Positions 1-64,000 of a stretch of DNA of 64,000 bases are shown here, piece after piece. The DNA is from Verrucomicrobiota bacterium (GTDB taxonomy: Bacteria; Verrucomicrobiota; Lentisphaeria; JABSQK01; JAJFLO01), in contig JAJFLQ010000116.1 in assembly GCA_021772615.1 (NCBI GenBank), positions 97,744-161,743 on the forward strand, read 5' to 3'. The position numbers were made by a program, and so were the translations under genes. How positions within the stretch are numbered: the stretch's first letter is position 1; every line of letters begins with the position of its first letter. The notes beneath the pieces were generated by a model that did not search any database, was not told the origin of the DNA, and saw only the letters and a program-made list of their open reading frames with translations.

Positions 1-1085
1 TCCAGCACCAGATCGGCGTCGAGCACGACGATTTCGGAATGGTTGCGCGCCTGCCTCAACAGCGCGTCACCGTAAGCAGGAATGAGGCGTTGGGGCTGCA
101 GCTCCGACGGCTGTGCGGACGCGCAGCGGTTCCCGGATTCATCCGGCGCGCGCTGCAGCGCCAGCCCTGCGCCGCCGACCGCCCGCACAAGGCGATCGGC
201 TTCCGCCGCCAACTCATCCATCGCGCAGCGGTAAACATCGGTGTCGGGCGCGCCGCTGTGATACGCATACAATGCCTGATCCGGCGCCATCGCCGTGTGT
301 TCCATAAAGGAGACGCCGCGCCCTTTCACCGTATCGGCGATGATCACTTTCGGGCGGTCGTCTACGGCGCGATTCGCTGCAATGACACCGCCGAATGCAG
401 CTACATCATGACCGTCGCAGCGCGCGACATGCCAGCCGAATGCCGCACATTTCGCTTCGATCGCACCCAAGTCGCTGACACGAGACACCAGGGTGTCGGA
501 CTGCACTTTGTTGTGATCGACAATCACGGTTATCTCACACATACCGAGATTGGCGGCCGACGCCAGTGATTCCCATATCTGCCCTTCCTGCAGTTCGCCG
601 TCGCCGGTCATGACGTAGATGTGCCGTCGTCGTCCCACAATACGATCGGCCAGGACCATGCCTTTGGCTTTCGATATGCCCATCCCCAGCGAGCCGGTAT
701 TAGCAGCGATACCGGGTATCGCAATATCCGGGTGCCCCGGCAACCCGTCCATACGCCGGAGTCGATGGATGAGATCGAAATCAAGACGACCAATCCCGGT
801 AAGTACTGCGTAAAGTCCGGGAGCATCGTGCCCCTTGGACGAAAAATACACGTCCTCGCAGGCGCCATCGGGCCGGAAGCTCCGCAATGTGTCAAGATAC
901 AGCCAGCTCACGATATCAAGACTGCTGAAACTGCTGCCGATATGGCCGGAACCCGCCCGCATGATCATGTACAACGTATTGATCCGCGCGAGGGCGGCGA
1001 AGGCACGCACCCGCTCCGTCGCAGCAACATCCGCTGCGACAACGCCGTGAAACACGTCCTGCGACACGTATTGCAGATCAGTCAT
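1..1085 (-). CDS. tkt: Transketolase (partial; the protein's C-terminal end lies beyond position 1). The reading frame runs from the TPP-binding N-terminal domain into the start of the pyrimidine-binding domain, so it appears to be a fused single-chain enzyme.
   Basis: Minus-strand translation from the ATG at 1083-1085 begins MTDLQYVSQ. It contains GSGHIGSSFSSLDIVSWLY (the transketolase GH motif) and YVMTGDGELQEGQIWE (TPP/Mg binding). After the N-domain it continues with ...IVVLDADLVLD, typical of the start of the C-terminal domain. The ORF is open to the window edge, so it is missing from the ORF track because no stop lies in the window. Confidence 0.8.
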   Translation of the reverse strand, partial: MTDLQYVSQDVFHGVVAADVAATERVRAFAALARINTLYMIMRAGSGHIGSSFSSLDIVSWLYLDTLRSFRPDGACEDVYFSSKGHDAPGLYAVLTGIGRLDFDLIHRLRRMDGLPGHPDIAIPGIAANTGSLGMGISKAKGMVLADRIVGRRRHIYVMTGDGELQEGQIWESLASAANLGMCEITVIVDHNKVQSDTLVSRVSDLGAIEAKCAAFGWHVARCDGHDVAAFGGVIAANRAVDDRPKVIIADTVKGRGVSFMEHTAMAPDQALYAYHSGAPDTDVYRCAMDELAAEADRLVRAVGGAGLALQRAPDESGNRCASAQPSELQPQRLIPAYGDALLRQARNHSEIVVLDADLVL

Positions 1086-1845
1086 GGCGGGTGTCCGGGG
1101 TTGTCACAGGCTGGATCTCTGGAAGCGTTACCAGTCCCGTTGCAAGCAGATACTCGACGTACGACCAGTCCGCCGGCACGTTGATATCGACGCCTTCGTA
1201 GTCGACGGTTTCGAACGGCATCACAACGCTGCCGGCAATAGAACGGCCGGCGAGGACGATACGAGTCCACGCGATCTCCAGCGACGCGTTCTGCACATAG
1301 ACTTCGGGCAGGGCTTGGTACGGGCTGCTGTGCCAGGGGCGACCGCTGTGTTCGAACGGCAACAGCGGCAGCATTTTGCCGGCGCGCACCACCCACATCT
1401 TGCCCGGATGCTCGCGGCACCTCTCGACCGCACGTAGCGAATCCACATCGCACTCGGCCAGAAACACCGACCAGGCCCGACGAATCGTCGCCGCCCGGCG
1501 AAACGGACTTGTCGGTCGCAGAATCGCGAAGCAATCGTATAGACAGCCATCGGCGCGCAGTCGGCTTAGGGTGTAGTACACCCAGTCGATGTCCGGTGAA
1601 CCGCCTGCGGCCATGGCCGCAGGCCGCAGGAACGGCGTCTCGGCGCCGTAGTCGCGTGCGATAGCTGCATAGGACTCGGAGTCTGTGGATACCACCACGC
1701 TTTTAAAAATACCGCTTTCCTGCGCCGCGACGATGCTGTAGGCAAGCAAAGGATGACCATTCAGCTTGCGGACATTCTTGCCGGGAAGCCGGTTCGAGCC
1801 GGCTCGCGCCGGGATCAATGCAATAATGCTTGGCGTGTCAGGCAT
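1078..1845 (-). CDS. Acylneuraminate (CMP-nonulosonate) cytidylyltransferase, NeuA/CTP_transf_3 family
   Basis: The N-terminus IALIPARAGSNRLPGKNVRKLNGHPLL matches the CMP-sialic acid synthetase signature (IPARGGSKGIPxKN). It is 255 aa and overlaps the tkt start by 8 bp, consistent with an operon. Confidence 0.8.
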   Translation of the reverse strand: MPDTPSIIALIPARAGSNRLPGKNVRKLNGHPLLAYSIVAAQESGIFKSVVVSTDSESYAAIARDYGAETPFLRPAAMAAGGSPDIDWVYYTLSRLRADGCLYDCFAILRPTSPFRRAATIRRAWSVFLAECDVDSLRAVERCREHPGKMWVVRAGKMLPLLPFEHSGRPWHSSPYQALPEVYVQNASLEIAWTRIVLAGRSIAGSVVMPFETVDYEGVDINVPADWSYVEYLLATGLVTLPEIQPVTTPDTRHD

Positions 1846-1940
1846 GGTTATGAACGTTGGTTACGGGAGGGATAGGACGGATCGGTCGGATCAGTCTGAT
1901 CGGCCTCGCCACTCCAATCAGTCCCAACCGCATCGCCGCG

Positions 1941-3404
1941 CTAGAGCGCCTTGGGGTCGACATTGATGTAGACGTCTTTCAACTCGGAGTACACATCGAG
2001 CGCCTCCGTTCCGGGTTCGCGCCAACCGTTTCCGGAATGCTTCGGTCCGCCGAACGGCATGTGTGGTTCGCTGCCATATGTACCGGCGTTCACAACCACG
2101 GCGCCGGCCTCGACTTTCTGTGTAAACACCTGTGCTCGGTGCAGACTTGCCGTATGAATACACGCCGTCAGGCCGTAGGGCGAGTCATTCGCCATGGCCA
2201 GCGCCTGCCGGAATCCCTTGACACGGTACAGGCATGCGACCGGTCCGAACAACTCGTGCGTCGAGATCTCACTGCGCGGTCCAGCTTTCTCGATGAGCGT
2301 CGGCGCCATATAAAACCCGTCGCGATGCTCCGAATCGAGGAGTCGCGAGCCGCCGGTGAGTATCGTCGCTCCATTGTCGTTTGCGCGAGAGACGACAGCC
2401 ACCATGCGCTCGAGCTGTTTGAGATTAATCACCGGTCCGAGATCGTTCTGGTCGGTCGGTCCGAGCGTGAGTTTCCGGGTCCTTTCGATCAGGCGCTCGC
2501 AAAACGCGTCGTAAATCGCGTCGAATATAATGATGCGACTGGCCGCCGCGCATCGCTGGCCGGCATTACTGAACGCCGAAAGCAGTGTCCACTCAACAGC
2601 TTTCTCCATGTCAGCATCGTCGCAGACCACGAGAGGATTCTTGCCTCCAAGCTCCAGCGACACCCGCGCCAGACGCTGCCCCGCCAGTGCCGCGATCCGT
2701 CGGCCGACCTCCGTTGATCCGGTAAAACTGATAAGATCAACAGCAGGATGCGCCACCAGCGGGCCTCCGGCCTCCGGCCCAAGCCCATGCACCACATTCA
2801 ATACACCGGGCGGAAGCCCTGCATCCGCCGCGATGCGGCTGAAGGCCCAGGCCGTTGCCGGCGTGTCCTCGGCGGCCTTTAACACTGCGGTGTTACCGCA
2901 GATCAATGCCGGGAAAACCTTCCATGCCACGTTGGCTATCGGCGTATTGGCAGCAATGATCAAACCCGCCACACCGACAGGACCGCGGATGGTCATCGCC
3001 GATTTATTCGGCACCGCGCTGGTTGTGGTCCGACCATATAGTCTGCGTCCCTCGCCGGCCATGAACATACCGAGTTCGACTGCGCCGCCGGTTTCACCGA
3101 GAGCGTCCCGCGGGCACTTACCGGTTTCGAGAGCGACAATCGCTGCCACCTCTTCCTGGCGGTCACGAAGCGCCAGCGCAACATCCCGCAGGATATCGCC
3201 CCGGCGCACCGGCGTAAGGTCCGCCCACCCCGGCTGTGCCGCACACGAAGCAGCGATCGCGGCCTCCACATCGCCTGTACGTGAGCGCGCAAATGTGCAG
3301 ATCTCACTGCCGTCGTGAGGATTGCGCTTGCTTAACACATCACCAGATTCAGCTGGGGCCTCACAGCCATTAATGGTGTTCAAAATTACGGCCGGAATTG
3401 TCAT
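1941..3404 (-). CDS. Aldehyde dehydrogenase family protein (NAD(P)-dependent)
   Basis: A 487-aa product with the ALDH motifs ELGGKNP and FTGSTEVG, a catalytic Cys region (QRCAAASR), and the length typical of the family. Confidence 0.85.
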   Translation of the reverse strand: MTIPAVILNTINGCEAPAESGDVLSKRNPHDGSEICTFARSRTGDVEAAIAASCAAQPGWADLTPVRRGDILRDVALALRDRQEEVAAIVALETGKCPRDALGETGGAVELGMFMAGEGRRLYGRTTTSAVPNKSAMTIRGPVGVAGLIIAANTPIANVAWKVFPALICGNTAVLKAAEDTPATAWAFSRIAADAGLPPGVLNVVHGLGPEAGGPLVAHPAVDLISFTGSTEVGRRIAALAGQRLARVSLELGGKNPLVVCDDADMEKAVEWTLLSAFSNAGQRCAAASRIIIFDAIYDAFCERLIERTRKLTLGPTDQNDLGPVINLKQLERMVAVVSRANDNGATILTGGSRLLDSEHRDGFYMAPTLIEKAGPRSEISTHELFGPVACLYRVKGFRQALAMANDSPYGLTACIHTASLHRAQVFTQKVEAGAVVVNAGTYGSEPHMPFGGPKHSGNGWREPGTEALDVYSELKDVYINVDPKAL

Positions 3405-3441
3405 CGTCCAAGAGTCCTCTTCACTTGTTCATGCCGTCCTC

Positions 3442-4260
3442 TCACCATGCCGTCCAGCCACCGTCCACAACCAGATTCGCACCTGTCATATACGATGATG
3501 CATCCGAGATCAGAAAAACGATCACGCCGTCGTACTCGCCGACCCGCGCCATCCGGCTCAGCGGCGTGCGGCTGCAATACGCTTCGAGAAAGGCATTGTC
3601 CTGATTGTCGAACACACCGCCGAATGTGATGGTGTTGGCGCGAACATTCTGGTGTCCCCAGTAGGTGGCTACGTACCGTGTGAGATTCAATATTGCCGAC
3701 TTCGACGCCGAGTAGGCTACCGGCTTATAAAACGGCGGCCCGGATTCCCGACGGTAGTCATAGATCCGCTGGTCCGGTGATACGATGCCATAGATTGAGC
3801 TGATATTGATAATCGATCCTCGGCCGGCTCGTGCCATCGACGCTCCCACAACCTGGCAGCACAAAAACGGACCTTTTATGTTCACATCGAACACGGCGTC
3901 CCACGCCATCTCGGGGTAATTCTCGAATGCACCGTTTTCCGCCGTCGAGGCATCCGGAGGGGCGTCCAACCCCGCGTTATTCACCAGAGCGTCCGGGGTA
4001 CCCCACCTTGCTTCGACCAGGGACAACGCGTCGAGGATGGCAGCTTTGTCGGTGATATCGACTTCAAGGAAACATACATTCGATTGGTGCGCCTGATCGC
4101 CGAATCGAGCTTGAACAACTTCCGGATTACAGCAAATGTCAAACACCGCCACATTCGCGCCCCTCGCGATCAGAGCGAGGACGTATCCGCGGCCCAACCG
4201 CCCCAATCCGCCGGTGACGATCACGATCTTATCCTTAATATCAAAACAATCACGCGCCAT
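3442..4260 (-). CDS. Short-chain dehydrogenase/reductase (SDR) family oxidoreductase
   Basis: The N-terminal Rossmann motif VTGGLGRLGRGY and the catalytic YSASKSA (YxxxK) motif are present in a 272-aa product. Confidence 0.85.
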   Translation of the reverse strand: MARDCFDIKDKIVIVTGGLGRLGRGYVLALIARGANVAVFDICCNPEVVQARFGDQAHQSNVCFLEVDITDKAAILDALSLVEARWGTPDALVNNAGLDAPPDASTAENGAFENYPEMAWDAVFDVNIKGPFLCCQVVGASMARAGRGSIINISSIYGIVSPDQRIYDYRRESGPPFYKPVAYSASKSAILNLTRYVATYWGHQNVRANTITFGGVFDNQDNAFLEAYCSRTPLSRMARVGEYDGVIVFLISDASSYMTGANLVVDGGWTAW

Positions 4261-4804
4261 CGGGCCGACCGTCTTCGATCCACACGTATCTTATGAGATC
4301 ACATACCTCACGCACGGCCCCGTGACCACCGGCAGCGCGGGTCGTGTACACGCCGAGCGCAGCCACGTCCGGGTGCGCGTCGCACACCACGATCGGCAGT
4401 CCCACACAGCGCAGACAGCATGCGTCATTGATATCGTTGCCGACGAATGCGACCTCGTCCAGGCTGCGGCAACCAACCATATCCAGATGCGTCTCCAGCG
4501 CACTGCTTTTGTCGAGACAACCTTGCACCCATGCGATGCCGAGCTTCCGGCAGCGTGCCTCAACAACCGGATTGGTCTCACTCGAAATAACCACTGTCGC
4601 CACACCGAGTCGCTCAAGGCGCGCGGTCCCAATGCCGTCGCCGCGCCAGCACCTTATCGACTCTACGCCGTGTTGATCCACAAAAACAGTGTTGTCGGTG
4701 AACACACCGTCGAAATCAAAGGCCACCAGGCGAATAGCGAGTATACGCTCCGTCAATTCGGACGATAATTGATAATCCATCCCGGCAGTGTTCATGAGAG
4801 ACAC
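4250..4804 (-). CDS. HAD-IIIA KdsC-family sugar-acid phosphate phosphatase (KDN-9-P / Neu5Ac-9-P / KDO-8-P phosphatase-like)
   Basis: FDFDGVFTDN is the HAD motif I (DxDGV) and GNDINDA is the HAD motif IV. The 184-aa size matches KdsC-type phosphatases. The gene overlaps the upstream NeuB-type synthase and the downstream SDR. Confidence 0.8.
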   Translation of the reverse strand: MSLMNTAGMDYQLSSELTERILAIRLVAFDFDGVFTDNTVFVDQHGVESIRCWRGDGIGTARLERLGVATVVISSETNPVVEARCRKLGIAWVQGCLDKSSALETHLDMVGCRSLDEVAFVGNDINDACCLRCVGLPIVVCDAHPDVAALGVYTTRAAGGHGAVREVCDLIRYVWIEDGRPDGA

Positions 4805-5841
4805 TCCAATGTGAATGCCTCATCGGCCTCCAGAGTGCGCGAAAGCGTCCCGCCGATTACTGCGTCGATCGCGTACGGCGGTAAGCCTTCTCCGGGTGAC
4901 TTGATGGCGACGTCGGCAGCAGTGACAACATGACCGACAGCAAGACCACGCGACGCGACCAGTTGCTTGCCCAGCTTACGAACGGCAGCCGCTTCAGAAG
5001 GATACGGCCTTTTGACGCCGTCGCCCAGGGCGGCACGGGCGCGGCGCAGATCACGGACCAGCTTGCGCAGCCCCGGTCGCTCGAGCGAAAATGCGTGGTC
5101 AGTGCCCTTTGACGCACGATCGAGGGTGAAGTGTTTCTCGATCACACGCGCACCGAGTACATACGAGACAAGCCCCATGGCGATGCCGCTGTCATGCCCG
5201 GAATATCCGATAACGGTGTCTGGATAGCGCTCGCGATAGGTCGAGATCACACGAAGATTCAGCTCCTCATAGGCAGGTGGATATCCGGCCGTGCTCTGCA
5301 GCAGGCAGATCCGATTGTTTAGCGATCGAACCGCGTCGACCGCGCGGTCGACGTCCTCGATCGTCCCGCCACCGGTACTGATAAGCATTGGCTTCCCGAA
5401 CGCCGCGACGTGGGTGAGGAGGGGAATATTGACCAGGTCGGCCGATGCAAACTTGTATGCCGGCATATCGAGGCGGTAAAGAAAGTCCGCGCTCGGTATG
5501 TCGAAAGCTGTGGCAAAAAACGTGATTCCTATGGAGTCAGCATAGACCTGGAGGACACGATATTCGGCTTCACTAAACTCGAGATGCTCACGGTGCTTAC
5601 CATACGTAGCGCCATAGCTGTTCTCGTTGTCATACGGCCGGTCGTAATAGGCGCGCGTAAAAAGCGATCGATTGTCTCGCTTCTGCAGCTTCACGGCATT
5701 GGCGCCACACTCGGCAGCCGCCTTGAACATGGCCTTGGCGATTGTGATATCGCCTTGATGATTGTGACCGATTTCGGCGATAACATACGCATCACTACCG
5801 TCGTCTATGTCGCAAGAATCGATTGTAAGTGTTCGCGTCAT
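4792..5841 (-). CDS. NeuB-family nonulosonate synthase with C-terminal SAF domain (N-acetylneuraminate / KDN-9-P synthase-like)
   Basis: YVIAEIGHNHQGDI...AVKLQK is the NeuB signature. The C-terminus looks like a SAF/antifreeze-like domain. The ORF could extend to 5892, but the ATG at 5841 has a GGGGAAACGGGA ribosome-binding site immediately upstream, so I prefer it as the start. Confidence 0.85.
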   Translation of the reverse strand: MTRTLTIDSCDIDDGSDAYVIAEIGHNHQGDITIAKAMFKAAAECGANAVKLQKRDNRSLFTRAYYDRPYDNENSYGATYGKHREHLEFSEAEYRVLQVYADSIGITFFATAFDIPSADFLYRLDMPAYKFASADLVNIPLLTHVAAFGKPMLISTGGGTIEDVDRAVDAVRSLNNRICLLQSTAGYPPAYEELNLRVISTYRERYPDTVIGYSGHDSGIAMGLVSYVLGARVIEKHFTLDRASKGTDHAFSLERPGLRKLVRDLRRARAALGDGVKRPYPSEAAAVRKLGKQLVASRGLAVGHVVTAADVAIKSPGEGLPPYAIDAVIGGTLSRTLEADEAFTLECLS

Positions 5842-6123
5842 TCCCGTTTCCCCAATCTTCGACCCGGTCCGATACATCGACGCGGCAGACATGGCGTTCG
5901 CGATTGATGCCTCAGGAGCGGTCGATGCAAAGGCGATACAGTACGCCGGGCCTCACGAAATAAAAGCAACGAGACCCAGCCAATTCCAGGAACGACATAG
6001 ACTTGTCGCGGCGTATCACCAAGGGCATAGTAGTATGCGTCTGACGCAGCGGATGATCTTGTGCGATACGATAACGCATGCGAACCACCGTCGCCGTATT
6101 CTTAACAAGGAATCATTGGCGCC

Positions 6124-6160
6124 GCGGCGTGAAACCCACACTGAAGTGTGAACTCCAACG
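6124..6160 (+). repeat. Hairpin repeat family, B-type copy
   Basis: gcggcgtgaaacccacactgaagtgtgaactccaacg. Confidence 0.8.
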
Positions 6161-6338
6161 TCATGTCTTGCAAAGGACGGTCATTATTCAACGTCATTGC
6201 ATGAGTACACGACCATGTCTTTACCTGCGACGATTTGTTCTGGAACACGATATTTTGGAAACGAATTGAACGCAGCCCACCCCGCGTTTTTCGGTGCAGA
6301 GTCGCTAAAACGCCCAAACAACAATCAGGAGCCATAAC

Positions 6339-6788
6339 ATGCACAACATCATCACGAGCTTTCGAACCATGGCTGTAGCGACAGCCGTTCTCATTTCATT
6401 CATGCAGCAATCGGCGTGGTCGAGGGACAGGCCGCCAAGAGGCGGTGATAAGGAACAGAATGCGCCTGAAGAATCGGTAACTATTGATAAGGTCGTATTC
6501 TCCGAAGAAAACGGTATTTTCAAGTTTACTGAGTACAACCCGAGCAATAACAGGAAATATGGCCAGAAAATTCGCAAGGTGACGTATATACGACCGAGTG
6601 CAATCGTTTCGATGGAACTTGACGTTATTAAGGACAATCCATATCTGATTATCACGACGGAGAATAACCTGAATCAGGACAAGGTATTTCGGATTCTCGT
6701 TGAAGATATTGACGATACACAACGGAAAATCGACAAAATTCTCAGTCGAACAGACAAAAATTTGCTGCACGGTGTGAATCCGAAGTAA
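6339..6788 (+). CDS. Hypothetical secreted protein (N-terminal signal peptide)
   Basis: A 149-aa ORF whose N-terminus MAVATAVLISFMQQSAWS reads as a signal peptide. The region has visibly lower GC than its flanks, and there is a GGAG ribosome-binding site before the ATG. I recognise no domain. Confidence 0.5.
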   Translation: MHNIITSFRTMAVATAVLISFMQQSAWSRDRPPRGGDKEQNAPEESVTIDKVVFSEENGIFKFTEYNPSNNRKYGQKIRKVTYIRPSAIVSMELDVIKDNPYLIITTENNLNQDKVFRILVEDIDDTQRKIDKILSRTDKNLLHGVNPK

Positions 6789-6820
6789 CGACGATATATC
6801 TCCGGGTCACGCAATCCAAC

Positions 6821-7114
6821 TTGACGCCGAGCAGGAGCCTACACATAAACACTGAACATAGAAACACAACATACTGGCGTAAGAACCTGCAGTACCTGGC
6901 GGTACTGTTATGCCTGTGGTTCGGTGTGTCGCTGGGGTGCGGGATTCTCTTTATTGACACTCTGGATCGCTTCGAGATTGGTGGATTCAAGCTCGGCTTC
7001 TGGTTTGCACAGCAAGGATCGATCTACGCCTTCGTCGCGATCATTTTCACGTATGTCTTTTTGATGAATCGTCTCGACAAGCAGTACGAGGCCGACAAGC
7101 GGGACGACGCCTGA
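6821..7114 (+). CDS. DUF4212 protein (putative solute:sodium symporter small subunit). It has a non-ATG (TTG) start and no adjacent transporter gene, so it may be a decaying gene.
   Basis: YWRKNLQYLAVLLCLWFGVSLGCGILF ... GFWFAQQGS matches the DUF4212 pattern. No in-frame ATG exists. Immediately downstream is only a 12-codon remnant, ATGGCCGAGGGTATGGACGTACGAACCTGGACATTGTGA. Confidence 0.5.
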   Translation: MTPSRSLHINTEHRNTTYWRKNLQYLAVLLCLWFGVSLGCGILFIDTLDRFEIGGFKLGFWFAQQGSIYAFVAIIFTYVFLMNRLDKQYEADKRDDA

Positions 7115-7489
7115 TGGCCGAGGGTATGGACGTACGAACCTGGACATTGTGATTCTGCGGACGTCGGTGCGGAACCCGGCGGGCAATGAATCGGGGCCAA
7201 TACGTCGGTTTTGTGTTCATGACGCGGAAAAAGCACCAGCTAAAGCTTTGAGGTCCAAGGAAGTGCGTACGATATTGCCGACTGCGATGATCAATGTATA
7301 ACGCCGAATACCGACATTGTATGTACCGGCTCCAGGTGGCGCGCCCGATCTGGCAGCCTGAGTCGCTCTTCGGTTCGAACGGTGCAGAACCCGGCTGAGC
7401 GGCAAGTAAAAAACCGGAAACACTGACGGACATGTCCCGGCTGAAGCCGGGTAAAGGCTTCCGACTGAAGTCGGTACTCAGAGGATTCT

Positions 7490-8875
7490 TTAGTGTTGCG
7501 TTTCCATTCGATCGGCAACGTCGATCGCCATTGTTCTTGCCGGGTGCCTGGTAGAGGTTCCGGTCAGTTCGACAAGGTCCTCTGCATCCTCGCTTGCCTC
7601 TATGAGCCAGCGACGACGAGCCTCGTCCTGAGTCCACGCATCCGCATGGTCACATCGATCGAGTGCGATCAAAAGCTCGGTCGTAGATTGTGGACGCCGT
7701 TCCGGCTGCTTTTCGAGACAATGCAGTATCACTGATTCGAAGTCTGCCGAGATGCGATTGCTGCACCGTTTGGACGGTGCTTCCGGCGTATTGCTGAGAT
7801 GAGCCTGAAACGTTTCGTATGCACTTTTTTCCTCGAACACATTCGTTCCGGTTACCAGAAAATACGCTAATGCTCCCAACGAATAGATGTCGCTCAATTC
7901 GTCGACACAGTCGGGTGTTATAATGCTTTCGGGCGACATGTATGGCGGTGTCCCCGCCAGTTCGGAGCCGGTCGAGGGTGCCTCGAAGGGATTGTTTTCA
8001 TCGATATTCTTGACAATCCCGAAGTCAAGCAGCTTGGCGAACCCGAATATCCCGCCGCGCTTGCAGATCATGACATTCGCCGGCTTGATGTCGCGATGGA
8101 TCAATCCGCATTCGTGCGCTTCTTCCAACGATGAGACGACCTGCGCGAGTATATAAATCACCCGTGCCTCCGGCAGCGCGCCGAAGCGTTCCACCAGTTC
8201 CTTTAGATTGAGTCCCGGCAGATACTCCATTGCATAATAAAAAATCCCTTCAGGCGTCCGACCGTAGTCGTAGACCACGATCGTGTTCGGATGCGACAGT
8301 TGACTCGTGAGCTGCACCTCCTGCTCGAAGTAATCGAGAATCTGCTCGTTCACTTTCCTGGGTTTCAGGAGCTTCACAGCCGTTGGCCGCCGCAACATCG
8401 CGTGACGGGCGACATAGACTTCGGCCATGCCACCGGTACCGATCTGCCGGTGAAGCGTGTACTGTCCGAGCTTCTTGACCTGGGACAGGGCCTGACTGCG
8501 TTCGAGACAGTGGTTTATTCGCGCCTCAAGCAAGGTGGGATTGAATGGCTTCGTAAGATAGTCGTCGGCACCGATACGAATGCATTCTACAACTTTCTCG
8601 ATCGCCTCGTTTCCGGACAGCATGATCACCGGTACACCGGCCCGCCGTGGATCGTTCTTTAGCCGCGACAACAACGTGAGCCCGTCCATATTCGGCATGG
8701 TGAGGTCCAGCAGAATCAGGTCGGGGTGATGTCCGCCATCGAGCAGCTCCAGCGCACAGTTACCGTCGTTTGCAACGACGGATTCATGTCCCAGGGTGTC
8801 GACAAAGTCTGCCAGGATACTCTGGTAGATCCGGGTGTCATCGACAATCAAAATGTTGGACTTCTGGACGGACAT
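7490..8875 (-). CDS. Response-regulator receiver domain fused to a Ser/Thr protein kinase (REC-STK hybrid)
   Basis: The N-terminal REC domain (ILIVDDTRIYQS...DLILLDLTMPNMDG...GADDYLTKPF) is followed by a Hanks-type kinase with GTGGMAEVY (the P-loop), HRDIKPANVM, DFGI and YMSPE motifs. Confidence 0.85.
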   Translation of the reverse strand: MSVQKSNILIVDDTRIYQSILADFVDTLGHESVVANDGNCALELLDGGHHPDLILLDLTMPNMDGLTLLSRLKNDPRRAGVPVIMLSGNEAIEKVVECIRIGADDYLTKPFNPTLLEARINHCLERSQALSQVKKLGQYTLHRQIGTGGMAEVYVARHAMLRRPTAVKLLKPRKVNEQILDYFEQEVQLTSQLSHPNTIVVYDYGRTPEGIFYYAMEYLPGLNLKELVERFGALPEARVIYILAQVVSSLEEAHECGLIHRDIKPANVMICKRGGIFGFAKLLDFGIVKNIDENNPFEAPSTGSELAGTPPYMSPESIITPDCVDELSDIYSLGALAYFLVTGTNVFEEKSAYETFQAHLSNTPEAPSKRCSNRISADFESVILHCLEKQPERRPQSTTELLIALDRCDHADAWTQDEARRRWLIEASEDAEDLVELTGTSTRHPARTMAIDVADRMETQH

Positions 8876-9018
8876 AATGGCTGACAGCCCTATTCTGATC
8901 CATTCATGAATATTTCCCGAATCCGCGAAATCTTGCGGCGTATCAACGCGACCATTTAGGCATTACGTGCACCGCGAGTCGCGTACGCGAAATTAACGTT
9001 ATGCGACGCGCGTACGTG

Positions 9019-10203
9019 TCATTCATGATACCGATACTCGGTTATGGTGTCAAATCGATTATTCTCACTGTACTCGCCGGCATCATCTGTGAAAGTCGCG
9101 TCAATCTCCCTGCCGATTTCGACCCGGTACGGCAGCATCGTGTGCGGGTCAACCACAAAGTCTGCGGTGTGGGTGACGTCGAAGGCGACAAGATGAGACT
9201 GTCCGGAATCGGCTGTCAAGGATCGATTGAGTGCAACAATCGCAGCCTCTCGCGATTCCGTGGACGTCGGCTGTGAGCGAAAAGACAGCCGCACGCATGC
9301 ATCGGCGGCGCCGGCGCCGATACACGGCGTATGATCGAGCAATGTATACGTCGCAGTCATGGGTACGGTCAGGTTTCCGAATTCCGGAAAGACGTGATCG
9401 TATTCGGCGGCTACGGGTTCGCCGGGGGTGAGCGTCATCCCGCACCACACGCCGACATCGCGCTGCCAGCGTTCAGCAACCGTTCGCGACATAAGATCCG
9501 CAGAATAGAAATAGTCGGCGACCGCTTCCGCCTCCGCGAGATTTTCGCGTTCGAATTGCGCAAAGGTCGACGTAACTGCCTTCACAGCGTCGCTACGATA
9601 GGTCGGAAAATCGACAAGGCCGGCGTATCGGCCGTCTGCGGTCACGCGGAACGGCGGCGATGCGTTCTCGATTCGCATCATCAGTACCTGCAGCGCCAAA
9701 TGGTAACCCGTGAGCGCATGGTCCTGATCGTAGTCCACGGCTACATCGAGGTCGTTCTGACGGATCAAGAACGTATTTCCTTCCTGCGTGGCGGCAAGGC
9801 GATACCGGCCCGTAACCGTTTTTGCGTTTGTGAGGTCGTTCTGCGACCGGTAACGGCGCTGGCGAAATGAGACATCTGCCGCGATATCCGGCGGCCAGTT
9901 AAACGTCAGCGTGACCCGTCCGTTCTGGTGCCCTGCCGACATACCGGCCGGCGCCACCGTGGATCCGGGCGGCGACAGTCTGGTAGCCGGCACGGGTTGC
10001 GCCAATCGATCCTTCGGTCGCGTACGCTGCGGCAACGCCGTAGCATCGTCGCCAAACAGCGTTTCCGGAAAATACGTCATAACACGCTCGCGGCGATCGT
10101 TATCTGTGGTCCGGCAACCGCCGAGTAGCAGACATGCCGCAGACAGGAATGTGGCCCACGTTCGCGACCATCGGAAAAACCTGATTATGGGTATACTCAA
10201 CAT
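9019..10203 (-). CDS. Hypothetical lipoprotein
   Basis: The start is taken at the internal M (MLSIPIIRFF...ACLLLGGC RTTD), which gives a signal peptide with a lipobox-like LLGGC. I recognise no domain. Confidence 0.55.
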   Translation of the reverse strand: MLSIPIIRFFRWSRTWATFLSAACLLLGGCRTTDNDRRERVMTYFPETLFGDDATALPQRTRPKDRLAQPVPATRLSPPGSTVAPAGMSAGHQNGRVTLTFNWPPDIAADVSFRQRRYRSQNDLTNAKTVTGRYRLAATQEGNTFLIRQNDLDVAVDYDQDHALTGYHLALQVLMMRIENASPPFRVTADGRYAGLVDFPTYRSDAVKAVTSTFAQFERENLAEAEAVADYFYSADLMSRTVAERWQRDVGVWCGMTLTPGEPVAAEYDHVFPEFGNLTVPMTATYTLLDHTPCIGAGAADACVRLSFRSQPTSTESREAAIVALNRSLTADSGQSHLVAFDVTHTADFVVDPHTMLPYRVEIGREIDATFTDDAGEYSENNRFDTITEYRYHE

Positions 10204-10271
10204 TCGGATACCTTTCGTAAGCGTAGGAACACGACCGTCCGGTCCGCATCCAATGTCGTTCAATTAACCAT

Positions 10272-10304
10272 CTTCGTTGGCATTCACAGCGTCAGATGTG
10301 CTCA
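10272..10304 (-). repeat. Degenerate inverted copy of the hairpin repeat family (B-type)
   Basis: The sequence cttcgttggcattcacagcgtcagatgtgctca is nearly identical to the reverse-orientation copy at 41315-41362 (cttcgttggcgttcacagcttcagatgtgggtt). Confidence 0.6.
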
Positions 10305-10312
10305 TTCCGCTT

Positions 10313-10362
10313 GCGAGGCGCTGGAAAAGCCATCCCGCTGAGCGGGATGAACTCCAACGAGG
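10313..10362 (+). repeat. Hairpin repeat family, A-type copy (CATCCCGC-nga-GCGGGATG stem-loop with conserved flanks)
   Basis: The sequence is gcgaggcgctggaaaagccatcccgctgagcgggatgaactccaacgagg. It has near-identical paralogs at 21305 and 35524. Confidence 0.8.
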
Positions 10363-10556
10363 ATCGCATTTCCATATCTTGCGAATAAGGACTTAAATCA
10401 ACGACGTTGGGGCCGCGTCGGCCGCGACGGTGCTGTCAAAGCAGGACGGTGACGTCGCACAAGATACCATCAAGATGCGAGGTTTTGCAGCGATCCGCAG
10501 AGTTAATCTGTGGCGCGCCGTCTGCGACGTCAGACTGGTCCGACCGGTCCGACCGA

Positions 10557-13500
10557 CTATTCCGAACGTGCAATGCGCTTTTCCGCCGGCGCGAGCGCCG
10601 CGTTCTCGTCCCCTGCGAACGGCACGCCGGTAATACTATCCTGCCATCCCACCCATCGGCGTATGTCGTCAAGTATCATGTAGTTTATCGGGATAAGCAG
10701 CAGCGTGATCGCGGTGGCAAACAGAATGCCGAAACCAAGCGAGACCGCCATCGGTATCAGAAACTGAGCCTGCGTGCTCTTTTCGAATATCAGCGGCATT
10801 AACCCGCAGAACGTCGTCAAAGATGTCAGGAGAATCGCCCGAAACCTGGCAACGCCGGCAGCGCTAACAGCGTCGGCGAGAGCCATACCCTCGCGGCGTC
10901 GACGATTGATATAATCGACCAGCACAAGACTGTCATTCACAACGATACCGGACAACGCCAGGATACCAAATATACTCATCATGCTCAGAGGCATCCCCAT
11001 GATAAAATGTCCCAGAATAGCGCCAATCAGGCCGAACGGAATGACCGACATGACGATTGCCGGCTGGCTGTAGGATCGAAACGGAATCGCGAGCAATGCA
11101 TATACGGCAAAAAGAGTGAAAAACAGCCCGGCAAAGAGGCTCGCAAACTGATTTCGCTGGTCTTTGGCTTCACCCTCCAGCGTTGAATGCACATCCGGAT
11201 ATTTACTCTTCAGTTCGTGGAGGAACGTCGTCATATCGCGATTAATATCTCGTATATCGACAGCGTCCTTATTCACATCGGCCGTCACGTTCACGGTACG
11301 ATTGCGATCGACGCGGCGAATTGTCGAGTAGCTGCGCCCGATATCAAGCGTGGCAATCTCATTGAACGGAACCATGTCTCCGGCCGGCGTCAATATCCGC
11401 ATCGACGCGAGATTCGCCAACGACTCGCGGTGATGCCTGGGATAACGTACCATCACGCGAACGTCGTTTCGCCCGCGTTGTATACGCTGCACCTCCCGGC
11501 CGAAAAACGCATCCCGTACGGTTTTCGCCATCATTTCGGCAGAGACACCCAGCAGCTCCGCCTTTGGCTTCAGGGTGAGCTTGATTTCCTCCTTACCCCC
11601 CTGGAACGAATCGGATATATCATATACACCGGCATACCCGCCCATGCGCACCTTCACCTCGTCCGACATATTGACGAGATGCTCGAAATGGGTCCCGGTA
11701 AGCTGTACGTCAATCGGTTGCCCGCCATGCCCGATCTCTGCACGAAACGACACCTCGCCCGCGCCCGGTATGACGCCGATCAACTCCCTCCACTCACGCA
11801 CAAGTTCGGAGCTGGTGACCGTGAGACGCCGCGACTCCGGGGGCATGATCTCCATGAGGACGGAGCCAAGGTGGGATTGGCCGCTGCCGGGACCGGTGGT
11901 ACCAAACAACGACATCATGCCGGTTATGATACTCTCACCGGTGCCGGGATCGATGTGGCGCTGCTGTAGTTCCGCCGCGGCTGCGGTGATGCGTTCGACA
12001 TGCGCACGTGTCGTCGCAAACGGCGTTCCCAGCGGCATTTCCAACGTCGCCTGAGCCATTTCACTCTGCACCCGGGGAAACGGAAGAAATCGCATGCGTC
12101 CGCTGATCACCGTCGAGATAACCAGGATTCCGAAGCCGACGAATATGGCAAAGACGACGTAACGGCGGCGCAGTGATCCCGATAACAACGGCTGATAATA
12201 GGTGCGAATGACCGCTTCCAGGCCGTCGGCGATCCGCCGCTGAAAACGACGAAACGGGTTCGACGACGCCCCGGGTTCGACGCGCATGTGTTTGAGGTGC
12301 GCCGGCAGGATCAGCTTCGATTCGATGAGGGAAAAAATAAGCACCGGGATCACGATCATCGGAATCTGCGCCATGATCGCGCCTCGTTCGCCGCCCATCA
12401 TCAACAGCGGAAGGAACGCGGCTACTGTCGTGAGAACGCCGAACGTAACCGGCACCGACACTTCCTGAGTCCCCAGGATCGCGGCATCGGTCGGTGACTC
12501 GCTGCCGGCCCGCAAGCGCGTATAGATGTTTTCCCCCGTGACGATAGCATCGTCAACAACGATGCCGAGCACGAGAATAAACGCGAACAGGCTGATGATA
12601 TTGATTGTAACGCCGGTAAACGGCATCGTGATGATGGCGCCCATGAAGGCAACCGGAATGCCGATACATACCCACAGAGCAACCGTGAAACGCAGAAACA
12701 TTGCCAGCAGAAGAAAGACAAGAACGCCGCCTTGGGCCGCACTGACAATCAGTGTACGCAATCGTGATTTCACAATCTTCGACCGGTCCCGCCAGTAATC
12801 CAGCTTCACTCCCGGTGGCAAAATCGACTCGGCATGGTCGATGTAATCCTTTACCGTATTCGCAATCGTAATGGCATTTTGATCGCCGACACGCTGAATG
12901 TCAATAACCACGCAGGGCTGCCCGTCGAACCATGCGAAAAGCGGCTCTTCTTCGAATCCGTCATGAATCGTCGCGATGTCCCCCAGCGTAAGGCGAACGC
13001 CATCCGTATTGACGATAATCGGGATGCGGGCAAACTCGGCGCTGGTATAGCTCTGTTCCTTTGTACGCAGCAGGATCTCGCCTCCATCAGTTTTGATAGA
13101 ACCGGCAGGCAGATCCAGCGAGGAACGGCGAACGGCAACGGCAATATCATCGAATGTCAACTGATGCCGCTGCAACGTCTCCTCATCAATATCGATTGAG
13201 ATTTCGTACGGTCGAACCCCGGTCAAGGCGGCCTGTGTGATACCGGGCAAATCGAGTATATCATCGCGCACCCGTTCGCTAACGCGACGTAACTCGTCCT
13301 CCGGCAGCGCGCCGGACACAACCACGCTGATCACCTCCATTCGCCGCTGCGAGTAGCGGTACGAAGGACGCTCGATTTCGTCTGGGAACGTCGTGATCGC
13401 GTCCACACGATTTTTGATGTCGTCAAGCAAGTCCCGCGGTTCAAAACCCTTTGCAACCTCGACGGTCACGGTGCCCTGACCTTCAGCGGCTGTGGAAATA

Positions 13501-13745
13501 ATCTCTTCGATTCCAACCAGGTCCTGAATCGCTTCCTCGATCCGAATTACCACGCCGTCTTCTACCTCGGACGGCGTGGCGCCCCGGTAACTTACTTCGA
13601 CGACCACTTTATCTGCTGCGATATCCGGAAACACTTCCAGTACCAGCTTCCCGGCCAGCGTGCGCAGTCCCACGGCCACGATCAGGATCATCAACAAATT
13701 CGCGGCAACATGATTCCGCGCAAACCAGCTGATAGCCCCGCTCAC
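10557..13745 (-). CDS. RND family efflux transporter permease (AcrB/CzcA-like)
   Basis: A 1062-aa protein with 12 TM segments and two large periplasmic loops, plus typical AcrB motifs. It is cotranscribed with MFP, OMF and TetR genes. Confidence 0.9.
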   Translation of the reverse strand: MSGAISWFARNHVAANLLMILIVAVGLRTLAGKLVLEVFPDIAADKVVVEVSYRGATPSEVEDGVVIRIEEAIQDLVGIEEIISTAAEGQGTVTVEVAKGFEPRDLLDDIKNRVDAITTFPDEIERPSYRYSQRRMEVISVVVSGALPEDELRRVSERVRDDILDLPGITQAALTGVRPYEISIDIDEETLQRHQLTFDDIAVAVRRSSLDLPAGSIKTDGGEILLRTKEQSYTSAEFARIPIIVNTDGVRLTLGDIATIHDGFEEEPLFAWFDGQPCVVIDIQRVGDQNAITIANTVKDYIDHAESILPPGVKLDYWRDRSKIVKSRLRTLIVSAAQGGVLVFLLLAMFLRFTVALWVCIGIPVAFMGAIITMPFTGVTINIISLFAFILVLGIVVDDAIVTGENIYTRLRAGSESPTDAAILGTQEVSVPVTFGVLTTVAAFLPLLMMGGERGAIMAQIPMIVIPVLIFSLIESKLILPAHLKHMRVEPGASSNPFRRFQRRIADGLEAVIRTYYQPLLSGSLRRRYVVFAIFVGFGILVISTVISGRMRFLPFPRVQSEMAQATLEMPLGTPFATTRAHVERITAAAAELQQRHIDPGTGESIITGMMSLFGTTGPGSGQSHLGSVLMEIMPPESRRLTVTSSELVREWRELIGVIPGAGEVSFRAEIGHGGQPIDVQLTGTHFEHLVNMSDEVKVRMGGYAGVYDISDSFQGGKEEIKLTLKPKAELLGVSAEMMAKTVRDAFFGREVQRIQRGRNDVRVMVRYPRHHRESLANLASMRILTPAGDMVPFNEIATLDIGRSYSTIRRVDRNRTVNVTADVNKDAVDIRDINRDMTTFLHELKSKYPDVHSTLEGEAKDQRNQFASLFAGLFFTLFAVYALLAIPFRSYSQPAIVMSVIPFGLIGAILGHFIMGMPLSMMSIFGILALSGIVVNDSLVLVDYINRRRREGMALADAVSAAGVARFRAILLTSLTTFCGLMPLIFEKSTQAQFLIPMAVSLGFGILFATAITLLLIPINYMILDDIRRWVGWQDSITGVPFAGDENAALAPAEKRIARSE

Positions 13746-15163
13746 GGCAACTCTCCCGCGTCTGCGTTCCCGTCTTTGCCTGAGACAGCGGGATCGCCAT
13801 TTTCAGCAGTCGATGACGGCAGCGGCGTTCCGGTCTCCACACGCACGGTTACCGAAGCGCCTTCAACAGCAAACGGCAACGCCGTCAAACACAACTGTTC
13901 ACCGGCGCTGATATTATCCTTTACCACGACGACTCCACCTTCCGTCCAAATCGGATCGATCGAACGCCGACGCAAGGTGCCCGCTGCATCGATAATCAAA
14001 ATCTCGTTGTCCTGGCGTACCGCCGACAGCGGCAGGACAAAGACGTCATGCAGGACGCGACCTTCGATTTCTGCATTTACGAATTGTCCGACAATGAGCG
14101 GTGTCGTCCCGCCATCATTCGCGGCGTAGGGGTCGTCGATGCGTACGGTTACGAATAGCTGTCTGGTCTTGGTGTCATAGGCGCCGTCCGTTCTCACAAC
14201 GCGACCGGACCACGCGTGTGTGTTGCGCCCGATCCCGCGGGTAAGGACAACGTACGGAAAAGTCGCCGGATCGGCATTACCGCCATGGTCCGGCAGCTCG
14301 AGATGGGCGAGATCGTGATCCGAAAGCGGCAGGCGAACCTCGGCGTAGTCCGCGGCGTAGATCCGCAGCACACCGGTTCCAGGAGAGACGAATTGCCCAA
14401 TATCGGCGGTTTGCTCCATGACGCGCCCGGCATACGGCGCCTTGATAACGGTGCGTTCAAGGGCAACCTGCGTATCCATAACACGCGCCTCGGCCGAGCG
14501 CACCGCGGCCGAGGCAGCGGCGAGCCGCGATTCGGAGAGCGTGACATCGCGACGCCTTTTCGCCAGATCCGCTCGCGCTGCTGCCAGATCCGCCTCCGCG
14601 GCGGTAATGTGGGGCACGCGTAAGACGAGCGGATCCGCCGTAACATCCGGATTCAGGCGGCGCCAATCGGCGTCCGCCTGCGCTGCTCGCGCCCGCTCTT
14701 CGGCTAATCGCAACGCTGCCTGCGCGACAGTTGCTTCCGCCGTCGCAATGTCGGTATCGAGATTCTGCACCAAAATCTGTTCCCTGCTGAATTGATACGT
14801 TGCCTGAATGAGATCCGAGTCGGCCGCGATCGCGGCCGACTCGTAGTCACGTCGGTCGATCGACATCAATACCTCGCCTGCTGCGAAAAAACTGCCCGCC
14901 CGCGCGTTGGCCGATACGGCCACAATCTGCCCGGACACCTCGGCAACCAACGTCGTTTTGGTGGACGGTTCGACCGTACCGCGCGAAACAATTTTCACCT
15001 GAAAACCCTGCGGTTCGAGGCGTTTTGCATCTACGGTGACCTCGGGACGCGGCGGCGGTCGACGGTCCGGCTCGGGTTTGTTCGCAATCATCCAGTACGC
15101 AGCAGCGGCGCATACTGCGATAATGACCACGGGTACGGCAAATCCATTTGTCTCGTTCATCAT
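13742..15163 (-). CDS. RND efflux periplasmic adaptor (membrane fusion protein, HlyD family)
   Basis: The start is taken at MMNETNGFAVPVVIIAV (15163). The longer ORF (to 15322) would overlap the OMF gene. The product has a TM anchor followed by coiled-coil and beta-barrel regions. Confidence 0.85.
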   Translation of the reverse strand: MMNETNGFAVPVVIIAVCAAAAYWMIANKPEPDRRPPPRPEVTVDAKRLEPQGFQVKIVSRGTVEPSTKTTLVAEVSGQIVAVSANARAGSFFAAGEVLMSIDRRDYESAAIAADSDLIQATYQFSREQILVQNLDTDIATAEATVAQAALRLAEERARAAQADADWRRLNPDVTADPLVLRVPHITAAEADLAAARADLAKRRRDVTLSESRLAAASAAVRSAEARVMDTQVALERTVIKAPYAGRVMEQTADIGQFVSPGTGVLRIYAADYAEVRLPLSDHDLAHLELPDHGGNADPATFPYVVLTRGIGRNTHAWSGRVVRTDGAYDTKTRQLFVTVRIDDPYAANDGGTTPLIVGQFVNAEIEGRVLHDVFVLPLSAVRQDNEILIIDAAGTLRRRSIDPIWTEGGVVVVKDNISAGEQLCLTALPFAVEGASVTVRVETGTPLPSSTAENGDPAVSGKDGNADAGELP

Positions 15164-15182
15164 AAAACCACCATTGTCGTTA

Positions 15183-16625
15183 TTATTCGGGTTTCGTGGA
15201 GCCGACAGGGGCCGCGGCGTCATCGGACGACGGCAGAAAGGGTCCGCCCAGCGCCAGGTACAGATCCAACCGACGTTGTAACTGACTGTTTCGTAAAGCG
15301 ATAACAGCGCTCTCGGCGGCAAATGTCTGACGCTGCGTTGAGAGCACCGTGTTTACATCCTCGAGCCCCTTCCGGTATCGCTCCAGCGCCAACACTTCGG
15401 CCTGCGTTAGTTCGGTACGGGCGGCGTCAAGCGCCGATCGCTGTTCTTCCAGCGTCGCGCCGGCAACGAGGGCGCGTTCGACTTCACTGAATGCAACGAG
15501 CACCGCGTGGGCGTAGTCGGCGACCGCCGCGTCGTATGCTGCGTGCGATACCGTTCGCCGGGCCGCAAGCGTTCCGCCGCGGAATACGGGTTGCACAAGG
15601 CCACCGGCGATGTTCCACACCAGAAAGTTCCAATTCAACAGGTTCCGCAACGCGTCGCCGCTGGTACCGCCATTGCCGGTCAGCCGAATGTCCGGGAGAT
15701 AATTACGTGATTCGTCTTCCTGCCGTTCGAGAGCTGCCTCGAGCGTCTGGTGCGCAGCAATGAGATCGGGCCGCCGTGATAACAATTCAGACGGAAGGCC
15801 GGCCGGCACAACCGATGTGATCTCCGGCAAGACCGTGTCGGCAGAGATTTCAGCGGCGGGGTAGCGTCCCAGCAACACCTCAAGCGATCGCAGGTTGTCG
15901 TCCATCACGCGCCGGCGGACAATCAGATCGCTCTGCGCATTGGCGACATCGGCCCGTGCAAGATGCACGTCGAGGGCGGAAGAAGTACCGGCGCGCTGGC
16001 CCGTTTCGATGATATCCAGGCTGTTTTTGAAACTTGAGACACGCCGTTCGGCCAGCTCAATTTGAAGCCGCGACTCAACCGCGGTGTACCACAATCTCGC
16101 GACGGCGGCAGCCAACGACAGCTGCGCGGCCTCGAAGCCGGCACGGGTAGACAGGAAATCGGCAACTGCAGCGTTGACGCGGTGTCGACGACGCCCCCAG
16201 ACATCCAGCTCCCAATTGACGGCAACACCGACATTGTAGTTGTTCGTTCGGCTGCCGGTGATCTGAAAACCCGACGAGGACGTACGCTGTGTTCGCGATG
16301 CGTTGGCATTCGCGTCGATCTGCGGCAAACGACTCGCTGTCTGCAGGCGAATCCCCGCGAAGACAGCTTCCATCCGTGCCCTCGCCGCCGCCAGGTTGTG
16401 GTTGTACTGCAACGCTTCCTCAATCAGGCCACGTAGCGTTGCGTCCCTGAAATCGTCAAGCCAGGCATCGGGCCGGTACGGCGCTGCCGAATTCCGCGCG
16501 GCGGTCCACGATTCCGGCGGCATAGCCGCTACACGGGGACGGCCGGTACGATCGAGCGCACCCACGCACCCGGAAAATGCAGCAAGGCTTACGACAAGGA
16601 ATGCAAAGGATACGAACCTGCTCAC
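15183..16625 (-). CDS. Efflux outer-membrane factor (TolC/NodT family lipoprotein)
   Basis: A 480-aa product with a lipoprotein signal (LAAFSGCVG) and two tandem OEP repeats. It sits immediately upstream of the MFP/RND genes. Confidence 0.85.
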   Translation of the reverse strand: MSRFVSFAFLVVSLAAFSGCVGALDRTGRPRVAAMPPESWTAARNSAAPYRPDAWLDDFRDATLRGLIEEALQYNHNLAAARARMEAVFAGIRLQTASRLPQIDANANASRTQRTSSSGFQITGSRTNNYNVGVAVNWELDVWGRRRHRVNAAVADFLSTRAGFEAAQLSLAAAVARLWYTAVESRLQIELAERRVSSFKNSLDIIETGQRAGTSSALDVHLARADVANAQSDLIVRRRVMDDNLRSLEVLLGRYPAAEISADTVLPEITSVVPAGLPSELLSRRPDLIAAHQTLEAALERQEDESRNYLPDIRLTGNGGTSGDALRNLLNWNFLVWNIAGGLVQPVFRGGTLAARRTVSHAAYDAAVADYAHAVLVAFSEVERALVAGATLEEQRSALDAARTELTQAEVLALERYRKGLEDVNTVLSTQRQTFAAESAVIALRNSQLQRRLDLYLALGGPFLPSSDDAAAPVGSTKPE

Positions 16626-17239
16626 GTTTCGATTCCCGCCGTTACGAATTGAACAAGTCGCGGTATCATCTCATCTATTTTATCCGAGGTGCAGTGACCG
16701 CCGGAGATCATCGCGAGTCGGTCCTGTGCCGTCAAAGCACCGATCATCGCACCGAGCATGAAGTGGAAGCGCCAGTAGATCTCCGTCCGATCGAGTTGCG
16801 GCATCGCTTCGGAAAATGCATTCAGGAATGCGTCACATGTTTCGCGAAAGAACACATCGAAAACTTTGTGTTTCAACTCCGGGCTCTCAGAGAAAGTACG
16901 CCCGAGTATCGCTGCGAGTTGGCGCGAGTCACCGGTGGTCCGATGCAAATCGATAATCGGCAGCAGAAATGCATCGACAACGGAACGTGCAGCCAGTCGC
17001 CCTGATCTCCCTTGCCGTGCGCTGTTGAGGCGACGACAACGATCCTCGTTCAGCTGCTGCAGCCGGTTCTTCAAAATGCAGAGGAACAGCTCCTCCTTGG
17101 ATCCGAAGTGATAGTGGACCGCACCAAGATTTGCGTCGGCAGCAGCGATGATATCCCGGATCGACGTGGCAGCATAGCCCTTCTCGGCGAACAACGCCTC
17201 CGCCTCGCGCATGATCCTGGTGCTGGTGTCAGTCGTCAT
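16622..17239 (-). CDS. TetR/AcrR family transcriptional regulator
   Basis: The N-terminal HTH IMREAEALFAEKGYAATSIRDIIAAADANLGAVHYHF is the TetR_N signature. It overlaps the OMF start by 4 bp. Confidence 0.85.
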   Translation of the reverse strand: MTTDTSTRIMREAEALFAEKGYAATSIRDIIAAADANLGAVHYHFGSKEELFLCILKNRLQQLNEDRCRRLNSARQGRSGRLAARSVVDAFLLPIIDLHRTTGDSRQLAAILGRTFSESPELKHKVFDVFFRETCDAFLNAFSEAMPQLDRTEIYWRFHFMLGAMIGALTAQDRLAMISGGHCTSDKIDEMIPRLVQFVTAGIET

Positions 17240-17734
17240 AAAATTATCCGATTCGGTGTCTTCGACCGTAAGGCCGCTGCATCCGGCAACGATGCATGAG
17301 CGCTGCCGACGTCTTCCCGCAAGATTAAAACAAACGTTTGAATGAGTGGACCATTATCTACCCCGGGAGTTCCGTCTTTACAAGCGTGAACAGTCATCAA
17401 CCAATTGGAACATGCACCAAACGTGAACTTAATTTCACAAATTCCAACAACACGCCGAGGGTAGCGCGCTTGAAATATCGCGGTGCGTCTTTTATGGTAC
17501 ACCCATTGGAATTGTGTTGTTATTCCGGATGCCGGTACGGCAGTTGTTGGCTTAGGATTTTTCACTCAGCATGTAACGTGAACACCAAACTAAAATCCGA
17601 GAATCAGCGACGTTGGATACCGGTTGCATCGTCCGCACCGTCGGATACCAAAGGGACTGTGAGATAGGCAAATGGTCACGCGAACCATTGTTGTCGCAAG
17701 CAACCTGTCTCATTAAGCATCGTCGTGGTGAATC

Positions 17735-20700
17735 ATGACACCGACACCTAAGATTTTAGTCGTGGATGACAGTAGCGAGCAGCGGAAGATCATCATACGG
17801 CTGCTGCGCGACCGTCACTATGACGTGGTGGAAGCCGAGTCCGGAAAGGGCGGCCTCCAGGCCATGGCAACGGAGCGACCGGATCTGGTGATCTTGGATG
17901 TCTCCCTGCCTGACTTAGCCGGAACGGAAGTTTGCAATCGGATAAAATCAGATCCGGCTCTGCGTCGGACTGTCGTCATTCTAATATCGAGTCATCACCG
18001 TTCGTCCGAGGTTCAGACCGAGGCGATGAACGCCGGCGCCGACAGCTATGTCGCGCGGCCGATTCGGAACCGTGAGCTGCAGGCCCGGATCGACGCGATG
18101 ATACGCCTGAAACAAATCCAGGATCTCGCGCAACAGCGGGCGGACATGCAGGCAGCGCTTGCTTCTTTCACCAAATTCTCCATGACCTGTGAAAAGCGTT
18201 CCGGGCTGTTCAACCGCTGCGTCAGTGACCTCGTCACTGCAAACTCAGGCTTCAATCTCAGCATCTGCTACGAGGCCCCTCCGGATGCAGGCGACGTGGT
18301 TGTTCGTGCCCGGTATGGATCGGAAAAAGAACGGCTCAGAACGCGCGTGAAGCACGGCGACTACCGCACCTTTGCCGATCGTTTCGTCGCCGAACCCGCG
18401 ACGATCGGCGACGCTGGACGAAACGCGAAGATTGTTGCCGACCTGGTCGCGAAACACCGCAACACATTGGGCCCCGGCCTGTGCATTCCCGTGCAAACGG
18501 ATGACATCTTCTACGGTGGCGTCGCGGTGTTTAACGACGACCCGAGCGCCGTATTCACTGGCGAAGACCTGGGATATCTGCAATCGGTGGCGACTGTGCT
18601 GCACATCGCCTTGCGCCACAGGCATCAGCAGGAGGCGTTGAAGGCCAGCGAGTGCCTGCATCGGACACTGTGCGAGGCGTCGCCTGCGGGCATCTTCCGT
18701 GCCAACCCGGACGGGCGGTTGACATACGCCAACGCGAGATGGATGGAAATAACAGGAATACCATGGCGTGAGAACACCGATTGGTTGACGTGCATCCATC
18801 CGAATGATCGGCAAACAGTAGCGGACTGGATCTCCACTTGGCGTAACCAGGCCGACGTATTTTCCAGCTCTTTTCGGATTCGGCAGCCGGGCGGGGCCGA
18901 ACGCTGGGTATATGTACAAGTGGCGAAAGATCGATCGGGACGGTCGCTGCACGGCTTTGTGGGGACGATGACAGACCGCACCCGGCACAGGGCAGATGAA
19001 GATGCGCTCCGCGTGAAGGACCGCGCCATGGCCGCGTGTGCCAACGGCATCCTGATTACCGACGCGACCTCGCCGGAGAATCCGATCATCTACAACAATC
19101 CTGCTTTCGAGCGAATCACGGGCTATACCGCGGATGAGATTATCGGCAGAAACTGCCGCTTTCTACAGGGGGACAATCGCGACCAGCCACAACTCGATGA
19201 ACTCCGTGACGCAATCGGCAAGGGCGTGGGCTTCCACGGTGTGCTTCGCAACGTACGCCGCGACGGCGAACCATTCTGGAACGAACTTACGGTCACGCCG
19301 GTGACGGATACGAGTGGCCATATCGTCAACTTTATCGGCATACAGAATGATATCACGCGCAGAAAACAGGCCGAAGATGCGCTGGCGCACGAAACCGAAC
19401 GCCTCAAAATAACGCTGCATTCGATTGGCGATGGCGCCATTACGACGGATGTAGGCGGCAGGATCGAGACGATGAATCCCGTCGCCGAACGGCTAACCGC
19501 CTGGCCGCTGGCCGATGCAAGAGGCCTGCCGTTACCCATGGTGTTTCGCATTATCAATGAGCGCACCGGGGACATCGTCGAAAATCCGGTGGACCGGGTG
19601 CTGGCGACCGGGAAGATTGTTGGTCTGGCAAACGATACGATACTTATCACCCGTGATGGTGATGAACGCATTATTGCCGACAGTGCCGCACCGATACACG
19701 ATGCACACGGTGATCTTATCGGCGTCATTTTGATATTTACCGACATCACAGACCGCTGCAGGATGGACAGGGAAATGCAGAAGGCCCAGAAACTCGAGTC
19801 GCTGGGCGTCTTTGCAGGCGGCATTGCCCACGACTTTAATAATCTTCTGATGGTGCTCATGGGCACCATCTCGATCATAAAACTTGATGTCCGGAACGAG
19901 CCGCGACTCGCGGCCCGACTCGAACGAGCCGAAGTCGCATGTGATCAGGCGCAACGGCTCACCCAACAGCTCCTGACCTTTGCGTCAGGCGGTACGCCGA
20001 GCAAAGAATCCGTTGATACAGCCGAGATGCTGCGAGAAGCTGCTGACTTTGCCATCCACGGATCGAATTGCCGCCTGGACAGTACATTCTCGCCGAAGCT
20101 GTGGCGTCTCGACGCGGATCCGGGACAGATTTCACAAGTAATCCAAAATCTAATTTCCAACGCGAACCAGGCCATGCCGGTTGGCGGCGTCATCACGCTC
20201 GCAGCGCGGAATACGGTGATCAAAAAAAAGACAACTGTACCGCTTCCGCCGGGACGCTATATCCGGTTGACGATCAAGGACGCCGGCATCGGTATCACGA
20301 CAGAGCATATTGAGCGCATTTTCGACCCGTTCTTCACGACGAAACAGAAAGGCAGCGGACTCGGTTTGTCGGTGGTGTACGCAATCGTGCACCGGCACGG
20401 CGGTCATATTGCGGTACAATCAAAACCCGGACAAGGCACGACGTTCCAGATTTATCTTCCGACCGCGGCCCGCTCTAAAACTGCCGAAACGCCGCGCTTC
20501 GACAAACCTCTCAAGACCGGTAGCGGCCGTATTCTGGTGATGGATGACGACGAAAGCATACGTGTCGTCGTGCAGGAAATGCTGCGGCAACTCGGCTACG
20601 AGAGTGATGTTGCCGGCGACGGATATGAGGCCTGTCGCATGGCGGATTCGGCAGCTGCTTCCGGCGCGCCGTACCGGGCTGCGATCCTGGATCTCACCGT

Positions 20701-20932
20701 ACCGAACGGACTCGGGGGCAAAGACGCGAACCGCCTGCTGAAAGCCAAGTTGGCCGACCTCCACACGATTGTCGCCAGTGGGTACTCGAACGATCCGGTG
20801 CTGGCCCATTACCGGGCCCATGGATTTGACGCGCGAATCAGCAAACCCTTTCAGATCGAAGATTTGGCCGACATCCTCGACAGCCTCCCGCCCAAGGCCG
20901 CGAAATCATCCGCTGCGAAGAAGCGCGGCTGA
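17735..20932 (+). CDS. Multi-sensor hybrid histidine kinase (REC - GAF/PAS x3 - HisKA - HATPase_c - REC)
   Basis: The domain order is an N-terminal REC (ILVVDDSSEQR...DLVILDVSLPD), PAS blocks, HisKA (FAGGIAHDFNNLL), HATPase_c (DAGIGI...GSGLGLS) and a C-terminal REC (ILVMDDDESIRVV...AILDLTVPNG). Confidence 0.9.
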   Translation: MTPTPKILVVDDSSEQRKIIIRLLRDRHYDVVEAESGKGGLQAMATERPDLVILDVSLPDLAGTEVCNRIKSDPALRRTVVILISSHHRSSEVQTEAMNAGADSYVARPIRNRELQARIDAMIRLKQIQDLAQQRADMQAALASFTKFSMTCEKRSGLFNRCVSDLVTANSGFNLSICYEAPPDAGDVVVRARYGSEKERLRTRVKHGDYRTFADRFVAEPATIGDAGRNAKIVADLVAKHRNTLGPGLCIPVQTDDIFYGGVAVFNDDPSAVFTGEDLGYLQSVATVLHIALRHRHQQEALKASECLHRTLCEASPAGIFRANPDGRLTYANARWMEITGIPWRENTDWLTCIHPNDRQTVADWISTWRNQADVFSSSFRIRQPGGAERWVYVQVAKDRSGRSLHGFVGTMTDRTRHRADEDALRVKDRAMAACANGILITDATSPENPIIYNNPAFERITGYTADEIIGRNCRFLQGDNRDQPQLDELRDAIGKGVGFHGVLRNVRRDGEPFWNELTVTPVTDTSGHIVNFIGIQNDITRRKQAEDALAHETERLKITLHSIGDGAITTDVGGRIETMNPVAERLTAWPLADARGLPLPMVFRIINERTGDIVENPVDRVLATGKIVGLANDTILITRDGDERIIADSAAPIHDAHGDLIGVILIFTDITDRCRMDREMQKAQKLESLGVFAGGIAHDFNNLLMVLMGTISIIKLDVRNEPRLAARLERAEVACDQAQRLTQQLLTFASGGTPSKESVDTAEMLREAADFAIHGSNCRLDSTFSPKLWRLDADPGQISQVIQNLISNANQAMPVGGVITLAARNTVIKKKTTVPLPPGRYIRLTIKDAGIGITTEHIERIFDPFFTTKQKGSGLGLSVVYAIVHRHGGHIAVQSKPGQGTTFQIYLPTAARSKTAETPRFDKPLKTGSGRILVMDDDESIRVVVQEMLRQLGYESDVAGDGYEACRMADSAAASGAPYRAAILDLTVPNGLGGKDANRLLKAKLADLHTIVASGYSNDPVLAHYRAHGFDARISKPFQIEDLADILDSLPPKAAKSSAAKKRG

Positions 20933-21160
20933 TCGCGTCCGCCGCTACGCCCCCCGAATCCTAGGTCCCGGACATGCCGCGCGCGGCATGTCCGGCGGCA
21001 AACATGGTTTGTTCGGATTATTCCGAATTTCCGGTTGCGAATTCGGCCGTATCGCCGTTTAGTGTGGGGTGGAAAACCGGTCACGACCACAAGGCCTTGC
21101 CGTATTCCCGCGAGATGGTGAATGGCATGAATCGGCAGTATACTACGCCCTTAGTTGAAG

Positions 21161-21194
21161 GTCGCACTTTAGTGCGGATTTCACGTGGCGCACC
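21161..21194 (-). repeat. Hairpin repeat family, B-type variant (CGCAC-TAAA-GTGCG) in inverted orientation
   Basis: The sequence gtcgcactttagtgcggatttcacgtggcgcacc, read as its reverse complement cgtgaaatccgcactaaagtgcgac, aligns to the B-type core cgtgaaacccacactgaagtgtgaac with compensatory stem changes. Confidence 0.6.
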
Positions 21195-21304
21195 ATACCC
21201 CGCATCGGGTGGCGCAAGCACGCTAAAGCGCGAACTTACAACAGCCTGCAGAATTTGTGTGATTGTTCACAGTCACCGCATGCAGGACTGAGTTCGCTGC
21301 CTTT

Positions 21305-21356
21305 GCGAGACGCTGGGAAAGCCATGCCGCAGAGCGGGATGAACGCCAGCGAGTGG
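21305..21356 (+). repeat. Hairpin repeat family, A-type copy
   Basis: gcgagacgctgggaaagccatgccgcagagcgggatgaacgccagcgagtgg. Confidence 0.75.
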
Positions 21357-21520
21357 CGCCACCCCATGCCCTCTGGGGCTCGGGGCAATTCCAAAGCCGG
21401 ACCCTGTGTGCCAAGATTTTTTACAATCCCACTTGAAACAGCACCGACGCAACGGCACAACGACATTAATACCGCAGCCGTTCCGGCGGATCACACTGAC
21501 ATACGATTGAGGTCATAGTC

Positions 21521-23479
21521 ATGAGCGATATAAATTTCTCCAATGAAGGTCCACTCGCCACCCGGATTCGTTCCGTCAGCGACTCACCTGAACGACCGGA
21601 CGATCTCTCGGGTCTCGTTTCCGGCGAACTCGCGCCGATCGGCGGCGATATTTCCCGATACCTGAATGTACGTAAGGCACAGCGACCGTCGCTTTCTCCA
21701 GACGGGCAACGGGTATCATTTATCACACAGATCACCGGCAAGTCACAGCTATGGGTAGTGGATGCGGCCGGCGGCTGGCCGATTCAATACACCTTCGGCC
21801 GGCCGCTGCGCTTTCACCAGTGGTCGCCGCGGGGCGACTGGATTGTCTACGGCAAGGACGATGCCGGCAATGAACGCGAGGGATTCTTCCTGATCTCTGC
21901 TTCCGGCGATGCAGGCCGTGAGCTGCTGCCGCCATCGGATGCGTTTCGCGTATTTGGCGGCTTCAATCACGATGGAAGTTGTGTTGCCTACGCCGGCACG
22001 GAACGAAATGGTTCGGATTTCGATATCTATGTACTCGACATCGACAGCGGTGAGAATCGCCTGGTATTCCACGGGCGCGCCGGCATGTACGCGGTGTCCT
22101 GGTCTCCAGACGGCCGCCACCTCATTCTCACCGAAGAACGTGGTGAAGACGCCAATGATGTGCACCTGCTGGAAATCGCGACCGGTACGATCGAAACGTT
22201 GTTCGAGCCGCACGAGGCGTCGTATTACGGGAGCTTCTCCTGGTCGCCAGACAGCAGTGGATTTTATATGGCAACAAACCAGAACCGCGACTACATCGGG
22301 GTGGCGTATTACGACATCAAGGCCGGTTCTCTCTCGTATGTCGAGACGAGTGATTGCGATTTCGAACAGGTTGCCTTGTCCCCCGACGGTGAAATCCTCG
22401 CCTGGTCTATTAATGAAGAGGGATACTCGAAGCTGTATTTTCGCAACATCCACTCCGGCGAGGCAATCGCCCCGCCGGAGCCGCCGCGCGGCGTGTACAG
22501 AATCCAGTGGGCAACGCACGCATCCGTACTCGCGATCACTGTGTCCGGCCCGCAGTTGCCGGGCGACATCTGGACCTGGCACGTTACCCCCGGGCAATTG
22601 CACCGTTCGACGCGGTCGGCCGTGGTCGGATTCGACTTGAAACGACTGGTCGAGCCGGAAGCATGCCGTTTCGATGTCGAGGATGGCACGACGGTTCATG
22701 GACTGTTGTATCTGCCGCCCGGCGCAACGCAGGGTAAAAAGGTACCGGTGCTAATCGAGGTGCACGGCGGCCCGACGATGCAGGCCAGGCCGTGTTTTAA
22801 TCCTGTGCATCAGTACTTTTTGCACCACGGAATCGCAGTTTTCGACCTTAACTATCGCGGTTCTACCGGATTCGGCAAACACTATGCCCGGCTGAATGAC
22901 GGACGGCTGCGCGAAAACGAGATCCTCGATATTTCCGGGGCAGTCACGTGGCTGGCGCGCGAACGCCCGGTCGACACCAGCCGCGCCGCGCTCATGGGGG
23001 CATCCTACGGCGGCTATCTCACCATGTACGCGATGACGCGTCTGCCGGATCATTTTCGTGCCGGAGTCGCGTTTGTCGGCGTGTCGAATTGGATCACGGC
23101 ACTTGAAGGTACGTCGCCGCAGCTGCGGGCCAGCGACCGCATTGAATACGGCGACATCGACAACCTTGCCGACCGCGAGTTTTTCCGACGCATCTCACCG
23201 ATCACGCACGTGGCGAATGTCAAGGCGCCAATGATGGTGGTTCACGGCGTGAATGATCCGCGAAACCCCGTTTGCGAATCCGACAAGTTCGTCGAGGCGA
23301 TACGCGACCACGGCGGCCGCGTTCATTATCTCCGTTTCCAGGATGAAGGCCATGGCATCCAGAAGCTTTCAAACCGCATCAAGGCCTATCGTCGTATTGC
23401 GGGCTTTCTCGAACGCATTCTGCAAGGCGGCGACGACTACATGATCGATATCGACGAAAACCTGTCGTCGGATCATTGA
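21521..23479 (+). CDS. S9 family serine peptidase (prolyl oligopeptidase/acylaminoacyl-peptidase-like) with N-terminal beta-propeller
   Basis: A WD40/TolB-like propeller (repeated SPDG motifs) precedes an alpha/beta hydrolase domain with GASYGGYLT (the GxSxGG nucleophile motif) and a His/Asp region near the C-terminus. Confidence 0.85.
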   Translation: MSDINFSNEGPLATRIRSVSDSPERPDDLSGLVSGELAPIGGDISRYLNVRKAQRPSLSPDGQRVSFITQITGKSQLWVVDAAGGWPIQYTFGRPLRFHQWSPRGDWIVYGKDDAGNEREGFFLISASGDAGRELLPPSDAFRVFGGFNHDGSCVAYAGTERNGSDFDIYVLDIDSGENRLVFHGRAGMYAVSWSPDGRHLILTEERGEDANDVHLLEIATGTIETLFEPHEASYYGSFSWSPDSSGFYMATNQNRDYIGVAYYDIKAGSLSYVETSDCDFEQVALSPDGEILAWSINEEGYSKLYFRNIHSGEAIAPPEPPRGVYRIQWATHASVLAITVSGPQLPGDIWTWHVTPGQLHRSTRSAVVGFDLKRLVEPEACRFDVEDGTTVHGLLYLPPGATQGKKVPVLIEVHGGPTMQARPCFNPVHQYFLHHGIAVFDLNYRGSTGFGKHYARLNDGRLRENEILDISGAVTWLARERPVDTSRAALMGASYGGYLTMYAMTRLPDHFRAGVAFVGVSNWITALEGTSPQLRASDRIEYGDIDNLADREFFRRISPITHVANVKAPMMVVHGVNDPRNPVCESDKFVEAIRDHGGRVHYLRFQDEGHGIQKLSNRIKAYRRIAGFLERILQGGDDYMIDIDENLSSDH

Positions 23480-23658
23480 TTTTACGGGTGCCCGGGGTGC
23501 CCGTCTGCTACTCGATCGAGACGCTCAGCTTGTACACCAATGTCGACTTACTGTGGAAGACGGGCCCGGATGCGGTCGAACCGCGACGAGCGCATTCAGC
23601 AGCAGTTGGCGTTCGCACCATCGGAGCCGCGTGTTGTGCCATAGCCGCCATGATCGGA

Positions 23659-23693
23659 GCGTGAAACCCACACTGAAGTGTGAACTCCAGCAG
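23659..23693 (+). repeat. Hairpin repeat family, B-type copy (CACAC-TGAA-GTGTG)
   Basis: gcgtgaaacccacactgaagtgtgaactccagcag. Confidence 0.8.
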
Positions 23694-23776
23694 GGCGCCC
23701 GCAAGATCAGTGACGCCGACTTCATTCAAGCCTCGACATCGGGCCGACCAAATTGGTATCCGGTAAAGACCATGGA

Positions 23777-23856
23777 GGAACCGCGAATCGACGCCAATGG
23801 ACGCGAATCCATTTATTTATTAGCGTTTATTCGCGTCCATTCGCGGTTCCCTTTTT
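23777..23856 (+). terminator. Long imperfect hairpin (about 22-bp arms) followed by a TTTTT tract: an intrinsic-terminator-like structure
   Basis: The sequence is ggaaccgcgaat[cgacgcca]atggacgcgaat - loop - attcgcgtccattcgcggttcc, followed by ctttttg. The right arm plus loop (ttagcgtttattcgcgtccattcgcggttccct) recurs at 52949-52981. Confidence 0.55.
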
Positions 23857-23952
23857 GTCCAGCGACCGTTATCAATCGACACAATCAACCCGTGGCAAAA
23901 CGATAGCGGCCAGGTCATCGGTAGACGGACTTCTCGCACGCCACCGTTTTCG

Positions 23953-25509
23953 TCACAGCACGTTCTCATTTTCCGTAAGGCGCTGCACCTCCTGGTCCAC
24001 CTTTTTTTTGACCGTACGCCGGTCGAGCTGGAGCAGGCGCGCGGTTTCTTCGTAATTCCGTGTACGTCCGTAAACCAGCGCGCAATAACGGCATAGCAAA
24101 TCGTCCGCCGTCAACACACCATCATAGAACAACGACGCCAGCGCCGTAGCGGGTTCCGGCGAATCGACGGCAAGCGGTCGGTACGCGTTGCGGATTATGA
24201 AACTGCGAATGCATTGTTCCATCTCTCGAAAATTTCCGGGCCATGGGTAGTCGGAGCCGAGATTTTCCCGGATCCATGCCGCCGCGGCGGCGGCGATCGT
24301 GTCCGCATCGCGATCACCGGCAACGCGGCCGGCGACGATTCGCACAATCCGCGGCAGCTCGTCGTCAGACGCCGCTAACTGCTCGCGCAGCGTCGGCGTC
24401 GCGATAATGTCGGAGCACAACCGGTAGTAGAGGTCGTGTCGGAATCGGCCCTCCCGTATCTCCACTGCGAGGTCACGGTTTGTAGCGGCGACCACCTTCG
24501 CGCTAAATTCCCTCGCCTCCACCTCACCGATGCGTTGCAGCCGGCGGGTCTGCAGTACGCGTAGTAGTTTCACCTGAATCGTCGTTGATACCTCGCCGAT
24601 CTCATCCAGGAACACCGTTCCCAGCCTTCCCGACATTTCCAACCAGCCGACACGATCGTCGGCCGCCCCAGTGAATGCGCCGCGTCGGTGGCCGAACAAC
24701 TCGGATTCAATCAACGTCGGTGACAACGCCGACATGTTCAACGCATGGAATGATGCGACGAAGTCGACAGCGAAGGTTCGCGTCGTGCTGTCGAAGGGGA
24801 TATAACGCGCCATACCGATGGCACGGGCGACCAGCTCCTTGCCCGTTCCAGAGGGCCCGGTAATGAGCGTACTCATATCTGCCATACGATCGTGAAGGAC
24901 AAATAAATAGCGTCGTCGGTCACAGGTAAAGATAGATTGCCACACCGCGGCACGCAGACGTGCAGCAGGCATCGTGGAACCGACAATGAATCTGTAAATA
25001 AAATAAAAAGCGCGTGCGAGCTGAAAACAACAGGCAAACACATGGTCGGCCGTGACGGCATCGTCCGTATGACGCTCCGGCACAGCCAGATAAAAATCAA
25101 AATCCCGCTCGAACGCCGCATAAAATGGAATGGTTTGCGACGTCTGGCTGCCGCCAATCACGTCGTCCACGCAGCGAATGAAACGATCGGCGTATCGATG
25201 GTACAACAGGAAAAGGACCGCATCGACATACAGCTGCCATTCGTCGTCGCCAACAGCTTTCATATGCGCAAGCCGCTTCCTTGCAGGCCGCAGCACGGTC
25301 TCGGCGCGATTGGCCAGCAAGGTAATATTGGGCCGGCCTCGAGCCGGATCATTGCGTAGACTCCAGACTGGAGCGTCATACTGAAAATCTGGTCCCAGCG
25401 CTTCACGCTCGAGATCGATACGCTCCGTATCGAACGGATTGCAATACGCCAAACGACTCAGCGTCTTGACGAATATGTCGTCGGCTTTTCTGAATAGTCT
25501 CATGTGCAA
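23953..25509 (-). CDS. Sigma-54-dependent transcriptional activator (bEBP) with an uncharacterised N-terminal domain
   Basis: The AAA+ core has Walker A GPSGTGKELVARAI and the GAFTGA-region motif ESELFGHRRGAFTGA. There is a C-terminal HTH (TRNYEETARLLQLDRRTVKKKV). The N-terminal region of about 210 aa matches no REC, GAF or PAS pattern that I recognise. Confidence 0.85.
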   Translation of the reverse strand: MHMRLFRKADDIFVKTLSRLAYCNPFDTERIDLEREALGPDFQYDAPVWSLRNDPARGRPNITLLANRAETVLRPARKRLAHMKAVGDDEWQLYVDAVLFLLYHRYADRFIRCVDDVIGGSQTSQTIPFYAAFERDFDFYLAVPERHTDDAVTADHVFACCFQLARAFYFIYRFIVGSTMPAARLRAAVWQSIFTCDRRRYLFVLHDRMADMSTLITGPSGTGKELVARAIGMARYIPFDSTTRTFAVDFVASFHALNMSALSPTLIESELFGHRRGAFTGAADDRVGWLEMSGRLGTVFLDEIGEVSTTIQVKLLRVLQTRRLQRIGEVEAREFSAKVVAATNRDLAVEIREGRFRHDLYYRLCSDIIATPTLREQLAASDDELPRIVRIVAGRVAGDRDADTIAAAAAAWIRENLGSDYPWPGNFREMEQCIRSFIIRNAYRPLAVDSPEPATALASLFYDGVLTADDLLCRYCALVYGRTRNYEETARLLQLDRRTVKKKVDQEVQRLTENENVL

Positions 25510-25847
25510 TCTTGATATGACGAACGTTCAATTCAACAACATCGGACCAGACATCCGCGGAATGCCGGCGGTGATGCCGCACCGCTTTCTTTTTCCGCGC
25601 GCAAGCATATACTACTAAACTTTTCCCATTTTTTGAGTCGCCGCGTTAACAACCAGTCCTGCCGGAGTCACCGGCTCCCAAATGTCACCCTGCGGCTTGT
25701 CCAAAAACAAAAAAATCAGCATGACATTAATATCTAGTAGAGTGGGAGTTATAACAAACCGCTGCAGCATAATTTCATTCTTCCCAAAAGAGATTTAATA
25801 GCGACCATCTATTTACCAGCCTTTAACCACGTTGCATCGGGAGCGCC

Positions 25848-27320
25848 ATGTTTGAAGACGCCGAAAAAGGAACGTCGTTGTCAAGAGCCGAGTATAAAGC
25901 AGCAGTGCCCGCTCTACGGGCAGAGCTGTTGAACGTACAGTTTGATCTGAAAAACGCCGGTTTCCCGGTGATCATACTGGTATCCGGCGTGGACGGCGCC
26001 GGCAAGGGCGATGTTGTCCATCATCTCACCGAATGGCTCGATCCGCGAGGCGTCGAAACGCACGCATTCTGGGAAACGTCGGACGAAGAGCGGGAACGTC
26101 CGGAATACTGGCGATTCTGGCGGGCGATGCCGCCCAAGGGCCAAATCGGCATTCTCTTCGGCTCGTGGTACACGAATCCGATTATACTGCGGGTTCGCCG
26201 CACTATCGATACAGGCGTACTGGACCGTCGCCTCGACCATATCACCGCGTTTGAGCGCATGCTCACGGACGACGGTGCATTGCTTATCAAACTCTGGTTT
26301 CACATGTCCAAGGAGGCGCAGTACCAGCGGCTGCGTCAGCTCGAAAAGGACAGGCACACCCGGGGCAAAGTGACCCCGACGGACTGGAAGCACCACAAGA
26401 TGTACGATCGGTTTCTACGCATTTCCGAGCACGCCATCCGGCGCACGGACGCGGCGCATGCGCCGTGGACACTCATTGAGGCGGTTGATGCGAATTACCG
26501 GGAAATCGAGACCGGCCGTGTCGTGTTGAAGGCGCTGCAGGAGCGGTTGCAAAGGCCACCGACGAAGGCAACCGCACCAGCCGAAAGGATACCAGCGATT
26601 CAGCGGAACGCGGTACTTGACGCTATTGACCTGTCGCCGTTGGCGCCGCCACAAACACTGAAACAGACGTTGCGGCGGCACCAGGGAAAGCTTTCGCGTC
26701 TTGCCTGGAAGGCGCGCCGGAAGAAGGTATCGGTGGTTGGCGTGTTCGAAGGATGGGACGCAGCAGGGAAAGGCGGTGCGATCCGCCGCGTCACGCACGC
26801 CATGGACCCGCGGCTCTTTCGGGTGGTCCCAATTGCCGCGCCAAACGACGAGGAGCGCGCGCAGCACTACCTATGGCGTTTCTGGCGCCAGCTGCCGCGG
26901 GCCGGGAAGATGACACTATTCGACCGCTCCTGGTACGGCCGAGTACTGGTCGAACGCGTGGAAGGATTTGCGCAAGCAGACGAATGGCAACGCGCCTACC
27001 AGGAGATCAATGCATTCGAAGAGGAACTGACAGACCACGGCATCGTGCTGCTCAAGTTCTGGCTGCATATCAGTAAGGACGAGCAGCTGCAACGCTTCGA
27101 GGCCCGTAAGGATGTCGCCTACAAGCGTCACAAGATTACAGACGAAGACTGGCGCAATCGCGAGCAGTGGGACGCATACGAGCTTGCCGTGACCGAAATG
27201 GTCGAGCGGACCAGCACCGATTACGCGCCTTGGACATTGGTTGGCGGCAATGACAAACGCAGTGCCCGCGTCCAGGTTGTACAGACATTCACTCGCGCGT
27301 TAAAAAAAGCTCTGGGCTAA
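25848..27320 (+). CDS. Two-domain polyphosphate kinase 2 (class II PPK2, polyphosphate:AMP phosphotransferase-like)
   Basis: There are two tandem PPK2 modules, each with a Walker A (SGVDGAGKGD and VFEGWDAAGKGGA) and a Walker B-like WFHMSKEAQ / WLHISKDEQ lid motif. The length is 490 aa. Confidence 0.85.
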   Translation: MFEDAEKGTSLSRAEYKAAVPALRAELLNVQFDLKNAGFPVIILVSGVDGAGKGDVVHHLTEWLDPRGVETHAFWETSDEERERPEYWRFWRAMPPKGQIGILFGSWYTNPIILRVRRTIDTGVLDRRLDHITAFERMLTDDGALLIKLWFHMSKEAQYQRLRQLEKDRHTRGKVTPTDWKHHKMYDRFLRISEHAIRRTDAAHAPWTLIEAVDANYREIETGRVVLKALQERLQRPPTKATAPAERIPAIQRNAVLDAIDLSPLAPPQTLKQTLRRHQGKLSRLAWKARRKKVSVVGVFEGWDAAGKGGAIRRVTHAMDPRLFRVVPIAAPNDEERAQHYLWRFWRQLPRAGKMTLFDRSWYGRVLVERVEGFAQADEWQRAYQEINAFEEELTDHGIVLLKFWLHISKDEQLQRFEARKDVAYKRHKITDEDWRNREQWDAYELAVTEMVERTSTDYAPWTLVGGNDKRSARVQVVQTFTRALKKALG

Positions 27321-27509
27321 TCTGCGGACGACGCCGGCCTGTCGTCAACTCCGTCATTATGGTCAACTGGATCAACCAGCGTACTGAGACACCTATGCAT
27401 ACGCCGGCCTGCCGTCAATACCGTCATTATGGTCAACGTGGTCAACGTGGACAACCTTGTCAATTCATTAGTCATTCTCTTTCATCATGCCGAGATTAGA
27501 GCCAACGCG

Positions 27510-29351
27510 ATGATGAGGTTGCATGTAAGAAATCACCGACGAGGCAGGCTAAGGCCTGTACGCCAAAATCACCCGCGATCACGAGGTTGGCGGGACCGGC
27601 ATGGACGGTCCCCCAAGCACGCCGCTGTCGGCGGCACCGGTAGTTCCGGCAGTGCGACGCCAACGCGGACGTTTCGGCGCCCGGCAACAGCGCGTGCGAT
27701 TTTTTTCCTGGGCGTGCTGCTCGTGTCGAGCGGGTTCGCGGCCACAGACTACGCGTCGGTCGCGGACCGGCGGGTTGAAGCGGCATCGCTCACCGAAGAG
27801 GAAAAGGCGGCGTGGTTCGAACAGCACGTCCTGGCGGAGTTCTCATCGCCTGACTGTCGCCTGGTCGCCAAACTGCGAACCGACGGGCCCGACATTCGCG
27901 ATATCCAGACGACCGCTCATTTCCTCGCCGCCATAAGTATGAAATACGGCGTATTGCCGACCCCGGAGACCGCTCAGCTCGCGCTTGAGATTATTGAGGA
28001 TATCATCGCGGCAGATGCGCTTGACGGTCTCGACGGTCGGCTGTCGGCATACTGCGACATCACGGATGGGTTGCCAAAACCGGGCGGGACACTGACGGCA
28101 AACGGGCATACACAGCTCTTCTTCGGCTACGTCACGGCCTGGCGTATGATCCATGACCCCCGAATCCGCGAAACAATTCAGAGTCATGTAACATTGATCG
28201 CACAACGATACATCGACGACGGCTTTATCCTGAAGGCCCCGTCCGGACACGCGTTGCCGTACAGCGACGTAAGGGCAACGCGGTGGCAGGCGTCACGCAG
28301 CCGCCGTCTCGATTCGCTGGTGTTCCAGGAGACGGCACTGCTATTCGTTGATGACGAGACGATTCGCGAGCACATACTCCAGCTACAGAAAAAAGCGGTG
28401 CGTGCCGGCTATCTCGGTTCGATAAAGCGGCTTCATGTCAGCTTTCTCAATGTCAAGCTTCCGTCACATGCAACCGACTGGTTGAATGTTCTTAGGTTAT
28501 TCACACTGGCGCAGGCTTCCGGCAGCCCGGAGTATCGCATTGCGCTGTCGAAGCTGTACCGGACGCAACGCAAGGAGATGAACCCGCTTTTCAACAGTAT
28601 GTCGGCGATCATTTCGGGTTCAGCGTCCGCCGCTACCAATATCCTGCTCGATACCTTTCCGCTTACACTCAACAATCGGCCGGTCTACAATCGCGACGTG
28701 CCCCGCCGCATCGTACCCAGGCTGGTGAAGTCCGAATGGTTTGTCGAGGCAAGAGATCCATTGCCGATCTACCGCCGTCAATTGCGTGCGCACAATTGGA
28801 AGGCGAATCCGTACGCGATCACCGCCGAACCGGTCTCGGAGAGCACGTTTCGCTACTCCGGCGTGGACTACCTCCTCGCCTACTGGATGCATCGCTACGC
28901 GCAAATCGAGCGCATACAGGAGCAACAACCTGCAGCGCTTGTCGTCGACGACAGAAAACTCGAACGCGACGCCATCACGCGGTCACTCGAAACTCAAGGC
29001 TACACGGTGGTACAGACAGCGACCGTGGAAGAGGCAAAAGCGATATTGCTGAAGAGGCCGATAACGCAGCTCGTGACCGATCTCGACCTGAGTCGGAACG
29101 GTACGGGACTGCGCGGAAGGAAGGCGGGATTAGAGTTGCTGCAATGGGTTCGTGAGGGTCTGGATAACGGCGACGCCAGGTTGGCAACGCTCCGGGAAGT
29201 GACCCTGCATTCGACGTTGTTCAATAGCGACGACCCGTGGGGACGGCTGCTTCCGCGCAGCCGTCGGCGCATTTGCCGGACAGCCGAGGACATGGGCTTC
29301 ACCGTTCAACCCAAGACAGTGTTGACACGAGTGACGCCGGGAGCCGAATAA
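27510..29351 (+). CDS. Hypothetical protein with a C-terminal receiver-like (REC) domain; the start is ambiguous
   Basis: The C-terminal 120 aa (ALVVDDRKLERDAI...QLVTDLDLSRNG...) resemble a CheY-like receiver. The N-terminus is Arg-rich, then a hydrophobic stretch (AIFFLGVLLVSSGFAA) that may be a signal or TM segment. I list the first in-frame ATG after the repeat element. Confidence 0.5.
   Translation: MMRLHVRNHRRGRLRPVRQNHPRSRGWRDRHGRSPKHAAVGGTGSSGSATPTRTFRRPATARAIFFLGVLLVSSGFAATDYASVADRRVEAASLTEEEKAAWFEQHVLAEFSSPDCRLVAKLRTDGPDIRDIQTTAHFLAAISMKYGVLPTPETAQLALEIIEDIIAADALDGLDGRLSAYCDITDGLPKPGGTLTANGHTQLFFGYVTAWRMIHDPRIRETIQSHVTLIAQRYIDDGFILKAPSGHALPYSDVRATRWQASRSRRLDSLVFQETALLFVDDETIREHILQLQKKAVRAGYLGSIKRLHVSFLNVKLPSHATDWLNVLRLFTLAQASGSPEYRIALSKLYRTQRKEMNPLFNSMSAIISGSASAATNILLDTFPLTLNNRPVYNRDVPRRIVPRLVKSEWFVEARDPLPIYRRQLRAHNWKANPYAITAEPVSESTFRYSGVDYLLAYWMHRYAQIERIQEQQPAALVVDDRKLERDAITRSLETQGYTVVQTATVEEAKAILLKRPITQLVTDLDLSRNGTGLRGRKAGLELLQWVREGLDNGDARLATLREVTLHSTLFNSDDPWGRLLPRSRRRICRTAEDMGFTVQPKTVLTRVTPGAE
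27543..27574 (+). repeat. Partial copy of the repeat tail (CAGGC-TAAG-GCCTG hairpin plus CCAAAATCACC)
   Basis: gaggcaggctaaggcctgtacgccaaaatcacc matches the right end of the 29412-29633 element (aatcaggctaaagcctgcactccaaaatacc). Confidence 0.55.
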
Positions 29352-29411
29352 CGACACTGTGCGGTCTGCTGTTGTCGCTTGCGACAAACGGACATTGCTT
29401 GCCGGTGTTGG

Positions 29412-29633
29412 GGAGTGCAGGCTTCAGCCTGACAGCGTATATGCGATGGCATTCGCACTTTAGTGAAACGTAGACACCCGATGCCTTTGGCCCCGGATGC
29501 TTTGGTGTGCCGCGGCGTTGCGAGCAAGGCGCGAAACCCACACTAAAGTGTGAACTCCAACTAATAGGACGCAAATCACACAGCTTTATTCTAATCGCAG
29601 AACCGCGGAAAATCAGGCTAAAGCCTGCACTCC
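29412..29633 (+). mobile_element. MITE-like composite repeat: 21-bp terminal inverted repeats flanking a B-type hairpin core
   Basis: The left end is GGAGTGCAGGCTTCAGCCTGA (29412-29432) and the right end is TCAGGCTAAAGCCTGCACTCC (29613-29633), its reverse complement with one mismatch. The internal core cgcgaaacccacactaaagtgtgaactccaac lies at 29530-29562. There is no ORF inside. Confidence 0.55.
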
Positions 29634-29671
29634 AAAATACCGGCAATCAAAGATCGTTGATCACAACACTG

Positions 29672-30766
29672 CTACCACGACCCGGACGCACCGCCGCCGC
29701 CGGACGAGCCACCGCCGCCAGAGAACCCGCCACCGCCGGATGATGATGAAAATCCGCCCCCAGATGAGAAACCACCACCGCTGGAACGGCTGGCACGCAC
29801 CAGCATGTCAATTGTATAGCGCTCCTCCTTCGTAAAGCCGCAAACTACACATTTGTATTCGCGGAAGCCGTAACCGCTTCTGGAATACGTCGGCGCCTTT
29901 TTAATGTACGTGCGCGTTTTGCGATAGGAGAGGTGGTCACATTTCATGCACTTCTTAAATTTCCAACTCCAGTAATTGCGATACGCAATTACCTTGATAT
30001 CCCCTGCTTCATCGGATACCCAGACATCATAATCGACGGATCCGATTTGTTCTTCTTTCTGTTGCCCTTTGTTGAGGTGTTTATCTTCGTGTTCCTCGGG
30101 CAATTTGTACATTGTCAGCCCACTCTTCTTGCTGACGCGCGGCCGGTTCCGCCGATAGCGCCGGAACAGACTGATCCAGATGATGATTGAAATCACCAGG
30201 AGGATCCACCAGAGGATCGTGTAGTCGCGATCGAGCATGCGACGTAGCGAACTCCCGCGTACTGCTATGTCGACAGATCCGCCTTTCAACACGTCAATGA
30301 CGGCTTTTGCTCCTTCATGCACACCCTTCCCGTACTCGCTCTTGCGAAAGTATGGGATCATAATCTCACGGATGATCCGACTGGCCGCGGCGTCGGTCAG
30401 AATACCTTCCAGTCCATAGCCGACTTCGATTCGGACTTTTCGATCCTGCAATGCCAATAACAACAACACCCCGTTGTCGAGGCCCTTCTGTCCAAGCCCC
30501 CAAGTGTTGAAAACCTCGTTGGCATAGCGCTCGAGGCGTTCGCCCTCCAGGCTCGGGACGGTCAGCACCACCACCTGGTTTCCCGTGGCGTTTTCGTGTA
30601 CCGCCAACTGCGTTTCGATCGTTTTCGCAAGATCGTCAGAAAATACCCCACCGTAGTCGTTGACCCGCGCGTAGAGGTGCGGGACGTCTTTCGCCGCCGC
30701 CGACATTGCGATCACAATACCGACTACCAACCATACGACACATGTTCCTGTCATACCCGATTTCAT
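29672..30766 (-). CDS. TPM (DUF477, YgcG-like) domain protein with a TM anchor, Cys-rich segment and Gly/Ser-rich C-terminal tail
   Basis: The N-terminal signal is followed by the TPM_phosphatase pattern (YARVNDYGGVFS...QVVVLTVPSLEG...LLLLALQDRKVRIEVGYGLEG). The C-terminal tail is SSGGGFSSGGGFSSSSGGGGFSGGGG. Confidence 0.7.
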   Translation of the reverse strand: MKSGMTGTCVVWLVVGIVIAMSAAAKDVPHLYARVNDYGGVFSDDLAKTIETQLAVHENATGNQVVVLTVPSLEGERLERYANEVFNTWGLGQKGLDNGVLLLLALQDRKVRIEVGYGLEGILTDAAASRIIREIMIPYFRKSEYGKGVHEGAKAVIDVLKGGSVDIAVRGSSLRRMLDRDYTILWWILLVISIIIWISLFRRYRRNRPRVSKKSGLTMYKLPEEHEDKHLNKGQQKEEQIGSVDYDVWVSDEAGDIKVIAYRNYWSWKFKKCMKCDHLSYRKTRTYIKKAPTYSRSGYGFREYKCVVCGFTKEERYTIDMLVRASRSSGGGFSSGGGFSSSSGGGGFSGGGGSSGGGGASGSW

Positions 30767-31422
30767 GGCTCACCCCGCGGCTCATCGCCGAGCTCATTGT
30801 CGTCATCGGCCGTGTTCCGTATACCACTCGCCTCGACCAGAGCAGCGCATGCGGCAATCGCGGTGCAGACACTGGTGCAGACGTCGCCCGCCCGGATGCC
30901 GGCGGCGAGAGCATCCACGATTTCCTGCCACTTCTGCGCCGGCACCAATTCCTCGATCCCGCAGTCACATAGAATGATCGCGCGCCGCTCGAAAAAACTC
31001 ACGTAAATCATGATCCCTGTACGCTGAGTTGTGTGGGTGACATCATGATCTACAAAATGTACCCTAGCCGCGCGATAGACGCTGCGATACATCGTCTCGC
31101 GTCCTGCAAGTAGTCGACGGAAGGCCGGCGCTGCGCCGACAAGCCAGGCTCCCGCGAGCCCGGATGTAAGACAGATCATAAGCCACAACCACGGCGGCAT
31201 GAAAATGACCACATCCACCGCCCTGTGCGCGAGTGTAAGTACAAGGCCCGCAATCGCAGCCGCGATGAATCCACCTCGCCAATAGACGGATTCGTAGGCA
31301 GCCGAAGCACGGGCAAATATCGGCACGATTTCGGCATTAATCCGCGATTCGGCAGCCTGCACGGCCGCGTGGATCTCGCGACGTTCCAATTCGGATAATA
31401 ACAGTTTAGACATAGCAATCAA
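30763..31422 (-). CDS. TPM-domain membrane protein (second YgcG-like paralog)
   Basis: A 219-aa product with a predicted TM segment after the N-terminal region and TPM-like motifs (HFVDHDVTHTTQRTGIMIYVSFFERRAIILCDCG). It overlaps the downstream TPM gene by 4 bp and sits beside lemA. Confidence 0.6.
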   Translation of the reverse strand: MIAMSKLLLSELERREIHAAVQAAESRINAEIVPIFARASAAYESVYWRGGFIAAAIAGLVLTLAHRAVDVVIFMPPWLWLMICLTSGLAGAWLVGAAPAFRRLLAGRETMYRSVYRAARVHFVDHDVTHTTQRTGIMIYVSFFERRAIILCDCGIEELVPAQKWQEIVDALAAGIRAGDVCTSVCTAIAACAALVEASGIRNTADDDNELGDEPRGEP

Positions 31423-32453
31423 TCAATTTTTATGGCCGGCGGCGCAAGCGCGTCACGGGCTTGCAGATACGGGCTCGATTTGAATCCCAGGAGATTACCG
31501 GGAAAACGCCGGCAGGCCCCATTGTAACGGCGGACGGCGTCGTTATAGCGCTTCCGCTCGACCGTTATTCGATTTTCCGAACCTTCGAGCTGCGCCTGCA
31601 GCGCAAGAAAATTCTCGGTCACGACTTCCTGCGATCGCGCACCGTAACGCGTCAATACATCCGCCAATCCTGCGGACAGGCGTTCCTGCTTCTCCTGAAA
31701 CGCGGTTAGCGCGGCGTCATCGAGAGACTCTGGGGCGATTGACTCGTCGGCCACTGCGGCATGCGCCGCAAGCAGATCGTCAAGCGCGGTACGCTCGATG
31801 TCCGCAGCCGCGTTCACCATTGCGACGAGTTGCGGCACCAGATCCGCGCGCCGCTGGTACACATTCTCAACCTGCGACCACGCCGCGTTGACCTGTTCCT
31901 CATGGTCGATCAGACCATTGTATACGCTAAAAAACACGATCGCGACGCCGATAACGGCAGCTGCGGCAACGCCGGTGACCAGTTGCATCGAGCGACGACC
32001 GGCGGAGGCCGTTCGGTCGCGGTGCCGACGTCGTTTCTTTCGTAAGGCGCCTTTAAGTTCGAGCCCGGGCCGATAGTCCGGTTGCAGCGTCAAACACCGT
32101 TCGAGGTAACGCTGTGATGTGTCAAACAGATTCGGTTGAACATCGGCCTCCGCCCGATTCATCCACGCCTTCGCCAGCAGGGCATTCGCTTCAACAGACA
32201 ACGGCTGCAGCGCGACAGCGTGTTCGAGCGCGGTTGCGGCATCATGCCAATTATAGGATTCGAGATAGGCCCGGCCCTGATCGAGGTAGGTATCGGCCTT
32301 GTCCAGCGCGGCTTGATACTCCAACTCTGTGAGCCCGACATCGAGCGCAATCTGCTTCAGTCGCGCCTCCGTCAATTCGTTCTCTGGCTGCCGACACTCG
32401 AGGTCCAGCATCTTTTCGATAAATGGCTTTAACGCCTCTTCGATCTCCGCCAT
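31419..32453 (-). CDS. LemA family protein with an N-terminal TPR-like extension
   Basis: The C-terminal 190 aa match LemA (TM helix followed by AAWSQVENVYQRRADLVPQLV...RKRYNDAVRRYN...FPGNLLGFK). The N-terminal helical-repeat region of about 150 aa looks TPR-like. Confidence 0.7.
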   Translation of the reverse strand: MAEIEEALKPFIEKMLDLECRQPENELTEARLKQIALDVGLTELEYQAALDKADTYLDQGRAYLESYNWHDAATALEHAVALQPLSVEANALLAKAWMNRAEADVQPNLFDTSQRYLERCLTLQPDYRPGLELKGALRKKRRRHRDRTASAGRRSMQLVTGVAAAAVIGVAIVFFSVYNGLIDHEEQVNAAWSQVENVYQRRADLVPQLVAMVNAAADIERTALDDLLAAHAAVADESIAPESLDDAALTAFQEKQERLSAGLADVLTRYGARSQEVVTENFLALQAQLEGSENRITVERKRYNDAVRRYNGACRRFPGNLLGFKSSPYLQARDALAPPAIKID

Positions 32454-33565
32454 CAGAGTTTCCGCTCATCATGCGATGCTTCAGGTTCTCCAATGCGATT
32501 CACGATATGACCATCCCGCGATTGCGAATCGATCCGAATTCCGATACAACCAAGAAACACCCGTATCGGCGTGTTCAACATGTCCGTCTCTTTGCGGTCA
32601 CGCAACTCGGCCACGAAATCATCAAGATGCCTGACATCGCCACTTATCCACTCCACGTTCTTGTCGACACGAAAACGATGCCGCTCTTGAAGATCCAGCA
32701 TGTGTACCTTCGTTTGCGACTTCGACGGTGGACTGAACGGAAACAATCGTCTCATCAATCTTGCCAGATCCCGGTGGTGAAAAATATGCAGCTCACATCG
32801 CGGACAACGTGTATAGCGAAAGAATCGCGTTTGCTGCGGCCTTTCCTCGAATCTCTCGTCGCAGCCGGCGCAATAGGCGACACGTTCCCGCCGCGCTGCT
32901 TTTTCCGCCAACGATTGAAGGCTCGGCCGGAATGCAGAATTAAGCAGTCCATACCGTGATACGATCCGCAGAATCACAAGCGTAAGCAGCACGATGTACA
33001 TGAAAAGTCCCCATTCGCCAAACACATTCGCGTTCCAAAGTCCGTGAAGGCAACAGGCGACAATGAATGCCGGCAGCAACCCGTAACCAATGCCCTTTTT
33101 CTTGAACTGATAAAATGCCATCCCCATCGGAGCGCTGAACGCGATATGACCGGGAATTGTCAAAATCGTTCGACTGATCAGCGTCGCCAAAGGCGCCTCG
33201 GCATTCACAACGTACATGACATCCTCGTACGTCGAAAATCCAAGCGCGACGCATGACATGTACACCACGCCGTCGACCAGCTCGTTCATATCATGCCTGA
33301 TCCGCGCGTACACGGCAGCCAGCGCCATAAGCTTCGACAGCTCTTCGACGGGCGCAATGACAAGAAAAGCACCGGCTGTGGTTGCGGGGCCATCAACGAA
33401 GGAATAAAAGACGGTCGCGAAAATGATGGACAACAGCCCGCCAACAAACGTGCAGTACAGCATCAGCGAGATCGGCTCTTTCTCGAACGTATCTTTCTCG
33501 CGGATATAAAAGATATACCCGACGCCGCAGACGAATGATATGACGACGTAGGCCAGTAATTGCAT
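32453..33565 (-). CDS. PrsW-family intramembrane metalloprotease with a C-terminal zinc-ribbon-like extension
   Basis: A multi-TM N-terminus carries the PrsW motifs EELSK (EExxK), FSTYED (FxxxE) and HxxxN (HGLWN). The C-terminal soluble part carries CxxC...CxxC (CAGCDERF...CPRCELH). Confidence 0.7.
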   Translation of the reverse strand: MQLLAYVVISFVCGVGYIFYIREKDTFEKEPISLMLYCTFVGGLLSIIFATVFYSFVDGPATTAGAFLVIAPVEELSKLMALAAVYARIRHDMNELVDGVVYMSCVALGFSTYEDVMYVVNAEAPLATLISRTILTIPGHIAFSAPMGMAFYQFKKKGIGYGLLPAFIVACCLHGLWNANVFGEWGLFMYIVLLTLVILRIVSRYGLLNSAFRPSLQSLAEKAARRERVAYCAGCDERFEERPQQTRFFRYTRCPRCELHIFHHRDLARLMRRLFPFSPPSKSQTKVHMLDLQERHRFRVDKNVEWISGDVRHLDDFVAELRDRKETDMLNTPIRVFLGCIGIRIDSQSRDGHIVNRIGEPEASHDERKL

Positions 33566-33759
33566 GCTGTCCTTTCTTTGCGAATGGTGTGGTGTGGGGG
33601 TGTTCTAACTGAGGACGCAAAGATAGCGAGAACTATGATGATCTCAAGTCCTTCGGCCTTGTTTAGAATTGCATTTTGTGCGTGGCCGGTGTCAAATACG
33701 CTACATATACTATGATCGCGTTGGAGTTAACGGATTTCTGAAACAGGGAGGCATGTATT

Positions 33760-34080
33760 ATGCATGATTTTAAGGCAATTGAACAAACATTAGAAGACCG
33801 CCTGGTTGCACTGACCAAACGAATGGAAGACATCGACGACAGCCTCGGCGCTACGAGCGATGATGATTTCGCAGAAATGGCTACAGAATCGGAGAATGAC
33901 GAGACCCTTGAAGCCGTAGGCCATGCGACGGAAGACGAAGTCAAGCAAATTGTCCTCGCTCTGGAGCGAGTAAAATCGGGGACCTATGGTAAATGTTCGT
34001 CGTGTGGGCGTGCGATTTCCGCGGAGCGCCTGGAGGCTGTCCCCTATGCGATCCGCTGCATTGACTGTGCCCGCGGGTAG
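33760..34080 (+). CDS. DksA/TraR family C4-type zinc-finger protein
   Basis: A 106-aa product with an acidic coiled-coil N-terminus and a C-terminal CSSCGRAI...CIDC (C4 zinc finger). The size and pattern fit TraR/DksA. Confidence 0.75.
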   Translation: MHDFKAIEQTLEDRLVALTKRMEDIDDSLGATSDDDFAEMATESENDETLEAVGHATEDEVKQIVLALERVKSGTYGKCSSCGRAISAERLEAVPYAIRCIDCARG

Positions 34081-34517
34081 CCCGCATAGCGCTGCGCGTG
34101 GTTGCGCTGGTGGGACGTTCAGTTAGCATATCAATCTTGCGTGTTCGATCAGAGGAAGTAAGGTGTGCCCTCTCATGCGCGACCATAGCACATCGCATGG
34201 GCAATCATACCATGCTTGTTCCAGCAGACGGGCATACTGTTGAACCAGCGATCTTATTCGCTCCTCCTGCGTGGATGCTGTAGAGCCTGCATTTAGCGGC
34301 TCCGAAAATATCAGCCGATCTTTTCCATCTGGAGTACGTTCGTAGTTAATCGCAACGACCGCGGCGCCGCTCAGTAGAGCCAACTCAGTAAATCCAGTCC
34401 TGAAATGTCGAAGTCGACCGAAAAACGGTAGTGCGATTCCCGCCAACACGACATCAAGGCTGCAGTTGATTTCGGTGGGGCGGCTCGTTACTGTATCGGC
34501 AAATCTGAACAAACTGG

Positions 34518-34542
34518 CGGTCTGGTCAGGTAACGACCAGAC
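34518..34542 (+). promoter_or_regulatory. Inverted repeat GGTCTGGTC-N7-GACCAGACC about 40 bp upstream of the pspA-like start
   Basis: 9-bp perfect arms are seen in the sequence. Its position between the likely promoter and the ribosome-binding site of the PspA gene suggests an operator or RNA hairpin. Confidence 0.4.
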
Positions 34543-34581
34543 CGTTCCAAAGCGAGAGGAAAATCCAACCGGGAGGACATT

Positions 34582-35355
34582 ATGGGAATTTTCAGATCGA
34601 TTTACCGATACATCATTACGCTCGGCGGACTGATCGAGAGCGGGATCGACGGCAGTACCGACGACCTGCTGTCCACACCGTCCGGGATCAAGGCCAGCTA
34701 TCAGAAAACCCGCGAAAACTGGACGCAGCAATACAGTGAAGTCCGTGAGGCCGTGGCGCACCTGATGATGGTGCTGGAACAGAAACGCAAACGCGTGAAC
34801 GAACTCAAGGCCGAAGCGGATCAGGTCAAGATCAAACTCAAGGGTGCAGTCGGCAAGTTCAAAGAAACGAACGACACACGTTACCAGCAGGCATTCAACG
34901 AGCTGTACACCCGGGACCAGGCGATCGGGGTAGAACAGGAACAACTCGACAAAGACGTTCAGGAACTCCACGCCAAGGTCGACACCTACAAGGTCAAGCT
35001 GAACGATATGCAGAAGCGCATCACCGACCTCAAGAAGAAGGAAGCTTCGGCGATCGCGGACATTGTCAGCAGCCAGCAGATTATCAAGCTGAACGACCGT
35101 CTCAATCACTTGAGCACGGATCTTGATGACCGCAATCTTCAGGCAATCGAAGAGCGCCGCCAGAACCTCGGCGCCCAAGCGAAACTGTCCGGAGAATTGG
35201 CGGCGGTAGAAGACGCCCCGAACATTGATCAGGAACTGATGGCAGCAGGCATGAAATCGGAAGCAGCCGACATTTTTGCTGCAATGCTAGCCGAAGAGGA
35301 TAAGACGCCGGCGACCGCAACGGAAAAGGCCGCAGCGGAAGGCCGCGAGCTTTAG
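34582..35355 (+). CDS. pspA: PspA/IM30 (Vipp1) family protein, the bacterial ESCRT-III superfamily homolog
   Basis: A canonical MGIF N-terminus with a 257-aa all-helical coiled-coil composition (EQKRKRVNELKAEADQVKIKLK...) and the PspA length range. The antisense ORF at 34123-35178 is rejected as a shadow. Confidence 0.8.
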   Translation: MGIFRSIYRYIITLGGLIESGIDGSTDDLLSTPSGIKASYQKTRENWTQQYSEVREAVAHLMMVLEQKRKRVNELKAEADQVKIKLKGAVGKFKETNDTRYQQAFNELYTRDQAIGVEQEQLDKDVQELHAKVDTYKVKLNDMQKRITDLKKKEASAIADIVSSQQIIKLNDRLNHLSTDLDDRNLQAIEERRQNLGAQAKLSGELAAVEDAPNIDQELMAAGMKSEAADIFAAMLAEEDKTPATATEKAAAEGREL

Positions 35356-35523
35356 TGTCACGAACAAGCCCGGGGCCTCTGGCACAATGTCACCAAGCTA
35401 AGGAAACATGCAATAAGACCGCCGAATATCGAACAAGAAATTCTGAATTTCGAAGGGTAAAACTTCAGCATTCAACATTTCTTGTTCTGGGTTCCACATC
35501 CTTGATTTAGTGACATTAGGCCT

Positions 35524-35576
35524 CAGGCGCTGGAAAGCCATCCCGCGGAACGGGATGAACGCCAACGAAAGGCGTC
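35524..35576 (+). repeat. Hairpin repeat family, A-type copy located between pspA and the AAA ATPase gene
   Basis: caggcgctggaaagccatcccgcggaacgggatgaacgccaacgaaaggcgtc has a perfect 8-bp stem (CATCCCGC/GCGGGATG). Confidence 0.8.
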
Positions 35577-35672
35577 AATACCGTGCCCCTCCGGAGCCGG
35601 CAATCAGATCTCCCGGCGGCAATTTCAAAACCGTTTAATACTGTGCGCTCTGAAAATGGGATATCCTGCCGT

Positions 35673-37451
35673 ATGAAGGTCGTTGCGTCGACGTCCGTTG
35701 CTGATCTGCCGTTCATGCAGCGGTTGCGCGAGGCATATGTCTCGCACCAGTCCAATCAGTTCTTGATAAGCGGCAACGTGAGTGACGTGTTTCGCTGCCC
35801 GTGGTTACGCGGTGGCGACGTCTTTACAAACGCCGGCTACAGTAGCCTGAGCGCGTACCTCACCGACCGCCTGTCTATGACCGACCGGATGGTCATACGC
35901 TACAATATCGCCCGCGGCATTCGCTTTCGTACGGACGCCGACCGCACCCGCGCTCACGCCCTTTACGATTCGATATTCACGGCCAATGAACGCAAGATAG
36001 GTCTTAGCAACTTCGACGAGGTCATCGGCAAGAGCGCGGCCTATGTCTTCCCGTCATTGGTGCTGCTGCGAAAACTGTGTTCACTGGCACAGAACGGTGC
36101 GCCCGGCAAAGGATCGATCGCGATCATTTTCGAGTTCGCGGATTCTATTCTACCGAACGCTCCGGCTGATCGTATGTCGGACGCAGACCGCCGGCGCCTG
36201 ATCTTCTTCAAGGAATGGTTTCGAGATCCGGCGTTCATTGCCTCCAAACACCTCGCCATTCTCTGTGCCGACGCAGCCGGAGCCGTGAATGAATCGATAC
36301 GCTCGCTGCCGCACATGGTCCCCATCAATGTGCCGCTCCCGGACACGTCGGAACGCAGGCGCTTTATCCGCTGGTGCCTGCGCACTCAGTCCGATGTCCG
36401 CCTGAGCGGTACACAGACGGCATTTGCGGAACTCAGCGCCGGAATGACACTGCTCGACATTCAACAGATCATGCGTCTCGCCTGTCACCGGCGCGGCAAA
36501 TTGCGGCGTCAGGATTTCATCGGCTATCTCAACCGCTTGCTGATCAGCAAGATCGGCGATTATGTGGAGATCGTGCGCCCGGACTACGCGCTTGACGCCG
36601 TGGTCGGAAATACCGAACTCAAGCAACATCTGACGCGGCTGAAGACCGTATTGCAGCGCGGCGACGCCGATGCGGCGCCAACCGGCGTACTCATTACGGG
36701 CCCGAACGGCGTCGGCAAGACCTTTATTACCATGGCATGGGCGGGAGAATGCAACCGGATCGTGCTGATTCTGAAGAACCTGCGAAGTTCGTGGTTCGGC
36801 GAGACCGATCAGATATTCGAAAAGATTCGCAACGTGTTGTCGGTATTGGGAAATGTCATGATTATCGTCGACGAGGCCGACACGGTATTTGCCAAGCCCG
36901 GGCATCAAACCCACGCGACAGAACAGCGATTGTTCGGCAATGTCATAAGCATGATGAGTGACCGCCGCAACCGGTCGCGAATACTGTGGGTGCTCATGAC
37001 GGCGCGGCCCGACAATCTTGCGCCGGATTTCAAACGCAGCGGGCGATGCGGCCTGCACCTGCCCGTCTTCGACCCGGAAGGCGCAGATCGCGAGGCGTTC
37101 CTTGACTACGTCCTCAAACGCAGCGGCGTCAGCGCCGATTCCGTGTCGGCGGCAAGGCGCCGCAAGCTGTTAAAAATGTCCGCCGGATACAGCCCTGCCG
37201 ATTTCCGGGAATTAATTGCAGAATTCAAGATGGAGGCTATAGTCCGCAAGTCGCCGGTTACAATGGCTATATGCCTTGATGTGCTGCAGGATTTTATCCC
37301 CGGAGAAATAACAGTTCAGCGCCGCCTGCAGACCCTCCAGGCGGTGATGCACTGTTCCCGCCGATCGCTGTTGCCGGACACATTGCGATCGGCATCAAAA
37401 GTGGAGGTTCAGGAGGAAATTAATACGCTGCAGAGGCAACTGCAGAGATAG
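35673..37451 (+). CDS. Classic-clade AAA ATPase (Vps4/spastin/FtsH-like ATPase module) with a roughly 330-aa N-terminal region of unknown function
   Basis: The start is taken at MKVVAS, because the longer ORF overlaps the repeat at 35524. Motifs seen: Walker A GVLITGPNGVGKTF, Walker B VMIIVDEAD, sensor-1 and SRH-like VLMTARPDNLAPDFKRSGRCGLHL (compare ATNRPDxLDxAxLRPGRFD), and a FGETDQIFEKIR stretch (compare GESEKLVRxLF). The N-terminal region carries degenerate P-loop-like stretches and may be an inactive AAA-like D1. Confidence 0.8.
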   Translation: MKVVASTSVADLPFMQRLREAYVSHQSNQFLISGNVSDVFRCPWLRGGDVFTNAGYSSLSAYLTDRLSMTDRMVIRYNIARGIRFRTDADRTRAHALYDSIFTANERKIGLSNFDEVIGKSAAYVFPSLVLLRKLCSLAQNGAPGKGSIAIIFEFADSILPNAPADRMSDADRRRLIFFKEWFRDPAFIASKHLAILCADAAGAVNESIRSLPHMVPINVPLPDTSERRRFIRWCLRTQSDVRLSGTQTAFAELSAGMTLLDIQQIMRLACHRRGKLRRQDFIGYLNRLLISKIGDYVEIVRPDYALDAVVGNTELKQHLTRLKTVLQRGDADAAPTGVLITGPNGVGKTFITMAWAGECNRIVLILKNLRSSWFGETDQIFEKIRNVLSVLGNVMIIVDEADTVFAKPGHQTHATEQRLFGNVISMMSDRRNRSRILWVLMTARPDNLAPDFKRSGRCGLHLPVFDPEGADREAFLDYVLKRSGVSADSVSAARRRKLLKMSAGYSPADFRELIAEFKMEAIVRKSPVTMAICLDVLQDFIPGEITVQRRLQTLQAVMHCSRRSLLPDTLRSASKVEVQEEINTLQRQLQR

Positions 37452-37495
37452 TTGGGAGTGAAGTCAACAGGCAACGATTAACCGAAGAAAAAACA

Positions 37496-37912
37496 ATGGC
37501 ACAGATACCTAATGATCCAAAATATGTGTATGCTGATATCCTTATCGCGCTGGCACATTGCGACGACCATGTCGATGGGCGCGAACGGGAGTTCCTGAAC
37601 GGTGTGTTCAAGGATATGGACCTCGATTTGAAGATCACAGACCTGATGTGGGAAACGCCGCGAACGCTCGATGTCGTCGAGGCGATCCTTGCAGACGTGA
37701 CAGACGAATCGTTCAAGCGTTGTCTGCTAAAGGACTGTTTTCTCCTCGCATACGCAGACGACATGGTCGTCCCGGAAGAAAACAAGTTCATCCAGCACCT
37801 GTGTGCGATGCTCAATATCGACGACGAGGTCGAGGAACGGATCGAAAAATGGGTCGAGGATGCCCTTGACCATAACGCTGAAGCACAGGAGTTGTTCGGC
37901 CACTGCGCCTGA
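37496..37912 (+). CDS. TerB-like (tellurite-resistance TerB / DjlA N-terminal domain family) protein
   Basis: A 138-aa acidic helical protein with ALAHCDDHVDGREREFL, comparable to the TerB AKADGxxxxEE pattern. It lies 45 bp downstream of the AAA ATPase and is probably cotranscribed. Confidence 0.5.
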   Translation: MAQIPNDPKYVYADILIALAHCDDHVDGREREFLNGVFKDMDLDLKITDLMWETPRTLDVVEAILADVTDESFKRCLLKDCFLLAYADDMVVPEENKFIQHLCAMLNIDDEVEERIEKWVEDALDHNAEAQELFGHCA

Positions 37913-38252
37913 CTGCTGATGTTCGGATTCTGCCCGTGGGGGGCTAATATTCCATACCGTCTTACGTATCAATAGTAGAAACACGGTTGTTTGCGCGTTG
38001 GAACGACGGCAGACGCCTTGATTCACGGCTGCATGGACGAAAACACGTCGGCGATGCCGGTGGCACGCCTCTTCATTCTTTCGCCGTGGGTTTCCACCAG
38101 TATCATTATGCGGCATCCGCGTTAGGTTCTATCAGACACGCAATTTTCCGGCATTCCGCCGGGCCGCACTGAGTGGTAACACGACTGGCGGACAGCAACC
38201 TCCGCGAGCGCCGGTACGTTCGCGGGACGTTCTACTATTCCAGCTAAACCCC

Positions 38253-38268
38253 GGGCACAATTGTGCCC
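38253..38268 (+). promoter_or_regulatory. Perfect 16-bp palindrome GGGCACAATTGTGCCC about 105 bp upstream of the nfeD/flotillin operon
   Basis: The palindrome is seen directly in the sequence. It resembles a dimeric regulator operator. The half-site GGCAC also resembles a sigma-54 -24 element, but no -12 TTGC follows at the correct spacing. Confidence 0.4.
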
Positions 38269-38373
38269 TCCCGGAAGAACGTATAAGCAATACCGCGGAA
38301 TGTACGCAGCCTGCACAGTAAACACTAAAGCCTGACACCATCGGATGCCGGGCGGCAACGCACGTGGTTTAGA

Positions 38374-39027
38374 ATGATGAACGCGATAATTGAATTCTTT
38401 CAGGTGATTGTGACACCAGGCATGTTGCCGTACACGGTCATGCTGGGGCTGGTGATACTCTACTGGATCACGGTGATAATCGGTGCGATGGATATAGACA
38501 TTATTGATGGCCCTGATTTCGACGTGGACGGTGATATGGACGCTGATGCCGATGCGCCTGATGCCGGTGCGTTCCGTTACATTGTAGGCTTTGTCAATGC
38601 CGACAAAGTCCCGCTCACGATTATACTGAGTTTCCTGATCATCAAGATGTGGATAATCGCATGTTTGTACTACATGTACCTGGCGCCGAACATATCGGTG
38701 CCATTGCCTCCCGTCGTTGTGGGGATTATTTTGTTTGCAGTGGCGTTTTTCACTGCAACATTTCTAACCGGTTACACCACCCGCCCCCTGGCCGACGTGT
38801 TCGAGCACAAGCCGACGCGCGGCCGGCAGCATCTGGTCGGCCGCGAATGCCGTGTAAAAACAACATCGGTGACACACGACTTCGGCCAGGCAGAAGTAAA
38901 GATCGATCAATCGTTTGTCCTCATTTCAGCGCGCTGCAGTGAGGCGACTGAGTTTGAAAAAGGCGATCAAGCTGTAGTCGTGGGCTACGATCAGGAAAAA
39001 GACGTTTACGAAATCCGGAAATTATGA
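38374..39027 (+). CDS. NfeD-like membrane protein (YuaF/YqiJ family) with a C-terminal OB-fold domain
   Basis: The N-terminus has several TM helices and an acidic D-rich loop. The C-terminus GRECRVKTTSVTHDFGQAEVKIDQSFVLISARC...GDQAVVVGYD matches the NfeD beta-barrel. It lies immediately upstream of flotillin, the classic nfeD-floT pairing. Confidence 0.7.
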   Translation: MMNAIIEFFQVIVTPGMLPYTVMLGLVILYWITVIIGAMDIDIIDGPDFDVDGDMDADADAPDAGAFRYIVGFVNADKVPLTIILSFLIIKMWIIACLYYMYLAPNISVPLPPVVVGIILFAVAFFTATFLTGYTTRPLADVFEHKPTRGRQHLVGRECRVKTTSVTHDFGQAEVKIDQSFVLISARCSEATEFEKGDQAVVVGYDQEKDVYEIRKL

Positions 39028-39055
39028 AGCATTTCAAAGAATAGGAGGGGTCGAA

Positions 39056-41161
39056 ATGGGCAGTTTTATTGTTGGTTCTGCGTTTCTCTTAGCCATTGCA
39101 CTGGTCGTCGGGACAGGAATCCTGTTCCTGGCAAAGAAGATGTACCGTAAAGTTGATCAAGGCGAAGCCTTGATCATCAACAAGAGTGACCGAAAGGTTC
39201 CTGTATCATTCAGTGGTGGCTTGGTCTTTCCGATTTTCCACAAGGCAGAGGTCATGGACATCGCCGTAAAGGCAATGGAGGTCGAACGCAGCGGCAAGAA
39301 CGGGCTGATCTGCGAAGACAACATTCGCGCCGACATCAACGTAACATTCTATGTCCGCGTCAATAAGACCGAAGACGATGTCCTCAAAGTAGCTCAGGCC
39401 GTAGGCTGCGAGCGCGCATCGACTCTGGACACACTGAAAGAGCTGTTTCAGGCCAAGTTCTCGGAAGCGCTCAAGACGGTCGGAAAACAGATGGAGTTCA
39501 TGACGTTGTTCACGGAACGCGAGCAATTCAAGGAACGCATCATACGTGTGATCGGGGAAGACCTCAACGGTTACAAGCTGGAAGACGTCGCCATTGATTA
39601 TCTCGAACAGACACCGCTCGAAAGCCTCGATCCGGACAATATCCTTGACGCACAGGGGATTCGCAAGATCACTGACCTCACGGCAAGGGAGGCGATCTCT
39701 ACCAACGAATTCAGGCGGAACAAGGAGAAGGTAATCACGCAGCAAGACGTCGAGGCCCAGGAGAAAATCCTCGAACTCGAAAAGCAGCAGGCCGATGCGG
39801 AGGCCCGGCAGCGCCGCGAAATTCAAACGATTCAGGCACGCGAACAGGCAGAGATCGATAAGGTAGGTTCCGAAGAAAAGCTAAAGGCCGAACATGCACG
39901 CATTCGCACGGCAGAAGAGATCGCTGTTGCCGAGGAGAATAAACAGCGTCAGGTCGAGATCGCTCTAAAGGCGAAAGAGCGAACAATCGCCGTCGAGACG
40001 GAACGCGTCCAACGCGATCAACAGCTTGAGGCAGTGGAGCGCGAACGTCTCGTTGCCATCAAGGACATCGAGAAGGAAAAGGCGGTCGAGATCGAGAAGA
40101 AGAAGATTCAGGATGTCATTCGGGAACGCGTGATGGTCGAAAAGACCGTAGCGGAAGAACAGGAAAAGATCAAAGACACCGTCGAACTGGCAGGCGCCAA
40201 ACGCGAACAGCAGGTGCAGCTCATTGCGGCGCAGCGCGAGGCCGAAGAAAAACTTGTGACCGAGACCAAGGCTGCGGAGGCGAAGGAACAGGCAGCCAAG
40301 AGTCTGTACGAAGAGGCCGTAACCATGGCCGAGGCCGAACGCGTAAGTGCGGAAAAATACGCACATGCGAAGAAGGTGATGGCCGAGGGCGTGATCGCCG
40401 AGCGTTCCGCTGCCGGCCTCGCCGATGTCAAGGTGCGCGAAGCAGACGCCAACGCGATCGAACTCCACGGAAGAGCGGAAGCCAACGCAATGATAGAGAG
40501 GCACAAGGCCGAAGCGTTTGGTACTGAATCCATTGGCGACGCCAAAGCGAAAGCGGCAACCGCATCGTATACGGCAGAAGCCACAGGCACAGAGATCACC
40601 GGCACCGCCGAGGCCAAGTCCATGGCGGCGAAGTACAAGGCCGAGGCCGACGGTATCGACCAGAAAGCGGCCGCAATGAAGAAGTTCGATGGTGTCGGGC
40701 GGGAGCATGAAGAATTCAAACTCAACCTGGCCAAGGTCGAGCGCGTCGAAATTGCGGCGATAGACGTAAACCGTCAGGTCGCAGAGGCGCAGGCAATGGT
40801 CCTTGGCGAGGCCATGAAGACCGCAAACATCGACATTGTCGGCGGCGACGGCGAATTTCTGAATACGTTCTTCAAGTCGATTAGTCTGGCAAAGTCAATC
40901 GACGGCTTCGTCGACAAGAGCGACCTAACACGCGCCCTGACCAACGGCGACCATTCGAAGATCGGGGAAAAAATCAAGGCACTGATCGGCCGCGAAGGCC
41001 TGTCTCCCGAAGATATCAAGAATTTGACGGTGTCAGCACTGCTCGCGCGACTGGCGTTGAAAGGGAAGGATGACGGCATAAAGGCCGAAGCCGCCGGACT
41101 GCAGGGTGTCGTTAAAAACCTCGGTCTGGACGACGTCCTCGCCCTGTGGCTCGCGAAATAA
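39056..41161 (+). CDS. Flotillin (SPFH/band-7 family, FloT/YuaG-like) with an extended EA-rich coiled-coil
   Basis: An N-terminal TM anchor precedes an SPFH domain (VPVSFSGGLVFPIFHKAEVMDIAVKAMEVE...). A long E/A/K/R-rich flotillin coiled-coil region follows. The length is 701 aa. Confidence 0.85.
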   Translation: MGSFIVGSAFLLAIALVVGTGILFLAKKMYRKVDQGEALIINKSDRKVPVSFSGGLVFPIFHKAEVMDIAVKAMEVERSGKNGLICEDNIRADINVTFYVRVNKTEDDVLKVAQAVGCERASTLDTLKELFQAKFSEALKTVGKQMEFMTLFTEREQFKERIIRVIGEDLNGYKLEDVAIDYLEQTPLESLDPDNILDAQGIRKITDLTAREAISTNEFRRNKEKVITQQDVEAQEKILELEKQQADAEARQRREIQTIQAREQAEIDKVGSEEKLKAEHARIRTAEEIAVAEENKQRQVEIALKAKERTIAVETERVQRDQQLEAVERERLVAIKDIEKEKAVEIEKKKIQDVIRERVMVEKTVAEEQEKIKDTVELAGAKREQQVQLIAAQREAEEKLVTETKAAEAKEQAAKSLYEEAVTMAEAERVSAEKYAHAKKVMAEGVIAERSAAGLADVKVREADANAIELHGRAEANAMIERHKAEAFGTESIGDAKAKAATASYTAEATGTEITGTAEAKSMAAKYKAEADGIDQKAAAMKKFDGVGREHEEFKLNLAKVERVEIAAIDVNRQVAEAQAMVLGEAMKTANIDIVGGDGEFLNTFFKSISLAKSIDGFVDKSDLTRALTNGDHSKIGEKIKALIGREGLSPEDIKNLTVSALLARLALKGKDDGIKAEAAGLQGVVKNLGLDDVLALWLAK

Positions 41162-41314
41162 GTCAACTGCGTCGCCGCAGGCACGATGATATGGCTACGT
41201 TTAACATGGGACCGAGAACATGGTATATTAAGCAAACGATCCGGGCCAGAGGTTCCGCCGTTGAAATTGCCCCCACCGGGACTGATTGCTGCCCCCCAAA
41301 GGCTGCACGGTGGT

Positions 41315-41362
41315 GACGCCCTTCGTTGGCGTTCACAGCTTCAGATGTGGGTTTTCAGCGCC
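41315..41362 (-). repeat. Hairpin repeat family, B-type copy in inverted orientation
   Basis: gacgcccttcgttggcgttcacagcttcagatgtgggttttcagcgcc; its reverse complement gives ...gaaaacccacatctgaagctgtgaacgccaacgaaggg. Confidence 0.75.
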
Positions 41363-41427
41363 GTACCAGAGCGTACCGAACACATCCAAAGCTGTGAACG
41401 CCACACGTAAAAACACATCGGCGGTCT

Positions 41428-41451
41428 GTTGGAGTTCGCGCTTCAGCGTGC
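41428..41451 (-). repeat. Hairpin repeat family copy with a GCGC-TGAA-GCGC stem (compensatory variant), in inverted orientation
   Basis: The reverse complement of gttggagttcgcgcttcagcgtgc is gcacgctgaagcgcgaactccaac. It has the conserved TGAA loop and GAACTCCAAC tail with a different stem. Confidence 0.6.
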
Positions 41452-41493
41452 TTGCGCCTCCCCGTACGAATCGCTACGCGTGTTGTGACGTTG

Positions 41494-41530
41494 CGTGAAA
41501 CCCACACGAAAGTGTGAACAGCTCCAAGGA
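41494..41530 (+). repeat. Hairpin repeat family, B-type copy (CACAC-GAAA-GTGTG)
   Basis: gcgtgaaacccacacgaaagtgtgaacagctccaagg. Confidence 0.75.
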
Positions 41531-41692
41531 AGGCATAAGATATCGTCGATTCGGTCGCCGGCACCTGGATTTAGAAACCCTGAAAATAGTTGAACGGTAC
41601 AACGTACCGACGCAAGTTGTCGCGGCTAAACGTTACACCAGCATTGTCGCAAGCTCGCACTCCAATCACAAGCGTATCTGTACCTCCTTATC

Positions 41693-44600
41693 ATGTCCGA
41701 AGAATCATCACCAACCAATCCCGATGCACCACAAGCCGCTGCCACCGAAGACCAGAGTGGAGAGACGCTGGAAGGCGGCGCCTACGAAGTACTGCGAAAA
41801 CGCCTGAGTACGCTCAATCGTAGCCTCCTGAAGAAACTCGAACAACTCAACGTCCGGCGCAAAGACGTGTTCGGCGGCCAGGAGCTGGCGATCCTGGGCA
41901 ACGCCCGCATCAAGACCGAGAACAACTGCGTCCCCAGGGATATCATCGGCGTCGGCAGCCATCTGATCTTCGGCTACAACGTGTTTATCGGCCTCAAGTC
42001 CGAAACCGCGGTCAGCGACGTGTTCAGCGTGCATCGCTTCGACGGCGTCGATCTCCACCTTCCCGACGCGGACGTGCTCGGCGATCCGAATTTTCTGCGC
42101 GACTTCAGCGAACTGTACAAGTACTATAAGAACGCACGGTTCCTGCAATTCATCAAGTCTCCCGGGCGCCTGCTGATGATCTTTCAGGTCGGCGAAACCG
42201 TCGGCGACCGCAAGATGTTTCGATTCAAGCTCCATCGCGACCACACGCTGGAATATGTCGACGACCGCGGCGATCTCGAATACACGCCGCCGCCGCAACA
42301 TGATTTCGAATGGGAATCGCCGTCGCGTGACGATCACGTGGCGGGCATGTATCCGCACATATCCATCCGGGATATTGTTTTTGTCGAATGCGTCGGCGGC
42401 GATCTCACGATAAAGGTAGAGAACAACACCGAGAGCGGCGACGGCATTTATGAGGAAGCGGTCGAGAATCCGGATCAGACCCTTGACGACGCTTATATTC
42501 GCTACGCACTGGTGGATGGCCTGGTGCTGCTAAAAATCCGGCCCTACCGTGAGAACGTCACGCGCTACCTCGTCTTTAATCCAAAGGACCAGACGGTCAC
42601 CCGTATCGATTCCATTGGCGAGGCCTGTATCAAACTGCCGGAAGGACACGGGCTTATTTTTCCCAAAGGCTACTTCCTGCATGGCGGCGGTGCACGACAA
42701 TTCGACGAAGATGTGGCGGGTATGCTGTACCATGATTGCGTCCGCTCCCCTAATGGCGAGGACTTCCTCTATATTTTTTATCATCGCGAGCACGGCCGTC
42801 ACATCCTGATTCGCTACAATCTCATCTCCAAGGAAATCTCGAATCCCATAATCTGCCATGGTTATTCGCACTACGATGACGGCAAGATGATGATGTTCAC
42901 GGCGGAGAACGACGACCCGCGCCGGGTGCATCCGATGCAGATCTGGCAAACACCGTTCTACGCCGACTCGTTCGAGATCGAACACAAAACAGACTCATTC
43001 CTCACCAAGATCGGCAATCGTGATCTTGTGCGCGGCATCTCCGAAGGCTACGCCATCAGTCGCCTGGCGGGAAGTGAACGGGTAACGCTGGTGATCTACC
43101 AGGACCTGATCCAATCCTGTACCAATATGATCGACGGCTACCATTGGCTTGATCACGACGAGGTGTTCAACCTGCAGTCGCTGGTAAAGGAGATGAAAAC
43201 TGCGGCATCGGCAGCGATCGACGAGTACGAGAAAGTTGTCCGCATCCGCGAGAATACTGCGACACGCATCACCGAAAGTGTGGCATCGGTCAAGCGCTGC
43301 CGGCTGGACTACGCCACGGACCGATTGCTCACTATCGACAACTTCGTTACCGCTCTGAGCGAGGTGCGGACGCTGCGCGGTCATGTGATCTCACTACGCG
43401 AGTTGCGCTATGCCGACCTTGCCCTGATCAATGATCTCGACAAACAGCTTGAGGTGATGAACCAGGACATCTCCGTGGCCTGCGTCGATTTTCTGATGCG
43501 CGATGATGCGCTCGCGCCGTACGAAGTACGTAACCGCGAGATCGAGGCGGGTATCGACAGTATCCACAAGATCGCCGATCTCAAACCACAGGCAGAATCT
43601 CTCGAGACGCTCGCGGCACAACTCGACCTGCTCACCGATGTCATTAACAATCTGAACATCGACGACGCCACCAAGACCACCGAAATCGTCGATAAGATCA
43701 CGGACATTTATGCCGGCGTCAATCGGACGCGCGCCCTGGTTCGCAATGCGCGCACGGAGCTGGGAAAGTCCGAAGCCAAGGCCGAATTTGCAGCGCAATA
43801 CAAGCTGCTGAGCCAGAGTATCAGCAACTACATCGGCATGTGCGACACCACGACAAAATGCGATGAATTCCTCACCAAGGTCATGATTCACATCGAGGAG
43901 CTGGAAGGAAGATTCGCCGATTTCGAAGACTACGTAATGCAGCTGCACGAGAAACGGGAAGAAGCCTATACAGCGTTCTCGAGTCGCAAACAGATCCTTG
44001 ATGACGAGAAGAAGCGCCGGATCGGGTCATTGGCATCATCTGCCAACCGAATCCTGAAAGGCGCGGTCAACCGTGCGGAGACATTCAAGAGCGTCGACGA
44101 GGTCAACGCCTACTTCGCCTCGGACCTCATGGTATCGAAACTACGAGGTATTGTCGAGACATTGCACGACATGGGGGATTCGGTAAAAGCGGATGACCTT
44201 AGCGGCCAGATAAAGACCGCCAAAGATGAAATCGTCCGCCGGTTGCGGGACAAGTTGGAGTTGTTTGATGAAGGCGACAATGTCATTAAACTTGGCGATT
44301 ACCGCTTTACGGTAAACACGCAGCCACTCGAACTCACGACGGTGATGCGGGACGGCGACATGGCATTTCACCTTAACGGAACCGATTTCTACGAGGCGAT
44401 AAACGATCCTGAGTTTCTGGAGACGCGGAACCTGTGGACGCAGGAATTGGTAAGCGAAAATCAAGAGGTATTCCGCGGCGAATTTCTGGCCTACCAGATT
44501 CTAATGGCCGCCGAGAACAACGATAAGAACCTTACTAACGAATCATTGAAGACTCTGGCAGTCAACGACGCGAAGTTGCTCGAATGCGTGCAACATTTTT

Positions 44601-46948
44601 GCGCGGACCGATACGATGAGGGCTACGAAAAAGGCGTTCACGATCACGATGCTGCCCGCATCCTGAAGGCCCTGGTCACGTTGCTACACGAGGCGCAGCT
44701 GCTACGGTACGACTCTGTGTCGCGCGCACATGCGATCCTGTTCTGGTGCTATTCGCCGGACGGACCGGCCAAGGAACGGCTGCGCAGCAAACTGCGCAGC
44801 ATCGGCGCCCTGCCGGCGGTATTCGGCTACACCGATACGTACCCACCCTATGTCGAAGAGATACGTGAGGCCATGGCCGCATTTTTCACCGATCTCGGAC
44901 GCATTCCAGACGCAACGATCCTGACCAATGCATCCGAGTATCTGTACCACGAGCTTCAGGATGCAAGCGATCTTGAGATCACCATCAGTCAGGAGACAAA
45001 GACCCTACGTGAGCGGTTCACAACATATCTCAAGGATAAGACGGTGTACCGCAAATTCACGGACGACATCCGGGCAATGGCGTCCGACCTGAAAAATACA
45101 CTTAGCCTCGTACATGACTGGGTCGCCGCCTACGTGCGCACGTGCGAAAACGATGACGCCGCGTTCCTGATTGACGAGGTCGTTACACTGATTGTTGCCG
45201 GCGACCGTTTCGTGGTCGATACTACGTCGGTCGTGACGTCTGCAACCGTCACGGACCTGCTGGGACGGCACCCGCGTATCGAGGGCAGTTCTATGCCGAT
45301 GCATCTCGACCGTTTCCTGCTCCGCCTCAAGACATATTGCGAGGTGCAGGTACCGCTCTACCGACGGTTTATCCATATGCGGACGGCGTTTATCGAGAAT
45401 CGGCGGGAGTCCATGCGACTGTCCGAATTCCAGCCCCGTGTCATGGGATCCTTTGTACGCAACAAGCTGATCAATGACGTCTACCTGAACCTGGTGGGCG
45501 CGAACTTCGCCAAACAGATGGGCGCTGCCGGCGAAAACAAGCGCACCGATCTCATGGGCCTGTTGTTGTTGATCTCGCCGCCCGGCTATGGCAAGACGAC
45601 CCTCATGGAATACATGGCCAACCGCCTCGGGCTCACGTTCATGAAGATTAACGGGCCCGCGATCGGTCACAAAGTCACGTCGCTCGATCCCGCCGAGGCG
45701 CCCAATGCCACAGCACGCGTCGAGCTGGACAAGCTGAACCTGTCCCTGGAGATGGGCAATAACGTCATGATCTATCTCGACGATATCCAGCACGTGAACC
45801 CCGAATTTCTGCAGAAGTTCATCTCGCTTTGTGACGCCCAACGGAAGATCGAAGGCGTGTATCGCGGGGTCACTCGCACATATGATCTGCGCGGAAAAAA
45901 GGTAGCCGTAGTGATGGCAGGAAATCCTTACACCGAGAGCGGCGATACGTTTCAGATCCCGGACATGCTCAGCAACCGCGCCGACACGTACAACCTCGGC
46001 GATATCTCAACGAGTGCCGCGGATGTATTTGCCATGAGTTTCATAGAAAATGCGATGACCTCAAATCCGGTACTTAACAAGATCAGCAGCCATGGGCATG
46101 ATGACGTCTACCGGTTTCTTGATGCGGTCGACCGGGGTTCCGCCGACGGCATTACATTCGACTACGGATACTCAGTTGCCGAAGTTGACGAGATACTCAA
46201 TGTGCTCCGAAAGCTGTGTAAGGTGCGTGACGTCGTGCTCGAAGTAAACCGGCAGTACATTTACTCGGCGGCGCAGCAGGACGACTACCGCACCGAGCCA
46301 CCTTTCAAACTCCAGGGTTCCTATCGCAACATGAACCGTATGGCAGAGAAGGTTTTCCCGGTCATGACCGATGCGGAAGTCGAGCAAATCATCACCGATC
46401 ATTACTACAACGAGGCCCAGACACTCACAGCCGGTGCAGAAAGCAATATCCTCAAATTCCGTGAGATCACCGGCAAGCTCGCTGACAACGACCTGGCGCG
46501 TTGGAATGAAATCAAGGGCGAATTCAACCGGCGTCAGGCGTTATCCGGCATCGACGACAGCGACGATCTGGGAAAGATTCTGGCGCAGCTTTCCGGATTC
46601 ACCGCAAGTGTCGGAAAGGTTCGCGACGTCCTCGACAAGGGGCTTAATACGGGGCTTAAAAACGTGCTCGAAGCCGTCGCTATGCGGTCGGCGGCTGCGG
46701 CAACGGATCGTCCGGATATCACGCCGCTCATCGACGCGGTGAAGGCGCTTGCGCCAACACCGGAAAGCACGGCAGCTACATCACCAAACGACAACGCAAC
46801 AGCCATAGCCGCTCGACAAACGGAAATACTTGAATCCATCGCCGGGATCCTCGAAGAACTCAAGGACAACAGCGAAACCAACGTACGCCTTCGCGACCTT
46901 ATCGAGCAACTAATGAAAGGCAGCCTTGTCGTCGACCTAAAAGACTGA
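41693..46948 (+). CDS. Giant (1751 aa) uncharacterised protein with a C-terminal MoxR/AAA_5-like AAA+ ATPase module
   Basis: It is a single uninterrupted ORF. Near residue 1270 there is a Walker A LLLISPPGYGKTTLMEY, then a Walker B VMIYLDDIQH, then a MoxR-like sensor KVAVVMAGNPYTE...IPDMLSNRADTYNL. The preceding roughly 1250 aa are largely helical and match no domain I can name. Confidence 0.85.
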   Translation: MSEESSPTNPDAPQAAATEDQSGETLEGGAYEVLRKRLSTLNRSLLKKLEQLNVRRKDVFGGQELAILGNARIKTENNCVPRDIIGVGSHLIFGYNVFIGLKSETAVSDVFSVHRFDGVDLHLPDADVLGDPNFLRDFSELYKYYKNARFLQFIKSPGRLLMIFQVGETVGDRKMFRFKLHRDHTLEYVDDRGDLEYTPPPQHDFEWESPSRDDHVAGMYPHISIRDIVFVECVGGDLTIKVENNTESGDGIYEEAVENPDQTLDDAYIRYALVDGLVLLKIRPYRENVTRYLVFNPKDQTVTRIDSIGEACIKLPEGHGLIFPKGYFLHGGGARQFDEDVAGMLYHDCVRSPNGEDFLYIFYHREHGRHILIRYNLISKEISNPIICHGYSHYDDGKMMMFTAENDDPRRVHPMQIWQTPFYADSFEIEHKTDSFLTKIGNRDLVRGISEGYAISRLAGSERVTLVIYQDLIQSCTNMIDGYHWLDHDEVFNLQSLVKEMKTAASAAIDEYEKVVRIRENTATRITESVASVKRCRLDYATDRLLTIDNFVTALSEVRTLRGHVISLRELRYADLALINDLDKQLEVMNQDISVACVDFLMRDDALAPYEVRNREIEAGIDSIHKIADLKPQAESLETLAAQLDLLTDVINNLNIDDATKTTEIVDKITDIYAGVNRTRALVRNARTELGKSEAKAEFAAQYKLLSQSISNYIGMCDTTTKCDEFLTKVMIHIEELEGRFADFEDYVMQLHEKREEAYTAFSSRKQILDDEKKRRIGSLASSANRILKGAVNRAETFKSVDEVNAYFASDLMVSKLRGIVETLHDMGDSVKADDLSGQIKTAKDEIVRRLRDKLELFDEGDNVIKLGDYRFTVNTQPLELTTVMRDGDMAFHLNGTDFYEAINDPEFLETRNLWTQELVSENQEVFRGEFLAYQILMAAENNDKNLTNESLKTLAVNDAKLLECVQHFCADRYDEGYEKGVHDHDAARILKALVTLLHEAQLLRYDSVSRAHAILFWCYSPDGPAKERLRSKLRSIGALPAVFGYTDTYPPYVEEIREAMAAFFTDLGRIPDATILTNASEYLYHELQDASDLEITISQETKTLRERFTTYLKDKTVYRKFTDDIRAMASDLKNTLSLVHDWVAAYVRTCENDDAAFLIDEVVTLIVAGDRFVVDTTSVVTSATVTDLLGRHPRIEGSSMPMHLDRFLLRLKTYCEVQVPLYRRFIHMRTAFIENRRESMRLSEFQPRVMGSFVRNKLINDVYLNLVGANFAKQMGAAGENKRTDLMGLLLLISPPGYGKTTLMEYMANRLGLTFMKINGPAIGHKVTSLDPAEAPNATARVELDKLNLSLEMGNNVMIYLDDIQHVNPEFLQKFISLCDAQRKIEGVYRGVTRTYDLRGKKVAVVMAGNPYTESGDTFQIPDMLSNRADTYNLGDISTSAADVFAMSFIENAMTSNPVLNKISSHGHDDVYRFLDAVDRGSADGITFDYGYSVAEVDEILNVLRKLCKVRDVVLEVNRQYIYSAAQQDDYRTEPPFKLQGSYRNMNRMAEKVFPVMTDAEVEQIITDHYYNEAQTLTAGAESNILKFREITGKLADNDLARWNEIKGEFNRRQALSGIDDSDDLGKILAQLSGFTASVGKVRDVLDKGLNTGLKNVLEAVAMRSAAAATDRPDITPLIDAVKALAPTPESTAATSPNDNATAIAARQTEILESIAGILEELKDNSETNVRLRDLIEQLMKGSLVVDLKD

Positions 46949-46954
46949 ATAGCC

Positions 46955-47191
46955 ATGACGCATTCCGACGCGCGCGACCTCGGCACTCAACCGATCGCCG
47001 AGATCCTGCTTGCCCACAACATCGGCGCCCGTGATCTCGTAAAGGCTTCTACCGAACAGATCACGCACAAGATGGTATCCCGCGCCTGCAAAGGCAAGAG
47101 ATTAACGCCTCGCGTGCAATCAAAGATTGTGCGCGCGATCAATACCGTTGCAGGAAAAACTTACAGCCCAACCGATCTGTTTACCTATTAA
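46955..47191 (+). CDS. Small XRE-like helix-turn-helix protein (78 aa)
   Basis: The start lies 7 bp after the giant gene's stop. IAEILLAHNIGARDLVKASTEQITHKMVSRACKGKRLTPRVQSKIVRAINTVAGKTYSPTDLF fits the XRE/Cro HTH layout, including the terminal sptDLF. Confidence 0.5.
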   Translation: MTHSDARDLGTQPIAEILLAHNIGARDLVKASTEQITHKMVSRACKGKRLTPRVQSKIVRAINTVAGKTYSPTDLFTY

Positions 47192-47349
47192 CGTTGACAA
47201 ACACCGACTTCACGCCTATTGACATGCCGCCTATTCGTGATCCTGTCTGCCGGTATTTTTGCGTACACGCTTCTGCGTAATTATAAGGCAATGTCTTGCT
47301 AAAAAGGGTCTTAATCCAACGACATTGAATATGGAATGCCCTTGTCTTG

Positions 47350-47395
47350 ACCAGAGCTCGGTTTATGTTGCGCGCAACATAAACCGAGCTCTGGT
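47350..47395 (+). promoter_or_regulatory. Perfect 46-bp palindrome ACCAGAGCTCGGTTTATGTTGCG|CGCAACATAAACCGAGCTCTGGT
   Basis: Read directly from the sequence; both 23-nt arms are exact reverse complements. No T-tract follows on either strand. It lies between the XRE-like gene and the next plus-strand genes. Confidence 0.6.
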
Positions 47396-47514
47396 TGACT
47401 TTCCTCGGCAACCTCGCTGGTACGAAGTCCGACGACAAATGGTCTGCTGAAGTCGAGGCTGAACGTTACCCACCATAACGAACTCGCTGATCGGCGAATT
47501 CATCTCGCGTACTC

Positions 47515-47877
47515 ATGAATCGGCGGCCGAGGTTCGGTTGGAAATCGTCGCAATACATTTTGAAATCGGTTAAACTCTCAGTGATCGCTGGTGCTACAAA
47601 TCCCCGTGTCGATTCACCTGTGGAGCTTCCGATATCTCGCTCCTATCAACTCTTCGGCGGTGGTGCAGACATTCGAACAGGGCAAGCTAACGCCTGGATT
47701 TCTGATGGTTCTTTCAACACCGCCGATTGGAATATTGTCACAGCCAACCCGGCGGATTTTACCGGGCCAAACGGTATCACCGGCTTAGGTTTTTTGGAGA
47801 CGGTCAGCTTGGAGAATCAGGAACGCTATCGGAATCGGGGCGTTGCCATCTTGAAAACAGGAATATTACCGATTTGA
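47515..47877 (+). CDS. Hypothetical protein (120 aa), weakly supported
   Basis: The open frame has ordinary amino-acid composition. Its TGA stop overlaps the ATG of the next gene (TGATG), which suggests translational coupling. There is no ribosome-binding site and no recognisable domain. Confidence 0.3.
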   Translation: MNRRPRFGWKSSQYILKSVKLSVIAGATNPRVDSPVELPISRSYQLFGGGADIRTGQANAWISDGSFNTADWNIVTANPADFTGPNGITGLGFLETVSLENQERYRNRGVAILKTGILPI

Positions 47878-48338
47878 TGTCGACGTCGAAGACAATGGGG
47901 TTGGGGTGCGTTGCTCTACTGGCGTTGGGAATCGCCGGAGTGGCAATCTTGGCGATATGGCGTATGTGGCCCCGCTTTGATGAGAACAAGACTTACACGA
48001 CACTTGAACTAGTACGGATCAGTTGCAGAGGGGGCATAGACAAGGATCTTTCCATGGACGCATTGTCCGCCGGCGGTGAGAGCACAATAAAAGACCTTTG
48101 CGCTCTGCTCAACGCACCTGAAGGCGAACCGTACAAAGATGCGATCATGTTCCATCTAGGTTGGTTGCCCCTTGGTCAGGAATCTATTGAAGCCATGGAA
48201 GCAGCCGCAGAAAATGAGGTGGACCCGAAACGTAAAATACTGTACCAACGCTTGGTAGAACTGGGAAATGGACGACTTGAGAGTTCTCCAGAAGGTGCCG
48301 AGAATCAACTGCAAATTGATAGTGATCGCTCAGAATAA
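47877..48338 (+). CDS. Hypothetical single-pass membrane protein
   Basis: The start is taken at MSTSKTMGLGCVALLALGIAGVAILAIW (signal-anchor-like). The track ORF beginning at 47727 has an Arg-rich, implausible N-terminal extension. Confidence 0.45.
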   Translation: MSTSKTMGLGCVALLALGIAGVAILAIWRMWPRFDENKTYTTLELVRISCRGGIDKDLSMDALSAGGESTIKDLCALLNAPEGEPYKDAIMFHLGWLPLGQESIEAMEAAAENEVDPKRKILYQRLVELGNGRLESSPEGAENQLQIDSDRSE

Positions 48339-48577
48339 GCGCGATGGCACACCGCACGTCCTCCAGAACGCTGGATATCCGACGTACCCGAATAGATAAC
48401 TCCGCCAATGGCATCACGTAGGTCACGTTCAATTCCCGAACGGGTCATGTATCCTTACCGGCCTGACGCTGTATCCTTATTCAGGGTTGACATTCCCGTG
48501 CCGGTCTGCGATAATAGACACACCAATCGATACTAAACCGAATACGTGCAGAACCAACAGCGTCGCGATAAGGCGGT

Positions 48578-49198
48578 ATGAGAAATACGTTATTTGTAGT
48601 CATAGAAGGCATTGACGGCAGCGGCAAGAGTGAGACGGTCAAAGGGCTGCACAACTATCTCTTCTCTCGCCATAAGAGCTATCGTATCCTCACGACACGT
48701 GAACCTACGGGCGGACAATACGGTACCGAGATCCGGCGTCTGCTGGTCGAGGACAGCGATCCCCAGAGCAACCATTTGCACTTGCTTGACCTCTTTGTGA
48801 AGGACCGCCGCGAGCATGTGGACAAGACAATACACCCTTTCCTCGACCAGAGCAGCGAAGGCGAATTGAACGTGGTGCTGTGCGACCGGTACTATTACTC
48901 AACGGTAGCGTTTCAGGCGGCGCAGGGTCTCGACATTCATGATCTGATCGCCAAAAACGCCGTATTCTTGAAACCTGATATTGCGTTTTTTCTCGATATC
49001 GACCCGAAGATTGCGCTGGATCGCATTGCCGACCGCAGCAAAGAAAAATTCGAGCATCTGCATATCATGGAAAAAATTCGGGCGAACTACCAACAGTTGC
49101 CGGAATTGCTCGATGACAATATCGTGGTTATCGATGCAGCCCGGCAGCGAGAGGCGGTGCTGGATGACGTGATCGCCAATGTGAATGCATTGCTGTAA
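48578..49198 (+). CDS. tmk: Thymidylate kinase (dTMP kinase)
   Basis: The P-loop VIEGIDGSGKSE, the TREPTGG motif and the 206-aa length are canonical for Tmk. Confidence 0.9.
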   Translation: MRNTLFVVIEGIDGSGKSETVKGLHNYLFSRHKSYRILTTREPTGGQYGTEIRRLLVEDSDPQSNHLHLLDLFVKDRREHVDKTIHPFLDQSSEGELNVVLCDRYYYSTVAFQAAQGLDIHDLIAKNAVFLKPDIAFFLDIDPKIALDRIADRSKEKFEHLHIMEKIRANYQQLPELLDDNIVVIDAARQREAVLDDVIANVNALL

Positions 49199-49335
49199 TC
49201 CCGCACATGCGACAGGATTTCGGATTTGGTGCCCCTGTGTACAACCAGAAAAGTCCGGTTCGTAACGGCGCTTGATCGTTAAGTACCTGGTATTGAACGG
49301 CATCGTATACCGCTGACGCGGCCTCACTGGACAGC

Positions 49336-49950
49336 CTAAACCGGTTCGAGCAAGACCACATCGCAGTGCCCCCAGAGATAACGTTCTCGCATACGCACCC
49401 TGAGGCCCGCACCCGCTGCCAACGGCTGTAGCCGGAGGGTTATATCGGATAATACAAAACTGATGACTGCGTTGGCGGCAACACGACATGCAGTTGGTCG
49501 CGTTGCGTCCGGAATAAACTTATCCATTATCGACACCAATCCGTCGGGCCTGACGACCCGACACGATTCGGCAATTACGTCTTCCGGGTTCGGCACGACC
49601 GTGAGCACGAGATGAAGAATAACGCGGTCGAATACACTATCCGGATAACCGAGACTGCCGGCGTCCATCACCGTCGCAAATGTGGCGGCGCCAAGCCGCT
49701 CTGCGCGCTTTCCGGCACGACGCAACATCGTCCGCGAAACATCCACTACATGCACCGTGGCGGCAGGCGGCAGCCACTCCAGATCCAGGCCGGTACCAGC
49801 GCCGATCACCAGCACACGGTGATGTGAAGAAACGGCCGCTACCTCGGCGGCCCGGCGGCGCGCCGCAGTATAAGGAATCGCGAGGACATCGTACGGCGCT
49901 GCGTATAGTGCGTATCGCTTGCGTCGCCAGTGGTGGGTGAATTGAAACAT
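49336..49950 (-). CDS. Class I SAM-dependent methyltransferase
   Basis: VLVIGAGTGLDLEWL is the SAM-binding GxGxG motif I, followed by motif II/III-like DRVILHLVL. The ATG start is at 49950; the longer track ORF requires a TTG start at 50037. Confidence 0.7.
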   Translation of the reverse strand: MFQFTHHWRRKRYALYAAPYDVLAIPYTAARRRAAEVAAVSSHHRVLVIGAGTGLDLEWLPPAATVHVVDVSRTMLRRAGKRAERLGAATFATVMDAGSLGYPDSVFDRVILHLVLTVVPNPEDVIAESCRVVRPDGLVSIMDKFIPDATRPTACRVAANAVISFVLSDITLRLQPLAAGAGLRVRMRERYLWGHCDVVLLEPV

Positions 49951-50107
49951 TTTACAGTAATTCGCGGTATTATTCGTCTGACGAAACGCTATCTTAGCCG
50001 CAGTCGCAGAAACGAATGCTCTCTGCTGCTCACGCAATCGTCAATTATGCCAGGAGATCGCTCAGGCGCTGCCGAAAACAGACGGCGCCGTCCAGCGAAC
50101 ACAACAC

Positions 50108-51976
50108 ATGTCAATTCGCCCGCTAGGATCCGGAAACGACACGCCGACGAGTGAATCGCCTCAGGTCGACCCGACAACGAGTGCAAAGGCGCCGACAGCC
50201 GATACATTGCCCACGGCCAATGTCCCGCCACCTGCCATCGAGGGCACGGATTCCGTAACACCTGTCGTTAACGAAATATATAAAGCTGTAACCGAACATC
50301 AACAACGACAGCGTCGACGCAGCGAGTGCCGTGACGAGCGATCGCTTACCATTCATGTCGACGGCGTCGTCAGCAAACTTGCGCATCTCTACGAAAAGCT
50401 GCGAAACACGCTCGACTACCAGGATGATCACCTACGGTTCAAGAACGCGATCGAGCGGATCTTGGCGCGCTTGATTGCTGCCGCGAACACACAGCCGCAG
50501 GTCGCGAAGCAGCAAGCCGCGCAGACACTGCCCGACGCCCCGGACGTGGCTCGGACACTGGTCGTCGAACTAATACGGGCAGGTTACCTGGCAAATGGGC
50601 GTTTTCCCGAAGCGAAGTTGACGGAGATCGGCGCCATTATCGAACGGTACGTCACCCTCGAATCGGAGATCGCAAAGGAACCCGCCAACGCCGCGTGCGA
50701 CCTCAATTCACTACGAAAGTGGATCATTAACCTGGCTGCAACCAACCTTTCAGAAAATATCGAAAACGATGACCGCGACGTGTTGGCAGCGCGGCCGATC
50801 TTCGGCACAAAAACCTGGTCGGCCGACACGGGCAGCGTCATCACGGCACATCTACACCGATTGCTCGACAGCAATGTCTATGATCCCGCTGATGATGATG
50901 CATTCACCCGGGAAAAGGAGATCCAGATCTATGTAAGTATCTACCGCAAGCTCTTCAATTACAGCCAGGCAATGCTCGAATTTGTGCTGCTGCGACGACT
51001 TACCTCGTCAGGGTCCGAATTGAGCGATGACGCATGGCACGACATTGCCAAGAACTATTCCAGTTTGAGATCGGAAATAGACCGGCATGTACATCATCCG
51101 TTCGGCCGCCAGTTGCAACCGGTGGCGACACGCTACGCGACATGTTTTTCGATCCTGAAGGACTCATTCGAGGATGATCCGCCGCTAAACGTAAAACGAA
51201 TCAACCGGGAGCCTCCGAAATTCGAGAAATGGATCCACGAAATCTGTGAAAGGCGCTACGCCGACTGCCAGAAGCAATTGTTTGTGAACGCACTAAAATG
51301 CATGACGTACGTGTTCCTCACCAAGATGGTTCTTGTACTGCTCCTTGAGGCGCCATTGACGAATCTGCTGACACCGGACATGCCGGCAAACGTGAAGCTG
51401 TTTTCACTGGGTGTGAACATTATTTTTCCGCCCTTGCTTCTGCTCCTCATGGCGGTGTTCACCGCGGTGCCGGGAACGGCCAACTCGCGGCACATCTTTA
51501 ACGGTATCGCGGAGATCGTTTATGGTCGAAAATCCGATGATCAACTCGTAAAATTGAGCTATCCGAAAGAAGACAAGAACATCGACGTCCTGTTTTTCGG
51601 CGTTTTTGCAATACTATCCATTACATCGTTATCAATAGTGGGGTTGTGTCTCTACCACATTGGCTGCACATGGGTAAGTATCGCTATCTTTATTGTCTTC
51701 ATAACAATTATCAATTTTCTCGGCGTCAATCTGCAGAAAATCGCACGGGAATATCAGGTTGCAACGCCAAAAGCAACCGTCTTTTCCTTCATTGCGGATC
51801 AATTTTATATACCCGTGATCGCGGTGGGAAGACAGATTTCAAAGGTCTTTTCAGATAACAACGTCGTTGTGCTTCTTCTGGACAAGGTTGTCGAGGGCCC
51901 GTACAAGCGGCTTGTAAACCTCGCTGAGCGCTGGTCGGAATACCTGCGCACAAAGCGCGAAGAATCGCTGGACTAA
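50108..51976 (+). CDS. Hypothetical large membrane protein (soluble N-terminal region of about 400 aa, C-terminal multi-TM domain)
   Basis: A 622-aa ORF whose C-terminus carries 4-5 hydrophobic helices (YVFLTKMVLVLLLEAPL..., IIFPPLLLLLMAVFTAV, VLFFGVFAILSITSLSIVGLCLY, VSIAIFIVFITIINFLGV). No family is recognised. Confidence 0.6.
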   Translation: MSIRPLGSGNDTPTSESPQVDPTTSAKAPTADTLPTANVPPPAIEGTDSVTPVVNEIYKAVTEHQQRQRRRSECRDERSLTIHVDGVVSKLAHLYEKLRNTLDYQDDHLRFKNAIERILARLIAAANTQPQVAKQQAAQTLPDAPDVARTLVVELIRAGYLANGRFPEAKLTEIGAIIERYVTLESEIAKEPANAACDLNSLRKWIINLAATNLSENIENDDRDVLAARPIFGTKTWSADTGSVITAHLHRLLDSNVYDPADDDAFTREKEIQIYVSIYRKLFNYSQAMLEFVLLRRLTSSGSELSDDAWHDIAKNYSSLRSEIDRHVHHPFGRQLQPVATRYATCFSILKDSFEDDPPLNVKRINREPPKFEKWIHEICERRYADCQKQLFVNALKCMTYVFLTKMVLVLLLEAPLTNLLTPDMPANVKLFSLGVNIIFPPLLLLLMAVFTAVPGTANSRHIFNGIAEIVYGRKSDDQLVKLSYPKEDKNIDVLFFGVFAILSITSLSIVGLCLYHIGCTWVSIAIFIVFITIINFLGVNLQKIAREYQVATPKATVFSFIADQFYIPVIAVGRQISKVFSDNNVVVLLLDKVVEGPYKRLVNLAERWSEYLRTKREESLD

Positions 51977-51980
51977 CGGT

Positions 51981-52943
51981 ATGCGCAAAGCAATACGAAT
52001 AAAGAAGATCATGCTAATCCCGGTGCTTCTGGCGGTCGCGACAGTGACACTATCCTGTTATTATCAGATTCGCCGGACGAACACGGACCGGCTGCTGGAT
52101 GAACACACACTTGCCGGCTCCGCGGATGTCGTGCGCGGCCTGATAAGCGCCCGCGCCGAGGTGGACGCACGTGATAGCGACGGACGCACGCCGCTCATCG
52201 TTGCGGCCAGCGTAGGTGCCGCCGATGGTACGGCGCTGCTATTACGTTCCGGCGTCGATGTCAATGCGGTATCCGACGCTGGCGCGGCTCTGCATCAGGC
52301 GGCGATGAACAATCACGGGATCATTGCCAAAAATCTCATCGACGCCGGCGCCGACGTGAACCTCGACTCGGAGGTCGGCACACCATTGCAAACGGCCGTG
52401 ATGAACGACCATCTCGCCGTCGCGCGTCTTCTGATTGAGGCGGGTGCGGAAACGTTTACGGACAATCGCCACGGAACGCCGCTCCATCTCGCAGCGATCA
52501 ATGGCAATGCCACGATCGCAAGGCTTCTCATCGACAGCGGCGCCAACGTGGACGCTCGCATGGAAAATGCCTACACGCCACTGATGCAGGCAGCGCGTCA
52601 CGGAGCAGTTGATGTCGCGGACGTGTTGGTACGGAGCGGGGCAGACATCTTTCTGCGCGACGAATTTGGTTGGACTGCGCTGCACTGGACCGCATTCAGC
52701 GGCGCGGCAGACAGTGTTACGCTGCTGCTCGGTGAGGGCGCAATTGTCGATGTGACAAACAATGTCGGGAGCACGCCGCTGCACTATGCATCGGAACGCA
52801 ATCAGGAGGGCGCAGCGCGCGTGTTGTTGACCGAAGGAGCCGACCCCATGATACGGAATCGTGCCGGGAAATCCCCTGCAAACCTCGCTGCTTCGTCCGC
52901 CATGCGGGCGCTGATGTCTGATGCAGGCAACACCGCAAAATGA
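51981..52943 (+). CDS. Ankyrin-repeat protein with N-terminal signal/TM segment
   Basis: At least 7 tandem 33-aa ANK repeats (GxTPLhhAAxxGHxxhhxhLLxxGAD pattern; for example DGRTPLIVAASVGAADGTALLLRSGVDVN, HGTPLHLAAINGNATIARLLIDSGANVD). The N-terminus MLIPVLLAVATVTLSC is hydrophobic. Confidence 0.8.
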   Translation: MRKAIRIKKIMLIPVLLAVATVTLSCYYQIRRTNTDRLLDEHTLAGSADVVRGLISARAEVDARDSDGRTPLIVAASVGAADGTALLLRSGVDVNAVSDAGAALHQAAMNNHGIIAKNLIDAGADVNLDSEVGTPLQTAVMNDHLAVARLLIEAGAETFTDNRHGTPLHLAAINGNATIARLLIDSGANVDARMENAYTPLMQAARHGAVDVADVLVRSGADIFLRDEFGWTALHWTAFSGAADSVTLLLGEGAIVDVTNNVGSTPLHYASERNQEGAARVLLTEGADPMIRNRAGKSPANLAASSAMRALMSDAGNTAK

Positions 52944-53058
52944 GTCATTAGCGTGTATTCGCGTCCATTGGCGGTTCCCTGTTCATTCGTGACACTTACA
53001 CCTCGCCGAACGAATGCGGTGTACTGCGATAGCGACTGGTTGCCCCGTCGACGTGCTT

Positions 53059-55200
53059 CTATAACGGCGCCGGCCCGGATACAAAAGCCGCCGCGTCACT
53101 GTGGGAAACGCGATATATCAGGATAGAGTATCCCACGTGGTCGTCGGGCTCGCGTCGTCGGAGATGCGCACAAACGCGGGCAAGCCGAAATCGTTCGAAA
53201 AGATCAAGTGTCTGATTCCAAAAAGCGGGCCCCCGTTGCCGCAGTAGCCGATTTCGCTCCGCCGGATCGTCAGCTGTTGCTTCGAATTCCGAGGAGACGA
53301 CCAGAAGCTCCTGATATTGCGCCTCGTAGGCATCGGTCCACGGACCGAATGCCGACGTGTACATGGACTGCAGGATCGTCGCACTGATGCAATACACCCC
53401 GCCCGCCAATTGTCCGAATGACCGCTCGCGGCCGAAGTCGAAATAACCGGGCAGATTTGTGGCTTCGATGCGATAATATTCCGGGCTGCCCGTACCGAAA
53501 TACGCCAGATAAACGTTCTGATCGCTGTTGTCATCGTCCATGTCATGGTGACGCCGCAGCCAGTCTTTCAGTTGCGCAAGATCCTGGCCCCAATCCAATG
53601 AGCTGTCCACAAGCCGCTTGTACCCGTTCGCCGGACCGCCTGCCAGGACATTGAAGTACGCCAAATAGTTCGGCCAGACCATGAGATTCCCCGCAAGCAG
53701 CCCGGCTGCGCACAATGCAACCAGCGGTTTTCCTGTTCGCGGAAAGCCATCGCAGAACCAGGCGGCCGCGCCGACGAGTATAAACAACGGCGGATAGAGC
53801 GGAAGAATGTGACGATGGCCGATGTTAAGATTCGATGCCAGGGAAACGGCGCCGTACATCACGACGAACAGCCACAGCGGCGCGGTCCGAAGCCAAAACG
53901 GCTCCTGAACATCCGCTTCGCCGGAACCGGACTGGTCCCGTGAACGCAGTCGACTACACAACCCGACAAGACTCAGAAAAAGAAGGGCCAGTATCGGCGT
54001 CGGCGTCTTCACCAGAAAGCAGTACGGGAAAAAGTACCAGAAGCCGTCGTGACTATGGCGGCCGTTGACGAATGCCGGCCGCCCCTGCGTTTCCGTAGCC
54101 ACATGAGCGAAACCGAACAGGAACGCTTCCGGCAGCAGCTTTGCGTTCTTGACCACGGTTAGAATGCGGGGTACAACGCCCTCCCCTCTTTCGGTCACGT
54201 CTTCCCAGGTGCTTTGATAACTGCCGATCGGTATCGCTTGCCGATTCAATCCATTGTAGCGAAATCCGTAGGCTGCCCAGATAACGACGAACACCACGGC
54301 TGCGTGGACACACACAAATGCCAGCCACAGCGCCAAATTTCCGCGACGTTTCTGCAAAGTCGCCAGGACGCCTATTGAGACTTCTGGCGCAGGGCGCCGC
54401 CAGCCGATAAGTGCAAGCAGCAGAAATGCGATCGGTACTATCAACACGCCGGACATCTTTGCAAGAATGACAGCGGCCATTGCCAATGTCGAGGCTGCGA
54501 GCGAGCCGATACTTATTCGGTGCAGTGCGGTCCACAGGCAATAGAGCGCGATTAGGAATGTCAGCGACAGGCACACATCCGATGTCGTTAACCGGTCATG
54601 GGCAAGCAGTGTGGGACTGAACGCAGCGACGATGAGCGAGATCATGCCGCCTCTACGGCCGAAAAGGTCCCGCGACCATGCAAAGACCAGAACAAGTATA
54701 CCAACACCGAGGAGAACAATGACAACGCGCCCGAGCATCAACATGCGTTCAGGATCGTTGCCCAACTGGTAAAAAAACGGGTATCCGATCATCCAAACGT
54801 CGGCACGCTCCCAAACGCGATTTCCGGCCTCCGGAAAACTAAAATTGCCGGTCAACGCGGGCAGAAACGCGGCCAGTCGCTGCGACAGATTTCCATTCTC
54901 CGGGTTCAGTCGATAGTCATTGTAGAGCCAATAGTGATGACCGCCTGTGAAATGCGCCATCTCGTCGAACGTTGGCGACTTGTGGACGGCGCTGGACACG
55001 GCCAGTGCTACATGTATGATCGCCAATATGCCGACGGCGCGCCAGCCACAGACACCCGTTGCGACAGATGGGCGTGTATGGGACGACGGCGACGGCGGCT
55101 TGCTTTCGCGACTCGCTTTTTGCGGTGGATCACTGGTTGCCGTACGGTTTTTTTTCCGTTTAGGTTTTGTCATCGCCAAACGTTGTGTTTTATTACGCAA
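53059..55200 (-). CDS. Polytopic membrane glycosyltransferase, GT39/GT83 (PMT/ArnT)-like (tentative)
   Basis: A 713-aa product with a Lys/Arg-rich N-terminus, then many TM helices and a DE-containing first loop (FDEMAHFTGGHHYW), plus a large C-terminal soluble domain. This architecture matches phospholipid-carrier-dependent glycosyltransferases. Confidence 0.5.
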   Translation of the reverse strand: MRNKTQRLAMTKPKRKKNRTATSDPPQKASRESKPPSPSSHTRPSVATGVCGWRAVGILAIIHVALAVSSAVHKSPTFDEMAHFTGGHHYWLYNDYRLNPENGNLSQRLAAFLPALTGNFSFPEAGNRVWERADVWMIGYPFFYQLGNDPERMLMLGRVVIVLLGVGILVLVFAWSRDLFGRRGGMISLIVAAFSPTLLAHDRLTTSDVCLSLTFLIALYCLWTALHRISIGSLAASTLAMAAVILAKMSGVLIVPIAFLLLALIGWRRPAPEVSIGVLATLQKRRGNLALWLAFVCVHAAVVFVVIWAAYGFRYNGLNRQAIPIGSYQSTWEDVTERGEGVVPRILTVVKNAKLLPEAFLFGFAHVATETQGRPAFVNGRHSHDGFWYFFPYCFLVKTPTPILALLFLSLVGLCSRLRSRDQSGSGEADVQEPFWLRTAPLWLFVVMYGAVSLASNLNIGHRHILPLYPPLFILVGAAAWFCDGFPRTGKPLVALCAAGLLAGNLMVWPNYLAYFNVLAGGPANGYKRLVDSSLDWGQDLAQLKDWLRRHHDMDDDNSDQNVYLAYFGTGSPEYYRIEATNLPGYFDFGRERSFGQLAGGVYCISATILQSMYTSAFGPWTDAYEAQYQELLVVSSEFEATADDPAERNRLLRQRGPAFWNQTLDLFERFRLARVCAHLRRREPDDHVGYSILIYRVSHSDAAAFVSGPAPL

Positions 55201-55249
55201 TCGGGCAGGTTGCCCGGTTTACAGATCAAAGTGAAGCTCAACACCGGCA

Positions 55250-55687
55250 TTGGCAGTCTGTCGGATTACCAACCCCAGGCGATATATGGCGCGCATTCTT
55301 ATAATTGATGATGACGACCTGATCCGCACCTCGGTAAGTCGATTGCTGCGAGTAAAAGGGCACGACGTCGATGTAGCAGAAAACGGCGAGGTCGGAGTTG
55401 AAAAATTCCGCAAAGATCCGGTTGAACTGGTTATCACCGACATATTTCTGCCTAAAAAAGACGGTCTCGAAATAATTACCGAACTTCGGGCCGATTTTCC
55501 GGAGGTGAAGATAATTGCGCTGTCCGGCGGCGGCCTCATTGATGAAGAATCCGTTCTTCGCTCGGCCCGCGGGCTCGGTGCCAATCACTGTCTTCCCAAA
55601 CCGGTTAAGTCCGCTGATCTATTTGCCGCCGTAAAGGATCTGGTCGGAGACGATACGCTGCCGACAAGCGGCCCCGATCCTGAATAG
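55250..55687 (+). CDS. Single-domain response regulator (CheY-like receiver)
   Basis: ILIIDDDDLIRTSV...LVITDIFLPKKDGLE...IIALSGGG gives the acidic pocket, the phospho-acceptor Asp, and conserved Ser/Thr and Lys. Length is 145 aa. Confidence 0.85.
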   Translation: MAVCRITNPRRYMARILIIDDDDLIRTSVSRLLRVKGHDVDVAENGEVGVEKFRKDPVELVITDIFLPKKDGLEIITELRADFPEVKIIALSGGGLIDEESVLRSARGLGANHCLPKPVKSADLFAAVKDLVGDDTLPTSGPDPE

Positions 55688-55872
55688 CCGGATCGCCTCA
55701 AAGCTGCATACCTAAGATTATGGTTGGACATCACGGCTTCGGTTGTGCCGCGACGGCGTCCGGAAAACACATTTCCGCAATGCGGGAGCGTGCACTCAAG
55801 CGAGATGCGATGATGATCGCGACGCCGGAGATACCTTAAAGTACGCAACATCGCAGATCATCTGACTCGCCT

Positions 55873-56265
55873 TCACCGCATCGCAACACAGGCAATTTCT
55901 ATTGAAACCTGCCTGGGCAACGCGCTCACCTCGACAACATGCCGTGCCGGCATCACCTCGGTATCGAGCCAATTCGCATAGAGTTCATTGACGACGGCGA
56001 AATCACCCATGTCCGTGAGGTAGACCTCCGTCTTGACGATGCGCGCTGATGTCAGTCCACACGCATGCAGAATTGCATCGATATTGTGCAAAACCTGTTC
56101 CGTCTGCGCACGAATTCCGCCGGACACGAGTTGACCCGAATTCGGGTCAAGCGGAATTTGCCCCGATAGATATACCAGATTTCCCGCGACGACGGCCTGC
56201 GAGTACGGACCGATCGCAGCAGGCGCATTTTCGGTAATAATTGCTGAAATTGTCGTGTCAGTCAT
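55873..56265 (-). CDS. ridA: RidA/YjgF family reactive-intermediate deaminase
   Basis: The start is taken at MTDTTISAIITENAPAAIGPYSQAV, with a GGGGAGA ribosome-binding site upstream. This gives the typical 130-aa length. The extended ORF to 56451 is discarded. Confidence 0.8.
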   Translation of the reverse strand: MTDTTISAIITENAPAAIGPYSQAVVAGNLVYLSGQIPLDPNSGQLVSGGIRAQTEQVLHNIDAILHACGLTSARIVKTEVYLTDMGDFAVVNELYANWLDTEVMPARHVVEVSALPRQVSIEIACVAMR

Positions 56266-56674
56266 GACTGTCGTCTCCCCATTGTAGTCTGGTGCCGGTA
56301 AATCGGCGATCCGCAATCCAACTGGTCCCTTCCGATTCGGCCTGTACGACAGTAATTCGAACTGGGATCGTGTCAAACCGAATTGGCAATTCCGGCGGAA
56401 TCCGCACGACGACGCAATGACGCCGAATGCCCAATGCGATCTGATGGACATTTGTCCAATAACCGGTACATTATGACCTTACCTGGACGGGCCTGTGAAC
56501 GTGCGCCGCACAAACCAGACGCACTGCCCCGGCCCCGGTGTGTCCCAATTCGCATGACGTTCGGTACGCGACTGCACCTGTGACGCATCGCTGCGTACCA
56601 TCGACGATCAGGTGCGGGCCCACAACCGTTACGAATCAGCCGCAGAGATCAAGAGAGAGAGTACATCGAAGCCA

Positions 56675-57466
56675 ATGAAGATTTTACTCGTAGGAGACAT
56701 CGTCGGCAAGGGCGGTCGCCGCGCGGCATGCAAACTTATCCCGCGATTGCGGACGGAACTGGGTTGCTGCTACTGCATCGCCAATGGGGAAAACGTCGCG
56801 GGCGGCGCCGGGCTAACAGCAAAGTGTGTCGAAGAACTCAAGAGTAACGGTGTCGACACGATCACCACCGGCGATCACATTTGGGACCAGAAAGATTTCG
56901 TAAACGACGTCAAACGCTACCCTTATGTACTCAGGCCGGCCAATTTCAGTCTCCAGCAACCCGGACGTGGCTACGGCATCTACAACATTCCGATCGGCGG
57001 TACGATCTGCGTAATCAACGTGATCGGCCGTGTCTTTATTGGTCGCAGCAGTGACAATCCGTTTGATGCCGTCGACCGCATACTTGATGAGATGAATCAT
57101 CGCACAAAGATCATCTTTGTCGATTTCCACGGGGAAGCGACCAGCGAAAAAATTGCCATGGGCCGCCATCTCGATGGCCGAGTGACTGCCGTTTTCGGCA
57201 CCCATACGCACGTTCCAACCGCCGACAGCCGCGTCTTCCCCGGAGGAACTGCTTTCCAGTGCGACCTGGGAATGGTCGGCAGTCGGCAGTCGATCATCGG
57301 CAGGGATATCAATTCCGTCGTCGCGTCGTTTAAAACCGGCATGCCTGCTCGTTTCAAAGTAATCGACAAAGACATTGAATTGAACGGCGCCGTGGTGGAG
57401 TTTGACCCGACCACGGGCCGAGCGAAACATATCGAGAGAGTTTACCAGACGTACGACGTCGCGTAG
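56675..57466 (+). CDS. YmdB-like (TIGR00282) metallophosphoesterase
   Basis: The start is taken at MKILLVGDIVGKGGRRA. GDIVG, GNEVAGG-like (ANGENVAGGAG) and GDH motifs are present, and the length of about 264 aa is typical of YmdB. Confidence 0.8.
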   Translation: MKILLVGDIVGKGGRRAACKLIPRLRTELGCCYCIANGENVAGGAGLTAKCVEELKSNGVDTITTGDHIWDQKDFVNDVKRYPYVLRPANFSLQQPGRGYGIYNIPIGGTICVINVIGRVFIGRSSDNPFDAVDRILDEMNHRTKIIFVDFHGEATSEKIAMGRHLDGRVTAVFGTHTHVPTADSRVFPGGTAFQCDLGMVGSRQSIIGRDINSVVASFKTGMPARFKVIDKDIELNGAVVEFDPTTGRAKHIERVYQTYDVA

Positions 57467-57504
57467 GATGTGCCGGCGTCTTGCGCGTTGAGGGGTAATA
57501 TGAC

Positions 57505-57963
57505 ATGAAATGCCCGAGGTGCGAATTCGATGAGGACCGCGTAGTTGACAGCCGGGTATCGCGGGAAGGTCAATCGGTCAGACGCCGCAGAGAATGCGTT
57601 CGCTGCGCCCATCGTTTCACCACGCTGGAAGAAATCGTTCCGACCGAGATCGTTGTTGTCAAGAGAGATGAGCGCCGTGAAGACTACGATCCAAAGAAAA
57701 TACGTGATGGCATTCACCGCGCCTGCTGGAAACGCCCGGTCAACGCGGAAAAACTCGAACAAATCTACCTTGAGGTCCATAGTCAGGTCGAGCATCTGAG
57801 CGACCGTGAAGTGCCTTCGGAAAAAATTGGCCGCTTCGTCATGGAGGAGCTTAAGAACGTTGACGATATTGCTTATGTCCGTTTCGCTTCAGTCTACCGG
57901 CAATTCAAGGATATCGATCAGTTCATGGACGAAATAAAGCAGCTCAAGGATGCTACGCCATGA
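57505..57963 (+). CDS. nrdR: Transcriptional repressor NrdR
   Basis: MKCPRCEFDEDRVVDSRVSREGQSVRRRRECVRCAHRFTT is the NrdR zinc-ribbon signature; an ATP-cone follows. Confidence 0.9.
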   Translation: MKCPRCEFDEDRVVDSRVSREGQSVRRRRECVRCAHRFTTLEEIVPTEIVVVKRDERREDYDPKKIRDGIHRACWKRPVNAEKLEQIYLEVHSQVEHLSDREVPSEKIGRFVMEELKNVDDIAYVRFASVYRQFKDIDQFMDEIKQLKDATP

Positions 57964-58925
57964 TAAAAGTCGCCTCGCGAACGTTGATCACAGCAACGGC
58001 CGGCAGCAGCCACGATATTGTGAACATGGACCAGATCGAGGGTAATCTTGCCGACACACTAACGCGCGCGGGAGGCACCGACCCGATCCTGGTTAAAGAT
58101 ATCACACATACCATTGAGCGTTTTGTCGAAAACCGCATAAACGACAACGAGCCCTGCTCATTGAACGACGTCTACACGCTTATCAATGACATTCTTCTTG
58201 GCATCGGTCGGCACGATGCCGCCGATCTGTTTCGCCGCCGCCACGACCTGAAGGATGCGACTATACGGTCATCGATTCACCGACACGACCCGGAAGAAAT
58301 ACGGCAAATTATTGCGGCGGACGACTTTTTCACAAACAAAGACGTGGACAGCATTTGGCCTGACGTCGAAAGTAAACTTGATGCGCTCAACATCGCCGCG
58401 GCATCTCAGGCACTGGTACGGGAACTGGCGCGTTCCATTTGGCGCAGCACGTATATCAAGGAGTCGGTCGCACAGCAGGCGACGGAACAACAGACACCGT
58501 GGCTTTACACAGCCTGTGACATCGAACGGTGGTCGCGCGAATGCGGAGATAATCTGTTTCGGTCCGGCATACTCTCGGCAAGCCCTGTAAGTGCAACAAT
58601 ACCCGCGGTCGACCTGCGGCTCCATCTGGCGGCGGTTGCAAAGTCGCAGACAACATCGACATTGCTTGATCTTGATATTCTGACCGCATTACCGGATATC
58701 TGCGCCGATCTCCACCGCCTGGTCGATGTGATAGCTGACCGCATCCGGTCGGCCGCCACCATACCGTCCTCAGAAGACATCCGCTTTATTCTTCACCTGG
58801 ACGTTCCCGCGGATGCATACCCGGACGCCACAGCGACCGTGGCAACAGCGCTGCGACGTGATGCAGCGGCAGCGATCCGGACATCGTTCGCCAACATCAA
58901 CGGCATAATAATGACGATTAGGTAG
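57960..58925 (+). CDS. Hypothetical protein (321 aa) downstream of nrdR
   Basis: The open frame overlaps the nrdR stop by 4 bp (ATGA). I recognise no domain. The N-terminus MIKVASRTL... is weakly ATP-cone-like at most. Confidence 0.5.
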   Translation: MIKVASRTLITATAGSSHDIVNMDQIEGNLADTLTRAGGTDPILVKDITHTIERFVENRINDNEPCSLNDVYTLINDILLGIGRHDAADLFRRRHDLKDATIRSSIHRHDPEEIRQIIAADDFFTNKDVDSIWPDVESKLDALNIAAASQALVRELARSIWRSTYIKESVAQQATEQQTPWLYTACDIERWSRECGDNLFRSGILSASPVSATIPAVDLRLHLAAVAKSQTTSTLLDLDILTALPDICADLHRLVDVIADRIRSAATIPSSEDIRFILHLDVPADAYPDATATVATALRRDAAAAIRTSFANINGIIMTIR

Positions 58926-59001
58926 TGCGCAAGATCTTGAAAACCGTTCTTTCTTTCGGTACATTACATCTTCATTTTTTTATAACTGCCAAGGTGGTCC
59001 C

Positions 59002-60720
59002 GTGTCGTCGCTAGAAATTGATGAAACCAAGACTGCGGAAACGGCCCGATCCTCTGAAGAAATCACACTAAGAGTGGTTGGTGGCCCCGCCGCGGGTCGT
59101 GAGTATCCGATCCGGAGCAAACGTGTCACGATCGGTCGCGCCGTCTCGGCCGATATTTCTATACCGGATACGGTCATCTCCCGCGTCCATGTCGCGATCT
59201 CGAAACGCGGCAAGATCTGGAAGATTTCGGATCTCGGCAGCACCAACGGTACTTGGGTCAGCGGCGACAAGATCAAGGGTGAAACCGAGCTGCCAATGAA
59301 CACCCCGGTTCGTATCGGCAACACGCTGTTCGAACTGTATGAAGTACAACGCGTCGAAGAGCCCACTTCTCTCGATGAATCGCTGATTTCCTTTCGCGTA
59401 AACCCGGTCACCGCCGACAGCCTGCTCCAGCTTGAATCCGGAGAGACGCAGTTCCAGGTTCATCGTGAAAAAAAGAAACTTAAGGCGATTTATGAGGTGC
59501 AGAGTCTGTTGACGAGCGTGACAGACGACACCGAGCTTTTCCACAAGATTCTCGAACTCGTCGACGATGTCGTCCCGTCAAACAACTCCTATCTTCTCAC
59601 GTACAGCGAAGACGAAGAAATATTCGAGCCGGTCGCGGGCCGCAACCTTGCGGGCCGCCTGGATCTTGCGCGGGAAAATTACATCAGCCGGTCGATCGTC
59701 GAATACGTGAAACAACGGAACGAAGGCATACTCTCCGTTGACGCGCCGAACGACGAACGTTTCCACAGCCACTCACTCTGCGGCTTCAACATTCAGAGCG
59801 TCATGTGTGTACCGATGCTCGGTAAACAGCAGCTTCGCGGCTTGATATACCTCTCGGCGAAAAAGTCTGATCGCGAATACGAGATCGAGGACCTGAAACT
59901 TCTCTCGATGATTGCCCACTCCGCCGGCATGGCGATTGAAAACAACCGCCTTATAGAAGACAACATCCGTGCCGAACGTATGGCTGCTATCGGCCTGACC
60001 GCAGCGGGTCTGTCCCATTACGTAAAAAATATTTTGAACGGCCTCGAAGGCAGTGTGTCACTACTACGTCTGGGCATCGACAGTTCTGACGAAAATCTCA
60101 TGAACGATGCCTGGGAGATTCTATCGAAAAATCACAAGCTCATGTCGACGCTGGTGATGGACCTGTTAAACCTCGCCAAGGAGAATCCAGTAGAACTCGG
60201 CATGTACAATGTCGCCGACATGATCATCGAAACGGTCGACCTGATCAGGGCACAGGTCCACGACCAAAATATAGAATTTATCCTTGATCCCGGACTACGG
60301 GCGGCGCAGAAATTCGCAGAGATCGACAGCCGCGGATTCCACCGCGTGTTGCTGAATCTACTGAATAACGCGGTCGACGCGGTAAAAGAGAAACACGGCG
60401 ACACCGGAAAAGGACAGATCGAGATGGCGTTGAAATTTGAGAACGAAGGCCAGATAATGGTACTCAAGGTCGGCGACAACGGCATCGGCATTCCGGCGGC
60501 ACAAACCAGCAAGATTTTCGAAATGTTTCACACCGGCAAAGGCGAACGCGGCACAGGCTTGGGCCTCGCGGTCTCAAAACGAATCATAGAAAACCATCGC
60601 GGCACGATTGTGGTCGAAAGCTCGACCGCCACCGGAACCACGTTTACAATCAAGATCCCGACGAAGTATCAGGAATCGATCACAGACTGCTTCCAGAAAA
60701 AGAAGGACAAGTCAGAATAA
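59002..60720 (+). CDS. Sensor histidine kinase with N-terminal FHA domain and central GAF domain
   Basis: GTG start. FHA: RVTIGRAVSADISIPDTVISRVHVAI...DLGSTNGTWVSG. GAF-like region follows. HisKA: H-box GLSHYVKNILNGL. HATPase_c: DNGIGIP...GTGLGLAV. No TM segments are apparent, so the protein is cytoplasmic. Confidence 0.85.
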   Translation: MSSLEIDETKTAETARSSEEITLRVVGGPAAGREYPIRSKRVTIGRAVSADISIPDTVISRVHVAISKRGKIWKISDLGSTNGTWVSGDKIKGETELPMNTPVRIGNTLFELYEVQRVEEPTSLDESLISFRVNPVTADSLLQLESGETQFQVHREKKKLKAIYEVQSLLTSVTDDTELFHKILELVDDVVPSNNSYLLTYSEDEEIFEPVAGRNLAGRLDLARENYISRSIVEYVKQRNEGILSVDAPNDERFHSHSLCGFNIQSVMCVPMLGKQQLRGLIYLSAKKSDREYEIEDLKLLSMIAHSAGMAIENNRLIEDNIRAERMAAIGLTAAGLSHYVKNILNGLEGSVSLLRLGIDSSDENLMNDAWEILSKNHKLMSTLVMDLLNLAKENPVELGMYNVADMIIETVDLIRAQVHDQNIEFILDPGLRAAQKFAEIDSRGFHRVLLNLLNNAVDAVKEKHGDTGKGQIEMALKFENEGQIMVLKVGDNGIGIPAAQTSKIFEMFHTGKGERGTGLGLAVSKRIIENHRGTIVVESSTATGTTFTIKIPTKYQESITDCFQKKKDKSE

Positions 60721-60770
60721 GGCGCTGCTGCCCGGCCAGACTGTCAGAGACTGCATGGCATACGTTCACA

Positions 60771-61043
60771 TCAACGACTGTAATCGTAGATTTTCTCGCC
60801 CTTCTCGCTCCATCCGAATTTTTCTCTCGCCACCCGCTCGATAGCGCGCGGATCATGCTGCAAACGATGATTCTGCTCACGCAAAAACTCGTTTTCCCCC
60901 TCCTGATTGAGAATCTTCACTTCTTCCTCGTGCAACGTCTTTCGCGTCTGGCTGTACTCTGCGTACGAAGGCACCAGCATATATAGCGACCATACGAAAG
61001 AAACAATCACAGAAAACCAACCAGCGTAATATCGCAATGTCAT
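60771..61043 (-). CDS. FtsB/DivIC-like septum-formation initiator family protein
   Basis: The start is taken at MTLRYYAGWFSVIVSFVWSLYML (TM anchor). The coiled-coil ILNQEGENEFLREQNHRL and the C-terminal DPRAIERVAREKFGW are typical of FtsB/DivIC. Confidence 0.6.
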   Translation of the reverse strand: MTLRYYAGWFSVIVSFVWSLYMLVPSYAEYSQTRKTLHEEEVKILNQEGENEFLREQNHRLQHDPRAIERVAREKFGWSEKGEKIYDYSR

Positions 61044-61218
61044 TTCAGGAGCAGCAGTTATTATTGAATCGTTCCGGCGAACGCAATCCCCGCTTGAAAC
61101 ACGGAAATTTTGCCGCCGCCATAAGGGGTCAATAGTAACCGTAACAGGAGGTGCTGCATTTACCAAAAAAATTTCCTGTTAATCCGCAAAAATTCACAAC
61201 AAAATGAGTGACTTCAAT

Positions 61219-62625
61219 TCAGAAGGGTATATCGACGATATGCCGATGCAGAATAATATGACCGCCGACGGAATTGATACGGTCGACGACAAACGCCACC
61301 ACCTCGCCCTGCTGGATACCGGAGAGCGCGCGATATAAGTCGGTGAAGTCCGCAATCGGCGCCTCGCCGACCTGGATCAGTACGTCGCCGCGCTGTACGC
61401 CCCGACGCCCGAGAACGCCGGCAGCCTCAACGGCACTCACGACGAGCCCGCGCGAATATGGCAATCCAAGGGCGTCGGCAAGCCGGTCCGTGAGTTGCTG
61501 AAACTCGACCTTTAGCTGACGCTTCGCGGTTTCGGCCTCATCGGCACCCGTGATTCGCGCAACCTCAATCGTCACAGCGCCGCCTGCTTTCAGCACCAGA
61601 TCGACGTTGTCGCCCGCCTGCAAGCGCCAGAGCATCCGACTCACATCGACCGCCTGGAATACCTCGATTCCATTTACCGACAGTATCGTGTCACCGGCCA
61701 GGATCCCGGCTGTCTGCGCCGGGCTGGCATCCACAACACGTTGCACCACAGCATGCAACCCTCCGTCCCCCGAGATTCTTGTACCTGGAATCACGCCCAA
61801 ACTGTTCATGCCGAATCGGGCCGGAACCAACCACTGACTCAAGACCTGCTCGATCCGCTTTAACGGGATGGCGAATCCAATCCCTTCCGCTTCATCATGA
61901 ATGGCAAGATTAATCCCGATAAGTTGCCCGTCCGTATTAATCAACGGACCGCCGCTGTTGCCTGGATTGATCGCAGTGTCCGTCTGAATAATATCTTCGA
62001 ACAGGACATTGTCGTCATAGATAAACCGTCGACCTTTGGCACTCAGTACGCCGGCAGCAACGCTGTGCCCCAGTCCGTAAGGATTGCCTACGGTGATAAC
62101 CGTCTCGCCGAGATACAAGTCATCTGGGGCCGCGAACTCGATCGGCACCAGCGGCGTGAGGCTGTCAAGTTCCTCCAGCATGATCAGCGCAAGGTCGTTT
62201 GCCTCGTCGGTAGCGATAGGCTTGGCGACATAATCGGTTCCATCGGCTAGCGTTACGATGATTTTCGAGGCGCGTTGGATCACGTGATTATTGGTAAGAA
62301 TCAGGCCTTCGGTATCGACAATGACGCCGCTGCCCAATGATGTCGTCTTGTACAGACGCTGCTGGCGAGCGAAGAAACGGTTGATCAATTCCGCGAACGG
62401 ATCCCCCTGTCGGCTCTTCGCGAATCGCCGATTGACGATGCGCTCGGTGCTGATATTGACGACCGACGGCAGCGTGATCGAGACAGCGGCAACTACAGGA
62501 GATATGCGCGTCGTCCGCGCAGTAGTGTCGTCACGCTGGGCGTGAATGTCGGGCACGGCGAGAATTATTACAACAATAAAGATGGGAACAAAGCGAATCA
62601 GGATGGGACGGATCTCGATTTTCAT
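61219..62625 (-). CDS. HtrA/DegP family periplasmic serine endoprotease with two PDZ domains
   Basis: The start is taken at MKIEIRPILIRFVPIFIVVIILAV (signal peptide). Catalytic triad region: TNNHVI, DLALI, GNSGGPL. Two PDZ-like segments lie in the C-terminus. Confidence 0.85.
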   Translation of the reverse strand: MKIEIRPILIRFVPIFIVVIILAVPDIHAQRDDTTARTTRISPVVAAVSITLPSVVNISTERIVNRRFAKSRQGDPFAELINRFFARQQRLYKTTSLGSGVIVDTEGLILTNNHVIQRASKIIVTLADGTDYVAKPIATDEANDLALIMLEELDSLTPLVPIEFAAPDDLYLGETVITVGNPYGLGHSVAAGVLSAKGRRFIYDDNVLFEDIIQTDTAINPGNSGGPLINTDGQLIGINLAIHDEAEGIGFAIPLKRIEQVLSQWLVPARFGMNSLGVIPGTRISGDGGLHAVVQRVVDASPAQTAGILAGDTILSVNGIEVFQAVDVSRMLWRLQAGDNVDLVLKAGGAVTIEVARITGADEAETAKRQLKVEFQQLTDRLADALGLPYSRGLVVSAVEAAGVLGRRGVQRGDVLIQVGEAPIADFTDLYRALSGIQQGEVVAFVVDRINSVGGHIILHRHIVDIPF

Positions 62626-62767
62626 GTTATGTTGGACGTTGCGATTCGCAATGGGTTTCCGTAAATTTAGGAAATTTCGTTTTCGGCACGGGCAGCACGG
62701 CATCGTGGACACGTTTATGGTCCTCCGATGAGCGCATGCGCCTACCTTAATGCATCGACGGTTCCAT

Positions 62768-64000
62768 GAACACTGCCAGCAGCACCAAAGTCCAACATTT
62801 TTACGATCGTCTGTTTTCACGCGAACTGTTTGTGACGGAACAGGCCGAGCCGTACTTTCAGGAACGATTACTGCAGATCATCTGGAATGAACAATTATTT
62901 CGCCTGCCACTGCACACAGCGTGCGGTGAACACATCGAGGTTATCCAGAAAGGGATCTGGAATGTCGAGTCCGGGCCGGACTTCCACGATGCGGTAATCG
63001 CATTTGACGGTAAGATTCGCCGCGGCGCGGTTGAAATTCATTTTCGACCGGGGGACTGGTTGCATCACCAGCATCATACGAATAGCGCATACGATGCCGT
63101 GGTACTGCATGCAATCTGGAGTAATCCCAACAGTGACAGGGAGTTTCCCAGCGGCGTGCCGTTATTTGACATTGCAGGTCATCTTAGTTGCTCGATCAAA
63201 GACGTCATCGAGCAGTATGATGCGACCGCATACCCATACGCGCAACAAGTGCAGCCGGAGCAACACGCCCAATGGATCGCGGGCGTTCCGGACGCCGAAC
63301 TTTCCGCCCTCCTGCAATCCTATGGGATCAGCCGAACCCTGAAGAAGGCCGAACGAATCGCCGAGTCGATCGAGCGTCATGGCCTGGAAGAAGCCTGTTA
63401 CCGTGCGTTTCTCGATGCGATGGGATACAAGAAAAACCGGGAGCCGTTCGCCGAGTTGGCAGAGCAGCTGCCAATCTCCGAGTTGGCCGCATGCGAGCGC
63501 TCCGTCGCACTCTCGGTCATGCTGGGCGCGGCAGGATTGCTGCCGGACCCGTCGAAAGATTCGATCCTCGAAGAATACAAACCATGGCTACAGCAAATGT
63601 GGTCGGAATGGTGGCCCCGACGCAAGGCATACCGCGATATTCGGTGGACGCGCCATGGTCTGCGGCCCCTGAATGTACCGGAGCGGCGGATTCTTGCAGC
63701 ACACCTGATATTCCAGCAGCATTCGTGTGAGCTGGGCAAGAGCATACTCGAGTCCATAGAAGCTGATGACACTCCGCGCGCAACGCTACGCAAGCTTTCG
63801 GCATGCCTGACCGTGACAGCCGACGCAGACTACCGTCACTTTCTCCACTTCGGTCGGAAGCTTGAAAAGCCAATCGCTCTTATCGGCGCGAGTCGCATCC
63901 GCGATATTGTCGTAAATGTCGCCATACCGTTGTTTTTCGCCCACTGCTTTTTCAGGAACAGTCCGGAACGATGTCACAAAGGCAGGGAGTTGCTTGCGGC
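62768..64000 (+). CDS. DUF2851 family protein (partial; continues beyond the window)
   Basis: A manual translation from the ATG at 62768 gives MNTASSTKVQHFYDRLFS...LLQIIWNEQLFRLPLHTACGEHIEVIQKGIWNVESGPDFHDAVIAFDGKIRRGAVEIHF, with no stop through 64000, so it is absent from the track. The FLxxxWxxQLF start and the length fit DUF2851. Confidence 0.55.

Follow-up and report, generated by a model that had tools for sequence, protein, structure and literature searches.

The window, a 64,000-nucleotide stretch of a contig from a Verrucomicrobiota bacterium, opens with six minus-strand genes in positions 1 to 5892. All six genes described by the sequence-only reading are present, namely those for a NeuB-family synthase, a HAD phosphatase, an SDR, an aldehyde dehydrogenase (ALDH), a cytidylyltransferase and a transketolase-like enzyme. 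They had been called overlapping, which holds for the synthase/HAD (4 nt, ATGA, or 13 nt), HAD/SDR (11 nt) and cytidylyltransferase/transketolase (8 nt) junctions but not for SDR/ALDH and ALDH/cytidylyltransferase, which are spaced by 37 and 95 nt. Contig L083 is 100% identical to positions 1-5341, and there a further gene overlaps the stop codon of the transketolase-like gene (ATGA); thus the operon extends beyond the window edge. As the reading had noted, no gene for a glycosyltransferase or flippase was found in the part of the window around the operon; directly past the edge a candidate transferase gene begins.

Synthase, phosphatase and cytidylyltransferase

The synthase gene (4792..5892, minus strand) encodes 366 residues from the first ATG (361 in the database call) and matches the NeuB domain (PF03102, E = 9.6e-75) followed by a C-terminal SAF domain (PF08666, E = 2.5e-8). 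Its score against TIGR03569 is 277 bits, under the cut-off of 399.65. The protein is 42% identical, with 3 gaps, to the verified mammalian Neu5Ac-9-P synthase NANS (P0123) and shares with it the insertion RPY..S.G.TYG.H..HLEFS. It is 40% identical to a Bacteroidales HAD-linked synthase, and 33-38% identical to ordinary bacterial NeuB/PseI-type synthases by tblastn. In a neighbor-joining tree it adjoins NANS and the Bacteroidales synthase. On these results the enzyme belongs to the NANS-like clade, and it probably joins PEP to a hexose-6-phosphate, for example Man-6-P or ManNAc-6-P.

The KdsC-family (type C0) HAD gene (4250..4804, minus strand) encodes 181 residues from the ATG at 4795, as in the L083 call, or 184 from the GTG at 4804. 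No Pfam match was obtained. The NCBIfam scores are below cut-off for KdsC (NF007019, 110 against 208 bits), TIGR01670 (94 against 106.95) and the Kdn-9-P phosphatase equivalog (NF058599, 77 against 180), but homologues in the PDB, KdsC and Bacteroides Kdn-9-P phosphatase, match with E values of 1e-29 to 1e-17, and DxDG and GNDIND motifs are seen in the translation. Its probable role is to dephosphorylate the terminal position of the ulosonate.

The cytidylyltransferase (1078..1845, minus strand; 255 residues) matches PF02348 (CTP_transf_3, E = 5e-19), and its best PDB matches are NeuA/CMP-Neu5Ac synthetases. This NeuA/PseF-like enzyme probably CMP-activates the final ulosonic or ulosaric acid. 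Assignment of the locus to sialic-acid-like sugars rather than KDO is borne out by the NeuB domain of the synthase, in which a domain search found no KDO-8-P-synthase domain, and by cytidylyltransferase scores of 120 bits with PseF (TIGR03584, cut-off 205.7) vs. 34-44 bits with KdsB models. The proposed 9-phosphorylated intermediate is likewise supported by the identity and insertion shared with the Neu5Ac-9-P synthase and by the phosphatase encoded next to it.

SDR, ALDH and transketolase-like enzyme

The classical SDR (3442..4260, minus strand; 272 residues; PF13561, PF00106) contains TGxxxGxG, NNAG and S...YxxxK motifs. Its nearest NCBIfam models include PRK09186, GolD/DthD, gluconate-5-dehydrogenase, mannonate oxidoreductase and KduD, all far under cut-off, and FabG-type models score about as high as the sugar-acid models. 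We propose that it may oxidize the penultimate (C8) hydroxyl of the glycerol tail. SDRs of the KduD, gluconate 5-dehydrogenase and mannonate oxidoreductase types similarly oxidize the penultimate carbon of a sugar acid to give a terminal ketol; at such scores this resemblance is a lead rather than a test. The NAD(P)-dependent ALDH (1941..3404, minus strand; 487 residues; PF00171, E = 2e-148) carries the catalytic Glu of ELGGK and Cys of GQRC, and we propose that it may form a carboxylate from the aldehyde that side-chain cleavage leaves behind. Its gene lies next to that of the SDR, or of the transketolase-like enzyme, at nearly all loci. Its best NCBIfam neighbors, under cut-off, are 2,5-dioxovalerate and alpha-ketoglutarate-semialdehyde dehydrogenases (414 and 410 bits). 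The substrates of these nearest named relatives are 2-keto-acid semialdehydes, which is a weak pointer for side-chain oxidation.

The transketolase-like gene (1..1085, minus strand; PF00456) starts at 1085 and runs off the start of the window, leaving the N-terminal 361 of 652 residues inside it. The L083 protein is one 652-residue chain with Transketolase_N, Transket_pyr and Transketolase_C domains, in agreement with the description of a single-chain enzyme. It aligns end to end with human transketolase (E about 1e-70), has the three-domain fold of canonical transketolases (human TKT, split-chain bacterial enzymes, E. coli TktA) and falls in the length class of the human or split enzymes, but scores 370 bits against the NCBIfam transketolase model NF004559 (cut-off 488). 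We surveyed the active site in 79 sequences of the family. The ThDP-binding and catalytic residues H37, K75, H77, H110, D155, N185, K244, H258 and E366 (human numbering) are kept in all 79, as in canonical transketolase. By contrast, the four sugar-phosphate binders are replaced in all 79 (R318 by I/V, S345 by D, H416 by L, R474 by S/N), and so is D424, which is Pro in this family. In transketolase D424 reads the C4-OH of the donor and selects D-threo substrates. The proline would fit a donor in which the ring oxygen is the equivalent of the C4 oxygen.

Conservation of the gene cassette

The same gene set recurs at dozens of independent loci in many phyla. The synthase is at least 50% identical to that of the window at 42 loci with 6 kb or more of downstream sequence; of these, 37 have the SDR, 34 the ALDH, 30 the cytidylyltransferase, 23 the transketolase-like gene and 17 the HAD gene. 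At 25 loci with a synthase below 50% identity, the ALDH was found at none and the transketolase-like gene at one. Conversely, 25 loci retrieved by the transketolase-like protein alone contain NeuB in 21, the SDR in 24, the ALDH in 23 and the cytidylyltransferase in 23. Independent Pfam-labelled contexts agree with this conservation, and the arrangement is far beyond chance. A Kdn operon lying by accident beside a central-metabolism transketolase and ALDH is thus extremely improbable. Transketolase, ALDH and SDR are indeed very common families and two junctions lack overlap, but four junctions (NeuB/HAD, HAD/SDR, cytidylyltransferase/transketolase and transketolase/next gene) have overlapping start and stop codons, and the transketolase-like subfamily has active-site changes of its own. 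The reciprocal co-occurrence counts effectively refute a chance neighborhood of the six genes. The sequence-only reading was right that SDR, ALDH and transketolase are not standard for such pathways; rather than embedded oddities, they are conserved and define a widespread cassette in which they are joined to a sialic-acid-type pathway. This cassette is apparently undescribed, and we found no description of it in the literature searched.

In about nine loci the genes are contiguous in the order SDR-TK-ALDH-NeuC-NeuB-NeuA (arrangement C), and the NeuC passes its equivalog cut-off (327 vs. 236 bits). The SDR-TK-ALDH trio beside a complete NeuC-NeuB-NeuA set argues for tailoring of the sugar rather than supply of a precursor. 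The trio is attached to at least three synthase clades in the tree, whose products have the glycerol tail in common. The earlier suggestion of a special pathway to an uncommon sugar phosphate as precursor, in which the three enzymes would build an unusual aldose or aldose-phosphate for condensation with PEP, is therefore disfavored; the other option of the reading, that the nonulosonate itself is tailored, agrees better with the data. In favor of the precursor route, sugar phosphates are the usual substrates of transketolases, one reserved for this pathway could supply a rare acceptor, and the synthase belongs to a phosphorylated-substrate clade. The transketolase-like enzyme, however, has lost all four phosphate-binding residues and NeuC-NeuB-NeuA is self-sufficient; moreover, transketolases yield ketoses whereas NeuB enzymes need aldoses, and the cassette has no conserved isomerase gene. 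We regard the precursor route as quite unlikely.

The modules are not strictly co-inherited. SDR and ALDH occur without a nearby transketolase-like gene in L003 and L006; at seven Actinomycetota loci none lies within 10 kb, and at three others it is 6-9 kb away. Such loci are not explained by an obligatory SDR-TK-ALDH chain unless the transketolase is encoded elsewhere in those genomes. SDR and transketolase without ALDH were found in L025, L044, L118, L133 and L166, NeuB-SDR-cytidylyltransferase alone in L167, and NeuB-transketolase alone in L039, L040 and L050. A Streptomyces NRPS cluster reuses NeuB-SDR-TK with an omega-type aminotransferase in place of the ALDH of glycan loci; both enzymes consume aldehydes, in line with the side-chain route proposed below. 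The Actinomycetota variant continues, after the cassette, with an acid-sugar dehydratase of the enolase superfamily and a keto-acid reductase resembling ApbA.

A possible route to a heptulosaric acid

Bacteroides thetaiotaomicron makes Kdn with the Kdn-9-P synthase BT1714, the Kdn-9-P phosphatase BT1713 and a CMP-Kdn synthetase. This pathway and the animal NANS/NANP/CMAS pathway resemble the window in pairing a NeuB-type synthase for phosphorylated substrates with a C0 HAD phosphatase and a CTP_transf_3 enzyme, but they lack the conserved SDR, ALDH and transketolase-like genes. The final product of the window is probably other than Kdn itself. The CMP-Neu5Ac (NeuC-NeuB-NeuA), Pse and Leg pathways share PEP condensation by NeuB and CMP activation; unlike them, the window has no NeuC, takes a phosphorylated route with a phosphatase, and has no Pse/Leg dehydratase, aminotransferase or acetyltransferase genes. 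The transketolase-like genes are tied to sialic-acid genes, whereas canonical transketolase belongs to the pentose-phosphate pathway.

We tentatively propose, as a possible route, that C8 is oxidized, a C2 ketol is excised and the resulting C7 aldehyde is oxidized in turn; the end product would be a CMP-activated 3-deoxy-heptulosaric (Dha-like) acid. The synthase would join PEP to a hexose-6-phosphate (step 1; Man-6-P to Kdn-9-P is the most economical guess, and ManNAc-6-P is possible), and the HAD phosphatase would take off the 9-phosphate (step 2). The SDR would then oxidize the C8-OH, so that the sugar ends in a CH2OH-CO-CHOH tail having the D-threo configuration found at C1-C4 of fructose or xylulose (step 3). 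The transketolase-like enzyme, without a sugar-phosphate site, would take this tail as ketol donor and split off C8-C9, so that the pyranose ring bears a C7 aldehyde (step 4), which the ALDH would turn into the carboxylate of 3-deoxy-hept-2-ulosaric acid (step 5; C7H10O8 if Kdn-derived). The NeuA/PseF-like enzyme would make the CMP-sugar (step 6). Steps 1, 2 and 6 are well supported by sequence; steps 3-5 we infer from which genes are present and in what order, together with residue patterns and stereochemistry. Against the model, the family matches of SDR and ALDH are unspecific, and none reaches a curated cut-off.

Alternatively, SDR and ALDH could by themselves take an alcohol to an acid. 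Once the phosphatase has exposed the primary C9-OH, they would oxidize it to a carboxylate, and a nonulosaric acid would result; the transketolase-like enzyme would then have a separate role, e.g. further modification in some lineages. The two genes are nearly always adjacent, remain paired away from the synthase (L030, L032, L036) and, at L003, L006 and a number of Actinomycetota loci, have no transketolase nearby. The dehydratase and reductase of the Actinomycetota variant need a terminal carboxylate with an alpha-H and a beta-OH. That requirement is equally valid for a C7 carboxylate, and the C9 acid does not account for the gene with the tightest linkage: the transketolase-like gene lies between SDR and ALDH in arrangement C and occurs with the ALDH in 23 of the 25 loci retrieved by it. 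Classical SDRs of this type, in addition, usually act on secondary alcohols. We consider a C9 acid rather unlikely.

The trio could also make a small acid (glycolate or glycerate) from ThDP-bound glycolaldehyde to decorate the nonulosonate, or the SDR might only epimerize a hydroxyl, with the ALDH serving to detoxify glycolaldehyde that the transketolase-like enzyme sets free. Transketolase-like E1 enzymes deliver glycolyl units in quinocarcin and naphthyridinomycin biosynthesis, N-glycolyl and N-glyceroyl nonulosonates exist, and L167 implies that the SDR may have a transketolase-independent role. But the cassette has no conserved gene for an acyl carrier protein, ligase or acyltransferase, and Kdn has no amino group to acylate, which makes these schemes improbable.

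The product predicted by the side-chain cleavage route would share with Dha the seven-carbon 3-deoxy-2-ulosaric acid skeleton, in which each end of the pyranose bears a carboxylate, and it would be CMP-activated, as are Kdo and sialic acids. It would differ in configuration: L-arabino if Kdn-derived, against D-lyxo in natural Dha, which counts against the model. We know of no report of an L-arabino 3-deoxy-heptulosaric sugar. The biosynthesis and nucleotide form of Dha are not known (PMC12168206). On Rhizobium, Sinorhizobium and Agrobacterium plasmids and chromids we found no ortholog of the transketolase-like enzyme, only ordinary transketolases of at most 35% identity. If the model is true, the cassette makes a new acidic surface sugar with a cut and oxidized side chain. 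A TagB/KpsC-like GT-B protein encoded just downstream of the window edge, a putative CMP-sugar transferase, would transfer it, and in related loci the product would enter surface polysaccharides exported by an ABC transporter or flippase. Candidate CMP-sugar transferase genes adjoin the transketolase-like gene, which fits the model.

The operon and its probable CMP-nonulosonate genes

The ORF listing and translation showed six co-directional minus-strand genes within window 1-5892, and the six-gene operon described in the sequence-only reading was borne out for every gene by Pfam and NCBIfam. The operon opens with a synthase of the NeuB family (4792-5892), which contains a TIM-barrel domain (PF03102, 251.6 bits) and a C-terminal SAF/AFP-like domain (PF08666, 34.8 bits), both above gathering scores. 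It is followed by a HAD phosphatase, probably of the KdsC family (4250-4795 with an ATG start or 4250-4804 with a GTG start), an SDR (3442-4260; Pfam and NCBIfam), an aldehyde dehydrogenase (ALDH) (1941-3404; PF00171, 495 bits), a CTP_transf_3 cytidylyltransferase (1078-1845; PF02348, 69.4 bits), and a transketolase (TK)-like gene, which starts at 1085 and runs past the window start (Pfam and NCBIfam). All NCBIfam equivalog scores were below the curated cut-offs, thus none of the six genes can be placed squarely within a named equivalog. The genes had been described as overlapping. This is correct for NeuB/HAD (4 nt, ATGA, or 13 nt), HAD/SDR (11 nt), and cytidylyltransferase/TK (8 nt), but SDR and ALDH are separated by 37 nt and ALDH and cytidylyltransferase by 95 nt.

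The sequence of window 1-5341 recurs at 100% identity on Logan contig L083, which reaches 1056 nt beyond it. On this contig the TK-like protein is one 652-aa chain with all three transketolase domains, in agreement with the single-chain enzyme proposed earlier. Because a further gene starts at the TK stop codon (ATGA), the operon has at least seven genes and is cut by the window edge. No Rfam families were found in window 1-8000 and no sigma-70-like promoter was found upstream of the synthase. The 2 kb upstream of the operon contain short ORFs only, none with assigned function, and the GC content directly upstream (6001-8000 / 6339-7114) is the window minimum, 0.51 as compared to 0.55-0.61 elsewhere. 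This low-GC segment could mark a past insertion or have a regulatory function.

The synthase scored below the cut-offs of both the NeuB_NnaB equivalog (TIGR03569, 277.2 bits vs. 399.65) and the PseI equivalog (TIGR03586, 217.8 bits vs. 340.25). As a reference for 9-phosphate-forming enzymes we used the database sequence P0123, a verified mammalian Neu5Ac-9-P synthase (NANS); human NANS is 96-97% identical to database clusters named N-acetylneuraminate-9-phosphate synthase. The window synthase shares 42% identity with P0123 across 331 aa with 3 gaps, and the insertion RPY..S.G.TYG.H..HLEFS, which follows the first beta-alpha unit, is aligned. Ordinary bacterial NeuB/PseI-type synthases among the fetched loci are 33-38% identical to the window synthase (tblastn), and the alignment with the best PDB NeuB, 6NCS, is gapped at this insertion. 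In a neighbor-joining tree without bootstraps, window-type synthases are found beside NANS and a Bacteroidales synthase whose gene is followed by a HAD scoring 150 bits against the Kdn-9-P phosphatase model (cut-off 180). The identity, the insertion, and the pairing with a HAD support the placement of the window synthase in the NANS-like clade, whose members are expected to form 9-phosphates. The adjacent HAD carries DxDG and GDxxxD-type motifs, has KdsC-family homologues in PDB (E 1e-29 to 1e-17), and scored 94 bits with TIGR01670 (cut-off 106.95), 110 with NF007019 (208), and 77 with NF058599 (180). The 9-phosphorylated intermediate of the earlier interpretation is supported by this pair of enzymes. 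The cassette, that is, the six genes and their relatives elsewhere, has no conserved gene that would supply ManNAc-6-P; therefore, Man-6-P as the substrate, giving Kdn-9-P, is an economical guess.

The cytidylyltransferase scored 120 bits with the PseF model, below its equivalog cut-off of 205.7, vs. 34-44 bits with KdsB models, and its top PDB matches are NeuA / CMP-Neu5Ac synthetases. By these comparisons it is a CMP-nonulosonate synthetase of the NeuA/PseF-like type and not KdsB. A KDO/LPS locus, the outcome named as refuting a sialic-acid-like assignment, is rejected: the synthase has the NeuB and SAF domains, the cytidylyltransferase is nearer PseF/NeuA than KdsB, and no gene in 1-5892 gave a Pfam or NCBIfam match to KDO-8-P synthase (KdsA, DAHP_synth_1-type).

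Conservation of the cassette and the role of the trio

The window synthase has thousands of relatives at 65-69% identity. We fetched 80 species-representative genome loci with the synthase and, in the reverse direction, 80 metagenome loci with the TK-like protein alone, and gene presence was scored by tblastn. Among 42 loci with a synthase at least 50% identical and at least 6 kb downstream, SDR was found in 37, ALDH in 34, cytidylyltransferase in 30, TK-like in 23, and KdsC-type HAD in 17. The corresponding numbers for 25 loci with a synthase less than 50% identical are 4, 0, 18, 1, and 1. One locus lacking the KdsC-type HAD (L165) has a HAD_2-type hydrolase after TK. TK-retrieved loci with at least 6 kb upstream contained NeuB (21/25), SDR (24/25), ALDH (23/25), and cytidylyltransferase (23/25), and an independent index of Pfam-labelled contexts gave the same gene association. 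The cassette is common, with at least 600 matches in each of both collection scans. By record titles, its hosts include Deltaproteobacteria, Desulfobacterales, Alpha- and Gammaproteobacteria, Gemmatimonadales (Gemmatimonadota), Acidobacteriota, Actinomycetota (Gaiella, Thermoleophilia, Solirubrobacterales), Chloroflexota, Chthonomonas (Armatimonadota), Fibrobacterota, and a Micrarchaeota MAG. SDR, ALDH, and TK-like enzyme thus form the core that is conserved in this widespread cassette. The comparison of orthologous neighborhoods that had been recommended thus shows the extra genes recurring with the synthase in most orthologous loci. The three genes of the Bacteroides-type Kdn operon (synthase, C0 HAD, and cytidylyltransferase) have counterparts in the window operon. 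The Kdn operon needs nothing more, whereas the cassette keeps three further genes in most orthologous loci; the cassette is therefore a different, larger unit.

The earlier interpretation had left two roles for the trio of SDR, TK-like enzyme, and ALDH: a route to an unusual sugar-phosphate precursor, or a tailoring step on the nonulosonate. The order SDR-TK-ALDH-NeuC-NeuB-NeuA was found in about nine metagenome loci (L137, L138, L139, L141, L142, L147, L148, L150, and L151). In L138, NeuC scored 327.5 bits, above the equivalog cut-off of 235.9, and the NeuB is an ordinary bacterial one (368 bits; 36% identity to NANS). NeuC-NeuB-NeuA constitute a complete CMP-Neu5Ac pathway starting from UDP-GlcNAc, thus the trio in these loci cannot be precursor supply. 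Synthases of at least three clades (A, B, and C in the neighbor-joining tree) are accompanied by the trio, and the C7-C9 glycerol side chain is what the predicted products of these clades have in common. The earlier interpretation is supported in part: its sialic-acid-like and 9-phosphorylated readings are supported, and tailoring fits better than precursor supply, which is disfavored. It is very probable that this is a conserved cassette for a tailored CMP-nonulosonate, in which SDR, TK-like enzyme, and ALDH are the tailoring enzymes.

Downstream of NeuA in L138 (6004-18347) come genes for a TagB-like/BFO_1060-like transferase, GT87, Wzm, and a Wzt that contains a Wzt_C domain; in this arrangement the trio is attached to the canonical Neu5Ac pathway in a cluster of the ABC-transporter O-polysaccharide type.

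The transketolase-like enzyme and a chain-shortening model

The TK-like protein aligns end to end with human TK (E about 1e-70). Human TK, whose numbering is used here, was compared with 21 and later with 79 members of the family. The residues for ThDP, metal, and catalysis (H37, K75, H77, H110, D155, N185, K244, H258, and E366) are invariant in 79/79, including the window protein. The sugar-phosphate binders are replaced in essentially all 79 (R318 by I/V, S345 by D, H416 by L(Y), and R474 by S/N/I), as is D424, by Pro. Q428 is replaced by His, and about 59 more positions are family-specific. Structural work on TK has established these residue roles; D424 hydrogen-bonds with the donor C4-OH or the acceptor C2-OH, enforcing D-threo stereochemistry. 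Because the phosphate site and D424 are lost and the score with the NCBIfam transketolase equivalog (370 bits) is below the cut-off of 488, we call the protein transketolase-like and not transketolase (EC 2.2.1.1). Its residue pattern indicates an active ThDP enzyme with a substrate other than an ordinary sugar phosphate. The ALDH belongs to the PF00171 superfamily and has the visible catalytic motifs ELGGK (Glu) and GQRC (Cys); it reached no specific equivalog (best 414 bits vs. cut-off 750). PDB matches of SDR and ALDH are generic.

We propose that, after dephosphorylation, the SDR would oxidize the C8-OH. Read from C9, the 8-keto tail would be CH2OH-CO-CH(OH)-CH(O-ring), with C7-OH left and C6-O right (D-glycero-D-galacto nonulosonate). 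The D-threo pattern of C1-C4 of fructose and xylulose is the stereochemistry required of TK donors, and standard Fischer projections give the configuration of Kdn and Neu5Ac; the 8-keto tail would have this D-threo pattern and match TK donors. The TK-like enzyme would then take off C8-C9 as a ThDP-bound ketol, which would go to an acceptor or leave as glycolaldehyde, and the C7 aldehyde left on the ring would be converted to a C7 carboxylate by ALDH. The predicted product is 3-deoxy-hept-2-ulosaric acid, with the formula C7H10O8 if Kdn is the starting sugar, or its 5-acetamido analogue if Neu5Ac is; this product would then be CMP-activated. Such a pathway would use each of the six genes once, in the order SDR-TK-ALDH seen beside NeuC-NeuB-NeuA. 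It would explain the loss of the phosphate site, and also the Asp to Pro replacement, since the C4-equivalent oxygen would be the ring oxygen. It would also fit, weakly, the nearest named relatives of the ALDH, 2-keto-acid semialdehyde dehydrogenases, as well as the locus of Streptomyces sp. NBC_01237, where a class-III aminotransferase, also aldehyde-consuming, replaces ALDH. This specific sequence of C8 oxidation, C8-C9 excision, and C7 aldehyde oxidation is a real possibility, if not quite a probable one. That a TK-like ThDP enzyme was recruited to excise C8-C9 of 8-keto Kdn/Neu5Ac, with ALDH completing a CMP-activated 3-deoxy-heptulosaric acid, is a reading of slightly lower probability.

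The SDR, ALDH, and TK-like modules are not strictly co-inherited. SDR and ALDH occur with no TK nearby in L003 and L006; in Actinomycetota, TK was not found within 10 kb in seven loci (L033, L035, L037, L043, L045, L046, and L048) and is 6-9 kb away in three (L020, L053, and L067). The main rival to the chain-shortening model, in which SDR and ALDH oxidize C9 directly to give a nonulosaric acid, accounts for such TK-less loci but leaves the TK-like enzyme without a role. Other loci have SDR and TK without ALDH (L025, L044, L118, L133, and L166) or NeuB-TK alone (L039, L040, and L050). In L167 (10001-21074) a minimal NeuB-SDR-cytidylyltransferase set lacks ALDH and TK, thus the SDR can function without them; four sulfotransferase-family genes lie around it, which may point to sulfation of the sugar or its polymer.

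Further genes were seen in some variants. In Gaiellales/Thermoleophilia of the Actinomycetota (L043, 13920-16722; L067, 16089-16931), an ApbA/PanE-like keto-acid reductase lies between ALDH and cytidylyltransferase and an enolase-superfamily (MR_MLE) protein is next, with the TK-like gene 6-9 kb off or not seen; these may carry out further deoxygenation of the acidic tail. The Chloroflexota locus L025, which has no ALDH, contains two GDSL/SGNH hydrolase-family genes between cytidylyltransferase and TK-like gene (13208-16443), which possibly encode esterases or transferases acting on O-acetyl groups of the sugar. In one metagenome locus, L002, the cassette genes are interrupted by toxin-antitoxin-type genes (for a ParE toxin and for a HEPN/nucleotidyltransferase pair) and by a sulfotransferase gene (11099-11543, 16881-17569), and their order is intact. 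In Streptomyces sp. NBC_01237 (L164, NZ_CP108509.1, 64-20422), NeuB (53%), SDR, and TK-like gene (52%) are contiguous within an NRPS cluster with C-A-T-TE, a P450, and Hpg-type genes (HmaS-like dioxygenase, FMN_dh, aminotransferase). They are followed by an RmlD-like reductase, a HAD_2 hydrolase, the class-III (omega) aminotransferase, and a LuxR regulator; ALDH and cytidylyltransferase are absent. This gene set suggests that a secondary metabolite contains an amino building block derived from sialic acid, and the reuse of NeuB-SDR-TK suggests that the same chemistry also feeds secondary metabolism.

Novelty, transfer, and export

Nonulosonic acids are key surface determinants, and the diversity known among them lies in amino groups, acyl groups, and epimers. 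A module that edits their carbon chain would be a new principle. The full-text literature searched contained no description of this gene combination. The CMP-nonulosonate pathway is already known, and the tailoring module is what is new here. Since the cassette is common and the literature searched holds no description of it, an abundant environmental glycan component may be unrecognized. The predicted product resembles Dha, a natural seven-carbon 3-deoxy-2-ulosaric acid, but differs from it in configuration. According to a 2025 review (PMC12168206), how Dha is synthesized and what its nucleotide form is have been unknown in plants since 1988. It is also recorded in Rhizobiaceae LPS (Russa 1991, as cited in PMC5713287). 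A link of the cassette to Rhizobiaceae Dha through plasmids or chromids found no support: no TK-like orthologue was found on these replicons, only ordinary split TKs with at most 35% identity. If the chain-shortening model is true, it would provide the first biosynthetic route to, and the first enzymology for, ulosaric (Dha-like) sugars, a new reaction type for the transketolase fold, and a ready gene set for enzymatic C7 sialic-acid analogues. It would also point to dicarboxylic surface sugars as an unrecognized class, phylogenetically widespread among soil and aquatic bacteria, which may terminate the chains of polysaccharides exported by ABC transporters.

The seventh gene of the operon, just past window position 1 (L083 6212-6397), begins MKIMFVTYPLHLRYFQ... 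and its 62 known aa match a family (F64) of about 500-540 aa, called up to about 850 aa, which is found in at least 12 cassette loci. F64 has no Pfam match; it is homologous to the L138 protein of the PF04464/BFO_1060-like type (27% identity, E 1e-20) and a distant relative of TagB-like putative nonulosonate transferases. A second family (F21, about 570-590 aa) gave a weak PF05159 Capsule_synth match in 6/12 members and lies directly after TK in at least 25 loci. An RxHP motif, two Trp, and two Gly are invariant in the alignment of F21, F64, and the L138-type proteins, which are 15-20% identical. Transferases that use CMP-sugars (sialyl and beta-Kdo) typically have an HP motif, of which the RxHP motif of the three families is reminiscent. 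A PDB sequence search with two of the candidate transferase families gave no match. Many cassette loci lie in polysaccharide clusters with Wzm/Wzt (and Wzt_C), MsbA-like exporters or Wzx, rhamnose genes, and several methyltransferases.

The sequence-only reading had noted no glycosyltransferase or flippase for the product in the window. None is indeed near the operon; the sole glycosylation-related gene elsewhere in the window, 47 kb off, encodes a PMT_2/ArnT-like GT-C glycosyltransferase of 713 aa (53059-55200, minus strand). Other genes of the window encode a response-regulator receiver apparently fused to a Ser/Thr protein kinase domain (7490-8875, minus strand; 461 aa from translation), a two-domain PPK2 polyphosphate kinase (25848-27320, plus strand), a 1751-aa protein with DUF3686 ('ATPase involved in DNA repair'), DUF7902, and an AAA domain (41693-46948, plus strand), and a bacterial ankyrin-repeat protein (51981-52943, plus strand).

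Follow-up and report, generated by a model that had tools for sequence, protein, structure and literature searches.

The imperfect palindrome at positions 29379-29666 of the window (the whole 64-kb stretch of DNA that was analysed) is best read, with a probability of roughly 0.8, as a REP cluster of two nested head-to-head inverted doublets, REPIN- or BIME-like in form, that was spread by a RAYT. An earlier note had taken the same place for a MITE-like element with 21-bp terminal inverted repeats. These "terminal repeats" were found to be units of a dispersed hairpin family, and the feature is therefore interpreted as a pair of inverted REP doublets, one nested in the other. On the outside would be two A-type REPs, 5'-TGCCGGTATTTT-GGAG-TG-CAGGC-TTYA-GCCTG-3', with 180 nt between the arms, and on the inside an intact B-type REP and a decayed partner, in which case the B core is a second doublet and not cargo. 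For the spacer of 180 nt, which is unusually long, the best explanation is that a doublet came to be enclosed by a second one, or that an arm of 34-75 nt was copied in inverted orientation. The coordinates of the features are given in Table 1.

The 21-mer GGAGTGCAGGCTTCAGCCTGA was found at 29412-29432 on the + strand and its reverse complement at 29613-29633 on the - strand, with 20 of 21 positions matching. No third site was present in the window at up to 3 mismatches, and no match was obtained in 100 dinucleotide shuffles. The inverted repeat reported in the earlier note was thus borne out, and the note was also right about the CAGGC-NNNN-GCCTG hairpin inside each arm, the B-type core (29528-29561), the sub-motif CGCACTTTAGTG (29454-29465) and the partial copy of the right end at 27543-27574, which is approximately 24/32 identical. 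Outside the 21-mers the arms stay homologous for another 13-33 nt, and the 21-bp repeats are therefore not the termini of an element, as had been supposed: 29399-29432 and 29613-29646 are well matched at 29 of 34 positions, and a weaker similarity, 54 nt at 80% complementarity, covers 29379-29432 and 29613-29666. The consensus of the 34-nt arm, drawn up by eye, is TTGCCGGT(g/a)TT(gg/tt)GGAGTGCAGGCTT(c/t)AGCCTGA. When gaps were allowed, arm similarity also ran inward, to approximately 29452 and 29593 (ATCGCA..CGC.G). Between the arms, CGCACTTTAGTG aligned in inverted orientation with the B core CACTAAAGTGTG, with a local score equalled by 2 of 500 shuffles; the local alignment of the decayed B unit with the B core is CACTAAAGTGCGAA / CACTAAAGTGTGAA, and the two were predicted to pair in both the ssDNA fold and the RNA fold. 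As single-stranded DNA, 29379-29666 was predicted to fold into one long hairpin (-65.5 kcal/mol, z = -6.5 against shuffles), which is the behaviour of two inverted REPs and a spacer in a REPIN, and the RNA fold of the intergenic gap (29352-29671, 320 nt, which includes the palindrome) gave the same hairpin with z = -5.8.

Table 1. Features of the palindrome, of the REP family and of the neighbouring genes, in positions of the window; the sequence given is that of the strand named in the cell.
Feature	Position	Strand	Description
Imperfect palindrome, full extent (nested doublets)	29379..29666	.	54-nt arms, gapped alignment, predicted to fold
Left A-type REP arm	29399..29432	+ (tag strand)	TTGCCGGTGTTGG-GGAG-TG-CAGGC-TTCA-GCCTG-A
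Left arm, GGAG tag	29412-29415		
Left arm, hairpin	29418-29431		
Decayed B-type unit	29446..29470	+	Same orientation as left arm; includes CGCACTTTAGTG (29454-29465)
B-type REP unit, core GGCGCGAAACCCACACTAAAGTGTGAACTCCAAC	29528..29561	- (tag strand)	+ strand: GGCGCGAAACC-CACAC-TAAA-GTGTG-AACTCCAAC
Right A-type REP arm	29608..29646	- (tag strand)	+ strand: GAAAAT-CAGGC-TAAA-GCCTG-CACTCC-AAAATACCGGCAA
Solo A-type unit	27543..27574	-	+ strand: CAGGC-TAAG-GCCTG-TACGCC-AAAATCACC; ~24/32 identical to right end
Solo B-type unit	6126..6159	-	
Solo B-type unit	23658..23691	-	
Solo C-type unit	10311..10361	-	Stem CATCCCG/CGGGATG, tail GAACTCCAAC
Solo C-type unit	21303..21353	-	
Solo C-type unit	35519..35569	-	
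Two tandem 46-nt units (family D5)	27331..27446	-	Hairpin plus AACTCC or AATACC in each unit
Inverted REP doublet, like stems CACATC/GCTGTG	41320..41405	.	23-nt arms, 91% complementary, 31-nt spacer
Inverted REP doublet, unlike stems	41429..41525	.	GTTGGAGTT-CGCGC-TTCA-GCGTG ... CACAC-GAAA-GTGTG-AAC
Upstream convergent gene	27429..29351	+	640-aa ORF, weak response-regulator receiver match, start codon uncertain
Downstream convergent gene	29672..30766	-	TPM-domain protein, last in LemA-TPM-TPM operon

Pattern scans, checked against reversed-sequence controls, detected approximately 16 units of the family in the 64-kb window, 3 of them A-type; REPs are typically present in more than 100 copies per genome. 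At least 15 of the units are intergenic, as REPs are, and the one doubtful case is the unit at 27545, which overlaps the upstream ORF of uncertain start, inside its first 50 codons. Near this unit the translation of the ORF is Arg-rich and non-coding-looking and is followed by a signal-peptide-like stretch; the unit may be an intragenic REP, or the start codon may be mis-set. The motif of a unit on one strand is TGCCGRTATTTTGGAGTN-hairpin. Read on the tag strand, a unit consists of GGAG (or GGCG), 2-3 nt, a 5-7-bp stem and a T(G/A)AA-type loop, and on the opposite strand all units follow GCG(Y)GGAAA-NN-[stem-loop-stem]-(N)AC(T/G)CCAA(C). Stem sequence varies with the type, pairing is always kept, and the flanks are conserved. 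The A-type unit has a 5-bp perfect stem, a 4-nt loop and a 6-nt tag region, or approximately 34 nt with its conserved extension, and the units are thus short stem-loop palindromes of the 20-40 bp size of REPs. Their tag is neither GTAG nor CGTC; it is GGAG in the A, B and C types and GGCG in some C and D copies.

The A-type units of the window are those at 27545, 29431 (opposite strand) and 29614. B-type units were found at 6137, 23669, 29539 and 41503, with a decayed copy near 29460, and this type (family D1) is represented in the window by four copies at 79-100%. C-type units, with a 7-bp stem, were found at 10331, 21323 and 35539; stems of 5 bp and 7 bp could not be aligned in one structural register with MAFFT. 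The tandem 46-nt units at 27330 and 27400 are 87% identical, with a 70-bp period, carry a GACGCC/GTCGTC-type hairpin and have GTCATTATGGTCAAC after the AACTCC or AATACC. Only one A/A doublet is present in the window, and the other doublets have spacers of 31 and approximately 50 nt; those at 41320-41525 occupy part of a 530-bp gap before a 1751-aa gene. On the tag strand, the conserved flank 3' of the hairpin is (N)NTTT(T)CC-(N)CGC. The T-run that thus follows the stem weakly resembles a terminator, and it may be part of the recognition site of the enzyme or a product of selection on transcripts.

The eight solo units (6137, 10331, 21323, 23669, 27330, 27400, 27545 and 35539) all carry hairpin-ACTCC on the + strand and the GGAG tag on the - strand. 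This bias is independent of the direction of the neighbouring gene (two-sided binomial p of approximately 0.008, n = 8). The GC skew and AT skew of the window are -0.024 and +0.076, respectively. If + is the lagging strand, as the base skews suggest, the tagged strand would be the lagging-strand template, which would suit single-strand transposition by a Y1 enzyme. Short-read (Logan) contigs were also found to end in or next to REP units. The Logan contig of the window locus (L001, 7000-7034) stops inside the B-type hairpin, and another contig (L207) ends at 9127, approximately 160 nt past a PBP gene and just before the doublet of the related genome L206. Such ends suggest that the repeats break assemblies, a hint of multiplicity.

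Two relative MAGs of the same sample series, with NrdR identities of 68% and 64%, were available for comparison. The one with 64% NrdR identity (L206, GCA_021772675.1, GC 37%) contains at 16199-16290 a 92-bp inverted doublet with 38-nt arms at 92% complementarity, which reads TGCCGATATTTTGGAGTT-CAAGC-TTGA-GCTTG, 16 nt and then the inverted arm. Its arms have TGCCGRTATTTTGGAGT in common with those of the window, and the alignment of the two, CA(G/A)GC-loop-GC(C/T)TG-NACTCCAAAAT-A(C/T)CGGCA, shows a compensatory change at stem pair 3, from G:C in the window to A:T in the relative. The aligned region includes a stretch outside the 21-mer, indicating that the true arm is approximately 34-38 nt long. 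Judged from these sequences, this doublet is ordinarily a short hairpin that resembles a REPIN.

When one genome per species was scanned for GGAGTGCAGGCTNNAGCCTG, at least 120 loci were obtained, covering 0.93 Mb. Among the matches listed, most were from Chloroflexota, in which several genomes each contributed many loci, and further ones were from Acidobacteriota, Verrucomicrobiota, Lentisphaerota and other phyla. The chance expectation for a 20-mer is approximately 17 matches in 596 Gb at uniform composition, and some matches in unrelated phyla may be due to chance. In the 0.93 Mb around the matches, 192 units of a hairpin plus CACTCC were counted, compared to 7 in reversed-sequence controls. 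Other stems also occurred there (CGGCC, CAGCC, CGGGC and CGGAC), and the orientation of the loop was fixed relative to the tag (T[G/A]AA in 167 units, TTYA in 5). The B-type core gave no match in the metagenome scan. REPs are usually lineage-specific, and an identical unit across phyla is unusual. The identical 20-nt REP CAGGCT[G/A]AAGCCTGCACTCC (L002-L121) is multi-copy in several Chloroflexota and in one Acidobacteriaceae MAG, and was also seen in MAGs of Victivallales, Verrucomicrobiales, Pyrinomonadaceae, Nitrospirales and Hydrogenedentota, where contamination or chance is possible.

A six-frame motif screen of these loci yielded one HUH/Y1 ORF, at 1827-2363 of a locus from a Chloroflexota MAG (L024). 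This ORF matched Pfam Y1_Tnp (E = 7e-11) and scored 105.5 bits (cutoff 80) against the NCBIfam equivalog for the REP-associated tyrosine transposase (NF047646), and the sole sequence match in the PDB was E. coli TnpA-REP, 4ER8 (E = 3.6e-11). The A-type 20-mer, GGAGTGCAGGCTTCAGCCTG, flanks the gene, with one copy 4 nt upstream of the ATG and another 45 nt downstream of the stop codon, and a cluster of REP pairs follows downstream. Relatives of this RAYT from metagenomes were collected at 80 loci (31-75% identity), three more of them above the NCBIfam cutoff, and the catalytic motif of the RAYTs linked to such hairpins is of the HYH type (NHYH...YIHNNP). The flanks of the relatives are rich in GGAGT(N)-hairpins with many different stems, and a perfect hairpin preceded by GGAG was present within 200 nt at 28 of 63 distinct loci. 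Among the tetranucleotides 2 nt 5' of the stems at these 63 loci, GGAG was the commonest (49 cases), followed by the register-shifted NGGA, GGAA and GGAT; GTAG was not among the first 15. No RAYT gene was found in the 64-kb window.

Several other arrangements were observed at the loci of these genomes. At L024 2364-2720, the last approximately 60 bp of the RAYT gene and a REP pair are repeated in tandem downstream of the gene, and RAYT-tail fragments (the last 14-20 residues) joined to a REP recur at L084 4218-4277, L105 5088-5147 and L069 51-92, one of them labelled Ktedonobacter. In Thermoflexales H21_290 (L002, L011, L021, L036, L037, L047, L050, L057, L064, L098, L106 and others), at least 15 near-identical dimers with unlike stems were found, GGAGTGCGGCCTTCAGGCCG-CGTTTTATG-CAGGCTGAAGCCTGCACTCC-AACCTYAAGTTGACACGCATG, with a conserved tail beyond which the copies diverge. 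A Chloroflexia MAG carries at L059 5294-5688 at least 5 matches to the A-type 20-mer, mostly with a 75-bp period; a CRISPR reading of this array was rejected in favour of a plain tandem repeat, since the repetition covers the full 75-bp unit together with its flanks.

By analogy with the family, a RAYT would have spread the units. RAYTs are Y1/HUH enzymes, which bind the hairpin when it is folded in single-stranded DNA, and the presumed form of the substrate is single-stranded GGAGTG-CAGGCTTCAGCCTG. Enzymes of the Y1/HUH class act on single-stranded hairpins and leave no target-site duplication, which agrees with the finding that none was detected at either pair of ends. The tetranucleotide 5' of the stem may serve as a guide for cleavage, as in the group 3 enzymes that have been tested, and GGAG keeps the A3G4 positions, which would select the CT cleavage site. 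For a group 3 enzyme in vitro, the tag was reported to behave like a guide in which positions 3 and 4 matter most and determine that cleavage falls at CT (PMC8266576).

The palindrome fills nearly all of the 320-bp gap between two convergent genes. For the TPM-domain protein the only record was a 7-kb Logan contig; its best homologues are 42-45% identical, and synteny is lost around them. The 3' end of its gene (29682-29745) is composed of short direct repeats of imperfect sequence (CACCGCCGCC...), which code for a C-terminal tail rich in Gly and Ser. Folding predictions suggest that the long hairpin probably forms at the shared 3' ends of both convergent transcripts, and by analogy a role in 3'-end protection or termination for both of them is plausible. 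A function of REPs in the 3'-UTR has been reported (PMC3733652; bioRxiv 10.64898/2026.03.23.713779).

These points favour an alternative in which the palindrome is a local inverted duplication without a mobile history, maintained because it terminates transcription in both directions or stabilises the 3'-UTRs: it lies between convergent stop codons, and its predicted RNA fold is very stable (the z of -5.8 given above). This alternative is considered unlikely. The building blocks occur at more than 10 other intergenic sites of the window, next to genes in tandem, divergent and convergent contexts, and are also found in another genome and beside RAYT genes. Moreover, no canonical or U-tract (T-run) terminator was detected at the palindrome region, and a reading as an intrinsic terminator was rejected on this ground. 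A reading of the unit as attC was also rejected, as there is no complementarity between its outer flanks. A local role would fit with a REP origin and would be added to it rather than replace it.

Still less can be said for a classical MITE, that is, a deletion derivative of a DDE-type IS whose 21-bp terminal inverted repeats are recognised as duplex DNA and which makes a target-site duplication on insertion. Like Correia/NEMIS and Nezha, the feature is small, non-coding and intergenic, has inverted ends (20/21, around approximately 180 bp of non-coding DNA) and is of typical size. However, the homology of the arms passes beyond the supposed termini, and each inverted end is a hairpin repeat in its own right. 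No target-site duplication was detected at the claimed ends or at the extended ends, where short matches in the search grid stood at chance level (of 300 random positions, 151 gave a 4-bp match). Neither the 222- or 288-bp unit nor its spacer had a second copy in the window or among 207 other loci (1.37 Mb), no transposase was found among the 25 window ORFs examined, and no matching DDE-type IS was found. The earlier note had looked to the transposase of an IS with matching ends; the same repeat elsewhere is a single hairpin, and the enzyme linked to it is a Y1/HUH RAYT whose gene is flanked by such hairpins, not an IS with inverted ends. A classical MITE is thus regarded as very improbable. 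The idea that the feature is a mobilised, non-autonomous form of the dispersed hairpins holds in spirit, in that a REPIN is a doublet built from them, and fails only for a MITE of the classical kind with terminal inverted repeats and a target-site duplication.

Least credible of all is a structured small RNA gene or cis-regulatory RNA, for which the strong predicted structure and the one compensatory change between genomes could be cited, but which found no Rfam match in the whole window at gathering thresholds and only two chance-level matches (E >= 1) in 29300-29720 at permissive E-values, no promoter-like site at the palindrome region and no match of the non-REP spacer in the window or in the 207 other loci. 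No tRNA or tmRNA was found.

The REP cluster shares many traits with known systems. An inverted doublet, or REPIN, has been proposed to be the mobilised non-autonomous unit of the RAYT, with single hairpins as remnants (PMC3116915). Like the REPINs of Bertels and Rainey 2011 (PMC3116915), the feature contains two inverted REPs and a spacer that are predicted to form a hairpin as ssDNA or RNA, and the solo copy (approximately 24/32) has kept less of the sequence than the arms of the doublet (20/21). In contrast to REPINs, the spacer is 180 nt rather than approximately 40-80 nt long and holds a second, different doublet; the usual spacer of a doublet is 20-100 bp (PMC3733652), or 71/110 bp (PMC3116915). 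The 92-bp doublet of the related genome has a more typical REPIN form than that of the window. As in enterobacterial BIMEs, REPs are clustered in alternating orientation within one intergenic region, where the genes are often convergent or co-directional, whereas the regular alternation of Y- and Z-type REPs with defined linker motifs was not seen here. RAYT "REPtrons", with many units per genome, likewise have extragenic units, which occur as singles, inverted dimers and clusters and flank the RAYT gene (here, in other genomes); in contrast to the REPtrons described, the host here is an uncultured bacterium without close database relatives.

At the level of the unit, the closest likeness is to the group 3 REP of Marinomonas sp. 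MWYL1 (PMC8266576), which, as does the A-type unit, has a TTTA/TTCA loop and a perfect stem of 5 bp, separated from the tag by 2 nt. Group 3 REPs and the GTAG-1 and GTAG-2 families (PMC3733652) have in common with the present units a conserved tetranucleotide, a dinucleotide and a short motif on the other side of the stem. The tag superfamilies of REPs are GTAG (with the variants GYAG, GYRG, GTRG, GTMG and GTGG) and CGTC (PMC3733652); unlike in the GTAG families, the tag found here is GGAG (also GGCG/GGAA). The string GGAG was not found in the text of the REP and RAYT papers searched for it, and a literature search with motif strings and accession numbers returned nothing relevant. The HYH motif of the RAYTs linked to these hairpins is as in RAYT subclass 2.8 (PMC6006769), a resemblance at the level of the motif only.

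On these findings, what looked like a miniature transposon and the "dispersed hairpin repeats" of the earlier note probably are one REP family, which would clear up the question of annotation, and the intergenic palindrome then needs no special explanation. The feature is an ordinary one for a genome, with the exception of the 5' tag, GGAG instead of GTAG. Tentatively, and with more doubt than confidence, the GGAG hairpins may be viewed as a third REP tag superfamily, tied to a clade of RAYTs with the HYH motif and present across Chloroflexota, Acidobacteriota, Verrucomicrobiota, Lentisphaerota and the source lineage. GGAG alters position 2 of the guide-like tag and keeps the two positions that would select the cleavage site, and these elements and their RAYTs may thus lend themselves well to testing the guide model. 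The occurrence of one 20-mer in distant phyla is relevant to the question of whether the inheritance of RAYT and REP is always vertical; if such a superfamily is real, the identical 20-nt REP in several phyla would point to horizontal movement of RAYT-REP systems and not to strictly vertical co-evolution.

Follow-up and report, generated by a model that had tools for sequence, protein, structure and literature searches.

Juxtaposition of a PspA–AAA ATPase module and a YqiJ–flotillin–giant protein module in one bacterial lineage

The stretch of DNA analysed here (64,000 nt, hereafter the window) carries six co-oriented genes in which two modules that are mostly found apart are juxtaposed in a lineage-specific manner. 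We consider it somewhat probable (roughly 55%) that these genes form a composite envelope-stress and membrane-remodelling cluster, in which the two modules, each conserved on its own, are functionally coupled. A sequence-only reading of the same DNA had envisaged a single multi-part machine; the conserved six-gene cluster, found on five contigs, agrees with this view, but the usual separation of the modules does not. All seven co-oriented open reading frames of that reading were recovered at the same positions, as listed here together with the repeats in and around the cluster:

34518..34544, no strand: hairpin with a 10-bp stem, about 40 nt upstream of pspA
34582..35355, plus strand: PspA-like gene, 257 aa, divergent PspA/IM30 of the ESCRT-III superfamily
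35431..35487, no strand: imperfect inverted repeat with 25-nt arms, just 3' of pspA
35519..35569, plus strand: copy of interspersed repeat family D2, in the pspA/AAA gap
35673..37451, plus strand: tandem (type II) classical-clade AAA ATPase, 592 aa
37496..37912, plus strand: TerB-domain protein, 138 aa (Pfam TerB at 31 bits, exceeding the gathering threshold)
38253..38268, no strand: perfect 16-nt palindrome GGGCACAATTGTGCCC, in the TerB/YqiJ gap of 461 nt
38374..39027, plus strand: YqiJ/YuaF-type NfeD-like membrane protein, 217 aa
39056..41161, plus strand: flotillin/YqiK-type SPFH protein, 701 aa
41327..41403, no strand: inverted repeat in the flotillin/giant gap, its 23-nt arms showing 91% complementarity
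41492..41525, plus strand: copy of interspersed repeat family D1, in the flotillin/giant gap
41693..46948, plus strand: giant protein, 1751 aa
46955..47191, plus strand: 78-aa ORF, separated from the giant gene by 6 nt
47350..47395, no strand: perfect 46-bp palindrome, terminator-like, 3' of the 78-aa ORF

The PspA-like protein and its AAA ATPase

The 257-aa protein is a divergent relative of PspA and Vipp1. Its match to Pfam PspA_IM30 (25.2 bits) remains below the gathering threshold of 33.9; nevertheless, the original identification as PspA/IM30 is supported by a profile built from the 47 members of its family, the best eight PDB matches of which are all Vipp1/PspA (E = 2e-5), by the matches of 21 of these 47 proteins to PspA_IM30, and by the AF2 model, for which Vipp1 is the top Foldseek match. 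The protein opens with a conserved amphipathic segment; a long helical hairpin and a variable, acidic linker follow, and the C-terminus is formed by a conserved (G/Q/K)RE(L/I) motif. At the extreme C-terminus, about 40 of the 47 family members carry LPE; in the subclade of the window the terminus is RE(L/I), the tail being conserved beyond the variable linker.

The gene that follows encodes what is, judging by sequence and modelled fold, a Cdc48/p97-type tandem AAA ATPase with an inactive D1 and a D2 that is predicted to be active. The longest open reading frame starts at GTG 35583, and the start at ATG 35673 is backed by homologues; the length of 592 aa proposed earlier holds, since P0001 is 100% identical to the protein read from this ATG. 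The supposed large unknown N-terminal region proved to be a degenerate AAA domain, as seen both from the AF2 model with Foldseek and from an alignment of 45 sequences. This D1 (approximately residues 13-297, preceded by about 12 residues) has G-N-x-x-D in the position of the P-loop, where the Walker lysine is absent, and is devoid of the Walker B DE pair. D2 has the Walker A sequence GPNGVGKT, a W/Y-F-G pore loop, the Walker B DE pair and the arginines R455 and R458 of the second region of homology (SRH). In all 45 sequences the Walker A lysine, E401 of Walker B, both arginines and the pore-loop glycine after the aromatic residue (Y/W/F) are retained, and D400 of Walker B is found in 44. Since an invariant alanine (T-A-R) takes the place of the sensor-1 asparagine, catalytic competence of D2 as an ATPase appears likely, not certain.

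The AF2 model of the ATPase (pLDDT 90.7) could be aligned by Foldseek over some 600 columns to NVL, p97/Cdc48, Rix7 and Drg1, the family profile retrieved VAT/p97 from the PDB at E = 1e-48, and among the NCBIfam models CDC48 (63 bits) outscored CdvC (48 bits). A MIT domain, the presence of which had been suggested as a structural check, was sought in the AF2 model by Foldseek and not found; the Cdc48-type N domain is absent as well. The invariant double-arginine SRH confirms the assignment to the classical clade. The Vps4-like identity was abandoned: with its tandem architecture, inactive D1, no MIT and a better score for CDC48 than for CdvC, the protein resembles Cdc48/p97 and does not belong to the Vps4 family.

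Among the 65 related loci with at least 5 kb of upstream sequence, 55 contain a PspA-like gene upstream of the ATPase gene, on the same strand and within about 6 kb. The two genes directly adjoin in 12 loci, including the clade of the window, and in the non-adjacent loci that were inspected ABC-transporter genes lie between them; ten loci, some of them from Sumerlaeota, have no PspA gene nearby. Such strong conservation of the pairing across phyla, always on the same strand, argues for a functional link, and the suggested association of an ESCRT-III-superfamily protein with a classical-clade AAA ATPase is thereby borne out. The TerB identity also stands, given the Pfam match, with homologues found only in L001, L006, L089 and L090; a gene with a weak Pfam TerB match is also located 3' of the ATPase gene in the JGI contig. 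The position of TerB after the ATPase is limited to the window's own subclade.

The flotillin triad and the distribution of the two modules

The second module begins with a YqiJ_N/NfeD-like protein (YqiJ_N, 29.7 bits, above threshold; the NfeD C-terminal domain is below threshold), in keeping with the NfeD assignment made from the sequence alone. Its homologue precedes the flotillin gene in L001, L006, L086 and L087, and the flotillin orthologues in these loci were retrieved at E = 1e-190 to 1e-297. The flotillin comprises one transmembrane segment, the SPFH domain and a long helical stretch rich in Glu, Ala and Lys; searches of Pfam and the PDB with the full-length protein returned no match, and the identification is secured by the Band_7 match (49 bits) of the N-terminal 215 residues. 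In the giant protein, DUF3686 (residues 45-484, 612 bits) and DUF7902 (residues 605-688) are followed by a long helical region and an AAA+ module (approximately residues 1285-1440, Walker A GYGKT, Walker B DD). The AAA+ nature of this module was predicted correctly, but its MoxR type is not confirmed, as the module scores above threshold with two Pfam models, AAA (29.1 bits) and AAA_5 (26.8 bits). The match to solved structures is confined to the Walker A region, and the NCBI family to which the protein belongs is named "DNA repair ATPase".

The triad of YqiJ/NfeD, flotillin and giant protein is a separate, widespread unit that occurs in other phyla without PspA; Gimesia aquarii and a deltaproteobacterial MAG (L086, L087) carry it without PspA, the AAA ATPase and TerB. 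Conversely, the PspA–AAA dyad is found without the triad in L088 (dyad only), L089 (dyad and TerB only) and about 80 other loci. The complete set of six genes, in identical order, is present in the window, L001, L006, L090 and the JGI contig, so that the gene order is not unique to this genome. The flanks of these five clusters are unrelated, and none of the genes that flank the cluster in the window, which include the housekeeping and envelope genes Tmk, DksA, PrsW and LemA/TPM, recurs near it elsewhere. As the fused clusters (about 57-62% protein identity) all come from one lineage, their adjacency could simply be inherited.

Known systems, proposed mechanism and alternatives

Both pairings are already known from comparative genomics, and any novelty is limited to the experimental side. 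In a computational study, Ravi et al. (mSystems 2024, PMC11237479) described a bacterial dyad of PspA and "Inactive-Classical-AAA+Classical-AAA" (AEY64320.1/AEY64321.1 and the OGG56892.1 operon), as well as an operon of CesT/Tir–PspA, YqiJ/YuaF, Band-7/flotillin and "beta-propeller + coiled-coil + AAA" (ANH61663.1, Dokdonia) with an abbreviated YqiJ–flotillin–AAA form; for both modules, their inference from genomic context agrees with ours. Hence the earlier statement that a pairing of ESCRT-III with a disassemblase is uncharacterised in bacteria is valid for experiment, but not for computation. The window shares with the dyad the degenerate N-terminal AAA domain, the active classical AAA domain and the linkage to PspA. 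The published operon recurs in the poribacterial loci L003 and L004, which encode in turn PspA, an OmpA/substrate-binding protein, a permease, an ABC ATPase, the product of a further gene and the AAA ATPase; in the clade of the window, in contrast, there are no transporter genes, PspA adjoins the ATPase and ends with RE(L/I) instead of LPE, TerB follows, and the flotillin triad is fused. With the CesT/Tir operon the window has in common the order of YqiJ_N, SPFH/flotillin and DUF3686 giant AAA+ (L086 and L087 representing the abbreviated triad), but it lacks CesT/Tir, and its PspA comes with TerB and its own classical AAA beside the giant, so that the cluster carries two different ATPases.

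The likeness to the ESCRT-III and Vps4 (CdvB/CdvC) pair includes the adjacency of the genes for a polymer protein and a classical-clade AAA ATPase, the aromatic pore loop and double-arginine SRH of the latter, and the C-terminal motif of PspA past a flexible linker, an arrangement reminiscent of MIM; the window ATPase differs in having no MIT and a tandem instead of a single AAA cassette. With Cdc48/p97/VAT it shares the tandem D1-D2 fold and the best PDB sequence matches, but not the double-psi-barrel N domain or, in D1, the Walker A lysine and Walker B DE. The pspA–ydjGHI operon of Bacillus subtilis also encodes PspA with an SPFH protein and offers an experimental precedent for their cooperation, the SPFH protein YdjI being cited as required for PspA localisation (PMC7619361, PMC10936438, PMC9239133); its SPFH subfamily and partners are different, and it contains no AAA ATPase, giant ATPase or TerB.

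From the genes observed, the domain architecture of their products, the integrity of the motifs and the conservation of linkage, we infer the interactions and activities of all cluster members as follows. In the first module (the PspA-like protein, its dedicated AAA ATPase and TerB as an accessory protein), the PspA-like protein would, by analogy with its family, probably be bound to the membrane via its N-terminal amphipathic segment and polymerise. The ATPase, presumably a hexamer, would extract PspA subunits from the polymers and thread them through the pore of D2, most likely starting from the flexible tail at the PspA C-terminus, which carries the conserved terminal motif; such extraction would recycle or remodel the polymer and be Vps4-like in action, not in architecture. 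ATP-driven remodelling of PspA polymers is envisaged as plausible. The second module probably serves to build and remodel an SPFH assembly, and in the Lentisphaerae-like lineage the SPFH scaffold might plausibly recruit or position PspA, as YdjI does in Bacillus.

It is possible, if rather doubtful, that the two modules are functionally independent and merely neighbours in this lineage, each working alone. The triads without PspA, the dyads without the triad, the confinement of fused examples to one clade and the wide TerB/YqiJ gap (461 nt with a palindrome in the window, 428 nt in L090) would fit this view; against it, the fusion has been kept on five contigs at the given divergence while every flanking gene differs, the genes are very closely spaced in the JGI contig and L006, PspA and SPFH proteins are known to cooperate in Bacillus, and further operons of PspA, YqiJ, flotillin and giant are on record (PMC11237479).

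A more unlikely option concerns the ATPase itself, which could be a general membrane-associated unfoldase or segregase, a bacterial analogue of Cdc48 acting on damaged membrane proteins or transporter subunits, with PspA as a co-induced partner or adaptor and not a substrate. The ATPase has no ESCRT-III-specific recognition domain, in most loci it ends an operon with an OmpA/substrate-binding protein, a permease and an ABC ATPase, and 10 of the 65 loci lack a nearby PspA gene; yet PspA is kept where the transporter genes are missing, as in the 12 adjacent loci, and the PspA family that accompanies this ATPase has a conserved C-terminal tail motif of its own. Some defence systems contain TerB domains, and weak PADLOC matches (IetA/TRIP13, E = 4e-7 to 5e-6; BnzA, E = 1.7e-4) might hint at an anti-phage or abortive-infection system, with TerB, the AAA ATPase and the membrane proteins as sensor and effector. 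This is very improbable: the matches reflect generic AAA/TerB similarity and no system model matches, the flanking genes are of the housekeeping and envelope kind, the cluster contains no nuclease or toxin effector, and its conservation follows a vertical pattern in varied neighbourhoods, not in defence islands.

The 78-aa ORF, palindromes and transcription units

The 78-aa ORF, taken earlier for an XRE regulator of the system, has no match in Pfam or NCBIfam and no homologue in 90 related loci; its sole signal is a weak one, to a PHROG repressor (15.5 bits, E = 0.02). It may be a small HTH protein, but the cluster is conserved without it, and it probably lies outside the system.

The three palindromes noted before pspA, before the YqiJ gene and after this ORF all exist. 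The hairpin at 34518 occurs once within the window, and none of five relatives has a comparable inverted repeat upstream of pspA, so that it does not qualify as a conserved operator; the palindrome at 38253 is weakly beyond chance, being matched at up to 3 mismatches in 20 of 100 shuffles. Hairpin repeats are indeed present in the gaps of the cluster, but the elements at 35519 (family D2, a hairpin ATCCCGC-N-GCGGGAT followed by GAACGCCAAC) and 41492 (family D1, a hairpin CACAC-N4-GTGTG followed by GAAC...) belong to families that are spread over the whole window and are not cluster-specific. The hairpin-holding gaps of 317, 461 and 531 nt in the window suggest several transcription units, and the palindrome at 47350 is likely to mark the 3' end of the unit.

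A PspA-like protein and its linked tandem AAA ATPase

Seven co-oriented ORFs occupy the plus strand at exactly the coordinates assigned to them by the sequence-only reading, and the anatomy of this cluster is well supported.

Open reading frames of the cluster, with domain matches
34582-35355, plus strand: PspA-like protein, 257 aa; Pfam PspA_IM30 (PF04012) at 25.2 bits, below the gathering threshold of 33.9
35583/35673-37451, plus strand: classical AAA ATPase, 622/592 aa; Pfam AAA at aa 369-493 of the long form
37496-37912, plus strand: TerB, 138 aa; Pfam PF05099 at 31.0 bits (gathering threshold 24.4)
38374-39027, plus strand: YqiJ/NfeD-like protein, 217 aa; YqiJ_N (PF21001) at 29.7 bits (threshold 23)
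39056-41161, plus strand: SPFH/flotillin, 701 aa; Band_7 at 49 bits (threshold 23.6) on residues 1-215
41693-46948, plus strand: giant AAA+ protein, 1751 aa; DUF3686 at 612, DUF7902 at 85.5, AAA at 29.1 and AAA_5 at 26.8 bits
46955-47191, plus strand: 78-aa ORF without Pfam or NCBIfam match

The identification of the first ORF as PspA, made from sequence alone, is upheld by a family profile and by structure prediction. The protein by itself retrieved only coiled-coil noise from the PDB, so that a family profile was required; it was built from the PspA-like ORFs found upstream of ATPase homologues in 47 loci. The top eight PDB matches of this profile are all Vipp1 or PspA (E = 2e-5 to 3e-4), with profile positions 44-250 aligned in the five best-covering matches, and 21 of the 47 family members individually match Pfam PspA_IM30 at E < 0.01 (best E = 1.8e-11). 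An AlphaFold2 (AF2) model built from 37 database homologues (alignment A3; mean pLDDT 77, above 90 in the core) folds into a long helical hairpin, with helices at 33-96 and 99-210 followed by short helices at 215-224 and 228-238. Vipp1 (8qhx) ranks first for this model in Foldseek, with the weak E-values of about 1e-2 that are usual for helical hairpins, and the Vipp1 entry 9eom aligns with it over 213 columns with TM scores of 0.63 and 0.73. We place the protein in the PspA/Vipp1 (ESCRT-III) superfamily, as one of its divergent members.

Both ends of this protein are conserved within the ATPase-linked family. The N-terminal segment, which looks amphipathic and is modeled by AF2 with low confidence, reads MGIFxSxYRYIxTLGGLIE in the subclade of the window and MFxAIGRWxKAVGYLLTGQID in the wider family. 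Beyond a variable, acidic, Ser-/Lys-rich linker, the extreme C-terminus is conserved as well: about 40 of the 47 ATPase-linked sequences end in LPE-COOH (loci L003-L085, alignment A2; the motif is also seen in A3), and the window subclade ends in (G/Q/K)RE(L/I)-COOH. The tail motif is specific to the ATPase-linked family and its type tracks the ATPase subclade, so that the tail may be a docking or threading tag.

For the ATPase, the length of 592 aa is confirmed by an identical database protein that begins at the ATG at 35673 and by homologues of 570-620 aa. Its NCBIfam matches are weak (CDC48 63 bits, CdvC 48, PAN 46, FtsH 36; for CdvC, 47.7 bits against a cutoff of 650), and the fold prediction is of high confidence (AF2 pLDDT 90.7, pTM 0.84). 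The sequence-only reading had described a large unknown N-terminal region and suggested a search there for an MIT-like PspA-binding domain; in the model, residues 13-297 fold as another AAA-type alpha/beta domain, lid included, and there is no MIT domain. The full chain aligns in Foldseek over about 600 columns with the type II ATPases NVL, p97/Cdc48, Rix7, Drg1 and MSMEG_0858 (E ~1e-19), and the family profile matches VAT/p97 in the PDB at E = 1e-48 through the C-terminal domain. Only some 12 low-confidence residues precede the first AAA domain (D1), and the double-psi barrel N domain of Cdc48-type proteins is absent from the model. The nucleotide-binding and threading motifs were followed through 45 homologues.

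Motifs of the two AAA domains, D1 (N-terminal) and D2 (C-terminal), in 45 homologues of the ATPase
D2 Walker A, GPNGVGKT: lysine in 45/45
D2 pore loop 1, (Y/W/F)-F-G: glycine in 45/45
D2 Walker B, D-E: D400 in 44/45, E401 in 45/45
D2 SRH, T-A-R-P-D-x-L-x-P-D-x-K-R-x-G-R: arginines R455 and R458 invariant
D2 lid, YSPADF (classical-clade motif): present
D2 sensor 1: an invariant alanine instead of the asparagine (a caveat)
D1 P-loop position: G34-N35-x-x-D38, without lysine
D1 Walker B position: E-H-A-E

Taken together, the predicted fold and the motif survey identify a Cdc48-like tandem AAA protein in which the D1 ring is dead and the D2 ring apparently active in threading, and which has no adaptor domain at its N-terminus. 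With the D1 domain alone as query, 498 clusters at 50% identity are found (140 at E <= 1e-10), almost all of them 570-620 aa long, so that the family is distinct, moderate in size and drawn mostly from PVC bacteria and candidate phyla.

This bears on the description of the enzyme as a Vps4-like, classic-clade ATPase, of which the clade assignment survives (SRH arginines, pore loop, the match at E = 1e-48) and the Vps4 assignment does not. In common with Vps4/CdvC, the protein has a classical-clade core with a double-arginine SRH and an aromatic pore loop 1, and its gene is the neighbor of an ESCRT-III-superfamily gene. Unlike Vps4, it lacks the N-terminal MIT domain, which in Vps4 binds the MIM motifs of ESCRT-III, and it is a tandem protein whereas Vps4 has a single cassette (type I); hence, it is not a member of the Vps4 family, although the PspA-ATPase dyad would work like ESCRT-III/Vps4. 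In profile matches and predicted fold the enzyme is closest to the Cdc48-type ATPases, sharing the tandem D1-D2 fold of Cdc48, p97 and VAT but differing in the absence of the N domain and the loss of the D1 nucleotide-binding motifs. A recent review (2025) states that a Vps4-like ATPase seems to be absent in bacteria. Makarova et al. (2024) argued that Vps4 derives from Cdc48 and described an archaeal PspA-like gene adjoining a Cdc48-like "Vps4" without MIT, which makes the bacterial dyad an interesting parallel.

Two modules and their fusion

A scan of species-representative genomes yielded at least 472 loci with relatives of the ATPase, and the best 80 were examined with 10-kb flanks. These 80 come mostly from Verrucomicrobiota, Planctomycetota, Lentisphaerae, Hydrogenedentota, Sumerlaeota and Poribacteria; the nearest relatives are Lentisphaerae/Lentisphaeria/Victivallales MAGs. 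Wherever at least 5 kb of upstream sequence was available (65 loci), a homologue of the window PspA was found upstream of the ATPase gene in 55, always on the same strand, so that the claimed pairing of an ESCRT-III-superfamily gene with a classical AAA gene recurs widely. The two genes adjoin each other in 12 of the 55; in the other 43 they are 1.2-6 kb apart, most commonly about 2.9 kb, and in the loci inspected the space between them is taken up by genes for an ABC permease and an ABC ATPase, with that for an OmpA/substrate-binding protein nearby. This arrangement reproduces the operon published for OGG56892.1 (Ravi et al. 2024, PMC11237479). The remaining 10 of the 65 loci, the Sumerlaeota loci among them, have no PspA gene nearby. 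The linkage is far too consistent for chance and supports functional coupling of PspA and the ATPase. One locus, L055, is on a contig assigned to an archaeal MAG (Candidatus Bathyarchaeia archaeon); there, a PspA-like gene precedes the ATPase homologue in the same orientation at about 2.9 kb, the spacing most often seen in the bacterial loci, which could reflect mis-binning or horizontal transfer.

The third gene is more narrowly distributed. The TerB assignment holds, its Pfam score being above the gathering threshold, and a terB gene behind that of the ATPase is confined to the subclade of the window (L001, L006, L089, L090 and a further relative, the JGI contig). In L089, a different SPFH pair, NfeD plus FloA (17212-18776, minus strand), lies about 5 kb downstream of PspA-ATPase-TerB and on the opposite strand.

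The presumed NfeD-flotillin pair is borne out by the YqiJ_N match above threshold and by Band_7 in the N-terminal 215 aa of the next protein; the NfeD C-terminal domain of the YqiJ-like protein reaches 13.8 bits, below threshold. The YqiJ gene stands immediately upstream of the SPFH gene, an order kept in L001, L006, L086 and L087. The flotillin consists of an N-terminal TM segment, a Band_7/SPFH domain and a long coiled coil. At full length it has no Pfam match, the Pfam Flotillin C-terminal model included, and a single-sequence search of the PDB was empty; we suspect that the HMMER composition filters drop the full-length protein owing to its low-complexity helical region. The giant belongs to a family, named "DNA repair ATPase" by NCBI, with at least 6832 homologues that share 45-66% identity along their entire length, in which DUF3686 and DUF7902 are joined to an extremely conserved C-terminal AAA module. 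This module, which the sequence-only reading called MoxR-type, has no AAA_3 (MoxR) match and scores about equally with AAA_5 (26.8 bits, threshold 22) and generic AAA (29.1 bits); searches of the PDB with the C-terminal fragment and with a 30-sequence family profile matched the Walker A region only, in p97 and RuvB. We take the N-P...P-x-x-L-x-N-R pattern after sensor 1 to resemble that of AAA_5 and MoxR proteins.

The YqiJ-flotillin-giant triad is a separate unit; it occurs in Gimesia aquarii (L086) and a deltaproteobacterial MAG (L087), and in neither do genes for PspA, the ATPase or TerB lie near it. Conversely, PspA and the ATPase occur without the triad, by themselves in L088 and together with TerB and one further gene in L089. 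The complete six-gene order occurs in the window, L001, L006, L090 and the JGI contig, so that it is not a feature of one genome. The flanking genes differ in each of the five, and none of those in the window (PrsW, LemA, TPM, DksA, Tmk and others) recurs near the cluster in the related loci; thus, the fused cluster is a conserved unit within a Lentisphaerae-like lineage. The 78-aa ORF, which had been called an XRE-type HTH gene, stands apart: it has no HTH_3/XRE match in Pfam even at E <= 10, nor in NCBIfam, phmmer and jackhmmer found no homologue in 90 loci, and the sole functional hint is PHROG 1468 "transcriptional repressor" (15 bits, E = 0.02). We exclude it from the system.

What the cluster may do

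We consider it somewhat probable (roughly 0.55) that the ATPase remodels PspA polymers and that, in one lineage, a flotillin module has become coupled to this activity. In such a scheme, PspA would polymerize on the stressed membrane, and the ATPase hexamer would grip the flexible C-terminal tail and thread subunits out of the polymer, thereby recycling or remodeling it as Vps4 does with ESCRT-III or as a Cdc48 segregase would. The flotillin/YqiJ scaffold might position PspA, by analogy with Bacillus YdjI, and the giant ATPase might service the SPFH assembly. That PspA is the actual substrate of the ATPase has roughly even odds.

A bolder version would make the dyad a true bacterial counterpart of ESCRT-III/Vps4, physically coupled in this lineage to a flotillin cage that a second giant ATPase would serve. 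Here, a dedicated Cdc48-like hexamer, through MIM-like recognition of the conserved C-terminal LPE or RE(L/I) tail of its PspA, would use ATP to disassemble or sever PspA polymers. We advance this version tentatively and would sooner bet against it; if true, the dyad would have arisen by independent reinvention or would be left over from an ancestral polymer-plus-segregase pairing. Rather unlikely, in our judgment, is that the two modules are independent neighbors, a view to be read alongside both their separate occurrence and the recurrence of the fused order on five contigs. It is less likely still that the ATPase is a general membrane-protein segregase to which PspA is a partner and not a client; here, the loci with no PspA gene nearby are to be weighed together with the 55 linked ones and the tail that tracks the ATPase subclade. 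As for a defense system, a PADLOC scan of all seven proteins returned only generic AAA, TerB or coiled-coil similarity and nothing specific, and the flanks hold housekeeping or envelope genes; we consider this explanation very improbable.

The dyad bears on the way in which the ESCRT-III-like polymers of bacteria (PspA, Vipp1) are taken apart or recycled: a conserved classical AAA unfoldase, linked to PspA and intact in its pore loop, is a concrete candidate for this task and directly testable. The six-gene variant, in addition, genetically ties PspA to an SPFH scaffold and to the widespread DUF3686 giant ATPase. The claim that such a system is uncharacterized in bacteria holds for experiment, since the literature searched contained no experimental work on a bacterial PspA plus classical AAA pair or on DUF3686, but not for computation: both modules were described by comparative genomics (Ravi et al., mSystems 2024, PMC11237479; preprint 2020), including an "Inactive-Classical-AAA + Classical-AAA" protein that exactly matches the architecture of the window ATPase. 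Because both associations are already published, the interest is tempered. We found no description of PspA-ATPase-TerB fused to YqiJ-flotillin-giant, with two ATPases and without CesT/Tir; what remains new is this fused architecture and experimental work on the modules.

Intergenic elements and flanking genes

The larger intergenic gaps of the window cluster measure 317, 461 and 531 nt; the same three junctions in L090 measure 292, 428 and 291 nt, and the genes are closely spaced in the JGI contig and in L006. These sizes fit a division into sub-operons (pspA; AAA-terB; yqiJ-flotillin; giant) in some genomes. The hairpin repeats said to punctuate the units are indeed present in the gaps, but two of them belong to interspersed families found elsewhere in the window. 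In each of these families, D1 and D2 (unrelated to the ATPase domains), a short GC hairpin precedes GAAC(T/G)CCAAC; copies of D2 lie at 35519 (cluster gap), 10311 and 21303, and those of D1 at 41492 (cluster gap), 6126, 23658 and 29528, all on the plus strand. Since two D1 copies are located about 180 nt past the stop codons of plus-strand genes, in convergent intergenic regions, the elements look REP-like or 3'-end rather than cluster-specific regulators. An Rfam scan of the whole window gave no match, so that the intergenic hairpins fall in no known RNA family, and counts of promoter and terminator consensus sequences did not exceed those in shuffled sequence.

All three palindromes to which the sequence-only reading had ascribed regulatory roles exist. 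The hairpin at 34518-34544 and the palindrome at 47350-47395 are far beyond chance; the 16-nt palindrome at 38253-38268 is matched, at <= 3 mismatches, in 20 of 100 shuffles. Nothing comparable to the first precedes pspA in five relatives, so that there is no evidence of a conserved operator. The element at 47350-47395, downstream of the 78-aa ORF, is a perfect 46-bp palindrome with a stem of more than 20 bp, unique in the window, and is followed by TTGACTTTCC, not by a clean T-run. Palindromes with a CAATTG core occur in the TerB|YqiJ gap of the window (38253-38268) and upstream of pspA in L089 (9114-9127), GGGCACAATTGTGCCC versus CATGCAATTGCCTG; the common core is probably a coincidence.

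A DksA/TraR-type C4 zinc-finger protein of 106 aa (33760-34080, plus strand) is encoded some 500 nt before pspA in the same orientation, and the gap of about 460 nt between the two genes (34100-34560) contains no plus-strand ORF. A 351-aa minus-strand ORF (34123-35178) overlaps pspA and is probably spurious there; its 3' portion might be a gene remnant. A further envelope-associated module is the divergent upstream operon (29672-33565, minus strand), with genes for an intramembrane protease of the PrsW family, a TPR+LemA protein and two proteins with TPM domains; for the ydj operon of Bacillus, proteins of the TPM type have been reported as partners of PspA (Ravi et al. 2024, PMC11237479). Further downstream, a 622-aa ORF without Pfam match precedes the gene for a 320-aa ankyrin-repeat protein (51981-52943, plus strand; Pfam Ank 160 bits, Ank_2 162).
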